Below, one piece after another: positions 1-64,000 of a DNA stretch of 64,000 bases (positions within the stretch are counted from its first letter, which is position 1; the number at the start of each line of letters is the position of its first letter). Source of the stretch: Schmidtea polychroa (taxonomy: Eukaryota); contig CM097885.1 of NCBI GenBank assembly GCA_044892525.1, forward strand, positions 124,001-188,000, in the 5' to 3' direction. The position numbers were made by a program, and so were the translations under genes. The notes below the pieces were generated by a model that did no database searches, was not told where the DNA came from, and saw nothing but the letters and a program-made list of their open reading frames with translations.

Positions 1-2064
1 CGGTGAGGAGCTCAATTGGAGAGTTTAAAGTTAATAAGGCTGAATTCCAAGACATAACTGGAATCCCTAAGAAATTTAGTGGCTCTAGTCGGTTATGAGC
101 AATGGACTTAGCTCTAAATTGCTGGAAAAAATCGGCTAAAAAGAAAACATCAAGTTTTAAATAAACCATCATGTAATCGAAAAGTGATGTACATGAAGTT
201 TCAACCCAAATTTGCTGAGCTGTCTCATATTCAGCGGGAGTCACATCTTTCCAAATAGGAGGTAACTGACGAGTGTTATGTAAAACCTCTAATGAAGTTG
301 CGGCATCATAAAGAAAAATTCCCTTTGCAGTTATTATTGTACCCTGAAATTCTGATTCGGTCAAGGGTAAAGATGATAAAGTTTTGACAGCATTGTTTAA
401 AGACTCGCTGACAAATTGATAAGAGTCTATAAATTTAACAGTTAATGAGTCAATCCTAGCAAAAAGACTAAGGAATTTCTCGCTGGTTAAAGGAATACAA
501 CTAATATTCCATGAATGATATTTTGAAAGGCCAAATTTCAAGATATGATGCAGATCATAACCCTTTAAATTATGAAATACTACATGAAGGGTATATCTAA
601 TTTGCCTCGACAGATTACAAGTTGTACAAGCGGCACCAAGATATAGACCGATAAAATGATCATGGGCCCTAACTGGACTAACTAAAGGCTTATTGCACAA
701 ATAACATGATGTGCTGTTTTCAAACATTAATTGTTGCTCATCTGTAATTATCATTTTCTTTTGATAATTTTTATAATAATAAAGAGTTACAATATATTTC
801 CCTATCATTTCAATTTCAGTAAGAAATTGATCGACACAATCTAAACCGGTGAACGACTTATAAATTTTTACGCCCGTGAAATTATTAATAAAAAGCATAC
901 CGGCAGAAATAGGCAGATGACGTTGAAAGTAGCGAGTGTCTTTAGGTAAGATAGTCTCAAAGTCAGCGTAAATAACAAAGGGAGGAGTGACTGTTTTACT
1001 CCAATCAGTAAATTCTAAATATTTATTTTTAGGCAATGTGTACAAGGTAGTACCAAGCTGATTTTTATCACAAAGACCCTTATGTCTATTAAAAGCGTCA
1101 TCATACCTAAAACCGTTTAAACATCTAGGGCACCACTGACTACAAATCCTAACAGGAGTGATTGAACTATTCCTACAATTAAGGAATCTATTTAGGTCTG
1201 TGATTCCAAGATAATGATAATTATCATTCTTTTCGATTAATAATAAATTGATAGGTATGGCTCCTACTATCTTACTCCTGTATATTATATCAATAAAGGG
1301 ATGTTTCATAACTGCATCTTCATCGGAAATGTCAATCAAAGCCTTTTCGTTATAAGTAAGAACAATAATACTATAACCCGGATTTTGTTGTTCAAATTTA
1401 CTTATATTTGATAGTTTCATCGGCATATCATTAGGATCAAATTTAATTTCAGAAAGATTGTATGAATTAGGGCGATTTCTATCTTGCCTATTTATACTAT
1501 CATATTTAATAATTGACAAGAAACTATACAAAAGGCAGAAGTGGTCATTAATAACTACATTAACGAGACAGCTTAAGTTTCTTAAAGATTTTGGGGTTTC
1601 AATAAAACTTCTACCACTTAACCGACTTATTTCAGCAAATTTAGTCAGAACAAAGCTTATGTATTCTATTTTATTGATAGTCCAATTACTACCTTTCTCA
1701 TTAATTTTAATTATTTTTTCATTTAAACGAGCAATACCTTCGTCAATGAATGTATCGCTCCAAACTCGGGTGGAATTCGAGATTACAAAAGATTGTAACT
1801 CATCATCTTTTATAAATTCCACCTTTAGACAAAATTGAATTTTACATGATTTTAATTTATTTACATATAAATTTAATTTATTTATTAAAATGTCTGGTAC
1901 AGAGACCGTTTTTAAATCTAAAGACGAAACGTCCATTTTTAATATAATATGATTATTATTTAAATCACTGGTGACATCTACGATACCATAACCTACTTGA
2001 TTAATATTATTATAATTATTATTATTATTATTACCATTATTATAATAAATATTACTACTACTAC

Positions 2065-2100
<36 letters not shown>

Positions 2101-2286
2101 CAATTTCATCATCACTTATTGTGATTACATCAATAACTTTAGATTTTTTACTTGGTATTGAATTTATTTTTTCATTATTTTTTCTTTTATTCATATTAAT
2201 TAGATTATTTATTTGATCATTTAATTTATTTACTTGATCTTTTAGATTATTTATTTCGTTTATATCATTATTATTGGTGCTGTTGA

Positions 2287-2350
<64 letters not shown>

Positions 2351-2560
2351 GATATTATTATTATTGCTGTTGATATTATTATTGTTAACAAACGATTCAT
2401 ATAAGCTATAGAAAAGAGATTTCTTAGAAGGTTTAAATTGTTGGAGATGGAGTCTATGCTTATTATAAAATTCCTTATACGTTATAACTTCAATAACCTC
2501 ACATTTAGGGCATAGGATGTAGGTGACACCGTTATATTTATGACTATAATATCTTTCCAT
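1..2560 (-). CDS. Polinton protein-primed family B DNA polymerase, 5' ~850 codons (open frame continues off the left edge)
   Basis: Hand translation from ATG at 2560 has no stop to position 1. It reads CPKC..HxxH, poly-Asn tracts, KGSNW, WCPRCL, PPFVIYADFE (Exo I), CYLC..HDHFIG..CNL, VFHNLKGYD (Exo II), FIDSY, YLKLDVFFLADFF (Exo III). Absent from the ORF track, probably because no stop lies in the window. Confidence 0.93.
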
Positions 2561-3036
2561 TATAATCGCAGTCGTTATGATATTGACTATTACAAAAGTT
2601 TTGATATTTCAAACCTATGAAAATATTTTTATCATAAAATGTTTAAAAAATATTAAGATAATTTTAATAATCATTTTCAAAGTTTAAGATATTTTTAGTA
2701 AGATATTATTCAAAATTGTCTTTTAAATAGTATCTTATAAAAAATATTATAAAAAATATTATAAAATATATTATTTAATTCGTTTTCATAAATAAATAAT
2801 TCATTTTCTAAAATAGATTTTATTTTCATAAATAATTAAAATAAATTATGATTCCAAATAATATACAAAAGTTATTAATTATAATGTTCAAAATCATCAT
2901 ATTTAATAAATCTTCTTTTCATAAATCTTCCTTTCAAAATCATCATAAATAAATAAATCTTCTTTTAAAATATCTTCTTTTCATGAATAAATCTTCTTTT
3001 CATAAGTTTCTTTAAAATCTTCTTTTAATAATAATA

Positions 3037-3069
<33 letters not shown>

Positions 3070-3124
3070 ATTGTTTAAAAAACTTAAAAACCCCAAAAAC
3101 TTATAACAATAAATAAATACTTAC

Positions 3125-3408
3125 ATTTTCGTCCTTTCGAAAGAAATTTTCCAGCATCAGAACCAGCAGAAGTATTTATTACATTTCCATCTAAAAGCAT
3201 AATAAAAATAATAATGATAATAAAAGTAAATTATTACCATTTATTCTATTCATGTCTACATTTTGTCCGTCGATATTCATTTTAATTTGTTGATTAGTAC
3301 CTAATAATCATATTAAAAATAATAAAATAATAAAATAATAAATTTACCATTAATTCCTCCAACGATCTTTCCGACAACTCTTTGAATATTATTGTTGTTG
3401 TTGTTCAT
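3125..3408 (-). CDS. Small spliced gene of unknown function; three exons visible (3408-3348, 3300-3238, 3190-3125)
   Basis: Two 47-bp GT..AG introns (3347-3301, 3237-3191) and a third GTAAGT donor at 3124. The spliced frame stays open: MNNNNNNIQRVVGKIVGGINGTNQQIKMNIDGQNVDMNRINDGNVINTSAGSDAGKFLSKGRK. Confidence 0.55.
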
Positions 3409-3804
3409 GTTGTTAAATATTGTTAATAGATTTTTAAAAGTGATGAAAAAATGAAAGTGTAGACTATATAAGAGAGATATTACAGGTTTTATTAACCGAC
3501 CAATGAAAATAGAGATAGGATAGGAAAAGACACTACATGTTTGTTTATACAAACAATGACGAAATAATGACCTTTACATGTCTTTATTACTCAGTGCTTT
3601 GTTACTTTGCACTGTGCATGCACTGAACATGTAATAGTATTATATAATATTTTTAAACATAAAATTTAACAAATAATATTTTAAACATAAAATAATAATA
3701 TTTAACAAATAATAATAATATTTAACAAATAATAATATTTAACAAATAATATTTAACAAATAATTAAAATAGTCAACAAATAAAAATCATACAGTATACA
3801 TTTA

Positions 3805-4152
3805 TTAACCATCAAATTTTTTATACAACAACCATGCCAAACAGTGTTGACCACATGTTTGAGTCAATGGATTTTGAAACATAGTTTTATTATATACAAT
3901 AGGTTTCCCAATTGTTTGAAGTTTTGATATCAACAAAGCAGGATAATAGAAATCCATAGGATCGAATACGAATATATTACTAGGTTTCACATATATAGCT
4001 ATCCAATGTTCTCCACCAAGATGAGACGAATGAGTATTGACAATTATGGCTTGATTATTGCTCAAATAAGGAATTTTATCGAGAGGAGAAACTCCTACAA
4101 ATTCATTTCCTAATATTTGTTTTCCAATTCGATTAACCTGAACAGAACTACT
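3805..4152 (-). pseudogene. Adenain-like (adenovirus-type) cysteine maturation protease of a Polinton; ATG apparently lost
   Basis: GEHWIAIY..VFDP..FQNPLTQTCGQHC gives the His/Asp/Gln/Cys catalytic set. The frame extends upstream (SVQVNRIGKQILGNEFVGV) to a stop with no ATG. Confidence 0.85.
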
Positions 4153-4216
4153 TTAATAAAATTAAACAATTTCAAAAAACTTACTCCATGACAACTTTTT
4201 GTGTTTCTGTATACAT

Positions 4217-5094
4217 TTACACCAACACTGTTCTATTTGCAGTAATTTGAACTTCATTTTCAAATACTCCATATATTATAACATGTACCGGTTCAGTAAT
4301 AGCTTTTGCAAACTTAATATCCAGTCGTAAATTCCCGTTTTGTGGTAGTTGACTCTGATTTAAATCAAAATCAGGGGCTAAAACAAATGTGAAAAATGGA
4401 TATTTGCTTTAAAATTCTTCTAGAGTAATTCCACAATTCAAGTTTTTATCTAAGTAACCCAGATTTCTAACAATACTCTGCATATATGTCGCACAGTAAT
4501 TATCGCTTTCGAAATCTTGAGTATATGTTTCTCTATAATCAGTATTTTTCGACAAAGTCAATGAAGTAACACCAAAGTTTTTGAAAATTGAGCTGGAAGC
4601 AGTATAAGATCCATTATATTGCGTTTCACTTTGAAATGTTACCAGAATAAAATTAGGCATTCTTCTGTCACCAAATATTTGTTCTTTATAGAATGATGAA
4701 GCACCTTTAGCAATAGCAAATTGTACAATTTCCTTTGTTTTTAAAGGATAAATTGCATGTTTTGAATAAAGACCCAATTGATGACCATTTAATACTGACG
4801 GGTTTACTCGAACTCTTTTCACCAATAATTTTGCATCAACTAATTGGCATATTGGTGCACCAGTTGCACTAGTAAGAGATAATGCAGAATCGGACCTTTT
4901 CAATCTGATGTGTACATTAACTCCTGGTAGCAAATATTTCGGTTGATCCATAAAAACGAGTTGTAATGATGAGCACATAGTGAATGATTTTGAGCCTTTA
5001 ACCCACTTTTTTCTTTCATCATCTGTTGCTGCATAACCCATAGGTGTAAGACAGGTATTTTTAGTATCGGAATTGTAATTTAAAATAGTTTCTA
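4217..5094 (-). pseudogene. Polinton major capsid protein (double jelly-roll), C-terminal part
   Basis: QPKYLLPGVNVHIRLKRS, HAIYP and GNLRLDIKFAKAITEPVHVIIYGVFEN motifs. In-frame premature TAA at 4409-4411; natural stop at 4217. Joins in frame to 13987-14338 when the insertion and one TSD copy are removed (KALIETILNY). Confidence 0.92.
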
Positions 5095-6616
5095 AGTAGT
5101 AGGATGTGGGCTCCCCAGACCAGGTCCCCTCCAGACCACATATACCCCCTCCCCCCCCCCCCCGGGAAAAAAAATTTTTTTTTTAAATTAAAGGTCAAGG
5201 TCATTTATTTTTTTTTTTAATTTTTTGTTTTAATTAATTGGCCGGGATGGCCCCTACTTTTTTTCATCCCAAAAATTAATGTTCCCGCCAACGGATTTTA
5301 TTGGACGATACCTCATCTTAAAGCTCAGTCCAAGACCTTTCGAATGAGCTATAGGTATCTTATATATCTTTAATAGTTTTAATGTTATTAACAATTGATG
5401 ACCACCATCTTTTCAACGTTAAATTATTATTATTTTCCAAAATATTATTAATTGGCCGGGAGGGCCCCTACTTTTTTTCATCCCAAAATTTAATGTTCCC
5501 ATTATCCGAATTTATTGATCGATATCTTATTTTGAAGCTTAGTGCAAGTCCTTTCGAATGAGCTATTGAAGGTATCATCATCATTAACATCGGCAAAGTT
5601 ATTAACGTTTTCCCGAGACCATTTTCAAGGTCATTTATTTTTTAAAATATTATTAAGTGATCTGGCGGGCTCACACTTTTTTTCATCCCAAAAATTAATG
5701 TTCCCATTATCCGAATTTATTAACCGATACCTCATCTTAAAGCTCAGTCCAAGACCTTTCGAATGAGCCATAGAAGGTATCATCATCATTATTATTAACA
5801 AAGAGAATGAGTCACCCAATGACTCACCCAACGATGCCTAATATTTTTAGAACGATGCCTAATATTTTTAGAATGATTACGTCATAATTTTAGAACGATG
5901 TCTATTATTTTTAGAACGATGCCTAATATTTTTAGAACGATTACGTCATACTTTTAGAACGATGCCTAATATTTTAAGAACGATGCCTAATATTTTTAGA
6001 ACAATGCCACATATTTTTAGAACTATTACGTAATTTTTTTTTTAATTAAGTGGCCGGGATGGCCCCTATTTTTTTCATCCCAATAATTAATGTTTCCGCC
6101 AACGGATTTTATTGGACGATACCTTATTTTAAAGCTCTGTGCAAGACCTTTCTAATGAGATATAGATTTCTATCATACAATGACTCATCACATTTTTAGA
6201 ACAAAGACAATGACTCATCATAATTTTAGAACGATGCCTAATATTTTAAGAACGATTACGTCATACTTTTAGAACGACGCCTCATATTTTTAGAACGATG
6301 CCTAATATTTTTAGAACTATTACGTAATCGATGTCTAATATTTTTAGAACGATGCCTAATATTTTTAGAACGATTACGTCATACTTTTAGAACGATGCCT
6401 AATATTTTTAGAACGATGCCAAATATTTTTAGAATGATTACGTCATACTTTTAGAACGAAGCCTAATATTTTTAGAATTAATAATTTTGTTTTAATTATC
6501 GATGATTATATAATTTTGTTTAAATCATTGATTATATAATTCTTTTGTTTTAATTTTCGAATACGTAATAATATAATTTTGTTTAAATCGTTGATTACAT
6601 ATTATTATTTTCTAAG

Positions 6617-6664
<48 letters not shown>

Positions 6665-6815
6665 CATATATACACCGAGTCTATCCGACAAGATATTCTG
6701 TCCCCCTATGGGTACTGCACACAAATGTACTACTCACATTCAACAAGTCACAAGGGTACTGCTCACACTCAATATGTCGTAAATTATTATTATTATTATT
6801 TCAAATACAAGTTCA

Positions 6816-6855
<40 letters not shown>

Positions 6856-6870
6856 TCAAATACAAGTTCA

Positions 6871-6946
<76 letters not shown>

Positions 6947-7308
6947 TATTATTACGCGCACGGGGAATATTATTATCATATATACTCTTAATCTATCCGA
7001 CAAAATATTCTATCCCTTTATGGGTATTGCTCATATGGGTAATGGTCAAAGGTGTACTACTCACATTCAACATGTCTCAAAGGGTATAATATAATTATTA
7101 TTAAATTCTGACCAACTTAAATCAATGAAGGGGTAGAACAAAAATATATTAAGTTGCGGTATTTTAAATTTAAAAATATTTTAAAAACTTATTTTGACAC
7201 TAAAGTTTACTTAATTAACAAAGACATAATTATTGCACATGCTTTGCATAAATATTATTATTTTTTAAATTTTCAATATTTTCTTTTAAAGTATTAACAC
7301 GCGCGGGA

Positions 7309-7386
<78 letters not shown>

Positions 7387-7421
7387 GTTAATGAAAAATC
7401 TAAAATATGGTTTACACACAC
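5095..7421 (+). repeat. Left terminal inverted repeat (~2.3 kb)
   Basis: Reverse complement of 11686-13986. Mirrored ORFs in the track (5631-5831 vs 13256-13456) are identical. Confidence 0.95.
5831..6478. repeat. Two blocks of 21-24 bp tandem subrepeats (AATATTTTTAGAACGATGCCT / TTTTAGAACGATTACGTCAT) within the TIR; mirrored at ~12545-13255
   Basis: Directly visible tandem units. Confidence 0.9.
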
Positions 7422-9732
7422 ACACAATAATTTTACAATAATTTTTACAAAAATTAAATAATAATAACTTGATTATTGTAAAAACTCTAATTATTAACCT
7501 AACTGTCATTAAAAATATTATTATTTAAAAGTAAATTTAAAAACAAGTCAATAAAATATAGCAAATTATCAAGAAATTAATTAAATTTTTGTAAAAATTA
7601 TTGTAAAATATACTGAAATTTGTGATTTTGAAAGATATATCACGTTATAATTGCTATATAATTAGCTGAATCGATGAAGAATTATGATCAATCGATATAT
7701 TTCATTTCTAGTTAGGTATTTGATGGTAAATGTGGTGAAATATTTGTAGAAAATATTGATTTTAGTAAATTTTGATTTTTTTAATGGGCTCTTACTACAT
7801 GAATTTAGATACTAAATTATTTCAATGGAAGGATGTCTGTAACAAATAAATAAAATTCATATTTTGAAGAATTTTCTATGGATTTTAAGAGAATTGATAT
7901 ATTAAAGGTCTGATATATTAAAGTCGGTTGGTTAAGATGGTAATATATGATTTTTAAGGTGTTTAAAATGATAGAAATATTTGGTGGAAATGTTTAAAAT
8001 CTCTATTTAAATCGACAATGTTCTTATTGGTAAAATTTTAAAGGGAAATAGTCAGTATTTAGCTATGAATTAATAATAATTCCAGTGAACTTATATCGTT
8101 TTAGAGGTTTATTAGGTTGTGATGAATGTTATTGCACAGTAATTTAGATTTATGTTTTAGAACCAGTTTTATATTAATTATCCACTGTTTTATTAAGTCG
8201 TTTAGGGTTAATGATCAATTTACTTGGTTTTCACAATGAAATATTTGAAATCTTTAGAATTAATTGGGATTGATATCAAAGGTTATTGCTTTAAATTAAT
8301 TTACTTAAGAAGTTATTTTATTCATTGTGGGGACATCAGTGACAAAACTTGAGAAATATTGACTTAAAAGTTGGAAATCGACAACGGCTAAAGAAAATTT
8401 AACTTTATTGAAGGAATTTTATGATTTTAATTAGAAATTAAATCGGTTGAATATTAAAGGTAAAATCTATTGAAGGAATATTATTATCGGATGGATAAGT
8501 GATATTTTGCTAAATTACCTTTGCTAAATATTATTTTAAATGACTAAAAATAACAAAATTAACCAATATTCATAAATTTATCGCACAAAATATCCATGTT
8601 TTGGTTACTCAAAAATCTTAAATTTCTCGCAAAGATATATTACGTCTAATGATCATCTAATTAAATTAGAAAAGAATTGTTACTTTATAATATATATTTC
8701 TAACTAATAAGCCCCTTATTTGGTTAAATGATAACCATATTTCTATTATGACTCCTTTAATTATTTTTGCCTCAAACAAATTTACTCTAAATGATAAAGA
8801 ATTTAAAATTATCAATGAATAATGACCATGTTTTTCTCATATTATTAGCTATTGTAACGAACATTAGATGAATAAATTACCTTTTGCTTTAAATGACTAC
8901 AAAGTTAACCAATAAATTAGTCGCTCGACATAAGTGTAAAGTTACATTTAAAATATTCACAAATTTCTGATTATCTTACATAAGAATTTCTAAATGATTA
9001 ATATTGCGACTTGTTGAGTGTGACCAGTACCCTTGCTAGCAATACCCATAGGGGGACAGAATATTTTGTCGGATAAACTAGGAGTATATGGTCTTTATTG
9101 ATATATCAAAATACTGTTATTTATAAATCAACTAAAAATACTCAAAAATACTATATTATTTTACTGAATGATACCTTAAATGTTTTTAATATACATATTT
9201 CTAAAATAAATCAACAGTTCAAACCAACAACATGTATGGATGACCACCCATTGTTAATTTATTTCCAGTGTCACGTCCCTCAAAAATACCGTGAGTGTTT
9301 TAACAAAGCTGAGCTCAAAGAAACTTTCCAGATAACAACTCACCTGAATGTTTTGAACAAAAATGAGCGAAATTGAGAACAAACGATTAGATGGCGATTA
9401 ACTTCTGGCCACAACCCTAACAACATGAAAATTAAGATTTTAATTATTGAATTCGTTGTTTTCTGCCTGGAAATACTAACAGAATATTTTTTAATTCAAA
9501 GAATCTTCATTATAAATTTTTGAATTTAAAAAATTAAATTAAGGATAAGTGTACATAAAATTATAATATTATAATATTATATAAAATTATATAAAATTAT
9601 ACTATATAATAATATTAATGTTTAAATATGCTTAAATAACTAAAGTGTTTAAATATGTTTAAATAACTAAATTTAAATTATTTAAATATAATTCTGATAT
9701 AACGTTATTTCTTTCGTTTTAGTATCCATAAA

Positions 9733-10395
9733 GTAAGTAAATAAAGAATTTACTAAAATATTTTAATTATTTTACTTAGTAATGAAGAAAATGAATTATA
9801 TGATTATGAAGAAGATGAACAAAATGGTGAAACACTAAATGACTTATGTTCTGGATTTAGAGATTTCTTATTAAAACATGAATTATAGAAGAAAATGAAC
9901 CAGACAAAATGGTGAAACATTGCTATGTTCTGGATTTCTTAAATGAATTAGCTGATTGTGGGTGTCCTTCAACATGAATTATCAGACTTAAATTATGTAA
10001 ACTTTCAACGAATGTCAAGAAAAATGGGAAAAAACCGATGTTTTATCAATAAGATATTGTAAAGTACTACCTGAAGAATATTATTATTAATGTAAGACAT
10101 GAATTAATTGTTTAAAATATATATATTATATTTAGGTATCTGTGTTTTATGGTGGGAAATGACATTGAAAAAGTATACCACAAATAACAGTTGCCTAATT
10201 TATCAAGCCTGTGACGATAAAATGCTAGATAATGTAAGTTAATTGCTTTTAAATCAATATAAATTTTAGCAATGATAGTTGACGCCGCATCAGAAACTAA
10301 GAAATACGTCCAATTTGCAAGATGTATTCCAAATGGCCCGATGGAGATGATAATTTTGAGATAGATTACCAGCAGAAGAGCGAGAAAAATTTGTA
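9733..10395 (+). pseudogene. Probable decayed multi-exon gene with mini-introns, product unknown
   Basis: GT..AG AT-rich segments at 9733-9779, 10092-10135 and 10234-10269 separate more coding-like blocks. I could not recover a continuous frame. Confidence 0.3.
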
Positions 10396-10440
10396 AATTA
10401 AATATAATAGGGTTGGGTGGGTCCTCTTTATCCCTTAATT

Positions 10441-10780
10441 AATATATATTTACAAGCTGATCGTCGTGGTGGGCGGTTGTAATCCAACTAGTGGGAGGCC
10501 TCTGTAAATATATATTTGTGTTATTGAAAACATTAATTAATTTGGTTATAGTGCCAATGACGCATGTATTTTGAAATTATACGTTTCGAATGTGCTGGTA
10601 GTTGACTACCCATGCTAGGCGTAATGTTCCGTACGGAAAGCTATAATGCCCAGGTTCTTCTGACCCCACTTGGGGGAGGCACAGACGACCCTTGTGGACG
10701 CGAACAAATATCCACCGTGTCTTTCAGGCACAGATATTTGGTCACTGCTCATTAGGCCTGGCAATACTAAATGCATTAAC
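10441..10780 (+). ncRNA. Candidate structured RNA with an SRP (7SL) Alu-domain-like fold at 10456-10499 followed by a multibranched domain
   Basis: GCT-GATCGTC-gtggtg-GGCGGTT-GTAA-TCC-aactagtg-GGA-GGC fits the two-hairpin, UGU-turn Alu 5' domain. Many further stems run to ~10775. No SRP S-domain helix 8 recognised. Confidence 0.55.
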
Positions 10781-11130
10781 TTTGCCTTGTCCTCTCTTGT
10801 CTTGATTTTTATCATTTAAATATAAAAGTGTGTGTGATAAGTTTTATTTACTAACCCTAATTAATATACCCTTGCGATATGTTGAATGTGAGTAGTACCT
10901 TTGTGAGCAATACCCATAGGGGGACAGAATATTTTGTCGGATAGACTAGGAGTAAATACACCCATGTTAAACAAGGTATGTGTATATAGAATGTGTGTGT
11001 AAAATTATCGCTCCTTATTGACAACTTCCTGTAAAGGCAAACACAGAATACTGCAAACATAATAATACTCTACCCCATAACTTAGTATGTAAAAATTATT
11101 TAAGGTTTTTTCACTAATAATAATAATAAT

Positions 11131-11169
<39 letters not shown>

Positions 11170-11172
<3 letters not shown>

Positions 11173-11700
11173 GTTTAATGGGTTGTGTGTGTGTGTAAAA
11201 ATATTTGAGGTTTTCACGAATATTGATAATAATAATGGTTTATGAGTGTTTTTATGTTTTTGACTAATATTTGCAATAATAATAATGGTTAATGGGTTGT
11301 GTGTGTGTGTAAAAAAAATATTTTAGGTTTTCACTAATATTGATAATAATAATGGTTAATGAGTGTTTTTATGTTTTTGACTAATATTTGCAATAATAAT
11401 AATGGTTAATGGGTTGTGTGTGTGTGTGTAGAAAATATTTTAGGTTTTCACTAATAATGATAATAATAATGGTTGAGGGGTTGTGTGTGTGTGTAGAAAA
11501 TATTTTAGGTTTTTAATATTGATAATATTAATAATAATGGTTGAGGGGTTGTGTGTGTGTGTAAAAAATATTTTAGGTTTTCACTAATAATGATAATAAT
11601 AATGGTTAATAAGTTGTGCATGTGTGTGTGTGTAGAAAATATTTTATGTTTTTAATTTTGATAATAATAATAATGGTTGAGGGGTTGTGTGTGTAAACCA
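11170..11700. repeat. Minisatellite of ~55-65 bp units (AATAATGGTT..GGGTTG(TG)n..AAAATATTTTAGGTTTT)
   Basis: Directly visible tandem units abutting the right TIR. Confidence 0.85.
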
Positions 11701-11721
11701 TATTTTAGATTTTTCATTAAC

Positions 11722-11766
<45 letters not shown>

Positions 11767-12128
11767 TCCCGCGCGTGTTAATACTTTAAAAGAAAATATT
11801 GAAAATTTAAAAAATAATAATATTTATGCAAAGCATGTGCAATAATTATGTCTTTGTTAATTAAGTAAACTTTAGTGTCAAAATAAGTTTTTAAAATATT
11901 TTTAAATTTAAAATACCGCAACTTAATATATTTTTGTTCTACCCCTTCATTGATTTAAGTTGGTCAGAATTTAATAATAATTATATTATACCCTTTGAGA
12001 CATGTTGAATGTGAGTAGTACACCTTTGACCATTACCCATATGAGCAATACCCATAAAGGGATAGAATATTTTGTCGGATAGATTAAGAGTATATATGAT
12101 AATAATATTCCCCGTGCGCGTAATAATA

Positions 12129-12201
<73 letters not shown>

Positions 12202-12352
12202 TGAACTTGTATTTGAAATAATAATAATAATAATTTACGACATATTGAGTGTGAGCAGTACCCTTGTGACTTGTTGAATGTGAGTAGTACATTTGTGTGC
12301 AGTACCCATAGGGGGACAGAATATCTTGTCGGATAGACTCGGTGTATATATG

Positions 12353-12406
<54 letters not shown>

Positions 12407-13986
12407 CTTAGAAAATAATAATATGTAATCAACGATTTAAACAAAATTATATTATTACGTATTCGAAAATTAAAACAAAAGAATTATATAATCAATGATT
12501 TAAACAAAATTATATAATCATCGATAATTAAAACAAAAATATTAATTCTAAAAATATTAGGCTTCGTTCTAAAAGTATGACGTAATCATTCTAAAAATAT
12601 TTGGCATCGTTCTAAAAATATTAGGCATCGTTCTAAAAGTATGACGTAATCATTCTAAAAATATTTGGCATCGTTCTAAAAATATTAGGCATCGTTCTAA
12701 AAGTATGACGTAATCGTTCTAAAAATATTAGGCATCGTTCTAAAAATATTAGACATCGATTACGTAATAGTTCTAAAAATATTAGGCATCGTTCTAAAAA
12801 TATGAGGCGTCGTTCTAAAAGTATGACGTAATCGTTCTAAAAATATTAGGCATCGTTCTAAAATTATGATGAGTCATTGTCTTTGTTCTAAAAATGTGAT
12901 GAGTCATTGTATGATAGAAATCTATATCTCATTAGAAAGGTCTTGCACAGAGCTTTAAAATAAGGTATCGTCCAATAAAATCCGTTGGCGGAAACATTAA
13001 TTATTGGGATGAAAAAAATAGGGGCCATCCCGGCCACTTAATTAAAAAAAAAATTACGTAATAGTTCTAAAAATATGTGGCATTGTTCTAAAAATATTAG
13101 GCATCGTTCTTAAAATATTAGGCATCGTTCTAAAAGTATGACGTAATCGTTCTAAAAATATTAGGCATCGTTCTAAAAATAATAGACATCGTTCTAAAAT
13201 TATGACGTAATCATTCTAAAAATATTAGGCATCGTTCTAAAAATATTAGGCATCGTTGGGTGAGTCATTGGGTGACTCATTCTCTTTGTTAATAATAATG
13301 ATGATGATACCTTCTATGGCTCATTCGAAAGGTCTTGGACTGAGCTTTAAGATGAGGTATCGGTTAATAAATTCGGATAATGGGAACATTAATTTTTGGG
13401 ATGAAAAAAAGTGTGAGCCCGCCAGATCACTTAATAATATTTTAAAAAATAAATGACCTTGAAAATGGTCTCGGGAAAACGTTAATAACTTTGCCGATGT
13501 TAATGATGATGATACCTTCAATAGCTCATTCGAAAGGACTTGCACTAAGCTTCAAAATAAGATATCGATCAATAAATTCGGATAATGGGAACATTAAATT
13601 TTGGGATGAAAAAAAGTAGGGGCCCTCCCGGCCAATTAATAATATTTTGGAAAATAATAATAATTTAACGTTGAAAAGATGGTGGTCATCAATTGTTAAT
13701 AACATTAAAACTATTAAAGATATATAAGATACCTATAGCTCATTCGAAAGGTCTTGGACTGAGCTTTAAGATGAGGTATCGTCCAATAAAATCCGTTGGC
13801 GGGAACATTAATTTTTGGGATGAAAAAAAGTAGGGGCCATCCCGGCCAATTAATTAAAACAAAAAATTAAAAAAAAAATAAATGACCTTGACCTTTTATT
13901 TAAAAAAAAAAAATTTTTTCCCGGGGGGGGAGGGGGTATATGTGGTCTGGAGGGGACCTGGTCTGGGGAGCCCACATCCTACTACT
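11686..13986 (-). repeat. Right terminal inverted repeat (~2.3 kb)
   Basis: Reverse complement of 5095-7421; differences are mainly in repeat copy number. Confidence 0.95.
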
Positions 13987-14338
13987 TTTCTATCAAAGCC
14001 TTGTGAATGAATGTATTATTTCCGCTCTCAATCTTGATATTATTAAATCCCAACACTGCATCTTTAAACAGAGTATGAAACATGAAATTGTTTGGTAATA
14101 CATCTGCATTGGCATCCAAAACCTTTCTATCTTTATCTACAACCTTGATCTGAACAGTCAATAAAGTATCGTTCAAATCTAAATATTCAGTTTGCGAACC
14201 ATTAATAGAAAACTCGATATCATTTCTACTATCAGTAATTGAATTCATAGGAAAAACTTCCTCAAAGGCCCCAAATTCGATTACCGCTTGAGGCGATGGT
14301 CTATCAAATATACATAATTCGGATTTACCACAAATCAT
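13987..14338 (-). pseudogene. Polinton major capsid protein, N-terminal part
   Basis: KSELCIF..IEFSING..EYLDLNDT..NNFMFHTLF motifs typical of the Polinton MCP N-terminus; ends at the insertion TSD. Confidence 0.92.
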
Positions 14339-14697
14339 TTTGCAAATATAGTTCCATGTCCTTTCATTCGTTTGTTTATACGCGATATTCCATGTCCTTT
14401 ACGTTTTGGAGCTGGGGCTGGGGGCGTATCTTTTTGAAACATACCAGCAACTCCAGGTAGAACCTTCCCTAACTCAGCTAAAGCATTTGTTTTTAGGGAT
14501 GGTAATATTTTCTGTTCATTCATAATCACGTCTTTAGCAGTTTTCATGCCAAAACTACCGATACGTTTAAGAATAGGAAGTGCAAATCTCTCTATTGTTT
14601 TTAACCAACCTGATCCGTACTGTTTACCAATAAAATATGGTAATTCACCGCCAGATTGGCTACCACTATACATACTAATAATATCAGAATTAGCCAT
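14335..14697 (-). CDS. Small Gly-rich basic/amphipathic Polinton virion protein between penton and MCP
   Basis: SQSGG..FIGKQYGSGW..FALPILKRIG motif, GHG repeats, and position between minor and major capsid genes. Confidence 0.7.
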   Translation of the reverse strand: MANSDIISMYSGSQSGGELPYFIGKQYGSGWLKTIERFALPILKRIGSFGMKTAKDVIMNEQKILPSLKTNALAELGKVLPGVAGMFQKDTPPAPAPKRKGHGISRINKRMKGHGTIFAK

Positions 14698-15706
14698 CTA
14701 CTTTACGAAAATGTAGTGTCAAATGAGTTTTTGAGTCTTTTGGGAAGTTTATAAGTTTTCCACTATCATCACGAATATTTATTTCTATATTGTTTATACA
14801 TGAGTTTGAAATTCGTAAATACATGGGATTATCTATATTTATATTGAAAACTTCATCATGTTCATATTTTCCAATCCACACCGATTTCAATAGAGGAACA
14901 CTGGAATCACTAACAATTATAGGCTCAATAATATTAGTATATATGAACATTTGTTGATGATGTTCAAGTATTCTTGGTTTACGTATACCAGCCGATTTTT
15001 CCCGATATTGCTGCTTCTCTAATCCAAGTGTATTTGTCAAATTTTTATCAAATGTAACTTCGCAAATGTCATCATTCAAACTGAATGTAAATAACAAATC
15101 TTTCACAATGTCCAAACTTTTAAATATGTGTGAACAATTGTACTTTAAATATTTAAGTAACACATCAAGTTTATCAATATATAATTCGTCAGCAAAGGTG
15201 AATGATTCTTCAACTTCATTATTATACGACACTGATATTTTGATTTCTTCCCTCATTACACTGTTTGCTTCATATAGATCAAAGCGTAATAAATATTCTG
15301 TTTCCATAACTTCATTTTTCAACTTATTGCAACCCAATCGTTTGGCATCTTCATTATAGTCGATTGTTATTGTAAATGGTTTAAAATCACAACTGATATT
15401 TAATCCATCCTTGTAAAACATAGAGCAATGCGGATCTAATATTTGATTCGGAATATGATATGTTTTATCATAATTACTGATAATAAAGATACCACTACAT
15501 ATTTTCATAGCATTCCTTTTGAAATCAATCTTACATTGACTATAAAATGGGAATGTATTGTACACGAATGTAAAATCTTGCAGTGCAACTTCCCAGTCAC
15601 CATTTAAAGAAATCTGATTCTGGAGATTGACCATGAATTTACTGGCTTGCTTATCTGGATGAATAAGCGGGCAACTATTGCTTGGTAAAATAGTATAAAA
15701 ATTCAC
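14690..15706 (-). CDS. Polinton minor capsid protein (penton, single jelly-roll)
   Basis: FYTILPSNS..LNGDWEVAL at the N-terminus; FIYTNIIEP..VPLLK..INNIEINIRDDSG..LHFRK at the C-terminus. The likely start is now GTG overlapping the upstream stop. Confidence 0.88.
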   Translation of the reverse strand: MNFYTILPSNSCPLIHPDKQASKFMVNLQNQISLNGDWEVALQDFTFVYNTFPFYSQCKIDFKRNAMKICSGIFIISNYDKTYHIPNQILDPHCSMFYKDGLNISCDFKPFTITIDYNEDAKRLGCNKLKNEVMETEYLLRFDLYEANSVMREEIKISVSYNNEVEESFTFADELYIDKLDVLLKYLKYNCSHIFKSLDIVKDLLFTFSLNDDICEVTFDKNLTNTLGLEKQQYREKSAGIRKPRILEHHQQMFIYTNIIEPIIVSDSSVPLLKSVWIGKYEHDEVFNINIDNPMYLRISNSCINNIEINIRDDSGKLINFPKDSKTHLTLHFRKVDG

Positions 15707-16128
15707 TTTACTAGATCCTTTTCTGATATCCATGATGGGTTTTGATAACCATGCCATTTGACATAGTATTGTTTATCCTTGCCAACCTTTTTAGTTTTCA
15801 ATATCTTTTGAATTCTAAATACTTTTGGAGGAGGATTAACTTGTAATTCTTGCTCATAAAACTTTCCTTGCAATTTTGCAATGATTATCTTATGGTAGGT
15901 GAATCCTACAATTATCCTTGTCCATTTCATGTCTTCATCGAAAAGACACTGAAATATTCTATTGAATAAATACTTCTTGTTTTCCAGGGATTCCATCTCC
16001 ATCATCTGATGATAATCGATATGTTCACCTTCAATGATTTGTTCAGTTTGATTGATCAGGAAATTGAGGCTGTCGACTATATTCGCGGTGACAATTCCGT
16101 TTAGAACATTTTCACTAAATTGCGACAT
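15703..16128 (-). pseudogene. Chimeric ORF: Bcl-2-like N-terminal part fused to the C-terminal chromodomain of a Polinton integrase
   Basis: C-terminal GKFYEQELQ..FRIQKILK..YYVKWHGY..SWISEKDL is the integrase tail/chromodomain. N-terminal FNRIFQCLFDEDMKWTRIIVGFTY resembles the BH1 motif (LFxDGxNWGRIV). Confidence 0.65.
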
Positions 16129-16347
16129 TTCAAAAAAAATTTTAAATATAATGTTTTATTTATACTAATACCATATGATTCTGATTGGTTGATAGACTAT
16201 AAATGTAAAAGAAAGGTTTTGATTTGATACACCAGAAAAACTATATTGCTAATTATTATAACGACTGTGTGCTAACACAATACTATAAATTTTATAATAT
16301 TCGACTATGTTTTTAGTTAACCATGATTTGTGATATAAATTTGAAAT

Positions 16348-16349
<2 letters not shown>

Positions 16350-16387
<38 letters not shown>

Positions 16388-16388
16388 T

Positions 16389-16460
<72 letters not shown>

Positions 16461-16461
16461 C

Positions 16462-16549
<88 letters not shown>

Positions 16550-16550
16550 G
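16350..16550. repeat. (AAT)n microsatellite
   Basis: Visible. Similar tracts occur at 2000-2380, 6620-6950, 7310-7385, 11720-11765 and 12120-12405. Confidence 0.97.
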
Positions 16551-17169
16551 TAGTATGTAGTAAGGACTCCAGGACACTTTCAAGGTCATCCCAATGTCCA
16601 GATCAAATATATGTCAATCGAATCATTTTATTTATTTATTTATTTTTTATTTATTTAATTACTTCTATTTAATTTTTTTTTTAAATTTATTAATTAATTA
16701 TTTTATTATGTTTTTTGTTTTAATTAATTACTTTTGTTAATTTTCAATTTATTACATTTAATAAATTAATTGTTTATTAATATTTTATTTTAATTACTTA
16801 CGTTATTTAATTGATTTTTTTTTTAATTTTTTTTTATTTATTTAATTATTTTTTTTTCTTTTTTTTTATTGTTATTATTTTACATTTACATTTAATATAT
16901 TCTAACAAGAGTGTAAACTGTAACAATTATATTTCAATTTGAATAAAGTTTTAATTAGTAATTATTATAAAATAAAGCTGTGTTAATTTAAAAATGGGCA
17001 AATATTTTTCAAAACAAAGCAAAGTTTTTCATGATAAATAATAATTCTTACTTAAAACTAATTATCTAAAATAATTGGACAAATGAATTATTAAATGATA
17101 AAACATATTTTAATTAACGAAGTCAAATAATTCACAATATATATTTTATTATTCACATAAATTTAATGG

Positions 17170-19205
17170 TTAAAGTGCTTGTTTCGATTTGCATTCATTT
17201 GTAGACGGAGCAGTTGCAATATGCATTTGACGAATCTTATAGTGACCGTAGGCATAGCTTTCATTAGAATTGAACCAATACCTTTTATCATCCAAACATT
17301 GGAGAGCTCGTTTTTCTGTAATGAAATTATACAACTGATGATTAACACTTCCTATTCTCTTTTGTTGGATGCTCACTGTTCCACCATCAGTATACATTTT
17401 TTTATAGGCTTCATGGGTGATATTAGAATTTGTAAGACTCATTCCTTTGGCTTTTAGAGTGTTTTTATCGCCTTGGAGTGAGTAGCACTTTGGTGGAAGG
17501 AACACCCATTCTTTATATTGATTTCCTTTATTCTCATCCTTGAATTTCCCGATTACCGAACAAATTTTATCTGAGAACAATGGATCAGCCACTGAATAAT
17601 TTGAAGTATCTAGGAGCCCATCGGCAATCATTTTTGGATACAGTTGTAAGCGTAAATCAACATTTTTACACTCTAAAAAGAAGGAATCTGTGTCATCGGC
17701 TACGATATTAATTTGACAATTGAATTCTTCTCTATAACTCTGCAGTTCTTTATATTGAAACTGGTACATGCGAAGTTTAGATAAATCAAGTACGGTTTGT
17801 CCAATATACATTGGTCTATCTAAACACACAATTTCCTTATCAAGTATAGCAGCAATGAGATCATCCGCAATCTTGATGCTACGACGAAACATAGGATGAC
17901 TACAATAAGTTATCAATCTTTTGCTTTTGTTGCATAATCTCAAATTTATACGTTTCTTAAGGTTTTCCATGGTTTTACCGTATAAACTGTTGTTCTTTAA
18001 CTTATAATAATCTCGCTGAAATGAATCTGTACTAGCTGCTCTCATTTTGGTATTGTAATCAATATATCATTTGAAAATAGCCACTTACTTGAATTCTACA
18101 GCACGATTAACTTTTGTGACTTTTGCGCCGTAACTCAACCACTCTGTCAAAACTCTACCGTTAACTACATAGTTTTTCTTAGGCTCATGAGTTAACAAGA
18201 GCTTTTCAACTTTACTACCAGGCGGATAACAAAGCTCAGGAGCTATAGGTAAATCATCTAGTTTATCTTGTATACTATCAGGAATGACGATGTCAACCTC
18301 TAGAACATATCCACGATCTCCATCAAACTCATCCCCATTTGCACATCTTTCAACAATACCATTCATTTCAGTCTGATCATTTATCCATCTAAATTCACCA
18401 ACAGGAAGTTTTTGCGAAAGCGCCCATCCATATAAATTATTAACATCTACGTATGACATTTGTGTTGATTCATCAGCTTCACATGATGTTTGTTGATAAT
18501 TGTCATTCCACCACGAATACCAGCTTCAAATAAACGGTAAAGCTCTGGATCTTGAATAAGTTCTACCGGTTCAGGTAACTGTTTAATAGCTGATGCCCAA
18601 CTTAATCCGGGTATGGAAACAAACGATAGAGCCTCAAGTCCATCTTCGTCAAATGTTTTTTCTCTGAAAGCTTCAAAAACATCGGCCAACAGAAAAACAT
18701 CCAGCTTGAGATATACTAGCATGTAATCTAGGAGTGTCTCACAGTTGTATTGTTGCCAGATTTGATTTGCATGTATATAATCTTCTTGACTAACTCCCTC
18801 CCAAATCAGTGGTAATTCTGTTATTGACTGTAAAACATCCATTGACGTAGCAATATCATAAGGAAAAATGGTTTTACAAGTCATCATCTGTGATTCGAAA
18901 ACATCTGATGTCAGTGGAAGACATGGTAAATTTTTTGATAAATTTGCCAAGCTGCTATTTAAAAATTGTAAAGAATCAATGAATCTAATTCTTCTGCCTT
19001 TCGATGTCGCTGTAAGTGTGAGAAACCTTTCTGCTGATTGAGGAATAACATTTAAATTCCAATCGGGGAATTTTCCAATTGCATATTTTAATATATGATG
19101 AATGTCATATCCACGAAGATTGTGAAATACAACAGGTAAAGACGGATTGATTTTTCTAGCCAAATTACAATCTTGACACGCACGCACGCACGCTGCTCCG
19201 AGATT
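17170..19205 (-). pseudogene. Polinton pPolB, C-terminal part, disrupted and 5'-truncated
   Basis: VFHNLRGYD, FIDS, YVDVNNLYG (motif A), KLKNNSLYGKTMEN (motif B), DTDS (motif C), DDKRY. Frameshift near 18460 and two in-frame stops near 18067-18087. Confidence 0.93.
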
Positions 19206-19560
19206 TCCTTGGATATTTATTCATATATTATATAGATAAAATTTAATTTTCTATAAAATAACTTGATTAAAAATTATGTCTCGTATGTTGTGTGTAATAC
19301 ACACATGTTTTTACGATAAATTTGTATTTTTCATACAGTTAACGTAATTTTCTTAGTATTTTATTCATATAATATATAGATAAAATTTAATTTTCTATAA
19401 AATGGATTGATTAGAAATTATGTATCTTGTTTTGTCTGTAATACACACACATGTTTTTACGATAAATTTGTATTTATTATACGTTAACGTAATTTCCTTG
19501 GATATTTATTGTTATATTATATAGATAAAATTTAATTTTCTATAAAATGGATTGATCTAG
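19203..19560. repeat. About 2.5 copies of a ~145 bp tandem repeat at the pPolB truncation point
   Basis: TATATAGATAAAATTTAATTTTCTATAAAAT recurs at ~19229, ~19373 and ~19518. Confidence 0.8.
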
Positions 19561-20171
19561 AGTTTAAAATGTTTTATTATTTTATAACTTTGTTGCAATA
19601 TTTTTATAATCTTATAACAATTTGCTTAAATATTTTACATCTGGTGAAATATTTCCGAAATATGTTATTACTTTGTTGTAATTTACTGAAAGACTTCACA
19701 ATTTATTACAATATTCTTTTTAATTTGTTGTCCGTCTTCGAAATAATGTATTGATTTGTCCCAATTAACATCATTATTTTATTACTTTGTTGCAATATTT
19801 TTATTATTTTAGTTACTATTTGATAAATATTTTACAACTTTGTTGAAATGTTCTGAAATATGTTACTACTTTGTTGTAATATTTTCTAATCTTGTTACAA
19901 TTTGCTTAAATATTTTACAACTGTTGAAAATTTATCTGAAATATGTTATTACTTTGTCACAATTTTATGAAAACGTTATTACTGTTTTGCAATTTGATGA
20001 AAAATGATATTACTTTGTGGGTTCATCACATTATTTTTTATTAAATTATTATGAAAATGTTAAATAAGTCAACTTTAGCATCAAAATGTGTTTTAAAATA
20101 TATTGAACTTTTAAAATACTGCAACGTAATGCATTTATTTTTCCTACCCCTTCCTTGATTTTGATTGGTCA

Positions 20172-20237
<66 letters not shown>

Positions 20238-20397
20238 TTTTTCTACCCCTTCCTTGATTTTGATTGGTCAGAATTTAATCATGTGTAATATATAAGCAGT
20301 AACTTTTCAAATGTTTGTCATTTAAACTTTAAATTAACTTATATAAGTGAATATTTTTTTTATTCTCTATCTAATATTAATGATTATTTTCTTTTAG

Positions 20398-21183
20398 TGA
20401 ACGGATGCAGTTTATATAAATTTTGTATTGCCGAAAGTCATGAAGATGTGGAGAACTGTAAATCAGTTACATCATCATATTTCAAGATAAATGACTCTAC
20501 CTTATCGGGTTATATATGTCCGGAATGTCTCATTATATCACCAGGTAGGTGGTTAATATTTGTACGACAACACGGACACCATCTTAGAAGATTCGAAGAA
20601 ACGAAGAGCAGGATGATCACTAAAAGTAATACTCTTTCTACTATTAACAATTATTAATTTTTTATAGTACAATCGAAAATGAATACATCATACGATCCTA
20701 AGCAGATTAAAGAATATGTTACAAGTTATGTTATTTAAGTTGTTTAATATTAATTATAAATATAGTTAGACAAAACTCTGGCACCACAAAACGAAAGTCA
20801 ATATTTTAGGGAAATGGAGATTCTAACATACAATTGTGTCCACGTCGGGAGTCTGACTTAAATAGTTCTCGTGTAGAATTGACAAGCGATGTATCTCCAA
20901 TTAATTCTCCTGACATTGTTGTTCCAGATTGTCTCATCAAAGAAATAGAAGATCATATTCAACGAATAAGGACAGTAAAAATCCAATTTGGACTTTGTGC
21001 AGAGTTTATCAAAGAGGATGGTGAAATTAAAAAATGGTGTTTGTCGAATAAAGCAATTACAATGTCATCTTCATTTATTAGTGATGGAATTGAAAAATTA
21101 AAAGAAAAGTTGGAGAAATACACTCAACAAAGTAGTGGGTGGAGAATTCATAAAATATTAGAAGTTACTATGATTTTGGTATA
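20398..21183 (+). pseudogene. N-terminal fragment of a Polinton pPolB, apparently with two mini-introns
   Basis: YICPEC..HGHHLRRF and KIQFGLCAEFIKEDG..SSGW align with YILCPKC..HRLHLQQF and KIQFCLKVEFIKDD..KGSNW of the pPolB at 1-2560. Removing GT..AG segments 20626-20667 and 20725-20765 puts both blocks in one frame, with a single TAG at 20807. Confidence 0.7.
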
Positions 21184-21293
21184 TAGAAGTACTTCGACGG
21201 GATCTCAATTATATCTCTTATTGATTGAAGAACGTATTATTTCCTTAATTCATTCAAAATTTAAACTAAATTTGTAAAATTAAATTATCATTA

Positions 21294-24200
21294 TCGAGTA
21301 AAGAGCTAAGCTGGGTAAAGTTCTACCTCAAGTGAATAGCTAAGTCAAGTAAATGGCTTCTTCGAATTAATGGCTAACCTTGGTAAAATTCTACCTCAAG
21401 TAAATGGCTAAGTCAATTATATAGTTACATCAGATAAATGGCTAACTCGAGTAAATAGCACACCGTGAAATTAGCTGCCACGTATCAAGTACATGGCTTC
21501 TTCAATTAAAAGGTTACCTCGATTAATTTGGCTCACTTGGGTAAAATTCTACCTCGATGGGAACGGCTCAGTCAAATAATGGTTCACTTAAGCAAATGAC
21601 TACTTTGTGTAGTTGACTTCCACGAATAAAAGTCTACATCAAGTGAATGGCTACATCAGATGAATGGCTACACAGAGTGCATGGCTAACTCGTTTAAATG
21701 ACTAGCTTAAGGAAATGACTACTTCATGTAAATGACTAAATCAGATAAATCAGATAAATCTTCGAATAAATGGCTATCTGGAGTAAATATTTGTATTTGT
21801 CGAGAAATGAATAATTTATTATTAACTTCATCAATCAATACACACACAATAACAACTTATTTTATATGATTCATATCAATAATGGCCTAGTGGTAATAGC
21901 AAACGCTTGCAATGCCAAAAACAATAGGTTCAAAACACATTTCAGACAATTTTTTTTAAAGTTCCTTTTTAATAAAATTTGATCAGCATCCTCGATTTAG
22001 TACTTGTACAAAATTTAAAGGTAATTGGTCAACGGCATTTCTTAGAAATTTAAGATCAAGATATTTTAACTTGAGCTACCAATGTACATGAGATAATTTA
22101 ATTAATTTCAAATTATACATTTAACAAATTTGCTAATAACTTTTACAATATTAATTGTTCCAAATTAAAAAAGATATCAATAAATAGATAATTAAATTTA
22201 CAATATAAATTATATCAATTTTGTAAAATAGTGTCAGATTTGAAAATTGGTAACTCTATAATAAAGCTACCTAGATTAAAATTCTGTCTTAGGTGAGTGA
22301 CAAAGTCAAGTAAATGACTAGCTCGAGTAAATGACTAGCTCGAGTAAATGACTACCTCGAGTAAATGACAACCGAGAGTAAGTGGCTACCTCGAGTAAAT
22401 TAGTACACCGAGTGAATGGCTTACTAGTGTAATTAGCTGCCTCAAATAAATAGCTATATCGTGTAATTGGCTACCACATGTAAAGCCTAGGTCAAGTACA
22501 TGGCGACTACAAGTAAATGGTTACTTCGAGTAAAGAGCTAAGCTGGGTAAAGTTCTACCTCAAGTGAATAGCTAAGTCAAGTAAATGGCTTCTTCGAATT
22601 AATGGCTAACCTTGGTAAAATTCTACCTCAAGTAAATGGCTAAGTCAATTATATAGTTACATCAGATAAATGGCTAACTCGAGTAAATAGCACACCGTGA
22701 AATTAGCTGCCACGTATCAAGTACATGGCTTCTTCAATTAAAAGGTTACCTCGATTAATTTGGCTCACTTGGGTAAAATTCTACCTCGATGGGAACGGCT
22801 CAGTCAAATAATGGTTCACTTAAGCAAATGACTACTTCGTATAGTTGAATTCCACGAATAAAAGTCTACATCAAGTAAATGGCTACATCAGATGAATGGC
22901 TACACAGAGTGAATGGCTAACCCGTTTAAATGACTAGCTTAAGGAAATGACTACTTCATGTAAATGACTAAATCAGATAAAAGGCTTCTTCAAGTAAATG
23001 GCTACTTCAAGTAAAGGGTTACCTCGAATAAATGGCTATCTGGAGTAAATATTTGTATTTGTCGAGAAATGAATAATTTATTATTAACTTCATCAATCAA
23101 TACACACACAATAACAACTTATTTTATATGATTCATATCAATAATGGCCTAGTGGTAATAGCAAACGCTTGCAATGCTAAAAACAATAGGTTCAAAACGC
23201 ATTTCAGACAATTTTTTTTAAAGTTCCTTTTTAATAAAATTTGATCAGCATCCTCGATTTAGTACTTGTACAAAATTTAAAGGTAATTGGTCAACGGCAT
23301 TTCTTAGAAATTTAAGATCAAGATATTTTAACTTGAGCTACCAATGTACATGAGATAATTTAATTAATTTCAAATTATACATTTAACAAATTTGCTAATA
23401 ACTTTTACAATATTAATTGTTCCAAATTAAAAAAGATATCAATAAATAGATAATTAAATTTACAATATAAATTATATCAATTTTGTAAAATAGTGTCAGA
23501 TTTGAAAATTGGTAACTCTATAATAAAGCTACCTAGATTAAAATTCTGTCTTAGGTGAGTGACAAAGTCAAGTAAATGACTACTTCGAGTAAATGACTAC
23601 CTCGAGTAAATGACAACCGAGAGTAAGTGGCTACCTCGAGTAAATTAGTACACCGAGTGAATGGCTTACTAGTGTAATTAGCTGCCTCAAATAAATAGCT
23701 ATATCGTGTAATTGGCTACCACATGTAAAGCCTAGGTCAAGTACATGGCGACTACAAGTAAATGGTTACTTCGAGTAAAGAGCTAAGCTGGGTAAAGTTC
23801 TACCTCAAGTGAATAGCTAAGTCAAGTAAATGGCTTCTTCGAATTAATGGCTAACCTTGGTAAAATTCTACCTCAAGTAAATGGCTAAGTCAATTATATA
23901 GTTACATCAGATAAATGGCTAACTCGAGTAAATAGCACACCGTGAAATTAGCTGCCACGTATCAAGTACATGGCTTCTTCAATTAAAAGGTTACTTCGAT
24001 TAATTTGGCTCACTTGGGTAAAATTCTACCTCGATGGGAACGGCTCAGTCAAATAATGGTTCACTTAAGCAAATGACTACTTCGTTTAGTTGAATTCCAC
24101 GAATAAAAGTCTACATCAAGTAAATGGCTACATCAGATGAATGGCTACACAGAGTGAATGGCTAACCCGTTTAAATGACTAGCTTAAGGAAATGACTACT

Positions 24201-27200
24201 TCATGTAAATGACTAAATCAGATAAAAGGCTTCTTCAAGTAAATGGCTACTTCAAGTAAAGGGTTACCTCGAATAAATGGCTATCTGGAGTAAATATTTG
24301 TATTTGTCGAGAAATGAATAATTTATTATTAACTTCATCAATCAATACACACACAATAACAACTTATTTTATATGATTCATATCAATAATGGCCTAGTGG
24401 TAATAGCAAACGCTTGCAATGCTAAAAACAATAGGTTCAAAACGCATTTCAGACAATTTTTTTTAAAGTTCCTTTTTAATAAAATTTGATCAGCATCCTC
24501 GATTTAGTACTTGTACAAAATTTAAAGGTAATTGGTCAACGGCATTTCTTAGAAATTTAAGATCAAGATATTTTAACTTGAGCTACCAATGTACATGAGA
24601 TAATTTAATTAATTTCAAATTATACATTTAACAAATTTGCTAATAACTTTTACAATATTAATTGTTCCAAATTAAAAAAGATATCAATAAATAGATAATT
24701 AAATTTACAATATAAATTATATCAATTTTGTAAAATAGTGTCAGATTTGAAAATTGGTAACTCTATAATAAAGCTACCTAGATTAAAATTCTGTCTTAGG
24801 TGAGTGACAAAGTCAAGTAAATGACTACTTCGAGTAAATGACTACCTCGAGTAAATGACAACCGAGAGTAAGTGGCTACCTCGAGTAAATTAGTACACCG
24901 AGTGAATGGCTTACTAGTGTAATTAGCTGCCTCAAATAAATAGCTATATCGTGTAATTGGCTACCACATGTAAAGCCTAGGTCAAGTACATGGCGACTAC
25001 AAGTAAATGGTTACTTCGAGTAAAGAGCTAAGCTGGGTAAAGTTCTACCTCAAGTGAATAGCTAAGTCAAGTAAATGGCTTCTTCGAATTAATGGCTAAC
25101 CTTGGTAAAATTCTACCTCAAGTAAATGGCTAAGTCAATTATATAGTTACATCAGATAAATGGCTAACTCGAGTAAATAGCACACCGTGAAATTAGCTGC
25201 CACGTATCAAGTACATGGCTTCTTCAATTAAAAGGTTACTTCGATTAATTTGGCTCACTTGGGTAAAATTCTACCTCGATGGGAACGGCTCAGTCAAATA
25301 ATGGTTCACTTAAGCAAATGACTACTTCGTTTAGTTGAATTCCACGAATAAAAGTCTACATCAAGTAAATGGCTACATCAGATGAATGGCTTCACAGAGT
25401 GAATGGCTAACCCGTTTAAATGACTAGCTTAAGGAAATGACTACTTCATGTAAATGACTAAATCAGATAAAAGGCTTCTTCAAGTAAATGGCTACTTCAA
25501 GTAAAGGGTTACCTCGAATAAATGGCTATCTGGAGTAAATATTTGTATTTGTCGAGAAATGAATAATTTATTATTAACTTCATCAATCAATACACACACA
25601 ATAACAACTTATTTTATATGATTCATATCAATAATGGCCTAGTGGTAATAGCAAACGCTTGCAATGCTAAAAACAATAGGTTCAAAACGCATTTCAGACA
25701 ATTTTTTTTAAAGTTCCTTTTTAATAAAATTTGATCAGCATCCTCGATTTAGTACTTGTACAAAATTTAAAGGTAATTGGTCAACGGCATTTCTTAGAAA
25801 TTTAAGATCAAGATATTTTAACTTGAGCTACCAATGTACATGAGATAATTTAATTAATTTCAAATTATACATTTAACAAATTTGCTAATAACTTTTACAA
25901 TATTAATTGTTCCAAATTAAAAAAGATATCAATAAATAGATAATTAAATTTACAATATAAATTATATCAATTTTGTAAAATAGTGTCAGATTTGAAAATT
26001 GGTAACTCTATAATAAAGCTACCTAGATTAAAATTCTGTCTTAGGTGAGTGACAAAGTCAAGTAAATGACTACTTCGAGTAAATGACTACCTCGAGTAAA
26101 TGACAACCGAGAGTAAGTGGCTACCTCGAGTAAATTAGTACACCGAGTGAATGGCTTACTAGTGTAATTAGCTGCCTCAAATAAATAGCTATATCGTGTA
26201 ATTGGCTACCACATGTAAAGCCTAGGTCAAGTACATGGCGACTACAAGTAAATGGTTACTTCGAGTAAAGAGCTAAGCTGGGTAAAGTTCTACCTCAAGT
26301 GAATAGCTAAGTCAAGTAAATGGCTTCTTCGAATTAATGGCTAACCTTGGTAAAATTCTACCTCAAGTAAATGGCTAAGTCAATTATATAGTTACATCAG
26401 ATAAATGGCTAACTCGAGTAAATAGCACACCGTGAAATTAGCTGCCACGTATCAAGTACATGGCTTCTTCAATTAAAAGGTTACTTCGATTAATTTGGCT
26501 CACTTGGGTAAAATTCTACCTCGATGGGAACGGCTCAGTCAAATAATGGTTCACTTAAGCAAATGACTACTTCGTTTAGTTGAATTCCACGAATAAAAGT
26601 CTACATCAAGTAAATGGCTACATCAGATGAATGGCTACACAGAGTGAATGGCTAACCCGTTTAAATGACTAGCTTAAGGAAATGACTACTTCATGTAAAT
26701 GACTAAATCAGATAAAAGGCTTCTTCAAGTAAATGGCTACTTCAAGTAAAGGGTTACCTCGAATAAATGGCTATCTGGAGTAAATATTTGTATTTGTCGA
26801 GAAATGAATAATTTATTATTAACTTCATCAATCAATACACACACAATAACAACTTATTTTATATGATTCATATCAATAATGGCCTAGTGGTAATAGCAAA
26901 CGCTTGCAATGCTAAAAACAATAGGTTCAAAACGCATTTCAGACAATTTTTTTAAGGTTCTTTTTTAATAAAATTTGATCAGCATCCTCGATTTAGTACT
27001 TGTACAAAATTTAAAGGTAATTGGTCAACGGCATTTCTTAGAAATTTAAGATCAAGATATTTTAACTTGAGCTACCAATGTACATGAGATAATTTAATTA
27101 ATTTCAAATTATACATTTAACAAATTGCTAATAACTTTTACAATATTAATTGTTCCAAATTAAAAAAGATATCAATAAATAGATAATTAAATTTACAATA

Positions 27201-30200
27201 TAAATTATATCAATTTTGTAAAATAGTGTCAGATTTGAAAATTGGTAACTCTATAATAAAGCTACCTAGATTAAAATTCTGTCTTAGGTGAGTGACAAAG
27301 TCAAGTAAATGACTACCTCGAGTAAATGACTACCTCGAGTAAATGACAACCGAGAGTAAGTGGCTACCTCGAGTAAATTAGTACACCGAGTGAATGGCTT
27401 ACTAGTGTAATTAGCTGCCTCAAATAAATAGCTATATCGTGTAATTGGCTACCACATGTAAAGCCTAGGTCAAGTACATGGCTACTACAAGTAAATGGTT
27501 ACTTCGAGTAAAGAGCTAAGCTGGGTAAAATTCTACCTCAAGTGAATAGCTAAGTCAAGTAAATGGCTTCTTCGAATTAATGGCTCACCTTAGTAAAATT
27601 CTACCTCAAGTAAATGGCTAAGTCAATTATATAGTTACATCAGATAAATGGCTAACTCGAGTAAATAGCACACCGTGAAATTAGCTGCCACGTATCAAGT
27701 ACATGGCTTCTTCAATTAAAAGGTTACCTCGATTAATTTGGCTCACTTGGGTAAAATTCTACCTCGATGGGAACGGCTCAGTCAAATAATGGTTCACTTA
27801 AGCAAATGACTACTTCGTTTAGTTGAATTCCACGAATAAAAGTCTACATCAAGTAAATGGCTACATCAGATGAATGGCTACACAGAGTGAATGGCTAACC
27901 CGTTTAAATGACTAGCTTAAGGAAATGACTACTTCATGTAAATGACTAAATCAGATAAAAGGCTTCTTCAAGTAAATGGCTACTTCAAGTAAAGGGTTAC
28001 CTCGAATAAATGGCTATCTGGAGTAAATATTTGTATTTGTCGAGAAATGAATAATTTATTATTAACTTCATCAATCAATACACACACAATAACAACTTAT
28101 TTTATATGATTCATATCAATAATGGCCTAGTGGTAATAGCAAACGCTTGCAATGCTAAAAACAATAGGTTCAAAACGCATTTCAGACAATTTTTTTTAAA
28201 GTTCCTTTTTAATAAAATTTGATCAGCATCCTCGATTTAGTACTTGTACAAAATTTAAAGGTAATTGGTCAACGGCATTTCTTAGAAATTTAAGATCAAG
28301 ATATTTTAACTTGAGCTACCAATGTACATGAGATAATTTAATTAATTTCAAATTATACATTTAACAAATTTGCTAATAACTTTTACAATATTAATTGTTC
28401 CAAATTAAAAAAGATATCAATAAATAGATAATTAAATTTACAATATAAATTATATCAATTTTGTAAAATAGTGTCAGATTTGAAAATTGGTAACTCTATA
28501 ATAAAGCTACCTAGATTAAAATTCTGTCTTAGGTGAGTGACAAAGTCAAGTAAATGACTAGCTCGAGTAAATGACTACCTCGAGTCAATGACAACCGAGA
28601 GTAAGTGGCTACCTCGAGTAAATTAGTACACCGAGTGAATGGCTTACTAGTGTAATTAGCTGCCTCAAATAAATAGCTATATCGTGTAATTGGCTACCAC
28701 ATGTAAAGCCTAGGTCAAGTACATGGCTACTACAAGTAAATGATTACCTCGAGTAAAGAGATAAGCTGGGTAAAGTTCTACCTCAAGTGAATAGCTAAGT
28801 CAAGTAAATGGCTTCTTCGAATTAATGGCTAACCTTGGTAAAATTCTACCTCAAGTAAATGGCTAAGTCAATTATATAGTTACATCAGATAAATGGCTAA
28901 CTCGAGTAAATAGCACACCGTGAAATTAGCTGCCACGTATCAAGTAAATGGCTTCTTCAATTAAAAGGTTACCTCGATTAATTTGGCTCACTTGGGTAAA
29001 TTTCTACCTCGATGAGAACGGCTCAGTCAAATAATGGCTCACTTAAGCAATTGACTACTTCGTGTAGTTGACTTCCACGAATAAAAGTCTACATCAAGTA
29101 AATGGCTACATCAGATGAATGGCTACACAGAGTGAATGGCTAACCCGTTTAAATGACTATCTTAAGGAAATGACTACTTCATGTAAATGACTAAATCAGA
29201 TAAAAGGCTTCTTCAAGTAAATGGCTACTTCAAGTAAAGGGTTACCTCGAATAAATGGCTATCTGGAGTAAATATTTGTATTTGTCGAGAAATGAATAAT
29301 TTATTATTAACTTCATCAATCAATACACACACAATAACAACTTATTTTATATGATTCATATCAATAATGGCCTAGTGGTAATAGCAAACGCTTGCAATGC
29401 TAAAAACAATAGGTTCAAAACGCATTTCAGACAATTTTTTTTAAAGTTCCTTTTTAATAAAATTTGATCAGCATCCTCGATTTAGTACTTGTACAAAATT
29501 TAAAGGTAATTGGTCAACGGCATTTCTTAGAAATTTAAGATCAAGATATTTTAACTTGAGCTACCAATGTACATGAGATAATTTAATTAATTTCAAATTA
29601 TACATTTAACAAATTTGCTAATAACTTTTACAATATTAATTGTTCCAAATTAAAAAAGATATCAATAAATAGATAATTAAATTTACAATATAAATTATAT
29701 CAATTTTGTAAAATAGTGTCAGATTTGAAAATTGGTAACTCTATAATAAAGCTACCTAGATTAAAATTCTGTCTTAGGTGAGTGACAAAGTCAAGTAAAT
29801 GACTACTTCGAGTAAATGACTACCTCGAGTAAATGACAACCGAGAGTAAGTGGCTACCTCGAGTAAATTAGTACACCGAGTGAATGGCTTACTAGTGTTA
29901 TTAGCTGCCTCAAATAAATAGCTATATCGTGTAATTGGCTACCACATGTAAAGCCTAGGTCAAGTACATGGCTACTACAAGTAAATGGTTGCCTCGAGTA
30001 AAGAGCTAAGCTGGGTAAAGTTCTACCTCAAGTGAATAGCTAAGTCAAGTAAATGGCTTCTTCGAATTAATGGCTAACCTTGGTAAAATTCTACCTCAAG
30101 TAAATGGCTAAGTCAATTATATAGTTACATCAGATAAATGGCTAACTCGAGTAAAAAGCACACCGTGAAATTAGCTGCCACGTATCAAGTACATGGCTTC

Positions 30201-33200
30201 TTCAATTAAAAGGTTACCTCGATTAATTTGGCTCACTTGGGTAAAATTCTACCTCGATGGGAACGGCTCAGTCAAATAATGGTTCACTTAAGCAAATGAC
30301 TACTTCGTATAGTTGAATTCCACGAATAAAAGTCTACATCAAGTAAATGGCTACATCAGATGAATGGCTACACAGAGTGAATGGCTAACCCGTTTAAATG
30401 ACTAGCTTAAGGAAATGACTACTTCATGTAAATGACTAAATCAGATAAAAGGCTTCTTCAAGTAAATGGCTACTTCAAGTAAAGGGTTACCTCGAATAAA
30501 TGGCTATCTGGAGTAAATATTTGTATTTGTCGAGAAATGAATAATTTATTATTAACTTCATCAATCAATACACACACAATAACAACTTATTTTATATTAT
30601 TCATATCAATAATGGCCTAGTGGTAATAGCAATCGCTTGCAATGCCAAAAACAATAGGTTCAAAACGCATTTCAGACAATTTGTTTAAAGTTCTTTTTTA
30701 AGAAAATTTGATCAGCATCCTCGATTTAGTACTTGTACAAAATTTAAAGGTAATTGGTCAACGGCATTTCTTAGAAATTTAAGATCAAGATATTTTAACT
30801 TGAGCTACCAATGTACATGAGATAATTTAATTAATTTCAAATTATACATTTAACAAATTTGCTAATAACTTTTACAATATTAATTGTTCCAAATTAAAAA
30901 AGATATCAATAAATAGATAATTAAATTTACAATATAAATTATATCAATTTTGTAAAATAGTGTCAGATTTGAAAATTGGTAACTCTATAATAAAGCTACC
31001 TAGATTAAAATTCTGTCTTAGGTGAGTGACAAAGTCAAGTAAATGACTAGCTCGAGTAAATGACTACCTCGAGTCAATGACAACCGAGAGTAAGTGGCTA
31101 CCTCGAGTAAATTAGTACACCGAGTGAATGGCTTACTAGTGTAATTAGCTGCCTCAAATAAATAGCTATATCGTGTAATTGGCTACCACATGTAAAGCCT
31201 AGGTCAAGTACATGGCTACTACAAGTAAATGATTACCTCGAGTAAAGAGATAAGCTGGGTAAAGTTCTACCTCAAGTGAATAGCTAAGTCAAGTAAATGG
31301 CTTCTTCGATTTAATGGCTAACCTTGGTAAAATTCTACCTCAAGTAAATGGCTAAGTCAATTATATAGTTACATCAGATAAATGGCTAACTCGAGTAAAT
31401 AGCACACCGTGAAATTAGCTGCCACGTATCAAGTACATGGCTTCTTCAATTAAAAGGTTACCTCGATTAATTTGGCTCACTTGGGTAAATTTCTACCTCG
31501 ATGAGAACGGCTCAGTCAAATAATGGCTCACTTAAGCAATTGACTACTTCGTGTAGTTGACTTCCACGAATAAAAGTCTACATCAAGTAAATGGCTACAT
31601 CAGATGAATGGCTACACAGAGTGAATGGCTAACCCGTTTAAATGACTATCTTAAGGAAATGACTACTTCATGTAAATGACTAAATCAGATAAAAGGCTTC
31701 TTCAAGTAAATGGCTACTTCAAGTAAAGGGTTACCTCGAATAAATGGCTATCTGGAGTAAATATTTGTATTTGTCGAGAAATGAATAATTTATTATTAAC
31801 TTCATCAATCAATACACACACAATAACAACTTATTTTATATGATTCATATCAATAATGGTCTAGTGGTAATAGCAAACGCTTGCAATGCCAAAAACAATA
31901 GTTTCAAAACGCATTTCAGACAATTTTTTTAAGGTTCTTTTTTAAGAAAATTTGATCAGCATCCTCGATTTAGTACTTGTACAAAATTTAAAGGTAATTG
32001 GTCAACGGCATTTCTTAGAAATTTAAGATCAAGATATTTTAACTTGAGCTACCAATGTACATGAGATAATTTAATTAATTTCAAATTATACATTTAACAA
32101 ATTTGCTAATAACTTTTACAATATTAATTGTTCTAAATTAAAAAAGATATCAATAAATAGATAATTAAATTTACAATGCAAATTATATCAATTTTGTAAA
32201 GTAGTGTCAGATTTGAAAATTGGTAACTCTATAATAAAGCTATTTAGATTAAAATTCTGTCTTAGGTGAGTGACAAAGTCAAGTAAATGACTAGATCGAG
32301 TAAATGACTACCTCGAGTAAATGACAACCGAGAGTAAGTGGCTACCTCGAGTAAATTAGTACACCGAGTGAATGGCTTACTAGTGTAATTAGCTGCCTCA
32401 AATAAATAGCTATATCGTGTAATTGGCTACCACATGTAAAGCCTAGGTCAAGTACATGGCTACTACAAGTAAATGGTTACCTCGAGTAAAGAGCTAAGCT
32501 GGGTAAAGTTCTACCTCAAGTGAATAGCTAAGTCAAGTAAATGGCTTCTTCGAATTAATGGCTAACCTTGGTAAAATTCTACCTCAAGTAAATGGCTAAG
32601 TCAATTATATAGTTACATCAGATAAATGGCTAACTCGAGTAAATAGCACACCGTGAAATTAGCTGCCACGTATCAAGTACATGGCTTCTTCAATTAAAAG
32701 GTTACCTCGATTAATTTGGCTCACTTGGGTAAAATTCTACCTCGATGGGAACGGCTCAGTCAAATAATGGTTCACTTAAGCAAATGACTACTTCGTATAG
32801 TTGAATTCCACGAATAAAAGTCTACATCAAGTAAATGGCTACATCAGATGAATGGCTACACAGAGTGAATGGCTAACCCGTTTAAATGACTAGCTTAAGG
32901 AAATGACTACTTCATGTAAATGACTAAATCAGATAAAAGGCTTCTTCAAGTAAATGGCTACTTCAAGTAAAGGGTTACCTCGAATAAATGGCTATCTGGA
33001 GTAAATATTTGTATTTGTCGAGAAATGAATAATTTATTATTAACTTCATCAATCAATACACACACAATAACAACTTATTTTATATGATTCATATCAATAA
33101 TGGCCTAGTGGTAATAGCAAACGCTTGCAATGCTAAAAACAATAGGTTCAAAACGCATTTCAGACAATTTTTTTTAAAGTTCCTTTTTAATAAAATTTGA

Positions 33201-36200
33201 TCAGCATCCTCGATTTAGTACTTGTACAAAATTTAAAGGTAATTGGTCAACGGCATTTCTTAGAAATTTAAGATCAAGATATTTTAACTTGAGCTACCAA
33301 TGTACATGAGATAATTTAATTAATTTCAAATTATACATTTAACAAATTTGCTAATAACTTTTACAATATTAATTGTTCCAAATTAAAAAAGATATCAATA
33401 AATAGATAATTAAATTTACAATATAAATTATATCAATTTTGTAAAATAGTGTCAGATTTGAAAATTGGTAACTCTATAATAAAGCTACCTAGATTAAAAT
33501 TCTGTCTTAGGTGAGTGACAAAGTCAAGTAAATGACTACCTCGAGTAAATGACTACCTCGAGTAAATGACAACCGAGAGTAAGTGGCTACCTCGAGTAAA
33601 TTAGTACACCGAGTGAATGGCTTACTAGTGTAATTAGCTGCCTCAAATAAATAGCTATATCGTGTAATTGGCTACCACATGTAAAGCCTAGGTCAAGTAC
33701 ATGGCTACTACAAGTAAATGGTTACCTCGAGTAAAGAGCTAAGCTGGGTAAAGTTCTACCTCAAGTGAATAGCTAAGTCAAGTAAATGGCTTCTTCGAAT
33801 TAATGGCTAACATTGGTAAAATTCTACCTCAAGTAAATGGCTAAGTCAATTATATAGTTACATCAGATAAATGGCTAACTCGAGTAAATAGCACACCGTG
33901 AAATTAGCTGCCACGTATCAAGTACATGGCTTCTTCAATTAAAAGGTTACCTCGATTAATTTGGCTCACTTGGGTAAATTTCTACCTCGATGAGAACGGC
34001 TCAGTCAAATAATGGCTCACTTAAGCAATTGACTACTTCGTGTAGTTGACTTCCACGAATTAAAGTCTACATCAAGTAAATGGCTACATCAGATGAATGG
34101 CTACACAGAGTGAATGGCTAACCCGTTTAAATGACTAGCTTAAGGAAATGACTACTTCATGTAAATGACTAAATCAGATAAAAGGCTTCTTCAAGTAAAT
34201 GGCTACTTCAAGAAAAGGGTTACCTCGAATAAATGGCTATCTGGAGTAAATATTTGTATTTGTCGAGAAATGAATAATTTATTATTAACTTCATCAATCA
34301 ATACACACACAATAACAACTTATTTTATATTATTCATATCAATAATGGCCTAGTGGTAATAGCAATCGCTTGCAATGCCAAAAACAATAGGTTCAAAACG
34401 CATTTCAGACAATTTGTTTAAAGTTCTTTTTTAAGAAAATTTGATCAGCATCCTCGATTTAGTACTTGTACAAAATTTAAAGGTAATTGGTCAACGGCAT
34501 TTCTTAGAAATTTAAGATCAAGATATTTTAACTTGAGCTACCAATGTACATGAGATAATTTAATTAATTTCAAATTATACATTTAACAAATTTGCTAATA
34601 ACTTTTACAATATTAATTGTTCCAAATTAAAAAAGATATCAATAAATAGATAATTAAATTTACAATATAAATTATATCAATTTTGTAAAATAGTGTCAGA
34701 TTTGAAAATTGGTAACTCTATAATAAAGCTACCTAGATTAAAATTCTGTCTTAGGTGAGTGACAAAGTCAAGTAAATGACTAGCTCGAGTAAATGACTAC
34801 CTCGAGTCAATGACAACCGAGAGTAAGTGGCTACCTCGAGTAAATTAGTACACCGAGTGAATGGCTTACTAGTGTAATTAGCTGCCTCAAATAAATAGCT
34901 ATATCGTGTAATTGGCTACCACATGTAAAGCCTAGGTCAAGTACATGGCTACTACAAGTAAATGATTACCTCGAGTAAAGAGATAAGCTGGGTAAAGTTC
35001 TACCTCAAGTGAATAGCTAAGTCAAGTAAATGGCTTCTTCGAATTAATGGCTAACCTTGGTAAAATTCTACCTCAAGTAAATGGCTAAGTCAATTATATA
35101 GTTACATCAGATAAATGGCTAACTCGAGTAAATAGCACACCGTGAAATTAGCTGCCACGTATCAAGTACATGGCTTCTTCAATTAAAAGGTTACCTCGAT
35201 TAATTTGGCTCACTTGGGTAAATTTCTACCTCGATGAGAACGGCTCAGTCAAATAATGGCTCACTTAAGCAATTGACTACTTCGTGTAGTTGACTTCCAC
35301 GAATAAAAGTCTACATCAAGTAAATGGCTACATCAGATGAATGGCTACACAGAGTGAATGGCTAACCCGTTTAAATGACTATCTTAAGGAAATGACTACT
35401 TCATGTAAATGACTAAATCAGATAAAAGGCTTCTTCAAGTAAATGGCTACTTCAAGTAAAGGGTTACCTCGAATAAATGGCTATCTGGAGTAAATATTTG
35501 TATTTGTCGAGAAATGAATAATTTATTATTAACTTCATCAATCAATACACACACAATAACAACTTATTTTATATGATTCATATCAATAATGGTCTAGTGG
35601 TAATAGCAAACGCTTGCAATGCCAAAAACAATAGTTTCAAAACGCATTTCAGACAATTTTTTTAAGGTTCTTTTTTAAGAAAATTTGATCAGCATCCTCG
35701 ATTTAGTACTTGTACAAAATTTAAAGGTAATTGGTCAACGGCATTTCTTAGAAATTTAAGATCAAGATATTTTAACTTGAGCTACCAATGTACATGAGAT
35801 AATTTAATTAATTTCAAATTATACATTTAACAAATTTGCTAATAACTTTTACAATATTAATTGTTCTAAATTAAAAAAGATATCAATAAATAGATAATTA
35901 AATTTACAATGCAAATTATATCAATTTTGTAAAGTAGTGTCAGATTTGAAAATTGGTAACTCTATAATAAAGCTATTTAGATTAAAATTCTGTCTTAGGT
36001 GAGTGACAAAGTCAAGTAAATGACTAGATCGAGTAAATGACTACCTCGAGTAAATGACAACCGAGAGTAAGTGGCTACCTCGAGTAAATTAGTACACCGA
36101 GTGAATGGCTTACTAGTGTAATTAGCTGCCTCAAATAAATAGCTATATCGTGTAATTGGCTACCACATGTAAAGCCTAGGTCAAGTACATGGCTACTACA

Positions 36201-39200
36201 AGTAAATGGTTACCTCGAGTAAAGAGCTAAGCTGGGTAAAGTTCTACCTCAAGTGAATAGCTAAGTCAAGTAAATGGCTTCTTCGAATTAATGGCTAACC
36301 TTGGTAAAATTCTACCTCAAGTAAATGGCTAAGTCAATTATATAGTTACATCAGATAAATGGCTAACTCGAGTAAATAGCACACCGTGAAATTAGCTGCC
36401 ACGTATCAAGTACATGGCTTCTTCAATTAAAAGGTTACCTCGATTAATTTGGCTCACTTGGGTAAAATTCTACCTCGATGGGAACGGCTCAGTCAAATAA
36501 TGGTTCACTTAAGCAAATGACTACTTCGTATAGTTGAATTCCACGAATAAAAGTCTACATCAAGTAAATGGCTACATCAGATGAATGGCTACACAGAGTG
36601 AATGGCTAACCCGTTTAAATGACTAGCTTAAGGAAATGACTACTTCATGTAAATGACTAAATCAGATAAAAGGCTTCTTCAAGTAAATGGCTACTTCAAG
36701 TAAAGGGTTACCTCGAATAAATGGCTATCTGGAGTAAATATTTGTATTTGTCGAGAAATGAATAATTTATTATTAACTTCATCAATCAATACACACACAA
36801 TAACAACTTATTTTATATGATTCATATCAATAATGGCCTAGTGGTAATAGCAAACGCTTGCAATGCTAAAAACAATAGGTTCAAAACGCATTTCAGACAA
36901 TTTTTTTTAAAGTTCCTTTTTAATAAAATTTGATCAGCATCCTCGATTTAGTACTTGTACAAAATTTAAAGGTAATTGGTCAACGGCATTTCTTAGAAAT
37001 TTAAGATCAAGATATTTTAACTTGAGCTACCAATGTACATGAGATAATTTAATTAATTTCAAATTATACATTTAACAAATTTGCTAATAACTTTTACAAT
37101 ATTAATTGTTCCAAATTAAAAAAGATATCAATAAATAGATAATTAAATTTACAATATAAATTATATCAATTTTGTAAAATAGTGTCAGATTTGAAAATTG
37201 GTAACTCTATAATAAAGCTACCTAGATTAAAATTCTGTCTTAGGTGAGTGACAAAGTCAAGTAAATGACTACCTCGAGTAAATGACTACCTCGAGTAAAT
37301 GACAACCGAGAGTAAGTGGCTACCTCGAGTAAATTAGTACACCGAGTGAATGGCTTACTAGTGTAATTAGCTGCCTCAAATAAATAGCTATATCGTGTAA
37401 TTGGCTACCACATGTAAAGCCTAGGTCAAGTACATGGCTACTACAAGTAAATGGTTACCTCGAGTAAAGAGCTAAGCTGGGTAAAGTTCTACCTCAAGTG
37501 AATAGCTAAGTCAAGTAAATGGCTTCTTCGAATTAATGGCTAACCTTGGTAAAATTCTACCTCAAGTAAATGGCTAAGTCAATTATATAGTTACATCAGA
37601 TAAATGGCTAACTCGAGTAAATAGCACACCGTGAAATTAGCTGCCACGTATCAAGTACATGGCTTCTTCAATTAAAAGGTTACCTCGATTAATTTGGCTC
37701 ACTTGGGTAAAATTCTACCTCGATGGGAACGGCTCAGTCAAATAATGGTTCACTTAAGCAAATGACTACTTCGTATAGTTGAATTCCACGAATAAAAGTC
37801 TACATCAAGTAAATGGCTACATCAGATGAATGGCTACACAGAGTGAATGGCTAACCCGTTTAAATGACTAGCTTAAGGAAATGACTACTTCATGTAAATG
37901 ACTAAATCAGATAAAAGGCTTCTTCAAGTAAATGGCTACTTCAAGTAAAGGGTTACCTCGAATAAATGGCTATCTGGAGTAAATATTTGTATTTGTCGAG
38001 AAATGAATAATTTATTATTAACTTCATCAATCAATACACACACAATAACAACTTATTTTATATGATTCATATCAATAATGGCCTAGTGGTAATAGCAAAC
38101 GCTTGCAATGCTAAAAACAATAGGTTCAAAACGCATTTCAGACAATTTTTTTTAAAGTTCCTTTTTAATAAAATTTGATCAGCATCCTCGATTTAGTACT
38201 TGTACAAAATTTAAAGGTAATTGGTCAACGGCATTTCTTAGAAATTTAAGATCAAGATATTTTAACTTGAGCTACCAATGTACATGAGATAATTTAATTA
38301 ATTTCAAATTATACATTTAACAAATTTGCTAATAACTTTTACAATATTAATTGTTCCAAATTAAAAAAGATATCAATAAATAGATAATTAAATTTACAAT
38401 ATAAATTATATCAATTTTGTAAAATAGTGTCAGATTTGAAAATTGGTAACTCTATAATAAAGCTACCTAGATTAAAATTCTGTCTTAGGTGAGTGACAAA
38501 GTCAAGTAAATGACTACCTCGAGTAAATGACTACCTCGAGTAAATGACAACCGAGAGTAAGTGGCTACCTCGAGTAAATTAGTACACCGAGTGAATGGCT
38601 TACTAGTGTAATTAGCTGCCTCAAATAAATAGCTATATCGTGTAATTGGCTACCACATGTAAAGCCTAGGTCAAGTACATGGCTACTACAAGTAAATGGT
38701 TACCTCGAGTAAAGAGCTAAGCTGGGTAAAGTTCTACCTCAAGTGAATAGCTAAGTCAAGTAAATGGCTTCTTCGAATTAATGGCTAACATTGGTAAAAT
38801 TCTACCTCAAGTAAATGGCTAAGTCAATTATATAGTTACATCAGATAAATGGCTAACTCGAGTAAATAGCACACCGTGAAATTAGCTGCCACGTATCAAG
38901 TACATGGCTTCTTCAATTAAAAGGTTACCTCGATTAATTTGGCTCACTTGGGTAAATTTCTACCTCGATGAGAACGGCTCAGTCAAATAATGGCTCACTT
39001 AAGCAATTGACTACTTCGTGTAGTTGACTTCCACGAATTAAAGTCTACATCAAGTAAATGGCTACATCAGATGAATGGCTACACAGAGTGAATGGCTAAC
39101 CCGTTTAAATGACTAGCTTAAGGAAATGACTACTTCATGTAAATGACTAAATCAGATAAAAGGCTTCTTCAAGTAAATGGCTACTTCAAGAAAAGGGTTA

Positions 39201-42200
39201 CCTCGAATAAATGGCTATCTGGAGTAAATATTTGTATTTGTCGAGAAATGAATAATTTATTATTAACTTCATCAATCAATACACACACAATAACAACTTA
39301 TTTTATATTATTCATATCAATAATGGCCTAGTGGTAATAGCAATCGCTTGCAATGCCAAAAACAATAGGTTCAAAACGCATTTCAGACAATTTGTTTAAA
39401 GTTCTTTTTTAAGAAAATTTGATCAGCATCCTCGATTTAGTACTTGTACAAAATTTAAAGGTAATTGGTCAACGGCATTTCTTAGAAATTTAAGATCAAG
39501 ATATTTTAACTTGAGCTACCAATGTACATGAGATAATTTAATTAATTTCAAATTATACATTTAACAAATTTGCTAATAACTTTTACAATATTAATTGTTC
39601 CAAATTAAAAAAGATATCAATAAATAGATAATTAAATTTACAATATAAATTATATCAATTTTGTAAAATAGTGTCAGATTTGAAAATTGGTAACTCTATA
39701 ATAAAGCTACCTAGATTAAAATTCTGTCTTAGGTGAGTGACAAAGTCAAGTAAATGACTAGCTCGAGTAAATGACTACCTCGAGTCAATGACAACCGAGA
39801 GTAAGTGGCTACCTCGAGTAAATTAGTACACCGAGTGAATGGCTTACTAGTGTAATTAGCTGCCTCAAATAAATAGCTATATCGTGTAATTGGCTACCAC
39901 ATGTAAAGCCTAGGTCAAGTACATGGCTACTACAAGTAAATGATTACCTCGAGTAAAGAGATAAGCTGGGTAAAGTTCTACCTCAAGTGAATAGCTAAGT
40001 CAAGTAAATGGCTTCTTCGAATTAATGGCTAACCTTGGTAAAATTCTACCTCAAGTAAATGGCTAAGTCAATTATATAGTTACATCAGATAAATGGCTAA
40101 CTCGAGTAAATAGCACACCGTGAAATTAGCTGCCACGTATCAAGTACATGGCTTCTTCAATTAAAAGGTTACCTCGATTAATTTGGCTCACTTGGGTAAA
40201 TTTCTACCTCGATGAGAACGGCTCAGTCAAATAATGGCTCACTTAAGCAATTGACTACTTCGTGTAGTTGACTTCCACGAATGAAAGTCTACATCAAGTA
40301 AATGGCTACATCAGATGAATGGCTACACAGAGTGAATGGCTAACCCGTTTAAATGACTATCTTAAGGAAATGACTACTTCATGTAAATGACTAAATCAGA
40401 TAAAAGGCTTCTTCAAGTAAATGGCTACTTCAAGTAAAGGGTTACCTCGAATAAATGGCTATCTGGAGTAAATATTTGTATTTGTCGAGAAATGAATAAT
40501 TTATTATTAACTTCATCAATCAATACACACACAATAACAACTTATTTTATATGATTCATATCAATAATGGTCTAGTGGTAATAGCAAACGCTTGCAATGC
40601 CAAAAACAATAGTTTCAAAACGCATTTCAGACAATTTTTTTAAGGTTCTTTTTTAAGAAAATTTGATCAGCATCCTCGATTTAGTACTTGTACAAAATTT
40701 AAAGGTAATTGGTCAACGGCATTTCTTAGAAATTTAAGATCAAGATATTTTAACTTGAGCTACCAATGTACATGAGATAATTTAATTAATTTCAAATTAT
40801 ACATTTAACAAATTTGCTAATAACTTTTACAATATTAATTGTTCTAAATTAAAAAAGATATCAATAAATAGATAATTAAATTTACAATGCAAATTATATC
40901 AATTTTGTAAAGTAGTGTCAGATTTGAAAATTGGTAACTCTATAATAAAGCTATTTAGATTAAAATTCTGTCTTAGGTGAGTGACAAAGTCAAGTAAATG
41001 ACTAGATCGAGTAAATGACTACCTCGAGTAAATGACAACCGAGAGTAAGTGGCTACCTCGAGTAAATTAGTACACCGAGTGAATGGCTTACTAGTGTAAT
41101 TAGCTGCCTCAAATAAATAGCTATATCGTGTAATTGGCTACCACATGTAAAGCCTAGGTCAAGTACATGGCTACTACAAGTAAATGGTTACCTCGAGTAA
41201 AGAGCTAAGCTGGGTAAAGTTCTACCTCAAGTGAATAGCTAAGTCAAGTAAATGGCTTCTTCGAATTAATGGCTAACCTTGGTAAAATTCTACCTCAAGT
41301 AAATGGCTAAGTCAATTATATAGTTACATCAGATAAATGGCTAACTCGAGTAAATAGCACACCGTGAAATTAGCTGCCACGTATCAAGTACATGGCTTCT
41401 TCAATTAAAAGGTTACCTCGATTAATTTGGCTCACTTGGGTAAATTTCTACCTCGATGAGAACGGCTCAGTCAAATAATGGCTCACTTAAGCAATTGACT
41501 ACTTCGTGTAGTTGACTTCCACGAATAAAAGTCTACATCAAGTAAATGGCTACATCAGATGAATGGCTACACAGAGTGAATGGCTAACCCGTTTAAATGA
41601 CTAGCTTAAGGAAATGGCTACTTCATGTAAATGACTAAATCAGATAAAAGGCTTCTTCAAGTAAATGGCTACTTCAAGAAAAGGGTTACCTCGAATAAAT
41701 GGCTATCTGGAGTAAATATTTGTATTTGTCGAGAAATGAATAATTTATTATTAACTTCATCAATCAATACACACACAATAACAACTTATTTTATATTATT
41801 CATATCAATAATGGCCTAGTGGTAATAGCAATCGCTTGCAATGCCAAAAACAATAGGTTCAAAACGCATTTCAGACAATTTGTTTAAAGTTCTTTTTTAA
41901 GAAAATTTGATCAGCATCCTCGATTTAGTACTTGTACAAAATTTAAAGGTAATTGGTCAACGGCATTTCTTAGAAATTTAAGATCAAGATATTTTAACTT
42001 GAGCTACCAATGTACATGAGATAATTTAATTAATTTCAAATTATACATTTAACAAATTTGCTAATAACTTTTACAATATTAATTGTTCCAAATTAAAAAA
42101 GATATCAATAAATAGATAATTAAATTTACAATATAAATTATATCAATTTTGTAAAATAGTGTCGGATTTGAAAATTGGTAACTCTATAATAAAGCTACCT

Positions 42201-45200
42201 AGATTAAAATTCTGACTTAGGTGAGTGACAAAGTCAAGTAAATGACTAGCTCGAGTAAATGACTACCTCGAGTAAATGACAACCGAGAGTAAGTGGCTAC
42301 CTCGAGTAAATTAGTACACCGAGTGAATGGCTTACTAGTGTAATTAGCTGCCTCAAATAAATAGCTATATCGTGTAATTGGCTACCTCATGTAAAGCCTA
42401 GGTCAAGTACATGGCTACTACAAGTAAATGGTTACCTCGAGTAAAGAGATAAGCTGGGTAAAGTTCTACCTCAAGTGAATAGCTAAGTCAAGTAAATGGC
42501 TTCTTCGAATTAATGGCTAACCTTGGTAAAATTCTACCTCAAGTAAATGGCTAAGTCAATTATATAGTTACATCAGATAAATGGCTAACTCGAGTAAATA
42601 GCACACCGTGAAATTAGCTGCCACGTATCAAGTACATGGCTTCTTCAATTAAAAGGTTACCTCGATTAATTTGGCTCACTTGGGTAAAATTCTACCTCGA
42701 TGGGAACGGCTCAGTCAAATAATGGTTCACTTAAGCAAATGACTACTTCGTATAGTTGAATTCCACGAATAAAAGTCTACATCAAGTAAATGGCTACATC
42801 AGATGAATGGCTACACAGAGTGAATGGCTAACCCGTTTAAATGACTAGCTTAAGGAAATGACTACTTCATGTAAATGACTAAATCAGATAAAAGGCTTCT
42901 TCAAGTAAATGGCTACTTCAAGAAAAGGGTTACCTCGAATAAATGGCTATCTGGAGTAAATATTTGTATTTGTCGAGAAATGAATAATTTATTATTAACT
43001 TCATCAATCAATACACACACAATAACAACTTATTTTATATTATTCATATCAATAATGGCCTAGTGGTAATAGCAATCGCTTGCAATGCCAAAAACAATAG
43101 GTTCAAAACGCATTTCAGACAATTTGTTTAAAGTTCTTTTTTAAGAAAATTTGATCAGCATCCTCGATTTAGTACTTGTACAAAATTTAAAGGTAATTGG
43201 TCAACGGCATTTCTTAGAAATTTAAGATCAAGATATTTTAACTTGAGCTACCAATGTACATGAGATAATTTAATTAATTTCAAATTATACATTTAACAAA
43301 TTTGCTAATAACTTTTACAATATTAATTGTTCCAAATTAAAAAAGATATCAATAAATAGATAATTAAATTTACAATATAAATTATATCAATTTTGTAAAA
43401 TAGTGTCAGATTTGAAAATTGGTAACTCTATAATAAAGCTACCTAGATTAAAATTCTGTCTTAGGTGAGTGACAAAGTCAAGTAAATGACTAGCTCGAGT
43501 AAATGACTACCTCGAGTCAATGACAACCGAGAGTAAGTGGCTACCTCGAGTAAATTAGTACACCGAGTGAATGGCTTACTAGTGTAATTAGCTGCCTCAA
43601 ATAAATAGCTATATCGTGTAATTGGCTACCACATGTAAAGCCTAGGTCAAGTACATGGCTACTACAAGTAAATGATTACCTCGAGTAAAGAGATAAGCTG
43701 GGTAAAGTTCTACCTCAAGTGAATAGCTAAGTCAAGTAAATGGCTTCTTCGAATTAATGGCTAACCTTGGTAAAATTCTACCTCAAGTAAATGGCTAAGT
43801 CAATTATATAGTTACATCAGATAAATGGCTAACTCGAGTAAATAGCACACCGTGAAATTAGCTGCCACGTATCAAGTACATGGCTTCTTCAATTAAAAGG
43901 TTACCTCGATTAATTTGGCTCACTTGGGTAAATTTCTACCTCGATGAGAACGGCTCAGTCAAATAATGGCTCACTTAAGCAATTGACTACTTCGTGTAGT
44001 TGACTTCCACGAATAAAAGTCTACATCAAGTAAATGGCTACATCAGATGAATGGCTACACAGAGTGAATGGCTAACCCGTTTAAATGACTATCTTAAGGA
44101 AATGACTACTTCATGTAAATGACTAAATCAGATAAAAGGCTTCTTCAAGTAAATGGCTACTTCAAGTAAAGGGTTACCTCGAATAAATGGCTATCTGGAG
44201 TAAATATTTGTATTTGTCGAGAAATGAATAATTTATTATTAACTTCATCAATCAATACACACACAATAACAACTTATTTTATATGATTCATATCAATAAT
44301 GGTCTAGTGGTAATAGCAAACGCTTGCAATGCCAAAAACAATAGTTTCAAAACGCATTTCAGACAATTTTTTTAAGGTTCTTTTTTAAGAAAATTTGATC
44401 AGCATCCTCGATTTAGTACTTGTACAAAATTTAAAGGTAATTGGTCAACGGCATTTCTTAGAAATTTAAGATCAAGATATTTTAACTTGAGCTACCAATG
44501 TACATGAGATAATTTAATTAATTTCAAATTATACATTTAACAAATTTGCTAATAACTTTTACAATATTAATTGTTCCAAATTAAAAAAGATATCAATAAA
44601 TAGATAATTAAATTTACAATATAAATTATATCAATTTTGTAAAATAGTGTCGGATTTGAAAATTGGTAACTCTATAATAAAGCTACCTAGATTAAAATTC
44701 TGACTTAGGTGAGTGACAAAGTCAAGTAAATGACTAGCTCGAGTAAATGACTACCTCGAGTAAATGACAACCGAGAGTAAGTGGCTACCTCGAGTAAATT
44801 AGTACACCGAGTGAATGGCTTACTAGTGTAATTAGCTGCCTCAAATAAATAGCTATATCGTGTAATTGGCTACCACATGTAAAGCCTAGGTCAAGTACAT
44901 GGCTACTACAAGTAAATGGTTACCTCGAGTAAAGAGATAAGCTGGGTAAAGTTCTACCTCAAGTGAATAGCTAAGTCAAGTAAATGGCTTCTTCGAATTA
45001 ATGGCTAACCTTGGTAAAATTCTACCTCAAGTAAATGGCTAAGTCAATTATATAGTTACATCAGATAAATGGCTAACTCGAGTAAATAGCACACCGTGAA
45101 ATTAGCTGCCACGTATCAAGTACATGGCTTCTTCAATTAAAAGGTTACCTCGATTAATTTGGCTCACTTGGGTAAAATTCTACCTCGATGAGAACGGCTC

Positions 45201-45546
45201 AGTCAAATAATGGTTCACTTAAGCAATTGACTACTTCGTATAGTTGACTTCCACGAATAAAAGTCTACATCAAGTAAATGGCTACATCAGATGAATGGCT
45301 ACACAGAGTGAATGGCTAACCCGTTTAAATGACTAGCTTAAGGAAATGACTACTTCATGTAAATGACTAAATCAGATAAAAGGCTTCTTCAAGTAAATGG
45401 CTACTTCAAGAAAAGGGTTACCTCGAATAAATGGCTATCTGGAGTAAATATTTGTATTTGTCGAGAAATGAATAATTTATTATTAACTTCATCAATCAAT
45501 ACACACAAAATAACAACTTTTTTTATATTATTCATATCAATAATGG
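21294..45546 (+). repeat. Tandem macrosatellite, ~19.5 copies of a ~1244 bp unit (~770 bp of degenerate 17-mers CTCGAGTAAATGGCTAC plus ~470 bp containing a tRNA-like cassette)
   Basis: Period read from recurring ORF starts (41631, 42875, 45363; 34165 to 39143 = 4 units). Copies are near-identical. Confidence 0.97.
21878..21957 (+). ncRNA. tRNA-like Pol III cassette (first copy; one per array unit)
   Basis: A-box TGGCCTAGTGG, B-box-like GGTTCAAAAC and a downstream T-run. No intact cloverleaf. Confidence 0.5.
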
Positions 45547-45565
45547 TGTTTAATTCGAGGTTCGG

Positions 45566-45715
45566 GTCTGTGTGCGCCTTTTACTATCCTTGTGTTGTTG
45601 GCTGTGGGCGCACACAGACGCATATAGTTGTGGGTGTGGTTTGGCTTTTTTCTATCGCGTCTGTGTGCGCGGTCTGGTTAGACCGAATATTGTTGGTGTG
45701 CGCACACAGACGCGA
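45566..45715. repeat. Four alternating-orientation copies of GTCTGTGTGCGC forming two inverted-repeat pairs
   Basis: 45566-45578/45607-45619 (13 bp perfect) and 45655-45670/45700-45715 (16 bp perfect). Confidence 0.85.
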
Positions 45716-45954
45716 GCAATGGATTGGTTTTGTAATCAAAGTTTTTTTTGGTTTTTGTTTTATTGGGTTAAATATTGAATGGAATTAGAAAAAATTCTGG
45801 AATGTTAATGAAATAAGAGTTGGTTAGTTGGATAAAGTTTGAGTTGTGAATTAAAGGGATTTTAAATTGAAGTCTGGAAGACAAACGGTCGATATTTGGA
45901 TATTGGATAGATTATCACTAATACAATTTAAATATTAAATTGATTTAATTCATT

Positions 45955-46530
45955 ATGTCTGGACACCAACGAAATACATGTGGAATTGATTTTCAAACAT
46001 CTTCAAATGCTGATTCATCCAAGAGGTCATATCATGCAAATCCTCCTCCTTCCTGCTTAATGACTGATTTTCAAACATCTTCAAATGCTGATTCATCCAA
46101 GAGATCATATAATGCAAATCCTGCTCCTTCCTGCTTAATGACTGATTTTCAAACATCTTCAAATGCTGATTCATCCAAGAGATCATATAATGCAAATCCT
46201 CCTCCTTCCTGTTTAATGACTGATTTTCGAGCTCGAGTATGTCGTGCACGAATGGGAGCAGCCCGATTTGAATATAAAATTGGATATGAAATGCTTGGTG
46301 CTATAATATGTCGCTCTATTGCGGATATTGATCAACTCTATTCCCAATCGGCTGAGAGGCGACCATTAGGATGTTCAGTGATGGCATTATCTGATAATAT
46401 GCAACTGGACAAAATGACATTATTAAAAATTGATGCAATGTCCTCTTTTGAGGAAAATAAAAGCTTTATGCAGTCGTGTGGACTTAAACATGGTAGCAGA
46501 GCGTGGTTCCGGCTAGCCAGCCGGAACAAG
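45955..46530 (+). CDS. Possible coding exon with three 78-bp (26 aa) tandem repeats; product unknown
   Basis: [26 protein letters not shown] x3. Coding-like composition ends at a candidate donor AAG|GTAATT at 46531. Confidence 0.35.
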
Positions 46531-46848
46531 GTAATTATTATCTATTATAAAATGTCTTTTTTGGTTTTATATATATTATGTAAATATTATGTTTATTATG
46601 TGTTTAATAATATTTTGGTAATTAATATGTTTTATAAAAAAGCGTGTTTGTGGTCACGCATATTATGTATATATTATAATACTTTTGTAAAATTAAACAT
46701 CCTCCCTTCCTTACCGAGCGTGGGAAAGTGCTGCTATGCGCCCCAGCACTCTTTTAAAGGGGGAAGCCAGGGGAACAGGGTAAAGAACAGAGCTGAGTCA
46801 AGGGTGAGGGCAAGCGGGGTAATGGGTTTTGAGTTGCGATGGGAAAGT

Positions 46849-47016
46849 CAAATATTTGTCAAAACTCTTACTGGTAAGACAATTACTCTGGACGTTGAAT
46901 GGAACGACACAATTGAAAAGGTGAAGGGAAATATCCGGGACAGGGAGGGGGTTCCGGTGGATTGTCAGGTGTTGGTGTGCGCAGGGAAGCAGTTAGAAAA
47001 TAAAAGAAGATTGAAT
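46849..47016 (+). pseudogene. Divergent ubiquitin-like domain truncated by the Polinton terminus
   Basis: [50 protein letters not shown] matches ubiquitin residues 2-51; similarity stops at AGTAGT (47017). Confidence 0.85.
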
Positions 47017-47950
47017 AGTAGTGTGTATATATACCCAACCCAAACAGCCCTCCCAACAAAAACATACCTCCATTACGCTTAAACCATTAGAAAAACAACA
47101 TAAAACCTATGTTTTTATAGTATTTTAATCCCATATTTTAAACAACAACCACCCTTAATCTTTAAAGCCTCAAACTCAAAAGCTTAAAACTAAAAAGAGA
47201 ATAGAAAAGAAAATGGCCTTATGAAAAAGTTAGAGGGCTATTTGGGATAGGGCTATATACACACTACTGATCGCAATGAAATTATTATTGATTTTAAATT
47301 ATATAAATTAAAAAATAAATGAAAAATAGTAAAACTGCTCTGAGGGGACAGTGGTATTTTTTTTTTTTTTTTTCACTGTCCCCTCAACAGTTTTTTTGAT
47401 CCGGATCATTTCAACCTCTTTCGTTTATCAAATCTCTTCTAATATACAAGCTGGCCAGACTCATACATCAGAATCAATCCGATAATAGCAGCACGCCTTA
47501 TTATTCGCTTCTCGCTCACGAAGTCGATTTCAACGGCGTTTTAAGCGTGCTGCTCGAAAGTACAAATGAATTCGAAAGCGAATCCGAAAGAGGTCCGAAA
47601 ACAACTGAGAAAGGGATCGATCCGGGGGTGTTCCAAAGACAGGTGGCGATAATTACCGGTTCGCCACCATCACCCGTTTCAATAAATTTTTTTTCATATT
47701 TATGTTTAAAAATAAAATAATAAATAAAATAAATAAAATAAATAAAATAAATAAAATAAAATAAAATAAAATAAAAATAAATAAAATAAAATATAAATCT
47801 AAGATAATCACACTATTATTTTCAAATTTTTAATATTATTTTATGTTGAAAAATAAACTAACCACAGTTAGGATTTGAACCGCTATCCATTTGAACCACG
47901 GTGCCGGTCTAGCCCACTGCGCTATCTAGGATTGGATTTTTGTCATTTTT
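47017..47950 (+). repeat. Left TIR (imperfect)
   Basis: Reverse-complement similarity to ~61390-62360. Confidence 0.88.
47849..47932 (-). ncRNA. Pol III type-2 (tRNA-like) unit in the left TIR
   Basis: A-box TAGCGCAGTGG, B-box GGTTCAAATCC (plus a second GGTTCAAATGG) and a T-rich end. Confidence 0.6.
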
Positions 47951-48178
47951 TAGACTATAAATAATCGATTCAAGTTCTTTAACTCTTTCCTGTAATTGTT
48001 TCATTTTCTTCAATCTTATATCAGCAACATCTACAGCCTTCATATAAAAATGTCGATACTTTTCATTATCTACCATCAACTCTTTGATGTATTCTAATGG
48101 TTCTTCTTCTCTTCTTTTCATTCTCTTATGTTTAACTTCATTCAATTCATTTCGCATTCTTTCTTTTAACTCATCCAT
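47909..48178 (-). CDS. Small coiled-coil hypothetical protein (89 aa)
   Basis: ATG in A-rich context and E/K/R-rich heptad pattern; no family recognised. Confidence 0.45.
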   Translation of the reverse strand: MDELKERMRNELNEVKHKRMKRREEEPLEYIKELMVDNEKYRHFYMKAVDVADIRLKKMKQLQERVKELESIIYSLKNDKNPILDSAVG

Positions 48179-48339
48179 TTTTATAAATATTTTTTTATTG
48201 GATATATTAATTTTTGGTAGCTTAAGTTAAAACGTTTTTGATCTTAAATTTCCAAGAGTTGCCGTTGACCAATCTCCTTAAAAATTTGTACAAGTACTAA
48301 ATCGAGTATGCTGATCAATATTTCGTTAATAAAAATTTG

Positions 48340-48418
48340 AAAAAAAATGACCGAAATGGGATTTGAACCCATTGGTATTGGCAATGCAGTCGAGTGCTAT
48401 TACCACTAAGCTATACTC
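48340..48418 (-). ncRNA. tRNA-derived (Cys-like) Pol III unit
   Basis: GTATAGCTTAGTGGTAATAGCACTCGACTGCA...GGGTTCAAATCCC followed by T8. D-arm, CT-GCA and T-loop resemble tRNA-Cys, but the anticodon and acceptor stems do not close. Confidence 0.65.
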
Positions 48419-48559
48419 AATATGAAATAAGTTGTTAATGTGTGACTATTTATTGATGAAATTAATAATTAATTATTCATTTTCTCGACAACTACCACTC
48501 AGATCCATCTGAAAATTTAAATATATACTAAAATCAGTACGCTGAATCAGATTCCGTTG

Positions 48560-48649
48560 AAAAAAAAATATCGAAACCAAAATCGAAAATTGAACCCGGT
48601 ACTCCCGGTGATAAAATTGAAGCCTATTCCCACTCCGCTATAATGGCTT
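48560..48649 (-). ncRNA. Pol III type-2 (tRNA-like) unit, divergent
   Basis: A-box TAGCGGAGTGG, degenerate B-box GGTTCAATT and T9 terminator. Confidence 0.5.
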
Positions 48650-48703
48650 ACATAATATATTTAATTAATCCTATTGTGTGTGTGTAAATTTTAATATATA
48701 AAA

Positions 48704-49996
48704 ATGAATAATATAAATCTTAAAATTCAAGAAAAAAATAAATTAAATCTTGATTATAATAAAGAATTTACTCATGAAATCAAGAAAAACGATGTACTTA
48801 AAATCTCCCCAACTTCAGGATCTATTGCAAACTTAAATCGTAGGGGTGATATAGTTTTTCAATCTCTTCAAACATCAAACCCTATAGATATTTGTAATGC
48901 TAAATTATATTATAAAATCGAATTAGAAATTGAAGCAAACAAAGATATAACCCTAGAAAATAATTTCTTTCCAAATTTATTCTCCAACATGAGATTAAAA
49001 CTAGGATCATCAGAAATTGAAACTGTTTTGCAGCCGGGAGTATATTCTACAATGTTAAATTTTATTTTGACTGGTTGTGATTATAAAAACGAATATGGTG
49101 AATTAACAGGTTGGATTCCTGATATTAATAAAGGGGATTTAGATAAAGATGGTTTAGATGTAAACCATGGTTACCATAAAAGAGCTGAACTTTATAAATC
49201 TAAAAAATTTGAAGGTTATTTTGAATTAAAACACTTGTTTGGATTCCTTCAAAACTATAATCGTATACTTCATAATGTTTTTATAGAATTCATCTGTAAT
49301 AGAGTAGAAGGTGATAAAAGATTGTTCTATGGAGCTGCAGATACAAAAGCTAAATTAAAATTATCAACACTTGAATTACATATACCTGAATGGACATTAA
49401 ACCCACATTCTGAGATTAAACTCCTTGAAAGATTAAATTCCAACAAGTCTATAAATGTAAATTATTTAAATAGAATCTGTAGTGAATTTAGTATGACAGA
49501 GGGTTCAACATATTCTATAAAGGTAGCAAATTTAGCATACCGACCAAGATATATCTTGATTGGATTCAAAGAAGTAGATTCATCTTTCCAAAAAAATAAC
49601 AACTTGTTTATTCAAAAGATTGGAGTTGATAATTTAAAAACAATCCAAATTCAATTAAATAGTTCTTATTATCCAATAAATAGAATGGAATTTAATATTG
49701 AAAATAATGAAAACATATTCCCATATCTAAATTATATTGAAACATGTTATGATTTCAAAATTGAACCGCAATTAAGTTTAGAAGATTTCAAAAATTTATA
49801 TTCTATATTTTGTATAAATGTTTCAGACCAAGATGATCGCCTAGCCATAAATAATGTTGATGTTACACTTCATGTAACAAAGGATTCTAATTTTAAAGCT
49901 AAAGTATATACATTAATATTAGAAGAAAAGAAAATAGAAATGAAATTATATGGTGGAAAGATTTCAATAATCGAAAATGTTAGGGGAGATTCTTGA
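48704..49996 (+). CDS. Polinton major capsid protein (hexon-like double jelly-roll)
   Basis: 430 aa intact. NNFFPNLFSNMRLKLG..IE..QPG, LKHLFGF..Y, RPRYILIGF and LNSSYYP motifs; element context. Confidence 0.85.
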   Translation: MNNINLKIQEKNKLNLDYNKEFTHEIKKNDVLKISPTSGSIANLNRRGDIVFQSLQTSNPIDICNAKLYYKIELEIEANKDITLENNFFPNLFSNMRLKLGSSEIETVLQPGVYSTMLNFILTGCDYKNEYGELTGWIPDINKGDLDKDGLDVNHGYHKRAELYKSKKFEGYFELKHLFGFLQNYNRILHNVFIEFICNRVEGDKRLFYGAADTKAKLKLSTLELHIPEWTLNPHSEIKLLERLNSNKSINVNYLNRICSEFSMTEGSTYSIKVANLAYRPRYILIGFKEVDSSFQKNNNLFIQKIGVDNLKTIQIQLNSSYYPINRMEFNIENNENIFPYLNYIETCYDFKIEPQLSLEDFKNLYSIFCINVSDQDDRLAINNVDVTLHVTKDSNFKAKVYTLILEEKKIEMKLYGGKISIIENVRGDS

Positions 49997-50025
49997 TATA
50001 ATCCCTGATATTTTAACATTTTAAA

Positions 50026-51435
50026 ATGTCTCTAAATAAATATTGGAGATGTGAAAGTTGTAATTGTCAAGTTACAAGACATCATAAAGCAAGTCATTTA
50101 AAAACTAAAAAACATACAGGAGGTGATCTAATTCCACGAGCTGGAGGCGATTTGCAATCTTCAAAAACAACATCTTCAATATTAAAACCTTTTACTACAG
50201 AAAAATATCCAGGTGAAAGACATTTATTTAAACACAACTATACTGGACCAGGAACACGTCTAGATATTAGATTAGATGAAAATAATAATCCCAAACAAGG
50301 AGAAGAACCAATAAATAGAATTGATCAAGCAGCTTTAAAACATGACATTGCATACAATTCAACAAATCTTAGAGATAGACATGTTGCAGATGTGAATTTA
50401 ATACATGATTTAAATAGTATCCAAAATCCATCAACCCAAGAAAAGATTCAAAGAGCTCTAGTTAAATTAGCAATGAAAGGTAAGATTTTCATAGGCTTAG
50501 GACACAGTCCGATCACCATGGGTGCAAGACTTCCTAGGAAAGCAAAAGATGTTGCTTATAAAAAGATTATCGAACAAGCAGAGATTGAAAGATCCCTCGA
50601 GAGTACAGCCAAGACTAGTTTACAAACCCCAACAGAATCAGAAATAAAATATGCAAAGGAATTACACCATGAATTTAGAAAAAATAAAAAATATTTAAAA
50701 GTTCAAGTACATGAAAAAGATCAAACATGGTCTGCAGATTTAGTCTTTATGCCCAAATCATCAGACCCTGAAAAATATAAAATAATTTTAACTGTAATAG
50801 ATTTATATACAAGATTTGCTTTTGCAAGATGTTTAGAAAATAAAACAGGATATTCTATTACAGAAGCATTTGAAAATATATTTGAAGAAAATCAAAGAAT
50901 CCCAAAATATTTATGGTGTGATAAAGGAACAGAATTTTATAACAAAGTTTTTACAAAGTTTTTAAATGAAAATGATATTAAATTATATTCAACAGAAAAC
51001 GAAGGAAAAGCAGTCGTAGTTGAAAGATTAAATAGAACATTAAAAAATAAAATGTGGAAATATTTTACTGCTATTGGAAAACAAAAATGGAACAATGAAT
51101 TGTTACAAAAGATTGTAAATGAATATAATAATGATGTACATAGTTCTATAAAATTAACACCTTTAAATGCTTCCATGAAGCCTGAAACCATTAAAGTGGT
51201 AAATATTGAAAATGATGTTATTGAAAAACCAAAGTTTAAAATTGGTGACCGAGTAAGAATATTTAAATATAAAAATAAATTTGAAAAAGGATTCACAGCA
51301 AAATGGACAAATGAAATTTTTATTATAAATAAAATACATTATACAACTCCAATAACATATACCATCTTTGATTTAAATAATGAAAAAATATTAGGTAGAT
51401 TTTATAATAATGAACTACAGAAAACAGATTTTTAA
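50026..51435 (+). CDS. Fusion protein: C2H2-like zinc finger + parvovirus-type PLA2 + retroviral-like (rve) integrase
   Basis: CESC..HLKTKKH; NYTGPG..IDQAALKHDIAY..AD; WSADL..IDLYTRF..CDKGTEF..VERLNRTLK (DDE intact); ends GRFYNNELQ with no chromodomain. Confidence 0.93.
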   Translation: MSLNKYWRCESCNCQVTRHHKASHLKTKKHTGGDLIPRAGGDLQSSKTTSSILKPFTTEKYPGERHLFKHNYTGPGTRLDIRLDENNNPKQGEEPINRIDQAALKHDIAYNSTNLRDRHVADVNLIHDLNSIQNPSTQEKIQRALVKLAMKGKIFIGLGHSPITMGARLPRKAKDVAYKKIIEQAEIERSLESTAKTSLQTPTESEIKYAKELHHEFRKNKKYLKVQVHEKDQTWSADLVFMPKSSDPEKYKIILTVIDLYTRFAFARCLENKTGYSITEAFENIFEENQRIPKYLWCDKGTEFYNKVFTKFLNENDIKLYSTENEGKAVVVERLNRTLKNKMWKYFTAIGKQKWNNELLQKIVNEYNNDVHSSIKLTPLNASMKPETIKVVNIENDVIEKPKFKIGDRVRIFKYKNKFEKGFTAKWTNEIFIINKIHYTTPITYTIFDLNNEKILGRFYNNELQKTDF

Positions 51436-51446
51436 GTCGACAAGCC

Positions 51447-52238
51447 CTAAAACAAACTTTTCCATATTTCAGCTTCTTCTCTATCCAAATAAATATAATT
51501 ATATTTTTCTTTCCAATGATTATCAACAAACATATCAAACATATTCTTATCAGGTTCAACATTTGAAAATAAATCATTATAAATCATATTCTTATCACGG
51601 CGATCTAATTTAAAAAATATAAAACAATTGGAATTATTTCTTATTGAATTTTTATCTAAAGCATAATATGTTTGAGATATATAAATAACATTACAATTAT
51701 TATGTCGACCTCGTGTAAAGTAACTCTTTTGAATCTCTTGATTTTTCATATTAACAACATCATCAAATATAACTAGATTCTTTTTATCTTTAGGAAGTAA
51801 ATCACAATGTATAACATCTTCAGGTTTATTAGAGAATAAAACTTGAATTGCCTCCTGCCCTTCTTCACAAATATAATCATTTTTATTACTAATATCTGAT
51901 TCTAAAATCTTTTCCTTATACCAATCAACCATATCACAAGGTTGAAAAACTTCTTCAGGACACCTATGTTGATTTTTAAAAATATCAATTATTGCTTTTT
52001 TAGTTAATTTATTTTCAAATCCACATTTCAAAAGTTGTAATTCTGGTTGCTTTATGGTTGTAGAATAAAAGATAAAATTATTATAATCTAAAAAATCATC
52101 TTCAAGTAACATTCTCAAAACAAGTACATTCTTTCCACATCCAGAAGAACCAACAATTAATAATCTAAAATTATCAGGAAATACTTTATTATTAAATTTA
52201 CTCTTATGTCTATTTAAAATTGGTTTCCAAATATCCAT
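51447..52238 (-). CDS. A32/FtsK-like genome-packaging ATPase
   Basis: Walker A GSSGCGKN, Walker B LVIFDD, and FTRGRH..IYISQ..IRNN motifs. Likely start is MDIWKP at 52238. Confidence 0.92.
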   Translation of the reverse strand: MDIWKPILNRHKSKFNNKVFPDNFRLLIVGSSGCGKNVLVLRMLLEDDFLDYNNFIFYSTTIKQPELQLLKCGFENKLTKKAIIDIFKNQHRCPEEVFQPCDMVDWYKEKILESDISNKNDYICEEGQEAIQVLFSNKPEDVIHCDLLPKDKKNLVIFDDVVNMKNQEIQKSYFTRGRHNNCNVIYISQTYYALDKNSIRNNSNCFIFFKLDRRDKNMIYNDLFSNVEPDKNMFDMFVDNHWKEKYNYIYLDREEAEIWKSLF

Positions 52239-52253
52239 TTTGTTTATTATAAA

Positions 52254-52847
52254 ATGACAACTGAAGAATCTTTGCAAGAATTAATAAATTCAAATAAAAA
52301 TAAATCAGTAGTAATTGATGGTAAAAAATATTTTATTGGAAAACATGTAAAAGAACAAGTTAGAGCGAAGCTCCACGAAGCTAAAGAAGGTGGCATTCTT
52401 CCATTAGCTGCTTTAATACCTGCAATCATTGCTGGTTTATCAGGTGCTGCTGGAATAGCTGGAGGAATTGCAATTACAGTTCAAAAAGCTAAAGAATCTC
52501 AAAAGACAGACCTAGAAAAAGAAAAACTACAAACTGAAATCGATTCAATGAAGAAGGTAGGGCAAGCTAAAGGGGGAGTGTCCGTTGGAAAGGGTCTCTA
52601 TCTTAATCCATATGAGGGGAGTCGGCAAAAGTCTCAGGGCAAAGGTCTCTATCTTGATCCTTATAAAGGTAGAGGTTTAAATGATTTTTTAAAAAATCAA
52701 ATTTCTACATCTGAATCTTTATCTTTAAAAGATAAAGAAGATTTAAAAAAAATATGTAAATCTTTAAAGAATGGATGTCTTTGTAAAACTAAAAATGGCA
52801 AAGGTTTATACTTGAAGCCCTTTCCAACGGATCCTTTACCAAAATGA
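52254..52847 (+). CDS. Gly-rich hydrophobic/basic virion core or membrane-active protein
   Basis: EGGILPLAALIPAIIAGLSGAAGIAGG segment and three GKGLYL repeats, which resemble protease processing sites. Confidence 0.65.
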   Translation: MTTEESLQELINSNKNKSVVIDGKKYFIGKHVKEQVRAKLHEAKEGGILPLAALIPAIIAGLSGAAGIAGGIAITVQKAKESQKTDLEKEKLQTEIDSMKKVGQAKGGVSVGKGLYLNPYEGSRQKSQGKGLYLDPYKGRGLNDFLKNQISTSESLSLKDKEDLKKICKSLKNGCLCKTKNGKGLYLKPFPTDPLPK

Positions 52848-52869
52848 TACCATTTTTAATACCATAAAA

Positions 52870-53739
52870 ATGGTATATGAAGAAAGACTAGCACTTTTAA
52901 AAAAATTACAATCAGAACAAGATAAATATAATAAAAAAGATACAAGTCAACATGCTGAATCTTTAATATTAAATGAGGTAATAACACAACAACAGGGGCC
53001 AACAATTAAAGCTATAAAAGGATTAAATGAGCAAGCAAAATTTAAAGAGTTAGAAGATGGAGGAAGTCCCCATGAACAAAAAATAAAAAAACTAGAGTGG
53101 AAGGAAGAATCCAGTGAAAGTCATTCTGAAAGAAATCAAAGAAAACGCAGAAGAATTTCTAATGCGGAAGAAGAAGAAGAAATGTTTTTAAAAACAAAAC
53201 CTCTTAAAGTTGATCCTAAAATTAGAGATGATTTACCTCCTTCAATTAGACCCACATTTAATACTAATACTGAAGGATATCAAATAATAACAATTAATAA
53301 ACAAAACTTTACTTTATATTCAAATTCAGAAAATAAATCACGTATTCATTCACAAAATGTTTATAATAATGAATATTTAGACTTTGAATTTACAGATGAT
53401 TTTTATAAATTACTTTGTGGATATTCTTCAGATGATCTTGAAGAAATTAAAAAATATTTAAATTTAATAAGATTAATAAGAGCTGGTTCTAAAGCAAAAT
53501 ATATTCAAGATTTAAAGAATTATTTAGATAAAAATGAAAAGGGTTATGTTGTTACAGAGGGAGAGGGATTAATTAGTGAAGGAAATCCCATCAATCTTTT
53601 TATTGAATTAAGAAAACTATTAGCTGCAAGGAAAGCAGGACATAATAATTTAGATTCTGATATTTTAAAGATTTCTAAAGATTTGTTAAAACAAGGAATA
53701 ATTTCAAAAGATAAATTTAATAAGTATACGAAGTTATAA
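52870..53739 (+). CDS. Polinton hypothetical protein (289 aa)
   Basis: Intact ORF. C-terminal GEGL..ELRKLLAARKAGHNN resembles a motif I recall from Polinton structural-module proteins. Confidence 0.7.
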   Translation: MVYEERLALLKKLQSEQDKYNKKDTSQHAESLILNEVITQQQGPTIKAIKGLNEQAKFKELEDGGSPHEQKIKKLEWKEESSESHSERNQRKRRRISNAEEEEEMFLKTKPLKVDPKIRDDLPPSIRPTFNTNTEGYQIITINKQNFTLYSNSENKSRIHSQNVYNNEYLDFEFTDDFYKLLCGYSSDDLEEIKKYLNLIRLIRAGSKAKYIQDLKNYLDKNEKGYVVTEGEGLISEGNPINLFIELRKLLAARKAGHNNLDSDILKISKDLLKQGIISKDKFNKYTKL

Positions 53740-53791
53740 ATACGAAGTTATAAAATACGTAGTTTTAAAATACGAAGTTTTAAAATACAAA

Positions 53792-54256
53792 ATGACTCCT
53801 TCAATATTAGATTTTTTAAAAACATTTGGAATAAATGCAAAAACAAATTTTGATTTAAAAGATTATGCAAATTATTTAAATTTAAAAATTAAAATATTAA
53901 TGAATGATGAATTATCAAGTCTGGAGAGTCCCCTGAATATAATAATCAATTATCAAAATTCAAATGAAAAAGGATCTCATTGGGTTTGTATATATAAGAA
54001 ATCTATCTACTTTGATTCTTTTGGGATTAAACCTACTAAAGAAGTTGAAGATTATCTCTTGAGGGGTTCTCCGATTGATTCCCCAAATGGTTATACTTTT
54101 AACTCTTTACAAGTTCAACCTTTGAATACTAAAATATGTGGTATTTTAAGTTTATATGTTTTGTATAGATTGAATAAGGGAGAGGGAAAGGGGCATACGC
54201 AGGATTTTGAATCTATAATTCAAGAAATTTATAATGATCTAGAATCTCTACTATAA
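53792..54256 (+). CDS. Adenain-like cysteine maturation protease
   Basis: GSHWVCIY..YFDSFG..QVQ..ICG catalytic motifs. Confidence 0.92.
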   Translation: MTPSILDFLKTFGINAKTNFDLKDYANYLNLKIKILMNDELSSLESPLNIIINYQNSNEKGSHWVCIYKKSIYFDSFGIKPTKEVEDYLLRGSPIDSPNGYTFNSLQVQPLNTKICGILSLYVLYRLNKGEGKGHTQDFESIIQEIYNDLESLL

Positions 54257-54355
54257 GGATTTTTACTATAAGGATTTTTACTATATGAATTTACTACTAA
54301 AGAAATGGAGCTTCACAACCCTCCGGAAGATAATTTAAAAAAAATGGTAAACATA

Positions 54356-55071
54356 ATGTCAGATAAATATTCAAGAACTTTATCTATAAATTCAAAAGAA
54401 TCAGAGTTTACTATAAACTTTCAAGATTCAATTAAATTAGATCAAAATTTAAATTATGAATTGGGGCTATTATGGTTTTGTGCTTATAATACTATTTTTA
54501 TTATATAACTAAAGATAATAATAAATTTACTATTCAAACTCGTGATGGGCATAAACCAGAAATTATAACAATAGAACCTGGGGCATATGAGATAAAAGAT
54601 TTAAATGATATACTTTCTAAAAAAACAAATGAAGGTATTAAAATTAAAATGGATATACCAACTTCAAAATGTGTAATGACTTTGAAGAATATAAAAATTA
54701 GTTTTTTAGATAATTGTTTCTTTCACACAGTTTTAGGATTTAAACCTATGGATATAACAATAAAAGAAGATAAAATAATAACATCAGAACATATTATAAA
54801 AATAATAAATACAAACACAATAAATATTCATTGCGATTGTATAACAGGTTCTTATAATAATGGTAAACAAACAAATGTTTTATATTCCTTTCCCTCAAAC
54901 ACAGTTCCTATGGGATATAAAATAGTTGAAAGAATGAATCCTCCAAATTATTTACCTTTATGTAGAAAATATATAATGGATATTAATTTTAAAATTCTTA
55001 ATCAAGAAGGAGAATTGATTGATTTTAATGGAGAAGAGATTTCAATGTATTTACATTTGAAACAGGTTTGA
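54356..55071 (+). pseudogene. Minor capsid protein (penton), frameshifted near 54505
   Basis: FQDSIKLD..YELGL..YNTIF in one frame continues as TKDNNKF..IEPGAYEIKDLN..INIHCDCITGSYNNG..YLP..NQEGELIDFNGE in another. Confidence 0.85.
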
Positions 55072-55095
55072 AGATTCATTTTAAATTATTAATAA

Positions 55096-56106
55096 ATGAG
55101 TTCTTATATTCCTTGTAATAGAGGTGGTGGAACAATAAAAACAGGGTTTAATACAGAAGAAATATTAACTTTAACAGAAAATAAATATATTAATGAAAGA
55201 GGTGATTCAATGAAGGGTGATTTAATTTTAAATGGACACAAGATAAAAGAATTATCTTTTCCAACTGATGAAGCTGATGCAGTTAATAAGAAATATGTAG
55301 ATGGTGTTAAAAAATATACTGATTTAACAACAACAAGAATTGAAAGTTCATTAACAACAAAAATTGATTCAATGGAATCAAAGCTTAATAATATCGAACA
55401 ACGATTTAATGATAAATTTGACAAGTTACAAAGTCTGTTAACTGAACAAGTTGTAAAGTTAAATACTGCTATATTAAATTCTAAAGATAAACAAATTATG
55501 AATACTAAATTTAATGCAATATATAATATAATAAATGAGATGATTACATCATTTAATAAAAGAATTTCAAATTTAGAGTCTCATGGAACACACATTAACA
55601 CCACACATAGTATTAGAAAAAGAGCTGCTGAATTAGAACAGAATAAAACATTATTACCCCATACATATAAACATTTTATAGAACCAAGTTTAATAACAAC
55701 AAACAGTAAAGAATGGGGTGTTTTTATGGTTGTAAAAATTATTGATCCTTATTTCTTTTTGTTTGATGATGATAATGAAAGAATGAAATGGTTTGTGAAA
55801 TGTGATTATAATAGTAAGCTTGAAAAGGGTGATGTTATAATGACTAGTTATGATTTACCACACGGAGATTGGTATGTTAATACTCATTCACATGGACTAC
55901 ATAAAGTTAAAAGTAAGAATATTCATTTTTCTAGTTCACTTGTACAATATATAGATTTAATATTTTATGAAAAAAAGGTTGATGTTGATGAAGTTCGTAA
56001 AGCATTGAGAGAATTGTATAAAGATATCCTCTCAACAAGAGTTTCTTTTGATATCCGAGTATTGGTGCCAGATGGTGCTAAGAAGAATAAAGTCTTATTT
56101 TTTTAA
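55096..56106 (+). CDS. Fibre/spike-like protein with trimeric neck motif and coiled coil
   Basis: GDSMKGDLILNGHKI..PTDEADAVNKKYVD motif as in tail-fibre/adhesin necks, followed by heptads; located right after penton. Confidence 0.6.
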   Translation: MSSYIPCNRGGGTIKTGFNTEEILTLTENKYINERGDSMKGDLILNGHKIKELSFPTDEADAVNKKYVDGVKKYTDLTTTRIESSLTTKIDSMESKLNNIEQRFNDKFDKLQSLLTEQVVKLNTAILNSKDKQIMNTKFNAIYNIINEMITSFNKRISNLESHGTHINTTHSIRKRAAELEQNKTLLPHTYKHFIEPSLITTNSKEWGVFMVVKIIDPYFFLFDDDNERMKWFVKCDYNSKLEKGDVIMTSYDLPHGDWYVNTHSHGLHKVKSKNIHFSSSLVQYIDLIFYEKKVDVDEVRKALRELYKDILSTRVSFDIRVLVPDGAKKNKVLFF

Positions 56107-56114
56107 TTATTAAA

Positions 56115-56711
56115 ATGGAAGAAGTAAGAGAAGAAAAAATTTACGCAGAATTGAGATCATCAGGATATTATTCTTCCAGCGCCTCGGCTCCCACAGAACT
56201 TGAAATTATGAGAGTAAAAGAATTTAAATCAGAAACCTTACATTTACAAGATTTATTAAAGCATTATAAAAAAATTAAAAATAGATGGAATAAAGGGAAT
56301 ACAGTTTTAAAAGTTATAGGTTATTCTTTAGGATTTGCATCTGCAATATTAACAGTTATTTTACCCATAACTTTACCAGTTGTTACTCTTGCACCTGTAA
56401 TACTTGGAAGTATTTCTGTGGCTGATGGTTTCTTAACTGAAATAGTTTCATTATCTTATACTTCTAAAAAGAAAAGTTTATATAGAGAAGTTTGTTTATC
56501 AATAGAATTAGGAATCTCTAAATTATTTTTATTTCAATTAAAAGCTTTGGAAGATGGAATCCTGACAGACGAAGAAATAATGAAATCAAATCAAATAATA
56601 CAAGATATAAAGAATGAGGTTATAAGATTAAAAAGGGAGGGCATGGTGGCTAATGTTATAAGTAATAAAAAAACATCTCGAGAAAAATGGTTAAAGAATT
56701 CTTACTTATAA
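56115..56711 (+). CDS. Two-hydrophobic-segment membrane protein of Polinton type
   Basis: Hydrophobic hairpin around residues 63-105 and a KALEDGILTDEE motif. Confidence 0.65.
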   Translation: MEEVREEKIYAELRSSGYYSSSASAPTELEIMRVKEFKSETLHLQDLLKHYKKIKNRWNKGNTVLKVIGYSLGFASAILTVILPITLPVVTLAPVILGSISVADGFLTEIVSLSYTSKKKSLYREVCLSIELGISKLFLFQLKALEDGILTDEEIMKSNQIIQDIKNEVIRLKREGMVANVISNKKTSREKWLKNSYL

Positions 56712-56805
56712 AATGGGTGTATTTTTAAAAAAGTAGATCAGGTTGCTATAGTTGCTTAAATTAATTGTCGACATTTTATTATTAAAAAATTAAATATCGT
56801 TGGTT

Positions 56806-59800
56806 TCAGTTATGGTTGAAAGCCAACCTATGAATCATTAATTTATGATCTTTAAATTCTTTATCACTTAGACCTTTTATATATTCAGGATCAGTATTAA
56901 AATATTTAAGTTCTAAACATATAGGATTAAAAACTTGAGAATATAAAGGTTTCTCGATTTCTCTCTCGGGATAAATAATTTCAACATTATAAATATCAAG
57001 ATCAGTAATCTTTGTATCATATAACTTATTCAACTTTTCTAGATTTTTTATTATAGGGATTAAATTATTTCCAATAGGTAGAGTTGTCTTTAAATCACTT
57101 AGTATGAATCTCTTATCATCATAATTTGATAATGATACTTTTTGAGATTCTATCAAGTGAATATCATGGTTTTCACTTTTAAGTTGATGTATTTCATCAA
57201 TTTTATCTTTATGATTTGGATTCAATGTATCTATATAATCTTGATGAGAAAGATTCTTTGCAACCACTCTCTGTATTCCTTTACATCTGTTATCCTTTAC
57301 AGGTTTTTCTTCTTTAGGAAATATAGGATATCTATGTGTTATGGTTTCTTCTGTTTCTGGAGTTTTAAATATAAATGATCTAGTTATAAATTCAGGGTTT
57401 CTAAATGTTTCGTATGAATATTGTTTAGCACGAATAAATATTCCATTTTCTATAGGAGTAAAAGGTTTTTCATCTTTAAACGAAAATAGTTCTCCAGATG
57501 AATTTATTAAATTTGAAAGTATAGGATTTTCTTTCATATCTTTTTGTAAATCATGAGTTCTTATTGTTAAAAACATTGAATCTGTATCCATTGCATGCAT
57601 TGATATATTTGCTCCGTATATAGGTTGTAAGATGTTATAATATGTTTCATACATTTGTAATTTTGAAAGTTCTAAAATTGTAAACCCTATAAATATTGGT
57701 TTGTTATATGTTTTCTCATAATTTTTTAATTCTACTGCAGTAAGATTTTCAGAAAATACTTGTGCGTTTTTAAATGTAGGCTTTCCTAGCATGCGATTAT
57801 AACGCTTAATATCTTTGGTAGTATTTGTTAGGAGTTCAATATGAGTATATTTATCAACATTCTCCATTGTTTTCCCAAAGACTGAATTGTTTAAAAGTTT
57901 ATAATTATTATCTTTAAAAAGATTACCTCTCTTTTTGCAATGTTTCGACACCTAATGTTCTCCTCGATAAAAGCTTTCATGAATGGAGCTTGTTTAAATC
58001 TTATGACACTATGAACTTTAGGGTTAGAGATAAAATTGGAGGAGTCTATAGTGACAAAGATAAAACCTTCGATCTGTTTGATCACAAAGAAGTTTCATTG
58101 TTGGAGGTTTATCTTGTGAGATTTGCCATTCAGAAAGTTCGTTGATATCAATCTTTCTTCTTATGGGAGCTAAAGGAAAATATCTTGTTCCTGATTTTAT
58201 ATCATCTGGATAGTCGAGGTCGCATTCTATAAAGTAACCTATTGGAGAATCTTTCGATGTTGAAAGTATTTCTTTCATAAGGTCATCTGTTGGGTTCTCT
58301 ATTTCAGTGAAATCACTCATTGGTAAATATTGAGTCATAATTCCTGAATATAAAGCTGTTGCATCTATATAAAGTATAAATATAGGATTTTTCATTGTTT
58401 CTAATAATTCTTTTAATTCCTCATTGTTAATTTTCATATATGGATCATCAGGGTGTTTAGATAGTCTTCGGCTAGTAGTTATTGCATTTCTAGCTTTTAT
58501 TTCTCTATTCCCCATTACTGAAGAGACTCCTCCTCTAATGTTTGTTTTAATTTGGTTAAACATATCGAGGTTAGTTAAAAGATCTATAATTTTATCACCT
58601 TCTTCTATATTTGAAGTCCAAATGGTATATAACATAGTATCCCAAGCTAAAGAGGGTGCAGTTATATAATTATAAGGTTTAAGAACAAAAGATTTTGTAA
58701 ATTCTTCAAAGCAATCTGCTAGAATATAAACATCCAAGGATAAATACATACTTGTATATTCTCCTAAAGTTTTACACTTGAATAATTCCCACATTTTATT
58801 TGCTCGAGAATATTCTTGATTTGTAATATGATTTTTTTGAAGTTGTGAATAGAAATCTTCTTGGCTAGGAAGACTTGTTTCATTATATCTTTCAAACGAG
58901 TCAACATAGTCATAAGGATATATTCCTTTTGCTAAACATGTAGGATATTCTTCTAGAGGAATATTATTTTTTTCCAAGAATTCTCGAGTGATTTTAAAAT
59001 TTTCTGGTTTCATTGTTTTTGCTACTGCATCTAAAGACATTTGGAGAAAGTTTAACGAGTCTATAAATTTTAATTTTCCATATTCAATTGATTTATATTT
59101 TTCCTTTGTTAAGCCGATAACTTTGAAAGAGTTTTTAGCATTTGCTGCGAGGTGTTTAATAAATAGATGTATGTCATATCCAAAAAGATTATGAAATATA
59201 ACAGGTATAAATTTAGGAGTATGGCAATTAAGATTGCAATTTTTATGAGCTGCTCCTCAATAATTATTTTCCTTTTTTAAATGATCATGATCTATAAATT
59301 TTTCATCAGGAAGAATATTCTGTTTACATATCCAACAGTTGGAAGTATTTTCATATTCTTGTTGTTGTTGATTAGAAATATTTTGAGGATACTTTGTTTT
59401 TAATATTTTAAATATTTCATGTTCTAGATCATTTATATTTTTAGTAAAATGATTCAAGACTTCTTCAGGGGTACCTCCTAGAATTGAATATTCTCTAGAT
59501 TCTATGAGTTCAGGATAATTACTTTTAAATAATAATTTATAAGCAGATGGTAATTGTTTAGTTTTTTTAACACTATTAGGTTTATTTCTTTTTCTTAGAA
59601 AGGCTTTCATCCTCTCTGGTTTCATCTTCTCTCCTGAGGAGTTCCATAAATCCATGAGTTTATTTTTTTCTATTATTTTTAAATATTGATAAACCAAATC
59701 TTGTTTATGGTTTATAGATTCAAAGTCACCATAAAGAACTCCAACTGTTTGTAGTAAATTTGAAAAGTTTTTAAAATACATCTTGGGATTATTAGGCATT

Positions 59801-61110
59801 TTAATTAAAGCTGGATCATCTTTTTCACAAAATCTTGTATGTTTAATCATAGAGTTTTTAATTGTTGAATAATGAAGACATCTTTTACATGTTCCTCCTC
59901 CACTAGTTGGATTCTCTGGAGATGTAAAAGCTTGAAAGTTTTTTATTAAAACATAATGTTGATTATTTTCTTGTTCCAAGATTAAAAGATATATCTCGTT
60001 GTCCTGTGCTCCGTTATCCTTGGTTCCACTATCTGAAATATAAATTGGAATAATTTCTTTCCATATAACATGTTCATAAATATTAAGTTTAAGATTATTT
60101 AATTTTTCAAATTCTGGAATGTCTTCTAGTTTCATTGGGTGTTTGAATCCTTTGGGAAATATTAATTCATTTTCATATTGTTTGTATTTTGAAACTCTTT
60201 GGGGATTTGTTGCTTGAGGATGTAAATGTGCAAGTATTGACCAGATGAAACATTTGTTATCATTATTCTGTACATTTATAACATTTTTAGATTTAAAGGG
60301 TGTAGGAATATAAGATTTAGGATTGGGTGGTAATCCTCTCCAATAATCAATCACTAAAGTTTGGAAAGAGTTGAATACTAAGTTTGAATCTCCTAATTCA
60401 TTTTCTACTTCCTCTTGTTTTGCTTCTGCTGCTTTAATTATTTCTTTGATGGTTTTATCAAATCCTTTAATTGAAAATAAATATTTAAAAGGTATTCCAA
60501 TTTCAACATCTAAGGGTGTTGTCTTTTCTTCTGCTCCTCGCCAGTATTTTGCTTTGATTATAATTTTATATTTTATAACATTATACCTTGTCGGTTTATA
60601 ATTTTTTAAAGCTTCAGTGAAAGAATTTTTAATATTTTTTTTATTTTTATTTATATATTCTCCAGGAGTTGCAGGCCCATTAATTTTTAATTGAAATTCA
60701 TCTATATGATTAAAATTATCCCAGTTATATTTTTCTCTTTCAACATTATCAGGCTCTCCTTCTGAATGACATTCCTCATCGTCAGAATTTTGTTTTTTAT
60801 TTTTACATTCTTTTATATGTTCTAAATAATAGAAATTTAGTTTTGTTGAAAAGTTACAATGAGGACATGTAAATATTTCTCTATTTTTCCCGATACAATT
60901 TTCAAAATGTTTATTATATCCAGAATGTAGAAATCTTCCTTTACATTTAAGACAAAGTTTTGAATTTGTATCATTAAGATTATTTTCTTTTAATAAATGA
61001 GCTTTCGATTTTAAGTGAGAAATTAATCCAGTTTTATTTTTAAAAACTTTATTGCAAATATTACAATTCACTTTTAGAAAAAAATTTTTTATTGGATACC
61101 CTGTTTTCAT
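56806..61110 (-). pseudogene. pPolB with N-terminal zinc fingers; one premature stop and two frameshifts
   Basis: CNIC..H..H, YGDFES, DHDH, FHNLFGYD, KGIYPY, YIDATALY, KLLNNSVFGKTMEN, DTDS, YDDKR. TGA at 59257; frame changes near 58025 and 57930. Confidence 0.95.
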
Positions 61111-61176
61111 TTTATTTTTTAAGATTTATATTATTCATTTTTTATAATAAAAATTTAAAAAATGACAAAAAATCCA

Positions 61177-61260
61177 AACCTTGATGGCGCAGTGGGCTAG
61201 ACTGACACAGTGGTTCAAAATGCTAGCGGTTCAAATCACATCTGAGGTTAGTTTTTTTTT
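61177..61260 (+). ncRNA. Pol III type-2 (tRNA-like) unit
   Basis: A-box TGGCGCAGTGG, B-box GGTTCAAATC, T9 terminator; ends pair (AACCTTGATG/CATCTGAGGTT). Confidence 0.6.
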
Positions 61261-61389
61261 CAACATAAAATAATATTAAAAATTTGAAAATAATATTGAA
61301 AATAGTGTGGGTATCTTATATTTATAAAGTACTTGTATATTTTATTTTATTTATTTTATTTTATTTTATTTTTTATAAATTAAAAATTA

Positions 61390-62360
61390 AAAAAATGACA
61401 AAAATTCAAACCTTGATGGCGCAGTGGGAATAGACTGGCACAGTGGTTCAAATGGATAGTGGTTCAAATCACATCTGAGGTTAGTTTTTTTTCAACATAA
61501 AATAATATTAAAAATTTGAAAATAATAGTGTGGGTATCTTATATTAATAAAGTACTTGTATATTTTATTTTATTTTATTTTATTTATTTTATTTATTTTA
61601 TTTATTTTATTTATTTTATTGATTTTATTGATTTTATTTATTATTTTATTTTTTAAACATAAATATGAAAAAACAAATATTGAAACGGGTGATGGTGGCG
61701 AACCGGTAATTATCTCCACCTGTCTTTCGAACACCCCCGAATCGATCCCGGTTATGTGCACATTTATTTCTCAGTTGTTTTCGGACCTCTTTCGGATTCG
61801 CTTTCGAATTCATTTGTACTTTCGAGCAGCACGCTTAAAACGCCGTTGAAATCGACTTCGTGAGCGAGAAGCGAATAATAAGGTGTGCTGCTATTATCGG
61901 ATTGATTCTGATGTATGAGTCTGGCCAGCTTGTATATTGGAAGAGATTCGATAAACGAAAGAGGTTGATAAATAAAAAAAAATGATCCGGATCAAAAAAA
62001 ACTGTTGAGGGGACAGTGAAAAAAAAAAAAAAATACCACTGTCCCCTCAGAGCAGTTTTACTATTTTTCATTTATTTTTTAATTTATATAATTTAAAATC
62101 AATAATCTGATAAAGATCAAATAGCCCTCTAACTTTTTCATAATGCCATTTTCTTTTCTATTCTCTTTTTAGTTTGAAGTTTTTGAGTTTGAGGCTTTAA
62201 AGATTAAAACAGTTAGAGTCATTAAGGGTGGTTGTTTTCAAAATATAGGGTTAAAATACTATAAAAGTATAAGTTTTAGGTTGTTTTTCTAACAGCTTAA
62301 GTGATTTGGAGGCATCTTTTTGTAGGGGGCTGTTTTAGTTGGGTATATAACCACACTACT
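61390..62360 (-). repeat. Right TIR (imperfect)
   Basis: Reverse-complement similarity to 47017-47950; ends ACTACT. Confidence 0.88.
61409..61492 (+). ncRNA. Pol III type-2 (tRNA-like) unit, tandem duplicate in the right TIR
   Basis: Same boxes, terminal stem and T8 terminator; part of a ~230 bp direct duplication. Confidence 0.6.
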
Positions 62361-63040
62361 CATTATATAAGGTTTATATTTTCAAATTATGTAAATAAAA
62401 GTGTATTTTTATCAAAAAGGTAAGTTAAAGCTTATAATTTTAAATAAAGTAAATTAAAGAATATGTTTGGTAAACAATGGCTATATTTTAAAATTAAGTA
62501 AATTAAGGGATAAATCTATAAATTAAGTATATAACTGGCTATATTTTAAAATTAAGTAAACAAGGGTTACTTTTTCAAAATTAAGGGATAAATTTACTAA
62601 TATGGTAAATTAAAGGCTAAATATTTGAATTAAGTAAGGTAAGGGTTATATTTTAAAATTAAGAAACGTTTAGGCTGTATTTTAAACCGGAGGTTCGTGC
62701 TCCCGTGGGTCACTGACTACGTACTCTGTAATTTCCAAATTTTACATTTTGAATTTCTAATGAGTTTTTAGTTTGATTTTAGTTGAACTTCATTTGATCT
62801 TAGACCATTTATTGTTAGAAGAACCCTCAATGTTCATAAAAATAATTAGGTTTCGGGACTTTCATTATCGTAAAACATAGTTGTTCGTAAATATTTAGTC
62901 ATTTGTGGAAGTAAAATAAATTTAAAGTAAAATTTAAAAAATGACTAAAATAACCAATAAAATCATTGTTAAATATAATTAATTACATATTTGTTACTAT
63001 TTATACTATATTAAATCAAATTCTTAACCAAACGATAACA

Positions 63041-63619
63041 ATGACAACCAGAAAACCTTCAGGATCAAAATCTGCATATATTTGCTTTATGCAGTCATTC
63101 AGAGAAAAATATAAAATCAAATACCCAAATATCAAACCAAATTTTGTTGAAATTTCGAAGCTCGCTGCAGAAAAGTGGAAGAAAAAACCAGAAATTAAAA
63201 AGGCGAAGTTCCGTGAGTTGGCAGTAATTGACAAGAAACGTCACGATGACGAAATGGTTAATTACAAACCGAGTGAAGCAGACATTAAAAAGAAGGAAGA
63301 GAAGAAAAAAGCAAAACGAGCAGCAAAAGATCCAAGAAAACCAAAACAGCCAGTGAGCGCTTTTCTGTTTTTCTGTGCTAAATTTAGAACTTCCGTTAAA
63401 AAGTCAAAACCAAATTTTAAAATTGTTGATGTTTCCAGAGAACTGGGTAAAATGTGGAAAGAATGCAAGGAAAGAGATGAATATGAAAATATGGCTAAAA
63501 TAGCAAAGGCAGAATATGAAAAAGAAATGAAAATATATAATGACATTATAAAAAGAGATTTAATTAAAATTGAAGATTGTGTAAAAAAGGAATTTGTAGA
63601 GAATACAATTTCTGATTGA
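63041..63619 (+). CDS. Intronless HMGB-like protein with two HMG boxes
   Basis: KPSGSKSAYICF..NFVEISKLAAEKWK and KDPRKPKQPVSAFLFFC..DVSRELGKMW. No long acidic tail; first ATG at 63041. Confidence 0.88.
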   Translation: MTTRKPSGSKSAYICFMQSFREKYKIKYPNIKPNFVEISKLAAEKWKKKPEIKKAKFRELAVIDKKRHDDEMVNYKPSEADIKKKEEKKKAKRAAKDPRKPKQPVSAFLFFCAKFRTSVKKSKPNFKIVDVSRELGKMWKECKERDEYENMAKIAKAEYEKEMKIYNDIIKRDLIKIEDCVKKEFVENTISD

Positions 63620-64000
63620 AAGTTTAATTAATTTATTTGTATTTATATGTTATTATATTTATAATAATAGTATAAAACTAAATATGATAAAATTATGTAA
63701 TGTACTATGTATTGTTAAAACCATTTTAATGTTTTTATGTAATGCGTAATTTTGTTTTCTTGTATATTTAAATTATTGTATTTTTATCAAATATAATAAA
63801 AAATAACAAATAAATCACTTTCTAATTTTAGACGTTATGTAATTTGTTTACAGTATGATAGTATTATGATTTGTTTTCCGTGTTAGGCAAATTAATTAAT
63901 TATAAATGAATTTTCAAAATTACTCAAAATTGCAAACATTATTTCAAAAGAAAAATGTTAGTTTCAATGTTATAATTATTAATATTTTCTCTCATTAATA

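What the first reader, a model, noticed from the sequence alone, without database searches (positions are those of the whole stretch)
10441..10516. SRP Alu-domain mimic, apparently circularly permuted, carried inside a non-autonomous Polinton
Seen: 10456-10499 folds as a closing GCT/GGC helix, hairpin GATCGTC-gtggtg-GGCGGTT, a TGTAA hinge and hairpin TCC-aactagtg-GGA. The two loops are complementary (TGGT/ACTA). The unit is enclosed by a perfect 14-bp inverted repeat (10441-10454/10503-10516). Established: this is the architecture of the SRP RNA Alu 5' domain bound by SRP9/14 (human GCCGGGCGCGGTGGCGCGTGCCTGTAGTCCCAGCTACTCGGGAGGC), whose adjoining stem normally pairs with the RNA 3' end. Inference: here that stem is supplied by the 5' flank, so it could be an internal SRP9/14-recruiting module in a virus-satellite transcript. 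I know of no such module in Polintons.
Basis: partly seen in the sequence, partly recalled or inferred. Interest (0 to 1): 0.8.

Follow-up and report, generated by a model that had tools for sequence, protein, structure and literature searches.

The report
7SL RNA head captured by Polinton-type transposon
A 44-base copy of the front end of the cell's signal-recognition-particle RNA sits in about 2,000 copies inside a gene-less, palindrome-shaped relative of Polinton transposons, still able to fold correctly, with no sign yet that it does anything there.

Summary
Window 10456-10499 matches positions 1-44 of Rfam Metazoa_SRP (28.3 bits alone, 30.4 bits with its flank). It starts at 7SL position +1 and is flanked by a perfect 14-bp inverted repeat.

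It is a 7SL-derived sequence, not an independent mimic. It is 34 of 44 identical to the host's own 7SL, which lies elsewhere as a tandem array of about 311 copies. None of the 10 differences breaks a base pair, and three helix-3 pairs changed on both sides (P about 6.5e-5).

The carrier (5095-13986) has 6-bp target duplications, AGTAGT...ACTACT ends like the autonomous Polintons nearby, long inverted arms and no genes. About 2,030 module copies exist, normally one in each arm.

No 7SL S domain or 3' domain follows the module. In 100 sampled copies the module region varied as much as a control stretch, no pair changed on both sides, and one subfamily breaks the flanking repeat. "Circular permutation" and SRP9/14 recruitment therefore remain untested ideas.

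Best reading: a captured fragment of a functional 7SL RNA, not the resident type, amplified as a passenger.

The parts
10456..10499 (+). 7SL (SRP RNA) Alu 5'-domain copy. Helix 2 is 10456-58/10497-99. Helix 3 is 10459-65/10472-78 with loop L2. The U-turn UGUAAU is 10478-83. Helix 4 is 10483-85/10494-96 with loop L1.2.
   Evidence: Rfam RF00017 model positions 1-44, 28.3 bits. 34/44 identical to the host 7SL, with 16 of 17 tested pairs standard.
10441..10454 (.). Left arm of the perfect 14-bp inverted repeat (AT-rich).
   Evidence: I8; 0.2 such repeats expected per shuffled window.
10503..10516 (.). Right arm of the 14-bp inverted repeat.
   Evidence: I8. Invariant in 30 of 30 loci that were chosen by an exact module core.
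10516..10566 (+). Predicted AU-rich hairpin just downstream, followed by the first T4 run (10567-10570).
   Evidence: MFE structures. No significance: z -0.5 to -1.4.
5095..13986 (.). Gene-less Polinton-type element that carries the module. TIRs are 5095-7357 and 11718-13986, the ends are AGTAGT..ACTACT, and the TSD TTTCTA lies at 5089-5094 and 13987-13992. This copy lacks the inner part of its left arm and so has one module instead of two.
   Evidence: Every ORF called inside it (up to 157 aa stop-to-stop; three of them scanned) is without a Pfam family above its cut-off.
47017..62360 (+). Autonomous Polinton in the same window. It encodes a double-jelly-roll capsid-like protein, an rve integrase, an A32-type ATPase and a polymerase region, and its ends begin AGTAGTGTG. 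It has no module.
   Evidence: pPolB Pfam hit in the 70-98% similar copy of locus L062. One search lists only one module within the window.

Best explanation
Window 10456-10499 is a copy of the first 44-45 nucleotides of a signal-recognition-particle (7SL) RNA. That stretch is the Alu 5' domain: helices 2, 3 and 4 and the UGUAAU U-turn.

I infer that it entered the DNA once, most likely through an RNA or cDNA intermediate, because it begins exactly at 7SL position +1. The entry point was the centre of an AT-rich palindrome in the arm of a non-autonomous, palindrome-shaped Polinton-type element.

That element then multiplied, presumably using the integrase of autonomous Polintons that share its AGTAGT ends and 6-bp target duplication. 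The module was carried along to about 2,000 copies, one in each arm.

The module still folds like an Alu 5' domain for two inferred reasons. Its source was a working 7SL RNA of a type not present as a gene in this genome (a relative's, or an older one). And the family is young. No function of the module in the element is required or shown.
For: - **Identity.** CM match to model positions 1-44 at 28.3 bits. 34/44 identical to the host 7SL, including the 13-nt run TGTAATCCAACTA. Homology begins at 7SL +1 and ends at position 45.
- **Host 7SL lies elsewhere.** It forms a tandem array with period 593 bp and scores about 240 bits. A motif that excludes the module type found 314 matches. Of the 100 listed, 98 were the array type and 2 were module-type copies with a point change.
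- **Differences from the host are structured.** There are 10 differences. Three helix-3 pairs changed on both sides, one pair on one side, and none is broken. Random placement gives P = 6.5e-5 for that pattern and 0.0025 for no broken pair.
- **No module-type 7SL gene outside the element.** 0 matches where the module is followed by anything other than the element's T.
- **Carrier.**
  - TIRs are 93% alike over 2.3 kb.
  - TSD TTTCTA in the window. A second copy has TSD ACTATT and the same AGTAGT end.
  - An autonomous Polinton nested in that second copy has AGTAGTG ends, TSD GAGAAC and a pPolB.
- **Abundance.** 998 + 1032 matches at 3 or fewer mismatches, reversed control 0. 783 + 824 have both flanks exact. 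Modules typically come as a (-,+) pair about 7.6 kb apart inside long inverted arms.
- **Passenger behaviour.**
  - In 100 flank-anchored copies, the 65 nt 10441-10505 carry 46 changes. A control 65 nt (10696-10760) carries 43 (my counts on the listings).
  - Within the module's stems, 3 variant types keep a pair as G.U (9 copies) and 6 types break a pair (8 copies).
  - No row changed both sides of a pair.
Against: - The structured divergence from the host 7SL could equally mean that the element itself has kept the fold under selection. My data cannot say on which lineage the compensatory changes arose.
- No donor 7SL with this helix 3 was found.
- No empty-site version of the palindrome was found, so insertion into a pre-existing palindrome is inference only.
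- The family is too young for the copy-to-copy comparison to detect weak constraint: 68 of 100 rows are identical over the 65 nt.
- The features reported as needed for SRP9/14 binding are intact (PMC12265939, passages). These are the G4.U23/G24 triad, the U-turn and the complementary loops. A function is therefore not excluded.
- In a sample chosen by an exact module core, 10390-10614 showed fewer shared variants than its flanks: 2 in 225 nt against about 7 per 75 nt. The flank-anchored comparison did not confirm this.
Confidence: 0.6

Rival explanations
1. First reader's idea. The module is a working RNA element in a transcript of the element. Closed by the flanking 14-bp stem, a topology like the artificial circularly permuted Alu RNA, it recruits SRP9/14, for example to reach ribosomes or to damp translation.
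For: - The features reported as critical are present by sequence. These are G4.U23 with G24, the UGU turn and three complementary loop-loop positions (13-15 with 32-34) (PMC12265939 and PMC8137916, passages).
- With the arms included, the MFE forms the Alu-type hairpins, z -2.79.
- A circularly permuted Alu RNA was crystallised with SRP9/14 (PMC4238359, passages).
- The differences from the host 7SL preserve every pair.
Against: - The flanking stem is plain A/U duplex with no 3'-domain sequence. The CM gains 2.1 bits beyond position 44.
- 8 of 100 copies have C10453G in the arm with no change in its partner. 7 of these also have G10469A, which removes the loop-loop G-C pair.
- No compensatory change was seen among 100 copies, and the module varies as much as the control stretch.
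- At the position I recall as human C37, partner of G13 in the crystal structure, the module has G where the host has C. The human numbering is recalled, not checked in a call.
Confidence: 0.12
2. The 7SL head serves as an RNA polymerase III start or promoter. It gives a small RNA of about 115 nt (10456 to the T4 run at 10567-10570): an Alu 5' domain plus an AU-rich hairpin, comparable to small cytoplasmic Alu/B1 RNAs.
For: - The module starts at 7SL +1.
- The first run of four T lies at 10567-10570, after a predicted hairpin.
- The CM's best full alignment is an S-domain-deleted form ending at 10585.
- That 7SL-type genes have internal promoter elements is recalled knowledge.
Against: - The helix-5-like part adds only 2.1 bits and has several non-standard pairs.
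- The 117-nt fold is no better than shuffles, z -0.51.
- The upstream sequence is unlike that of the host 7SL genes.
- One copy (L006) lacks 10559-10590.
- No RNA data were usable.
Confidence: 0.1
3. The feature works as DNA. The 76-bp interrupted palindrome forms a hairpin or cruciform, or is a protein-binding site, that matters for replication or integration of the element. On this reading its 7SL ancestry is incidental.
For: - A perfect 14-bp inverted repeat is unexpected by chance.
- The repeat extends imperfectly to 10437-10455 / 10524-10542 (I3).
- The feature is present in both arms of the element.
Against: - The arm variant C10453G is uncompensated in 8 of 100 copies.
- The autonomous Polintons lack the feature.
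- There is no conservation beyond the control stretch.
Confidence: 0.06
4. The whole 10456-10810 is a decayed full-length 7SL copy, of which only the head is still recognisable.
For: - There is colinear weak similarity of 10504-10815 to the rest of the host 7SL. The local alignment score is 40, against 27.1 +/- 5.3 for other window segments. The empirical fraction scoring at least as high is 0.015 to 0.04.
- A T5 run lies at about 10806-10810.
Against: - There is no SRP hit in 10500-10840 at E <= 10.
- The CM prefers deleting 194 model positions.
- The similarity is of borderline significance and heavily gapped.
Confidence: 0.1

Closest known systems
Alu 5' domain of metazoan SRP (7SL) RNA (Rfam RF00017, positions 1-44)
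   Same: Same helices 2, 3 and 4, the same UGUAAU turn and complementary loops. 34/44 identical to the host's own 7SL. Starts at position +1.
   Different: It lacks helix 5, the 3' domain and the S domain. It scores 28-30 bits against a gathering score of 70. It is embedded in a transposon in about 2,000 copies. It differs from the resident 7SL by 10 structured changes.
7SL-derived SINEs (SINE1: Alu, B1, hagfish SINE1-1_EBu)
   Same: A mobile element carrying a 7SL-derived Alu-domain sequence that keeps its base pairing (PMC7245038, abstract and Discussion).
   Different: SINE1 elements keep both the 5' and 3' parts of 7SL, have a LINE-type tail and move by retrotransposition. They are reported only from Euarchontoglires and hagfish (PMC7245038). 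Here only the 5' 44 nt are present, always in the same internal position of a DNA element with TIRs and 6-bp TSDs. No free-standing copies were found.
Non-autonomous Polinton/Maverick derivatives
   Same: 6-bp TSD, 5'-AG..CT-3' ends and long TIRs. The terminal AGTAGT is shared with autonomous copies that encode pPolB, an rve integrase, an A32-type ATPase and a double-jelly-roll protein. That these are the Polinton hallmarks is recalled knowledge.
   Different: The element is almost entirely two arms of about 6.2 kb around a spacer of about 0.5 kb, about 12.9 kb in all. It has no recognisable Polinton gene remnants and it carries a 7SL fragment. I found no paper linking Polintons and 7SL modules.
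SA86, the artificial circularly permuted human Alu RNA crystallised with SRP9/14
   Different: SA86 contains the genuine 3' domain of helix 5. Here the enclosing stem is an unrelated AT-only duplex, and it is not conserved in one subfamily.

Membership tests
Metazoan SRP RNA (RF00017) | Score at or above the curated gathering threshold (70 bits) | tested here: not met
   30.4 bits and 28.3 bits for positions 1-44. No hit at gathering threshold in the window. The host genes score about 240 bits.
Metazoan SRP RNA (RF00017) | S domain (helices 6 and 8) present | tested here: not met
   No SRP match in 10500-10840 at E <= 10. The CM deletes 194 positions.
SRP Alu 5' domain (SRP9/14-binding fold) | Helices 2, 3 and 4 with standard pairs | tested here: met
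   All 13 stem pairs that are standard in the host are standard in the module. G11/G16 is non-standard in both.
SRP Alu 5' domain (SRP9/14-binding fold) | U-turn triad G4.U23 plus G24 within UGU (PMC12265939, PMC8137916 passages) | tested here: met
   G10459, T10478 and G10479 are present, and UGUAAU is identical to the host. 1 of 100 copies has T10478A.
SRP Alu 5' domain (SRP9/14-binding fold) | Complementary bases in loops L2 and L1.2 for the loop-loop pseudoknot | tested here: inconclusive
   Positions 13-15 can pair with 32-34 (G.U, G-C, U-A) in both module and host. The position I recall as the partner of G13 in the human crystal structure is G in the module and C in the host. 7 of 100 copies have G14 changed to A.
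SRP Alu 5' domain (SRP9/14-binding fold) | Binding of SRP9/14 | not testable with these tools
   There is no RNA-protein tool. Six-frame searches for SRP14 and SRP9 in the genome found nothing and their controls rang nowhere, so they say nothing.
SRP Alu domain, complete (5' plus 3' domain) | [quoted passage not shown] | tested here: not met
   Only 2.1 bits are gained beyond position 44. The flanking 14-bp stem is AT-only and unrelated in sequence.
SINE1 (7SL-derived SINE) | Free-standing short retroposon with a 7SL head, a LINE-related or A-rich tail and variable flanks | tested here: not met
   1,607 copies have both element flanks exact, against 2,030 module cores at 3 or fewer mismatches (two separate searches). 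0 copies are followed by anything other than the element's own next base.
Polinton/Maverick (non-autonomous) | 6-bp target site duplication | tested here: met
   TTTCTA and ACTATT in a second copy, so 2 of 2 copies with both ends found. A third locus gave no clear terminus.
Polinton/Maverick (non-autonomous) | 5'-AG..CT-3' ends and TIRs resembling those of autonomous copies | tested here: met
   The AGTAGT start is shared by the element, the window's autonomous Polinton and the nested one.
Polinton/Maverick (non-autonomous) | Lacks pPolB and integrase, while autonomous partners with them exist in the genome | tested here: met
   No Pfam family above its cut-off for the three ORFs scanned inside 5095-13986. 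Partners carry DJR, rve, A32 and pPolB.

The most novel reading that the evidence does not exclude
A Polinton-derived palindromic element has taken over the Alu 5' domain of 7SL RNA as a working part, and keeps its fold by selection. The part could be an SRP9/14-binding module in its transcripts or the head of a Pol III-made small RNA. The three compensatory helix-3 changes relative to the host 7SL would be the trace of that selection. This would be the first 7SL-derived functional module in a DNA transposon or virus-like element, and outside vertebrates.
Probability: 0.15. Interest if true: 0.75.

Novelty: new variant of a known kind. Interest (0 to 1): 0.4.

Why it matters
Mobile elements built around the 7SL Alu domain are reported only as retroposons of some mammals and hagfish (PMC7245038). 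In those, the fold is thought to help capture the LINE machinery at the ribosome.

Finding the same RNA head, structurally intact, in about 2,000 copies of a DNA element of the Polinton class shows that 7SL fragments can also be captured and spread by virus-like DNA transposons. The host is an AT-rich animal genome of 781 Mb.

If the fold is maintained by selection, it would point to an RNA-level interaction between such elements and the host translation or targeting machinery.

If it is a passenger, it is still useful in two ways. It marks the history of the element, because its helix 3 does not match the resident 7SL, which hints at a donor other than the present host gene. It is also a caution for 7SL and Alu-like annotation.

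Tried and rejected
- **RNA evidence.** No RNA holder listed. The runs laid were contigs of uncertain kind, labelled 'RNA?' as a guess. I draw nothing on expression from them.
- **Conservation valley.** In 28 loci chosen by an exact 35-nt core, 10390-10614 had 2 shared-variant sites, against about 7 per 75 nt around it. I dropped two loci with unrelated flanks (L042, L047). I reject this as evidence. The sample was conditioned on the core, and the flank-anchored comparison showed equal variation: 46 versus 43 changes per 100 x 65 nt.
- **Covariation among copies.** This was not informative. 68 of 100 rows were identical and no double changes occurred.
- **Donor search.** No module-type 7SL gene was found in the genome. 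There were 0 exact matches in IMG/VR and 0 in metagenome contigs.
- **Relaxed 7SL motif in IMG/VR.** This gave one contig. The match (18.6 bits) lies inside a 434-aa ORF of a GC-rich, phage-like contig and is a chance match.
- **Empty site.** 0 matches for the palindrome without the insert.
- **SRP9 and SRP14 genes.** The six-frame searches found nothing and their controls rang nowhere. They are uninformative.
- **Own covariance model.** Model R1 over the whole window with filters off gave only the module itself at 64.8 bits. The next hits, at 10.4 bits or less and E >= 1.8, I treat as chance.
- **Whole-window Rfam scan** at E <= 1. The SRP hit was lost to the filters, and only a sub-threshold tRNA-like hit appeared.
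- **Earlier findings of this scan.** Nothing was returned.
- **Huck et al. 2004** (PMC519120) is not held. The G13-C37 / G14-C34 numbering is therefore recalled.

Full report
**1. What is in the sequence**

Window 10441-10516 reads AATATATATTTACA-A-[44 nt]-CTC-TGTAAATATATATT. The two 14-nt arms are perfectly complementary (I8).
- Among perfect 14-bp inverted repeats with a spacer of 100 nt or less, this is the only one that is not a microsatellite in the 60 of 232 hits printed.
- Block shuffles gave 0.2 such repeats per window.

- With the arms included, the RNA MFE (-21.8 kcal/mol, z -2.79) shows both hairpins.
- The 48-nt core alone is thermodynamically unremarkable, z +0.61.

**2. It is a 7SL head**

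Rfam found nothing at gathering thresholds in the window. A sensitive scan of 9800-11300 gave Metazoa_SRP at 10456-10585 with 30.4 bits and E 1e-5, with the first 44 model positions aligned at top posterior.

Scanning only 10448-10506 gave 28.3 bits for model positions 1-44. Everything after position 44 therefore adds 2.1 bits.
- No SRP match exists in 10500-10840 at E <= 10.
- A local alignment of 10504-10815 to the rest of the host 7SL is colinear but weak, with an empirical fraction of 0.015-0.04.
- I therefore call only the 5' domain 7SL-derived.

**3. The host's real 7SL**

The genome is 781 Mb, and the window is C1:124001-188000. It holds full-length 7SL genes of about 240 bits in a tandem array with a 593-bp period.

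A motif that excludes the module type found 314 matches. Of the 100 listed, 98 were the array type and 2 were module-type copies with a point change.

The module is 34/44 identical to the host head. It begins at the same +1, and the similarity stops after position 45.

Of the 10 differences:
- six make up three helix-3 pairs that changed on both sides (5-22, 6-21, 10-17);
- one turns C-G into U.G;
- three lie in loops;
- none breaks a pair.

Random placement of 10 changes gives P = 0.0025 for no broken pair, and P = 6.5e-5 for three or more double changes with none broken.

The module is therefore not a decaying copy of the resident gene. Somewhere between the two sequences the fold was under selection.

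No module-type head is followed by anything other than the element's own sequence (0 matches).

**4. The carrier**

The module lies in an element spanning 5095-13986.
- Its TIRs are 5095-7357 and 11718-13986, 93% alike.
- Its ends are AGTAGT..ACTACT, with a 6-bp duplication TTTCTA.
- It has no ORF with a Pfam family above its cut-off.

The module core occurs 998 + 1032 times in the genome at 3 or fewer mismatches, with a reversed control of 0. 783 + 824 copies have both flanks exact. The usual pattern is a (-,+) pair about 7.6 kb apart.

Two other loci show the canonical form:
- One is an 8.4-kb inverted duplication at 98.9% identity with a 667-bp spacer.
- The other is a 27.9-kb element with TSD ACTATT and the same AGTAGT ends.
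  - Its right arm is interrupted by a 14.9-kb autonomous Polinton with AGTAGTG ends and TSD GAGAAC.
  - That nested Polinton has a 1473-aa pPolB, Pfam DNA_pol_B_2 at E 1.7e-14.
  - Without the nested Polinton, the element would be about 12.9 kb: two arms of about 6.2 kb with a module in each.

The window copy has lost the inner part of its left arm, and with it one module.

The window also holds an autonomous Polinton at 47017-62360, which has no module. It encodes:
- a double-jelly-roll protein;
- an rve integrase with a PLA2-like domain;
- an A32-type ATPase;
- a polymerase region.

"Non-autonomous Polinton" is thus supported by the hallmarks. That these are the Polinton hallmarks is recalled knowledge.

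**5. Is the module under constraint within the family?**

A first look at 28 loci suggested a valley of variation at 10390-10614. Those loci had been selected by an exact module core, so I repeated the test in a matched way. I took the first 100 copies along C1, anchored only on exact flanks, for the module stretch and for a control stretch 200 nt downstream.

By my count of the listings:

| Stretch | Changes in 100 x 65 nt | Rows identical to the window |
|---|---|---|
| 10441-10505 (module region) | 46 | 68 |
| 10696-10760 (control) | 43 | 63 |

There is no extra conservation.

Within the 44 nt there are 12 variant types:

| Effect | Variants | Types | Copies |
|---|---|---|---|
| Keep a pair as G.U | C10457T, C10485T, C10499T | 3 | 9 |
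| Break a pair | G10456A, A10460T, G10463A, T10478A, G10494A, G10497T | 6 | 8 |
| Unpaired positions | G10466A, G10469A, G10471A | 3 | 12 |

- No row changes both sides of a pair.
- A subfamily of 7 of 100 rows combines C10453G in the left repeat arm with G10469A in loop L2. An eighth row has C10453G alone.
- In all 8 rows the partner G10504 is unchanged.

After insertion, copies therefore behave neutrally, and the flanking stem is not protected.

**6. Interpretation**

*Shown:*
- homology to the 7SL head;
- structured divergence from the resident 7SL;
- Polinton-type carrier;
- high copy number;
- no detectable copy-level constraint.

*Inferred:*
- RNA-mediated capture, because the module starts at +1;
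- insertion into a pre-existing AT-rich palindrome, because the flanks extend the palindrome imperfectly (I3), although no empty site was found;
- a donor 7SL other than the resident type.

Both module and host share U15 and A32 where the Rfam consensus has C and G. This suggests a donor related to the host lineage.

The features that the literature gives as needed for SRP9/14 binding are intact (PMC12265939 and PMC8137916, passages). A circularly permuted Alu RNA was crystallised with the protein (PMC4238359, passages).

**7. Literature**

- Full-text searches for Polinton with 7SL gave 11 papers, of which 10 were listed. Judged from titles and abstract starts, these were general repeat surveys and reviews.
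- Maverick with "SRP RNA" and transposon gave none.
- 7SL-derived SINEs are described only from Euarchontoglires and hagfish (PMC7245038, abstract and Discussion read).
- I saw no report of a 7SL module in a Polinton-class element. These searches cover open-access full text only.

**8. Verdict**

- The feature is real and, as far as my searches reach, unreported.
- Its most likely status is a captured, hitch-hiking 7SL head.

Noticed in passing
window 21793-45077: Satellite array with a monomer of about 1,245 bp. Each monomer holds a 286-nt segment about 81% similar to the Polinton region just upstream of the capsid-like ORF (equivalent to window ~48222-48498).
   Followed up: partly
window 48348-48418 (-): tRNA-like match at 26.7 bits, just under Rfam's cut-off of 29, inside the autonomous Polinton upstream of the capsid-like ORF. 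ARAGORN finds no tRNA in the window.
   Followed up: no
window 50017-51432 (+): The Polinton integrase ORF (rve core) also carries a phospholipase A2-like domain (PF08398, E 4.4e-9), an unusual pairing.
   Followed up: no
window 45949-47079 (+): 377-aa ORF with proteasome-subunit and ubiquitin domains and a 78-nt tandem repeat. It overlaps the left end of the autonomous Polinton by about 60 nt.
   Followed up: no
window 62954-63616 (+): ORF with two HMG boxes (E 1e-27), starting about 600 nt to the right of the autonomous Polinton.
   Followed up: no
window 14335-19220 (-): Remnants of a second, broken Polinton directly right of the module-bearing element: a pPolB fragment (E 4.4e-14) and a weak chromodomain-like match.
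   Followed up: partly
window 59896-59920 (-): The polymerase ORF of the autonomous Polinton contains AATCCAACTAGTGG, a 14-mer identical to the module's helix 4 and loop, including the G that distinguishes the module from the host 7SL. By my estimate about 0.02-0.05 such matches are expected by chance.
   Followed up: partly
window 10658-10680 and 10610-10749: A 23-nt stretch 74% like the module's 3' half lies 181 nt downstream (D2). In one run of a second, related organism the contig depth over 10610-10749 is 30-100 times that of the neighbouring bins, hinting at a separate high-copy repeat sharing this piece. In this genome the piece has about the same copy number as the module.
   Followed up: partly
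G000:C2:31.93-31.99 Mb (loci L009-L027): The host's 7SL genes form a head-to-tail array with a 593-bp period and roughly 311 copies of one sequence type.
   Followed up: partly
window 10390-10446 vs 10808-10868: Imperfect direct repeats (79-93%) spaced 418-422 nt apart bracket the block that holds the module (D1, D12). The cause is unknown.
   Followed up: no

Follow-up and report, generated by a model that had tools for sequence, protein, structure and literature searches.

The macrosatellite described here carries in each of its units a fragment of the intergenic spacer (IGS) of the ribosomal RNA genes (rDNA). We analyzed a stretch of 64,000 nucleotides of Schmidtea polychroa DNA (C1:124001-188000, referred to below as the window), in which the macrosatellite lies next to a Polinton-like element. 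The array is probably a satellite that originated from an old IGS fragment, and the Polinton family carries the same block of spacer separately. A preliminary description of this DNA had offered two explanations for the sequence shared by the array and the neighboring Polinton, namely amplification of a Polinton RNA gene or capture of the same small element by both. The second is nearly right: the shared sequence belongs to a block of 243-bp sub-repeats in the rDNA IGS, which is located between the 3' end of 28S and the 5' end of 18S.

Structure of the macrosatellite array

The array occupies positions 21294..45546 (plus strand). It consists of 19 full units of ~1245 bp, preceded by an incomplete unit of 407 bp and followed by another of 215 bp. 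With a whole unit as the query, the units are 98-100% identical between 21294 and 45331. BLASTN of a 600-bp query (21701-22300) against the whole window returned 19 full copies including the query, spaced at ~1245 bp from 21701 to 44088, as well as a further, truncated one at 45332-45546. A genome search with the 290-bp segment defined below likewise recovered these 19 full copies in the array, and the ~19-fold amplification given in the preliminary description is thus confirmed.

Each unit is a composite in which 456 bp of IGS are joined to ~725 bp of a 17-bp minisatellite unrelated to them. The IGS-derived stretch of the first unit (21793..22248, plus strand) consists of a 290-bp segment (21793..22082, plus strand), homologous to Polinton positions 48495-48214 and to the first 243-bp IGS sub-repeat, and of 166 bp of adjoining unique IGS; its equivalent in unit 2 is found at 23055-23510. 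The minisatellite part (23540..24177, plus strand) holds ~42 copies of AGTAAATGGCTACCTCG-like units, and this version of the minisatellite is confined to the main array and to an array of 1.8 units at C1:31299-33514. The last IGS-derived segment (45454..45546, plus strand) is truncated, and the array breaks off there at the equivalent of the tRNA-like unit's 5' start. Blocks of several units have been duplicated within the array, as non-adjacent units 8/11/15/18, 9/12 and 10/14 differ by only 0-3 positions.

The array is situated in a chromosome-end region, ~130 kb from an rDNA unit (L056, C1:10000-17000), and the tandem amplification of its 19 full units took place outside rRNA gene units. 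Rfam searches of the 64-kb window detected no rRNA or other family at gathering scores, and no spacer homology was found in the window beyond the array and the module of the Polinton.

The shared segment belongs to the rDNA spacer

Using the 166-bp continuation of the array segment as a query, we found rRNA-bearing loci, with rRNA on either side of the homologous stretch. At Rfam gathering scores the 3' end of LSU rRNA was identified at positions 1-847 of locus L047 and 1-1182 of L052, and the 5' start of SSU rRNA at 5500-7000 of L057; the IGS module lies at 3557-4296 in L047 and at 1705-2441 in L057. Since L047 and L057 overlap with 99.8% identity over 5.1 kb, 28S, spacer and 18S are contiguous. 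The order on the rRNA sense strand is the 28S end, 104-bp repeats, (AAT)n, ~460 bp of unique sequence, the unique 166 bp and the 243-bp sub-repeat block, followed downstream by 148-bp repeats and ~2.4 kb to the start of 18S. Tandem Repeats Finder (TRF) reported 104 bp x 7.9, (AAT)84, 243 bp x 2.3 and 148 bp x 1.8 in L057, and the 243 bp x 2.3 repeat coincides exactly with the module. On the antisense strand, each of the 243-bp sub-repeats contains a tRNA-like unit in degenerate form. The rDNA matches recur at a spacing of 13-14 kb on contigs C115, C218, C220, C224, C202, C97 and C21 and at the end of C2; copies thus spaced lie on several unplaced contigs and at chromosome ends. The caveat raised at the outset, that the segment might be a high-copy dispersed repeat with no link to Polintons, was correct in its first half, because rDNA, to which the segment belongs, is a high-copy repeat, and wrong in its second, because the Polinton family carries the segment.

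Comparison of array, spacer and Polinton sequences

The preliminary description had noted that 21797-22083 is colinear with the reverse complement of 48214-48492, and our alignment agrees with it to within 4 bases (21793-22082 on the plus strand against 48495-48214 on the minus strand, 80.9% over 293 columns, BLASTN E 2.9e-72). The homology of the array to IGS extends further. It is colinear over 456-461 bp (unit at 23055-23510) in 10 loci, L050 included, and covers 204-371 bp in five further truncated IGS fragments; only 290 bp of this stretch are common to the Polinton. The 166-bp part is 92.2-92.8% identical between array and IGS, and none of the 28 Polinton rows of our alignment contains it. 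Likewise, the 290/166 junction together with the 166 bp is absent from the 8 pure Polinton copies examined and from 19 of the 20 copies in a second sample. All locus counts given here describe the best-scoring copies (the best 40 of 117, 765, 881, 1182 and 2292 first-look candidates in separate searches), not the whole genome. Because the array shares 456 bp with IGS, as opposed to 290 bp with Polintons, and because this homology crosses a junction that pure Polintons lack, the array piece was not copied from the neighboring Polinton. That Polinton resembles the array solely because a 479-bp piece of the sub-repeat block is common to the whole of its very abundant family.

Over the 290-bp part the array is 78.6-81.8% identical to Polinton rows and 79.9-81.3% identical to full-length IGS rows. 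Polinton and IGS rows share a median identity of 97.3% (substitutions only, n=112 pairs), close to the 98.3% found within Polintons. A tree of the 290-bp part (50 rows) places the array clade on a long branch and the first-copy IGS rows in a basal polytomy, and 27 of the 28 Polinton rows, joined by the chimeric locus L050, form one cluster with support 85/93. Locus L053, an independent old fragment of IGS, shares three array-type states.

Proposed origin of the array

An older version of the spacer would have yielded a 456-bp fragment comprising the 166 bp and the first 290 bp of the sub-repeat block. This fragment would have become embedded in the 17-bp minisatellite, and the resulting 1245-bp composite would have been amplified ~19-fold via unequal exchange, a mechanism suggested by the block duplications between units. 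Two observations fit this origin less easily. Adjacent parts of the array diverge unequally from IGS (~81% identity in the 290-bp part vs ~92% in the 166-bp part), which calls for an extra assumption, either faster turnover of the sub-repeats or their later replacement within the rDNA. Additionally, the array's IGS homology stops exactly at what would be the outer end of a 2-kb element in the spacer bounded by terminal inverted repeats (TIRs), and this leaves room for a separate mobile element.

Such an element could be a tRNA-headed, SINE-like sequence or a ~2-kb foldback or MITE-like sequence with inverted ends of 125-166 bp, inserted independently in the spacer, in an ancestor of the Polinton and in the minisatellite. 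The spacer does contain, ~1.9 kb further along, a 125-bp copy of the 166-bp piece in inverted orientation (74.6%), the array homology ends exactly at the outer end of the 166 bp, and a tRNA-like unit with A-box-like and B-box-like motifs could serve as a head. Five dispersed fragments also end inside or beside this unit, at the equivalents of 48347-48414. However, all six dispersed non-array fragments examined (L045, L046, L049, L053, L054 and L055) run past the 166-bp end into the unique 460-bp spacer, and they are therefore pieces of spacer rather than copies of a free element. Flanks at the tRNA-side breakpoints are mutually unrelated, and the T8 run directly after the tRNA-like unit would halt a Pol III transcript before any SINE body. 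We consider a separate element of this kind improbable. A common transposon inserted at the breakpoints was also considered and rejected, as the flanks of the array end and those of five spacer fragments show no relationship.

The spacer module of the Polinton family

The Polinton-like element (47013..62364, plus strand) is 15.35 kb long, has the termini AGTAGTGTG...CACACTACT and is bounded by long TIRs (~47013-47976 and 61168-62364), with inverted arms (47052-47941 and 61168-62327) that are up to 100% complementary. Its major capsid protein gene (48704..49996, plus strand) contains a double jelly-roll domain (Pfam DJR-like_dom, E 2.4e-26), and further Pfam matches correspond to a retroviral-type integrase (rve, 7.1e-12) and an A32-like packaging ATPase (Pox_A32, 2.7e-9). 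As regards a protein-primed family B DNA polymerase, the three ORFs on the minus strand between 56806 and 61110 gave no match to any Pfam family at E<=1; language-model features relate one ORF (58024-59040) to arthropod clusters at 0.97, with 38-56% of their members carrying DNA_pol_B_2, which we treat as a lead only. A 6-bp target-site duplication was not found at the ends of the element (flanks TTGAAT and CATTAT), and the copy may have been rearranged after insertion. The family is abundant, with at least 1182 first-look candidates.

The IGS-homologous module (48214..48692, plus strand) measures 479 bp, amounts to about two diverged sub-repeat units and ends 12 bp before the ATG of the capsid gene. 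Its orientation relative to the capsid gene is the same as its orientation relative to the 18S gene in rDNA, and its identity to the present IGS is ~97%. The comparison of sub-repeat units 1 and 2 gives z = 10; the TIR contains a tRNA-like repeat of its own, the similarity of which to unit 1 (z ~4.4) is too weak to call. In a sample of 20 stretches of 901 bp upstream of capsid genes that are 99-100% identical, 19 copies contained the module, as did all eight Polinton loci of a separate sample. An 89-aa ORF (47909..48178, minus strand) is predicted between TIR and module; the region 47977-48223 is missing in 7 of the 20 sampled copies, where the TIR (47976) joins the module directly at 48224, at most 10 bp from the limit of IGS homology at 48214. 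No insertion of the Polinton family into rRNA genes was seen among the sampled loci.

Transfer from IGS to Polinton, by capture or by continuing conversion as in the Pokey transposons of Daphnia, is moderately supported. In the reverse direction, a Polinton fragment would have landed in the spacer, been duplicated into the 243-bp sub-repeats and spread by concerted evolution; the array would be spacer-derived in this case as well. The chimeric locus L050 could be read this way, since it joins a Polinton integrase start, capsid gene and module to the 166 bp of IGS and ~310 bp more of spacer. Polinton and IGS modules also fall within each other's range of diversity, and the available text of one report describes rDNA spacers filled with transposon remnants (PMC10319768). 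Yet with the array as outgroup the first-copy IGS rows are basal and the Polinton rows derived, with moderate support, and the old array and L053 show that the junction of module and 166 bp was already in the spacer when the sequence was ~19% different, while the Polinton has only the modern version. Further evidence comes from short contigs of sequencing runs, which carry little weight: contigs of X1 (kind not on record) and X20 (guessed to be RNA) join the TIR at 47952 to 48697-48700 without the module, and one short X1 contig, equally weak, skips 48206-48685, nearly exactly the module. It seems, then, that some Polinton variants lack the module; they are a mirror image of the right arm, in which the TIR lies against the start of a gene. 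A Polinton origin of the sub-repeats thus appears unlikely to us, although the Polinton cluster reaches only the support given above, the base of the tree is a polytomy and the direction of exchange is not settled.

Degenerate tRNA-like units

The tRNA-like unit is a degenerate relic of a tRNA. Unit 1 of the Polinton (48348..48418, minus strand) scores 26.7 bits against the Rfam tRNA model, short of its gathering score (29), with E 0.0024 in a search of 601 bp and 0.061 in one of 15.4 kb, and is followed by T8. Its anticodon loop, CUGCAUU, makes the earlier label of 'Cys-like' a fair one for the Polinton copy. Unit 2 (48573..48648, minus strand) is reported by ARAGORN only at 85% of the default threshold and has no Rfam match. 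The corresponding sequence in the array (21882..21957, plus strand) is a decayed relic with a T-run; it has no Rfam tRNA match, and no covariance-model match was obtained for the array version even at E<=10 in a 1245-bp search. ARAGORN at default settings predicted no tRNAs in the whole window; the 89 'genes' that it listed at a threshold of 75% were discarded as noise. Only the IGS copies in L043 and L044 reach the gathering score (32.4 bits; Rfam RF00005), and the best of them pairs 5/7 positions in the acceptor stem, 3/4 in the D stem, 2/5 in the anticodon stem and 5/5 in the T stem. Judged by RF00005 and by intact cloverleaf stems, neither Polinton nor array copies are tRNA genes.

The Polinton and IGS copies display motifs that resemble the A-box and B-box consensus, together with a T8 run. 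The T-run is broken in five of the 19 array units and GGTTC is changed to GTTTC in four others, so that the B-box-like motif or the T-run is mutated in 9/19 units. Among 28 Polinton copies there are only 0-5 shared variants per feature, too few to judge selection on the tRNA-like units.

These data bear on the other explanation in the preliminary description, according to which amplification of a subterminal Pol III RNA gene of the Polinton produced a tandem ncRNA locus, the RNAs of which would silence the Polinton or act as decoys against it. The homology behind it is real and includes the tRNA-like unit with its A-box-like and B-box-like motifs and T-run. The array also ends ~1.5 kb from the neighboring Polinton, and the second, small array abuts another copy, the terminus of which adjoins the minisatellite directly at C1:33514; chance is not obviously sufficient for two such adjacencies. 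Nevertheless, the array contains the IGS-specific junction and the 166 bp that Polintons lack, it is equidistant (79-82%) from Polinton and IGS, it yields no tRNA-model match, and its Pol III-type features have decayed in nearly half of the units. Moreover, the longest exact match between array segment and Polinton is 22 nt at an identity of ~81%, and perfectly matching guides longer than 22 nt therefore cannot arise. Amplification of a Polinton RNA gene is thus highly improbable, and the array copy, which gives no sign of upkeep as a Pol III gene, would most likely be a neutral satellite derived from the spacer.

Contigs of the sequencing runs X13, X19 and X20 (guessed to be RNA) and of X1 over 44088-50000 lie on the TIR (47256-47651), on 47897-48208 and on the capsid gene. 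They leave array and module almost uncovered, which is no evidence on expression either way. One X19 contig aligned to 44490-44664 has 14 other letters in 175 and fits the 166-bp copy in rDNA, not the array.

Relation to known systems

Pokey transposons carry IGS-derived repeats of 200 bp that lie upstream of their transposase and evolve in concert with rDNA, according to the available text (PMC3849761). The Polinton family resembles Pokey, as described there, in being a DNA transposon family with at least two spacer sub-repeats in non-coding sequence just upstream of a gene, and in that these repeats differ little from the current rDNA spacer, from which a tree does not cleanly separate them. 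It differs in that the carrier is a Polinton-like, virus-like element with the repeats upstream of a capsid gene. In the literature searched, as far as the texts were available, Pokey was the only comparable transposon with spacer repeats, and no description of tRNA-like units in Polintons or in animal spacers was found (subscription journals lay outside the scope).

Satellites derived from IGS sub-repeats are described in the accessible parts of reports on a tomato IGS-related satellite (PMC2679016) and on As51 in characiform fishes (PMC13170303). As in those accounts, a piece of IGS that includes a sub-repeat lies here outside the rRNA genes in a tandem array of its own near rDNA or a chromosome end; in contrast to them, the unit is composite, the IGS version is old (81-92% identical to the present spacer) and the array is small (19 units). 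Transposon-derived satellites include those related to the foldback element Tetris (PMC4079207) and to the tandem-repeat-containing MITE DTC84 (PMC3879986), again as presented in the text available. Internal tandem repeats of a mobile or repeated element recur in those cases, as they do here, as units of longer arrays, but here they come from the rDNA spacer instead of the adjacent transposon.

Some viruses possess Pol III genes for small RNAs, such as those for the VA RNAs of adenovirus and the tRNA-like/miRNA units at the left end of murid herpesvirus 68. The Polinton resembles them in that, close to one end of its virus-like genome, it has tRNA-like units containing internal A-box-like and B-box-like motifs and a T-run. 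Unlike those genes, the units of the Polinton are spacer-derived and known from sequence alone, unit 1 being below the gathering score and unit 2 without an Rfam match.

Sub-repeats of rDNA spacers act in other animals as Pol I enhancers or spacer promoters. It is conceivable, though we put it forward only tentatively, that an abundant and recently active Polinton family has co-opted rDNA spacer sub-repeats with their antisense tRNA-like A/B-box units and keeps two of them in concert with rDNA, either as regulatory DNA or as homology that ties the element to nucleolar chromatin; the macrosatellite would then be an independent fossil of the same spacer. The concerted evolution of the Polinton module with rDNA that this idea presumes is suggested by a single genome.

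The appealing yet unsupported story of a decoy locus made from the RNA gene of a virus-like transposon is thus replaced by a documented origin, that of a satellite from an old fragment of rDNA spacer. The array and the dispersed spacer fragments represent dated fossils of a fast-evolving spacer. The more interesting by-product is that present-day spacer sub-repeats stand directly upstream of the capsid gene in a Polinton family for which a first look gave at least about a thousand matches. A second case, unrelated to Pokey, would hint at a benefit that DNA transposons draw from spacer repeats, be it in expression, in residence at the nucleolus or in recombination with rDNA, and it would also offer a tractable system in which to test for such a benefit.

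Homology between the array and the neighboring Polinton-like element

The macrosatellite array (21294..45546) and the Polinton-like element beside it (47013..62364) share a homologous segment. When we searched the window by BLASTN with positions 21701-22300, 21793-22082 (+) aligned with 48495-48214 (-) at 80.9% identity over 293 columns (E 2.9e-72). The match is well above what chance would give, and its ends differ by at most 4 bases from the coordinates in the preliminary description. The ~19 tandem copies claimed there were also recovered: the same query found 19 full copies at a spacing of ~1245 bp, and a truncated copy at 45332-45546. With a whole unit as query (22933-24177), the units from 21701 to 45331 each match at 95.7-100%, and a 407-bp partial unit lies at the left (21294-21700). 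A 17-bp minisatellite makes up ~725 bp of each unit, and other sequence the remaining ~520 bp. In a unit-by-unit difference matrix, units 8, 11, 15 and 18 differ by 0-3 positions, units 2-4 by 0-1, and the pairs 9 and 12 and 10 and 14 by none; we infer recent unequal exchange in blocks of 3-4 units, from which such a pattern is expected. The array shares its version of the minisatellite only with C1:31299-33514 on the same contig; distant relatives (65-74% identity) are located close to rDNA-related loci, at C2:188.03-188.04 Mb and C3:1.12 Mb. The locus C1:31299-33514 (L020, L021, L058) is a second copy of the macrosatellite, with 1.8 units that are 96-97% identical.

The shared segment in the Polinton family

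The Polinton has the termini AGTAGTGTG...CACACTACT at 47013 and 62364 and inverted arms at 47052-47941 and 61168-62327. Pfam identifies a double jelly-roll capsid protein (48704-49996), an rve integrase (50026-51435, +) and an A32-like ATPase (51447-52277, minus). No Pfam match to a family B polymerase was found in its ORFs; the ORF at 58024-59040 (minus) resembles arthropod DNA_pol_B_2 clusters (0.97 on language-model features, a lead only). The flanks of the element form no 6-bp duplication. N-terminal to the rve core, the integrase ORF also encodes a parvovirus-type phospholipase A2-like domain (PF08398, E 4.3e-9, residues 66-147).

When the 781-Mb genome, in which the window corresponds to C1:124001-188000, was searched with the array's 290-bp segment, 117 first-look candidates came up, the best 40 of which were scored. 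Among the matches listed, eight of nine non-array loci are colinear with window 47016-49990 at 93-97% and are thus other Polinton copies; the exception, L025, differs from them. We also searched with the 5' end of the capsid gene (1182 first-look candidates; best 40 scored, 99-100% identical) and compared the 900 bp upstream of the gene with the window for 20 of those 40 copies. Twelve are colinear with the window, seven join the terminal inverted repeat (TIR) at 47976 directly to 48224 and so do not contain the region of an 89-aa ORF, and one is divergent upstream of 48666. The module, a 479-bp block at 48214-48692, is present in 19 of these 20, a best-scoring sample outside which any more diverged subfamilies would fall. 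The 290-bp segment is a regular part of the Polinton family. In contigs from the sequencing runs X1 (kind unrecorded) and X20 (presumed RNA), the TIR runs from 47952 straight into 48697-48700, and one X1 contig skips 48206-48685, which weakly suggests Polinton variants lacking the module.

Match of the shared sequence to the rDNA intergenic spacer

Querying the genome with the 226 bp of array sequence downstream of the segment (23345-23570) yielded 765 first-look candidates, and non-array matches span the first 166 bp of this query at 92-93% identity. We compared 15 loci matching these 166 bp with the array unit and with the Polinton. In ten of them, unit positions 23055-23510 align as one colinear stretch of 456-461 bp and Polinton 48214-48692 aligns at ~93%, starting exactly at the end of the 166 bp; the other five are shorter fragments with the same arrangement. 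The junction between module and 166 bp is common to the array and these loci and was found neither in the window's Polinton nor in any of 28 aligned Polinton copies. The extra 166 bp are not Polinton sequence. The proposal that a Polinton RNA gene was amplified into the array is not supported, because the homology exceeds 290 bp and its junction has no counterpart in those 28 copies.

The loci carrying both the 166 bp and the module are rDNA intergenic spacer. At gathering scores, Rfam places the 3' end of LSU rRNA at 1-847 of L047, 1-1182 of L052 and 6182-7001 (minus) of L056, and the 5' part of SSU rRNA at 5500-7000 of L057. A 5.1-kb overlap between L047 and L057 is 99.8% identical, so the 28S end, the spacer and the 18S start are contiguous. 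Searches over both ends of the shared block (881 and 2292 first-look candidates; best 40 of each scored) gave hits that share sharp boundaries and lie 13-14 kb from one another, both on several unplaced contigs and at the ends of chromosomes. Read along L057 on the rRNA sense strand, the layout is 104-bp repeats (7.9 copies, 1-818), (AAT)84 (840-1091), ~460 bp of unique sequence to 1539, the 166-bp piece (1539-1705), the Polinton-homologous block (1705-2441) with 243-bp sub-repeats (2.3 copies, 1785-2335), 148-bp repeats (1.8 copies, 2785-3057) and the SSU rRNA start (5500). The module has one and the same orientation to the 18S gene and, within the Polinton, to the capsid gene; its tRNA-like unit is antisense to both genes. 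One rDNA unit (L056, C1:10000-17000) lies ~130 kb from the window array and ~14 kb from the 1.8-unit array. Within the window, there is no spacer homology besides the array pieces and the Polinton module, and Rfam found no rRNA gene.

Two rDNA-like units at C2:188.62-188.68 Mb (L043, L044) have a shortened LSU match adjoining non-LTR-retrotransposon-like ORFs, perhaps R-element-type insertions. L044 6870-6931 also matches mir-753 at 74.3 bits (gathering score 62).

The tRNA-like unit

The spacer copies in L043 and L044 match the Rfam tRNA model at 32.4 bits and the window's Polinton copy at 26.7 bits (gathering score 29); the array copy has no match at E<=10. In the best tRNA-like copy, 2 of 5 anticodon-stem and 5 of 7 acceptor-stem positions pair. 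ARAGORN reports no tRNA in the window by default, and at 85% of its default threshold it calls a second unit at 48573-48648 plus two elsewhere in the window. The unit contains A-box-like and B-box-like motifs, accompanied by a T8 run, so the spacer and Polinton copies could conceivably be transcribed by Pol III into a 70-80-nt RNA. The array does not resemble a conserved set of Pol III genes, given its mutated motifs and missing tRNA match: the T-run is interrupted in 5 of 19 units, and in another four the B-box-like GGTTC has become GTTTC and the A-box-like motif is altered as well. With 9/19 units thus altered, the array is not supported as a tandem Pol III ncRNA locus. The segment's longest exact match to the Polinton is 22 nt, so the array could not give perfectly matching guides longer than that against the element.

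Both TIRs (47860-47941, -; 61109-61594, +) also hold an outward-facing stretch in which A-box-like and two B-box-like motifs precede a T-rich run; on the right it lies within a 233-bp tandem repeat (2.1 copies). These stretches have no Rfam tRNA match at E<=5 and no rDNA spacer homology. The left TIR also holds a near-perfect hairpin around an A17 run (47324-47401) with weak miRNA-precursor-like matches (26 bits, E 0.061), and contigs of runs presumed RNA cover 47256-47651.

Sequence around the array and the Polinton

At C1:33514 a Polinton terminus adjoins the small array directly, within the minisatellite; in the window, 1.47 kb of other repeated DNA separates the two. These adjacencies may represent one duplicated event, chance or a preference. 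The Polinton copy that cuts the small array's minisatellite (C1:33512-45000) is 97-98% identical in DNA and 88-100% in protein, and carries an additional ~3.7 kb at its counterpart of 48073-48077. The interval 45547-47012 is a patchwork of GC-rich inverted repeats TCTGTGTGCGC/GCGCACACAGA, a 78-bp tandem repeat (3.1 copies) and a 375-aa ORF that weakly matches the Pfam entries Proteasome and ubiquitin. Just beyond the right end of the Polinton, an ORF with two HMG boxes (62966-63619, +; E 9.5e-28) is probably a host gene. Large mirror-image blocks at 5233-6560 and 12463-13854, each with 205-bp and 21/64-bp tandem repeats, enclose ~6 kb and look foldback-like; pieces of them (5595-5655 and 13432-13492) match L043 6912-6972 at 96.7%.

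Proposed history of the array and direction of transfer

In the simplest history, a spacer fragment would have become embedded in a minisatellite at a chromosome end, with later amplification of the 1245-bp composite. The parts of the fragment diverge unequally from the spacer (~81% vs ~92% identity), a contrast attributed to putative faster turnover of sub-repeats in rDNA. Array homology stops exactly where the 166-bp piece ends on its outer side, and an inverted 125-bp copy of that piece (74.6% identical) occurs 1.9 kb further along the spacer. This arrangement may be the trace of an old TIR-bounded element, but the six dispersed fragments examined all extend beyond that point into unique spacer sequence.

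Counting gaps, the 290-bp part of the array shows 78.6-81.8% identity to Polinton copies and 79.9-81.3% to full-length spacer copies, and the array's 166-bp part shows 92.2-92.8% identity to the spacer. By substitutions only, Polinton and spacer modules have a median identity of 97.3% (112 pairs), compared with 98.3% among Polinton copies and 97.8% among four spacer-type rows. A 50-row tree of the 290-bp part places the three array rows on a long branch and the spacer first-copy rows in a basal polytomy, and groups 27 of 28 Polinton rows with the chimeric L050 (support 85/93). The non-array row closest to the array (83.8%) is L053 (C2:20.99 Mb), an independent dispersed spacer fragment with three array-type states in the tRNA-like stretch. 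Our reading is that the array and L053 would retain an earlier form of the spacer, with the modern form in the Polinton. Either the Polinton would have acquired the block recently from the spacer, or both would keep exchanging it, as has been reported for Pokey and the Daphnia spacer (PMC3849761); transfer may also have run in reverse, from Polinton to spacer. L050 (C3:2380400-2387400) carries a Polinton integrase start, capsid gene and module, followed directly by the spacer 166 bp and ~310 bp more; it either arose by recombination through the shared module or survives from the original transfer.

The reported likeness of array and Polinton has an ordinary explanation. Satellites derived from the spacer are already known (PMC2679016, PMC13170303). 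The literature searched gave no account of spacer sub-repeats upstream of a gene in a Polinton, and none of tRNA-like units in Polintons or animal spacers. Pokey (PMC3849761) is a DNA transposon that carries current spacer sub-repeats upstream of its gene, as the Polinton does here. The link between Polinton and spacer resembles this known case and merits follow-up.

Follow-up and report, generated by a model that had tools for sequence, protein, structure and literature searches.

Do the transposon-like Polintons, relatives of the adenovirus lineage, carry small-RNA genes of their own for RNA polymerase III (Pol III)? Virus-encoded Pol III RNAs of adenoviruses and herpesviruses (VA, EBER, TMER) manipulate host RNA sensing. 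The question was raised by a Polinton-like provirus of Schmidtea polychroa, in which an earlier reading of the letters alone (the sequence-only reading) had described a cluster of three outward-facing A-box/B-box/oligo-T units and likened them to adenovirus VA RNAs. To answer it, the window, a 64,000 nt stretch (GCA_044892525.1, CM097885.1:124,001-188,000) to which all positions below are relative, was analyzed together with further copies of the element and with the genome.

The provirus spans 15.3 kb (47017-62360) and is bounded by terminal inverted repeats (TIRs) of ~940 bp, its termini reading AGTAGTG...CACTACT. In 23 of 29 other loci homology begins at 47013-47024 on the left, and the same terminal sequence (Table 1) opens all 21 loci in which the terminus was located, with flanks that differ apart from one duplicated pair. 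In the window copy the flanking TTGAAT and CATTAT do not match as a 6-bp target-site duplication. Preferential insertion close to tRNA genes or repeats was considered and set aside, as the copies have mutually unrelated left flanks. Besides the capsid gene, the Polinton/Maverick core is represented by an A32-type ATPase (PF04665, E 2.7e-9) and an integrase (rve, PF00665, E 7.1e-12), the ORF of the latter also bearing a PLA2-like domain (PF08398). No match to the protein-primed family B DNA polymerase (PF03175) was detected among 16 ORFs scanned, and PDB and PHROG searches for polymerase evidence likewise gave no match; among the language-model neighbours of a 617-aa ORF are clusters with 15-36% DNA_pol_B_2 members and 17-59% Endonuclease_7 members, which is a lead only. 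A relative of the capsid protein was sought in viral contigs and none was found.

The boxes and T-runs of the units were located by motif scan and are collected in Table 1. The distance from A box to B box is 43, 44 and 44 nt in units 1, 2 and 3, respectively, which is the spacing of a tRNA, and all specified consensus positions are matched by the A boxes of units 1 and 3 and by the B box of unit 1. The A-box pattern TRGCNNAGTGG was found 21 times in the window, where 0.24 matches were expected and none of 100 shuffles reached 21; three of these matches are units 1-3, three lie at the right end of the Polinton and 15 in a tandem array. The B-box pattern GGTTCRANNCC matched twice, in units 1 and 2, where 0.23 matches were expected; two matches were reached in three of 100 shuffles. 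Measured against the Pol III type-2 layout, with A and B boxes 30-60 nt apart followed by oligo-T, units 1 and 2 are full and unit 3 is partial, while the boxes of unit 4, described below, are degenerate. The internal T4 runs of unit 3 (48616-48613, 48589-48586 and 48582-48579) could stop Pol III after ~30-70 nt. Pairwise identity among units 1-3 is 50-62%, mostly in boxes and T-runs, and the modules around units 2 and 3 are 59% identical and have flanking motifs in common. The three minus-strand, outward-facing and mutually divergent units, far above chance in their boxes, spacing and T-runs, and the paired modules with their similar motifs are thus real, as the sequence-only reading had it. 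Its placement of the cluster needs correction: the true left end of the element is at 47017, which puts the units 830-1630 bp further in. Unit 1, moreover, lies in the TIR and has two right-end copies, and a fourth, weaker unit in the TIR had been missed.

Table 1. Features of the Polinton-like element and of its tRNA-like units (positions in the window)
Feature	Position	Strand	Details
Left TIR	47017..47951		terminus 5'-AGTAGTGTG; 84.3% match to 62360-61390 over 1005 columns
Candidate structured RNA	47322..47683	-	unit-4 head, ~200-nt long-helix body, 21-bp terminal hairpin (loop A-rich), T4/T5 runs at the end
Unit 4, weaker tRNA-like head in TIR	47600..47683	-	A-like TGGCGAACCGG; B-like GGATCGATCCC 47623-47613; T4 47601-47598
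Unit 1, degenerate tRNA-like, within TIR	47849..47932	-	A box TAGCGCAGTGG 47924-47914; doubled B box: GGTTCAAATCC 47881-47871 and second B-like GGTTCAAATGG 47897-47887; T5 47853-47849; z -0.40
Small 89-aa ORF	47909..48178	- (unit strand)	stop inside unit 1 right after A box
Unit-2 module	48214..48495	-	upstream CACACA motif, unit, downstream GATCAGC..TTTAGTA.. stretch
Unit 2, tRNA-derived	48340..48418	-	A box TAGCTTAGTGG 48413-48403; B box GGTTCAAATCC 48369-48359; T8 48347-48340; Rfam tRNA 26.7 bits, E 0.007; anticodon-loop position GCA; z -2.25
Unit 3	48560..48649	-	A box TAGCGGAGTGG 48640-48630; incomplete B box GGTTCAATTTT 48596-48586; T9 48568-48560; three internal T4 runs; z -0.25
Major capsid protein gene, double jelly roll	48704..49996	+	PF21738, E 2.4e-26; divergent from units
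Unit-1 right-end copy a	61177..61258	+	A box TGGCGCAGTGG; B box ending CA instead of CC
Right TIR	61390..62360		counterpart of left TIR
Unit-1 right-end copy b	61409..61490	+	tandem duplicate, period 233
Right-arm copy of structured region	61678..62072	+ (outward)	MFE -133.8, z -7.3 for 61670-62080

None of the units is a eukaryotic tRNA gene, and none folds into a cloverleaf. ARAGORN called no tRNA in the window or in four loci, and Rfam gave no match in the window at gathering score. Unit 2 comes closest, its score and that of its family-B counterpart (28.7 bits) both lying below the cut-off of 29; units 1, 3 and 4 had no Rfam match even at E<=10. The earlier description of boxes kept and cloverleafs lost therefore stands. 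The proposed VA-RNA-like structure does not hold for units 1-3, in which no significant RNA structure was detected (z -0.25 to -2.25; scanning windows gave the same result) and which matched neither the Rfam VA family nor any other.

The sequence-only reading had proposed checking whether the units hold the same positions in other family members or are copies of an abundant host SINE. Each of the 29 other copies retrieved runs colinear with the window element across units 1-3, at 92.7-97.3% identity. Genome counts were made with 34-mers at up to three mismatches (genome 781 Mb; reversed-pattern controls gave zero). The head of unit 3 was found 2121 times, that of unit 2 3251 times and the unit-4 body 1442 times on each strand (2884), an exact symmetry as expected of a TIR-borne sequence; the capsid gene, at 2527 first-look candidates, is of the same order as the unit heads. 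Among 12 systematically sampled unit-3 sites, eight had the full context of the family of the window element (family A) and two had that context with a deletion or truncation; one of the other two adjoins other Polinton-like DNA and one was not resolved, and no clean solo insertion was seen among the 12. A DNA search returned 727 candidates for 48225-48315 and 661 for unit 2; 48225-48315 is not an independent control, because it falls within the unit-2 module.

A related family (family B) has a capsid gene 88-89% identical in nucleotide sequence to that of family A and a right half 68-72% identical. All four units are present there in changed order, the unit 2/3 segment being 90-92% identical to family A, and the whole cassette is confined to the left end, where it stands between TIR and first gene, as do units 2 and 3 of family A. 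The 89-aa ORF, which shows few differences across 29 copies of family A, is absent from family B. Units and spacers are conserved equally between the two families; within the family, comparing boxes with spacers has little power because the copies are young and too alike. In three sister Polinton families with capsid genes 86-91% identical the cassette is absent. It is therefore an accessory and dispensable part, and not a core Polinton feature.

Units 1 and 4 are found at both ends of the element because they lie in the TIR. At the right end an extra 233-bp tandem copy of the unit-1 module is present at 61156-61377, just inside the TIR. Module number varies elsewhere as well, with a one-module deletion at one of the 12 sampled unit-3 sites and an extra module at another. 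In the 1245-bp array of the window, each of 19 monomers contains a segment ~80% identical to the unit-2 module over ~290 nt, and judged by eye, uncounted, the downstream flank seems better conserved between the Polinton and the array copy than unit 2 itself. The idea of an abundant satellite with unit 2 was rejected, as the array-type unit occurs only 21 times in the genome, 19 of them in this array.

Unit 4 departs from the A-box consensus at two of nine specified positions and from the B-box consensus at one, and meets its T4 only ~80 nt in. The region behind its head, of which ~300 nt are structured, differs sharply from units 1-3. Its GC content is 0.44 (47322-47683) against 0.27 for the element, and it folds on the outward strand with an MFE of -138.2 (z -8.0), compared with -109.3 (z -5.5) on the other strand. 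In 39 distinct copies (88-100% identity) the 103 consensus pairs are 99.4% paired, a count biased in favour of the structure, since the consensus was derived from the same alignment; slid-partner controls gave 41-48%. Common stem variants stay paired at seven of seven pairs, two of them by a change of both bases, from GC by way of GU to AU, and in the antisense control five of six common variants also keep pairing. Rare stem variants are mostly disruptive (8 canonical vs 23 not). The strand preference of this conserved structure is seen further in its G.U pairs, 15 (left) and 22 (right) outward against three and five inward, and in its T-runs: the inward strand contains T17, T7 and T8, which would stop Pol III, while the outward strand has a single T4 ahead of the terminal T4/T5. 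A length-polymorphic A-run is located at ~47408, after the ~270-nt body of the unit-4 region. Contigs, which carry no strand or end information, from three runs presumed, though not recorded, to be RNA cover 47322-47683 (for example 47391-47576), a weak hint only. Summed contig depth over the structured region is the maximum of the stretch in two runs, though contig depth cannot rank parts, and in one run of unrecorded kind it is roughly even within the element. Units 2 and 3 have little or no contig cover in the presumed-RNA runs, which is uninformative, since ordinary libraries lose short Pol III RNAs. A better candidate than units 1-3 for a structured 'VA-like' RNA is thus to be sought in the TIR, at 47322-47683, shortly beyond the coordinates of the sequence-only reading.

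Among known systems, the TMERs of murine gammaherpesvirus 68, located at the left end of that virus, are most like the units, being likewise several clustered type-2 units of Pol III, carried by a DNA virus, whose 5' heads are tRNA-like. According to an excerpt of PMC8223928, hairpins come after the TMER heads, the A box of TMER promoters is present in three overlapping copies, and TMER primers were taken from a 'left-end plasmid'. Comparably, the A- and B-like boxes of unit 1 are doubled in many copies, and long hairpins and then T-runs come after unit 4. If a tRNA-like head, hairpins, oligo-T and clustering are taken to define a TMER-like locus, the four-head cluster is seen here and hairpins stand behind unit 4 only. 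The two are unrelated in sequence, units 1-3 are without hairpins, the terminal hairpin behind the unit-4 head comes only after ~200 nt of helices, and TMERs belong to a vertebrate-virus system, which this is not.

Adenovirus VA RNAs are, in the parts of PMC6599070 consulted, highly structured, dsRNA-like products of Pol III genes with internal A and B boxes. The unit-4 region resembles VA RNA I/II in consisting mostly of long helices; it differs in giving no Rfam match (RF00102) and in length, ~360 nt against ~160 nt. tRNA-type sequences also occur in elements of the same virus realm: an excerpt of PMC12220804 reports 558 tRNA genes across a collection of polinton-like virus (PLV) and virophage genomes. 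These are, as that excerpt presents them, real ARAGORN/Rfam calls read as codon compensation, whereas the units here fail both programs and cannot decode. The heads of tRNA-derived SINEs share with the units the retained boxes, the lost cloverleaf and the oligo-T or A-rich ends, but the units are not dispersed independently, having spread with a DNA element for which Pol III is not needed. A full-text literature search found no description of such genes in Polintons or Mavericks, and papers naming both 'Polinton' and 'RNA polymerase III' seem, by their titles and abstracts, to be general transposon reviews.

Given these features, we put at about an even chance the explanation that the units are an element-borne cluster of degenerate tRNA-derived Pol III type-2 units, built-in parts of the family and likest the gammaherpesvirus TMERs. 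The cluster consists of four outward-facing units, of which units 3 and 2 are diverged tandem modules and units 1 and 4 reside in the TIR, and would have been inherited vertically, in thousands of copies, in the non-coding stretch that leads from the left terminus to the capsid gene. TFIIIC and TFIIIB would recognise the boxes, and Pol III would then produce RNAs of ~75-90 nt from unit 1, from unit 2 and possibly from unit 3. The product of unit 4 would be longer, ~360 nt, comprising long G.U-rich helices and the 21-bp hairpin before the T-runs.

Alternatively, the units may be functionless relics of tRNA genes, acquired or already borne by an ancestor of both family A and family B, that decayed to pseudo-tRNAs and are carried along as passengers, the boxes surviving only as the parts most alike among tRNAs and because the families are young. 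This is possible, though we doubt it. It would agree with the tRNA genes reported in PLV and virophage genomes (PMC12220804, in the excerpt cited above), with unit 2 still near the tRNA threshold, with sister families that lack the cassette, with units no more conserved than spacers between A and B, and with the variable module number and the internal T4 runs of unit 3. It fits poorly with units 1 and 3, which have no other tRNA likeness and yet keep perfect A boxes, and in unit 1 a perfect B box, at the exact tRNA offset; with the terminal T-run kept in each unit; and with the retention of the cassette in two families of different gene order and in thousands of copies. The strand-specific, pairing-preserving structure beside unit 4 would be left unexplained.

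That the units act at the DNA level, as TFIIIC sites of the ETC or tDNA boundary type shielding the integrated element or the capsid promoter, with any RNA product irrelevant, appears quite unlikely. Insulator activity of tDNAs is established, and retained boxes with lost RNA structure are what such sites would show, as is a position inward of the left terminus and ahead of the first gene, with TIR units at both ends in family A; a pure binding site has no need of the T-run terminator found in each unit, and in family B the units are all at one end. By analogy with the left-end packaging repeats of adenoviruses or the folding of a single-stranded DNA template, the left-end modules and the structured region might instead serve packaging or protein-primed replication in cis. 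We consider this very unlikely: the left-end-only location of the family B cassette and of units 2 and 3 in family A, the repetition of modules, and G.T wobble that could stabilise single-stranded DNA too would suit such a role; tRNA-type boxes at tRNA spacing with T-runs are left unexplained by it, and sister families manage without the cassette. Host tRNA-derived SINEs inserted into an ancestral copy, from which the boxes-only state was inherited, are highly improbable in spite of the SINE-like look of box-bearing heads with decayed cloverleafs and of the A-run behind the unit-4 body, since unit heads are about as numerous as Polintons and not in the tens of thousands (the search reaching down to ~85% identity), 10 of 12 sampled sites lie in family A context, the array copy is still homologous over 77 nt upstream of unit 2, unlike a SINE 5' end, and the unit-4 region itself was rejected as a SINE on its counts and symmetric strand distribution.

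Taken together, the element-borne Pol III cluster remains our preferred reading, and its features suggest that the elements may make small RNAs of their own. Roles of the units in PKR antagonism, or as RNAi decoys or insulators as the sequence-only reading had put forward, are speculation, and to our knowledge PKR is not expected outside vertebrates. In a bolder version, which we hold to be unlikely, a Polinton lineage would have evolved a TMER-like Pol III RNA system with four outward tRNA-like promoters at its ends, one of them driving a ~360-nt G.U-rich structured RNA that feeds or jams host small-RNA silencing, and the success of the cassette families (2121-3251 unit heads) would be partly owed to it.

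If the units are mere relics, the locus still documents how tRNA-derived modules were acquired, duplicated and relocated into TIRs, and how they even came to seed a local tandem array. The covarying, strand-specific structure in the TIR is a concrete and testable RNA candidate. If the units are transcribed, the habit of carrying decoy or guide RNAs made by Pol III would extend to the adenoviruses' transposon-like relatives, and the elements would be a tractable case, in which near-identical copies number in the thousands, one sister family has the cassette in rearranged form and other sister families lack it.

Units 1, 2 and 3, three tRNA-like units of 79-90 nt on the minus strand of 47849-48649, were all present where the sequence-only reading had placed them, each with an A box of the tRNA type, a B box offset 43-44 nt downstream of it, and a terminal T-run. 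The A-box consensus TRGCNNAGTGG was matched 21 times in the 64-kb window (0.24 expected; 0 of 100 shuffles reached 21), with three matches in units 1-3, three at the other end of the element and 15 in a tandem array. The strict B box was matched twice in the window (units 1 and 2; 0.23 expected), the B box of unit 3 being incomplete (GGTTCAATTTT), and three T4 runs lie inside unit 3. It had also been proposed that the boxes are kept and the cloverleaf is lost, which is confirmed: in the window ARAGORN called no tRNA and Rfam gave no match at gathering score, and in Rfam E-value mode (47000-48800) unit 2 was the sole match (tRNA, 26.7 bits, cut-off 29, E 0.007), with GCA at the anticodon-loop position. 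Units 1, 2 and 3 folded no better than shuffled sequences (z -0.40, -2.25 and -0.25), and a 120-nt scan concurred. The proposed mutual divergence of the units was recovered as well (pairwise identity 50-62%, with matches concentrated in boxes and T-runs), as were the CACACA motif upstream and the GATCAGC..TTTAGTA motif downstream in both ~230-bp modules holding units 3 and 2, which are 59% identical.

The element carrying the units, a Polinton-like provirus of family A, is 15.3 kb long, with terminal inverted repeats (TIRs) of ~940 bp and termini AGTAGTGTG...CACACTACT. The units are at the left end, as had been claimed, but the true terminus lies 830-1630 bp further out. Unit 1 is located within the TIR, and two further plus-strand copies are present at the right end via a 233-bp tandem duplication. 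The right end resembles the left end minus 745 bp (small ORF, unit 2 and unit 3 gone), and there the same capsid-start motif directly adjoins unit 1; contig joints matching the 745-bp-removed form were seen in sequencing runs X3 (kind not on record) and X7. The small ORF, lysine- and glutamate-rich and on the same strand as the units, lies between units 2 and 1, and its stop codon falls in unit 1, just past the A box.

Positions of features in the window
Feature	Position	Strand	Remark
Element	47017-62360
Left TIR	47017-47951		84.3% identical to right TIR
Right TIR	62360-61390
Structured region	47322-47683		candidate RNA, includes unit-4 head
Unit 4	47683-47600		in TIR
Unit 1	47849-47932	minus
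Unit 2	48340-48418	minus
Unit 3	48560-48649	minus
Small ORF	47909-48178	minus	89 aa
Double jelly-roll capsid protein ORF	48704-49996		right of units
rve integrase ORF with PLA2-like domain			right of units
A32-type ATPase ORF			right of units
Three consecutive ORFs	56806-61110	minus	381, 338, 617 aa
Outer flanks of element	47011-47016; 62361-62366		TTGAAT; CATTAT
Ubiquitin/proteasome ORF	45955-47082	plus	78-bp triple repeat
Tandem array	~21000-45530		19-20 monomers
205-bp tandem repeats	5233-5791; 13291-13854		second copy inverted
21/64-bp repeats	5830-6477; 12546-13257		second copy inverted
Open frame	2-2560	minus	853 aa, runs past window edge

Pfam, PDB and PHROG searches of the element detected no family B polymerase domain. 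The three consecutive ORFs gave no Pfam polymerase match, and the 617-aa ORF has language-model protein neighbours in zinc-finger, Endonuclease_7 and DNA_pol_B_2 clusters (the latter two in some members); as a lead only, these ORFs could encode a protein-primed polymerase that is divergent or split. The outer flanks form no target-site duplication; the ends may derive from different insertions, or the flanks may have been altered since. The adjacent ORF with ubiquitin and proteasome-subunit Pfam matches reaches 65 nt into the Polinton terminus and probably represents host exons that the insertion interrupted or landed beside.

A 1.1-kb query of the 781-Mb assembly returned at least 40 matches over its full length, at 93-100% identity. 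All 29 other loci fetched were colinear across units 1-3, hence the units hold the same positions in other family members; homology started at 47013-47024 in 23 of the 29. Each of the 21 termini located starts with AGTAGTGTG, and the flanks are unrelated save for one duplicated pair: the located copies are independent insertions of a single family. Pattern counts (34-mers, ≤3 mismatches; reversed-pattern controls 0) gave 2121 unit-3 heads, 3251 unit-2 heads and 1442+1442 unit-4 bodies. A capsid domain search yielded 2527 first-look candidates; all 126 scored exceeded the cut-off, mostly as stop-free open frames of ~430 aa. Twelve unit-3 sites were sampled at intervals along the chromosome-1 list: eight lay in full family-A context, one in family A with a 276-bp deletion of one module, one in truncated family A, one adjoined other Polinton-like DNA, and one had an unassigned context with an extra module. 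No clean solo copy was found among the 12. The outcome named beforehand as refuting, copies of an abundant host SINE absent from most Polinton copies, was therefore not observed in searches that covered close relatives of the units, and the units belong to the Polinton. Among the sampled copies, L049 (G000:C1:11511876-11512909) and L046 either lack one module (276 bp missing between units 3 and 2) or carry an additional one, which shows unequal exchange between the unit-2 and unit-3 modules.

Unit 4, omitted from the three units first listed, has an A-like box TGGCGAACCGG and, 42 nt further, a B-like box GGATCGATCCC, followed by T4. The stretch behind it is unusually GC-rich (0.44 vs 0.27 for the element) and closes with a 21-bp hairpin carrying an A-rich loop, then T4 and T5 runs. 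On the outward strand (minus at the left end, plus at the right) the 373-nt region folds at -138.2 kcal/mol (z -8.0), compared with -109.3 (z -5.5) inward; the right-arm copy reached -133.8 (z -7.3). G.U pairs number 15 and 22 on outward strands vs 3 and 5 on inward strands. RNAalifold was run on an alignment of 39 distinct copies from both arms and from families A and B, at 88-100% identity. Its structure comprises 103 pairs, which are 99.4% paired when counted on that same alignment; with partners slid by 1-3 columns, 41-48% of cells pair. Seven of seven common variants at stem pairs keep pairing, two through a double change with G.U intermediates, and an antisense re-fold likewise keeps five of six. 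Rare stem variants are mostly disruptive (8 canonical, 23 not). Because the inward strand contains T17, T7 and T8 runs, Pol III could cross the region only outward.

Three runs guessed to be RNA yielded contigs over the structured region (e.g. 47391-47576 in X7), a weak hint of transcription. Summed contig depth there was the highest of a 4.5-kb stretch in runs X1 and X2 (3708-15451) and was roughly even within the element in X3, although contig depth is unfit for ranking parts, shows neither strand nor ends, and no run is recorded as RNA, the label being a guess. A variant at 47466 made up 100% (X1) and 40% (X2) of depth vs 2% in X3, and one at 47479 was likewise enriched in the guessed-RNA runs; each replaces a G.U pair of the long hairpin by A-U on the outward strand, and the enrichment may reflect expression from few copies.

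A related Polinton family, family B (3 copies; capsid gene 88-89% and right half 68-72% identical, TIR only 285 bp), carries the four units exclusively at its left end and lacks the 89-aa ORF of family A. Reading inward from the terminus, units 2 and 3 come first, then the structured region with unit 4, an AT repeat and unit 1, followed by the capsid gene. Over the unit 2/3 segment family B shares 90-92% identity with the window, and the units are conserved no more than the spacers, so that no unit-specific constraint is visible.

The tandem array consists of ~1245-bp monomers, each combining a ~725-bp block of 17-nt sub-repeats with a ~290-340-bp fragment homologous (80%) to two parts of a family-B Polinton, its unit-2 module and the inner edge of its TIR. 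A ~290-nt unit-2-module copy (80% identical, family-B arrangement) is present in each of 19 monomers, and 15 retain the consensus A box. With only 21 occurrences of the array-type unit genome-wide, a dispersed satellite was ruled out; the array arose locally, by amplification of an old fragment of a Polinton end. Elsewhere in the window, the inverted recurrence of the 205-bp and 21/64-bp repeats suggests that 5233-13854 holds another large element, one bounded by long composite TIRs. The 853-aa open frame has a weak Endonuclease_7 match and may be the gene of the polymerase region in a neighbouring Polinton; within 120 kb there are several further copies.

Best supported is an element-borne cluster of tRNA-derived putative Pol III units, alongside a TIR-borne candidate structured RNA with a tRNA-like head. 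The main rival holds that units 1-3 are captured tRNAs in decay, without function; an insulator, a SINE origin or cis-acting DNA would each be a less likely reading. Literature searches turned up no account of Polintons with Pol III RNA genes. PMC8223928 describes the TMERs of murine gammaherpesvirus 68 as Pol III-transcribed, with multiplied A boxes and with hairpins behind tRNA-like 5' heads; they are the closest analogue of the cluster, and adenovirus VA RNA is a looser one. Genuine tRNA genes have been reported in polinton-like viruses and virophages (PMC12220804), whereas the units described here are not real tRNA genes. In three other families (capsid 86-91% identical) a TIR-like end lies just ~50 bp upstream of the capsid ATG, with no A box, no tRNA-like match and no cassette, meaning the units and structured region between left terminus and capsid gene; the cassette is therefore an accessory of some Polinton lineages.
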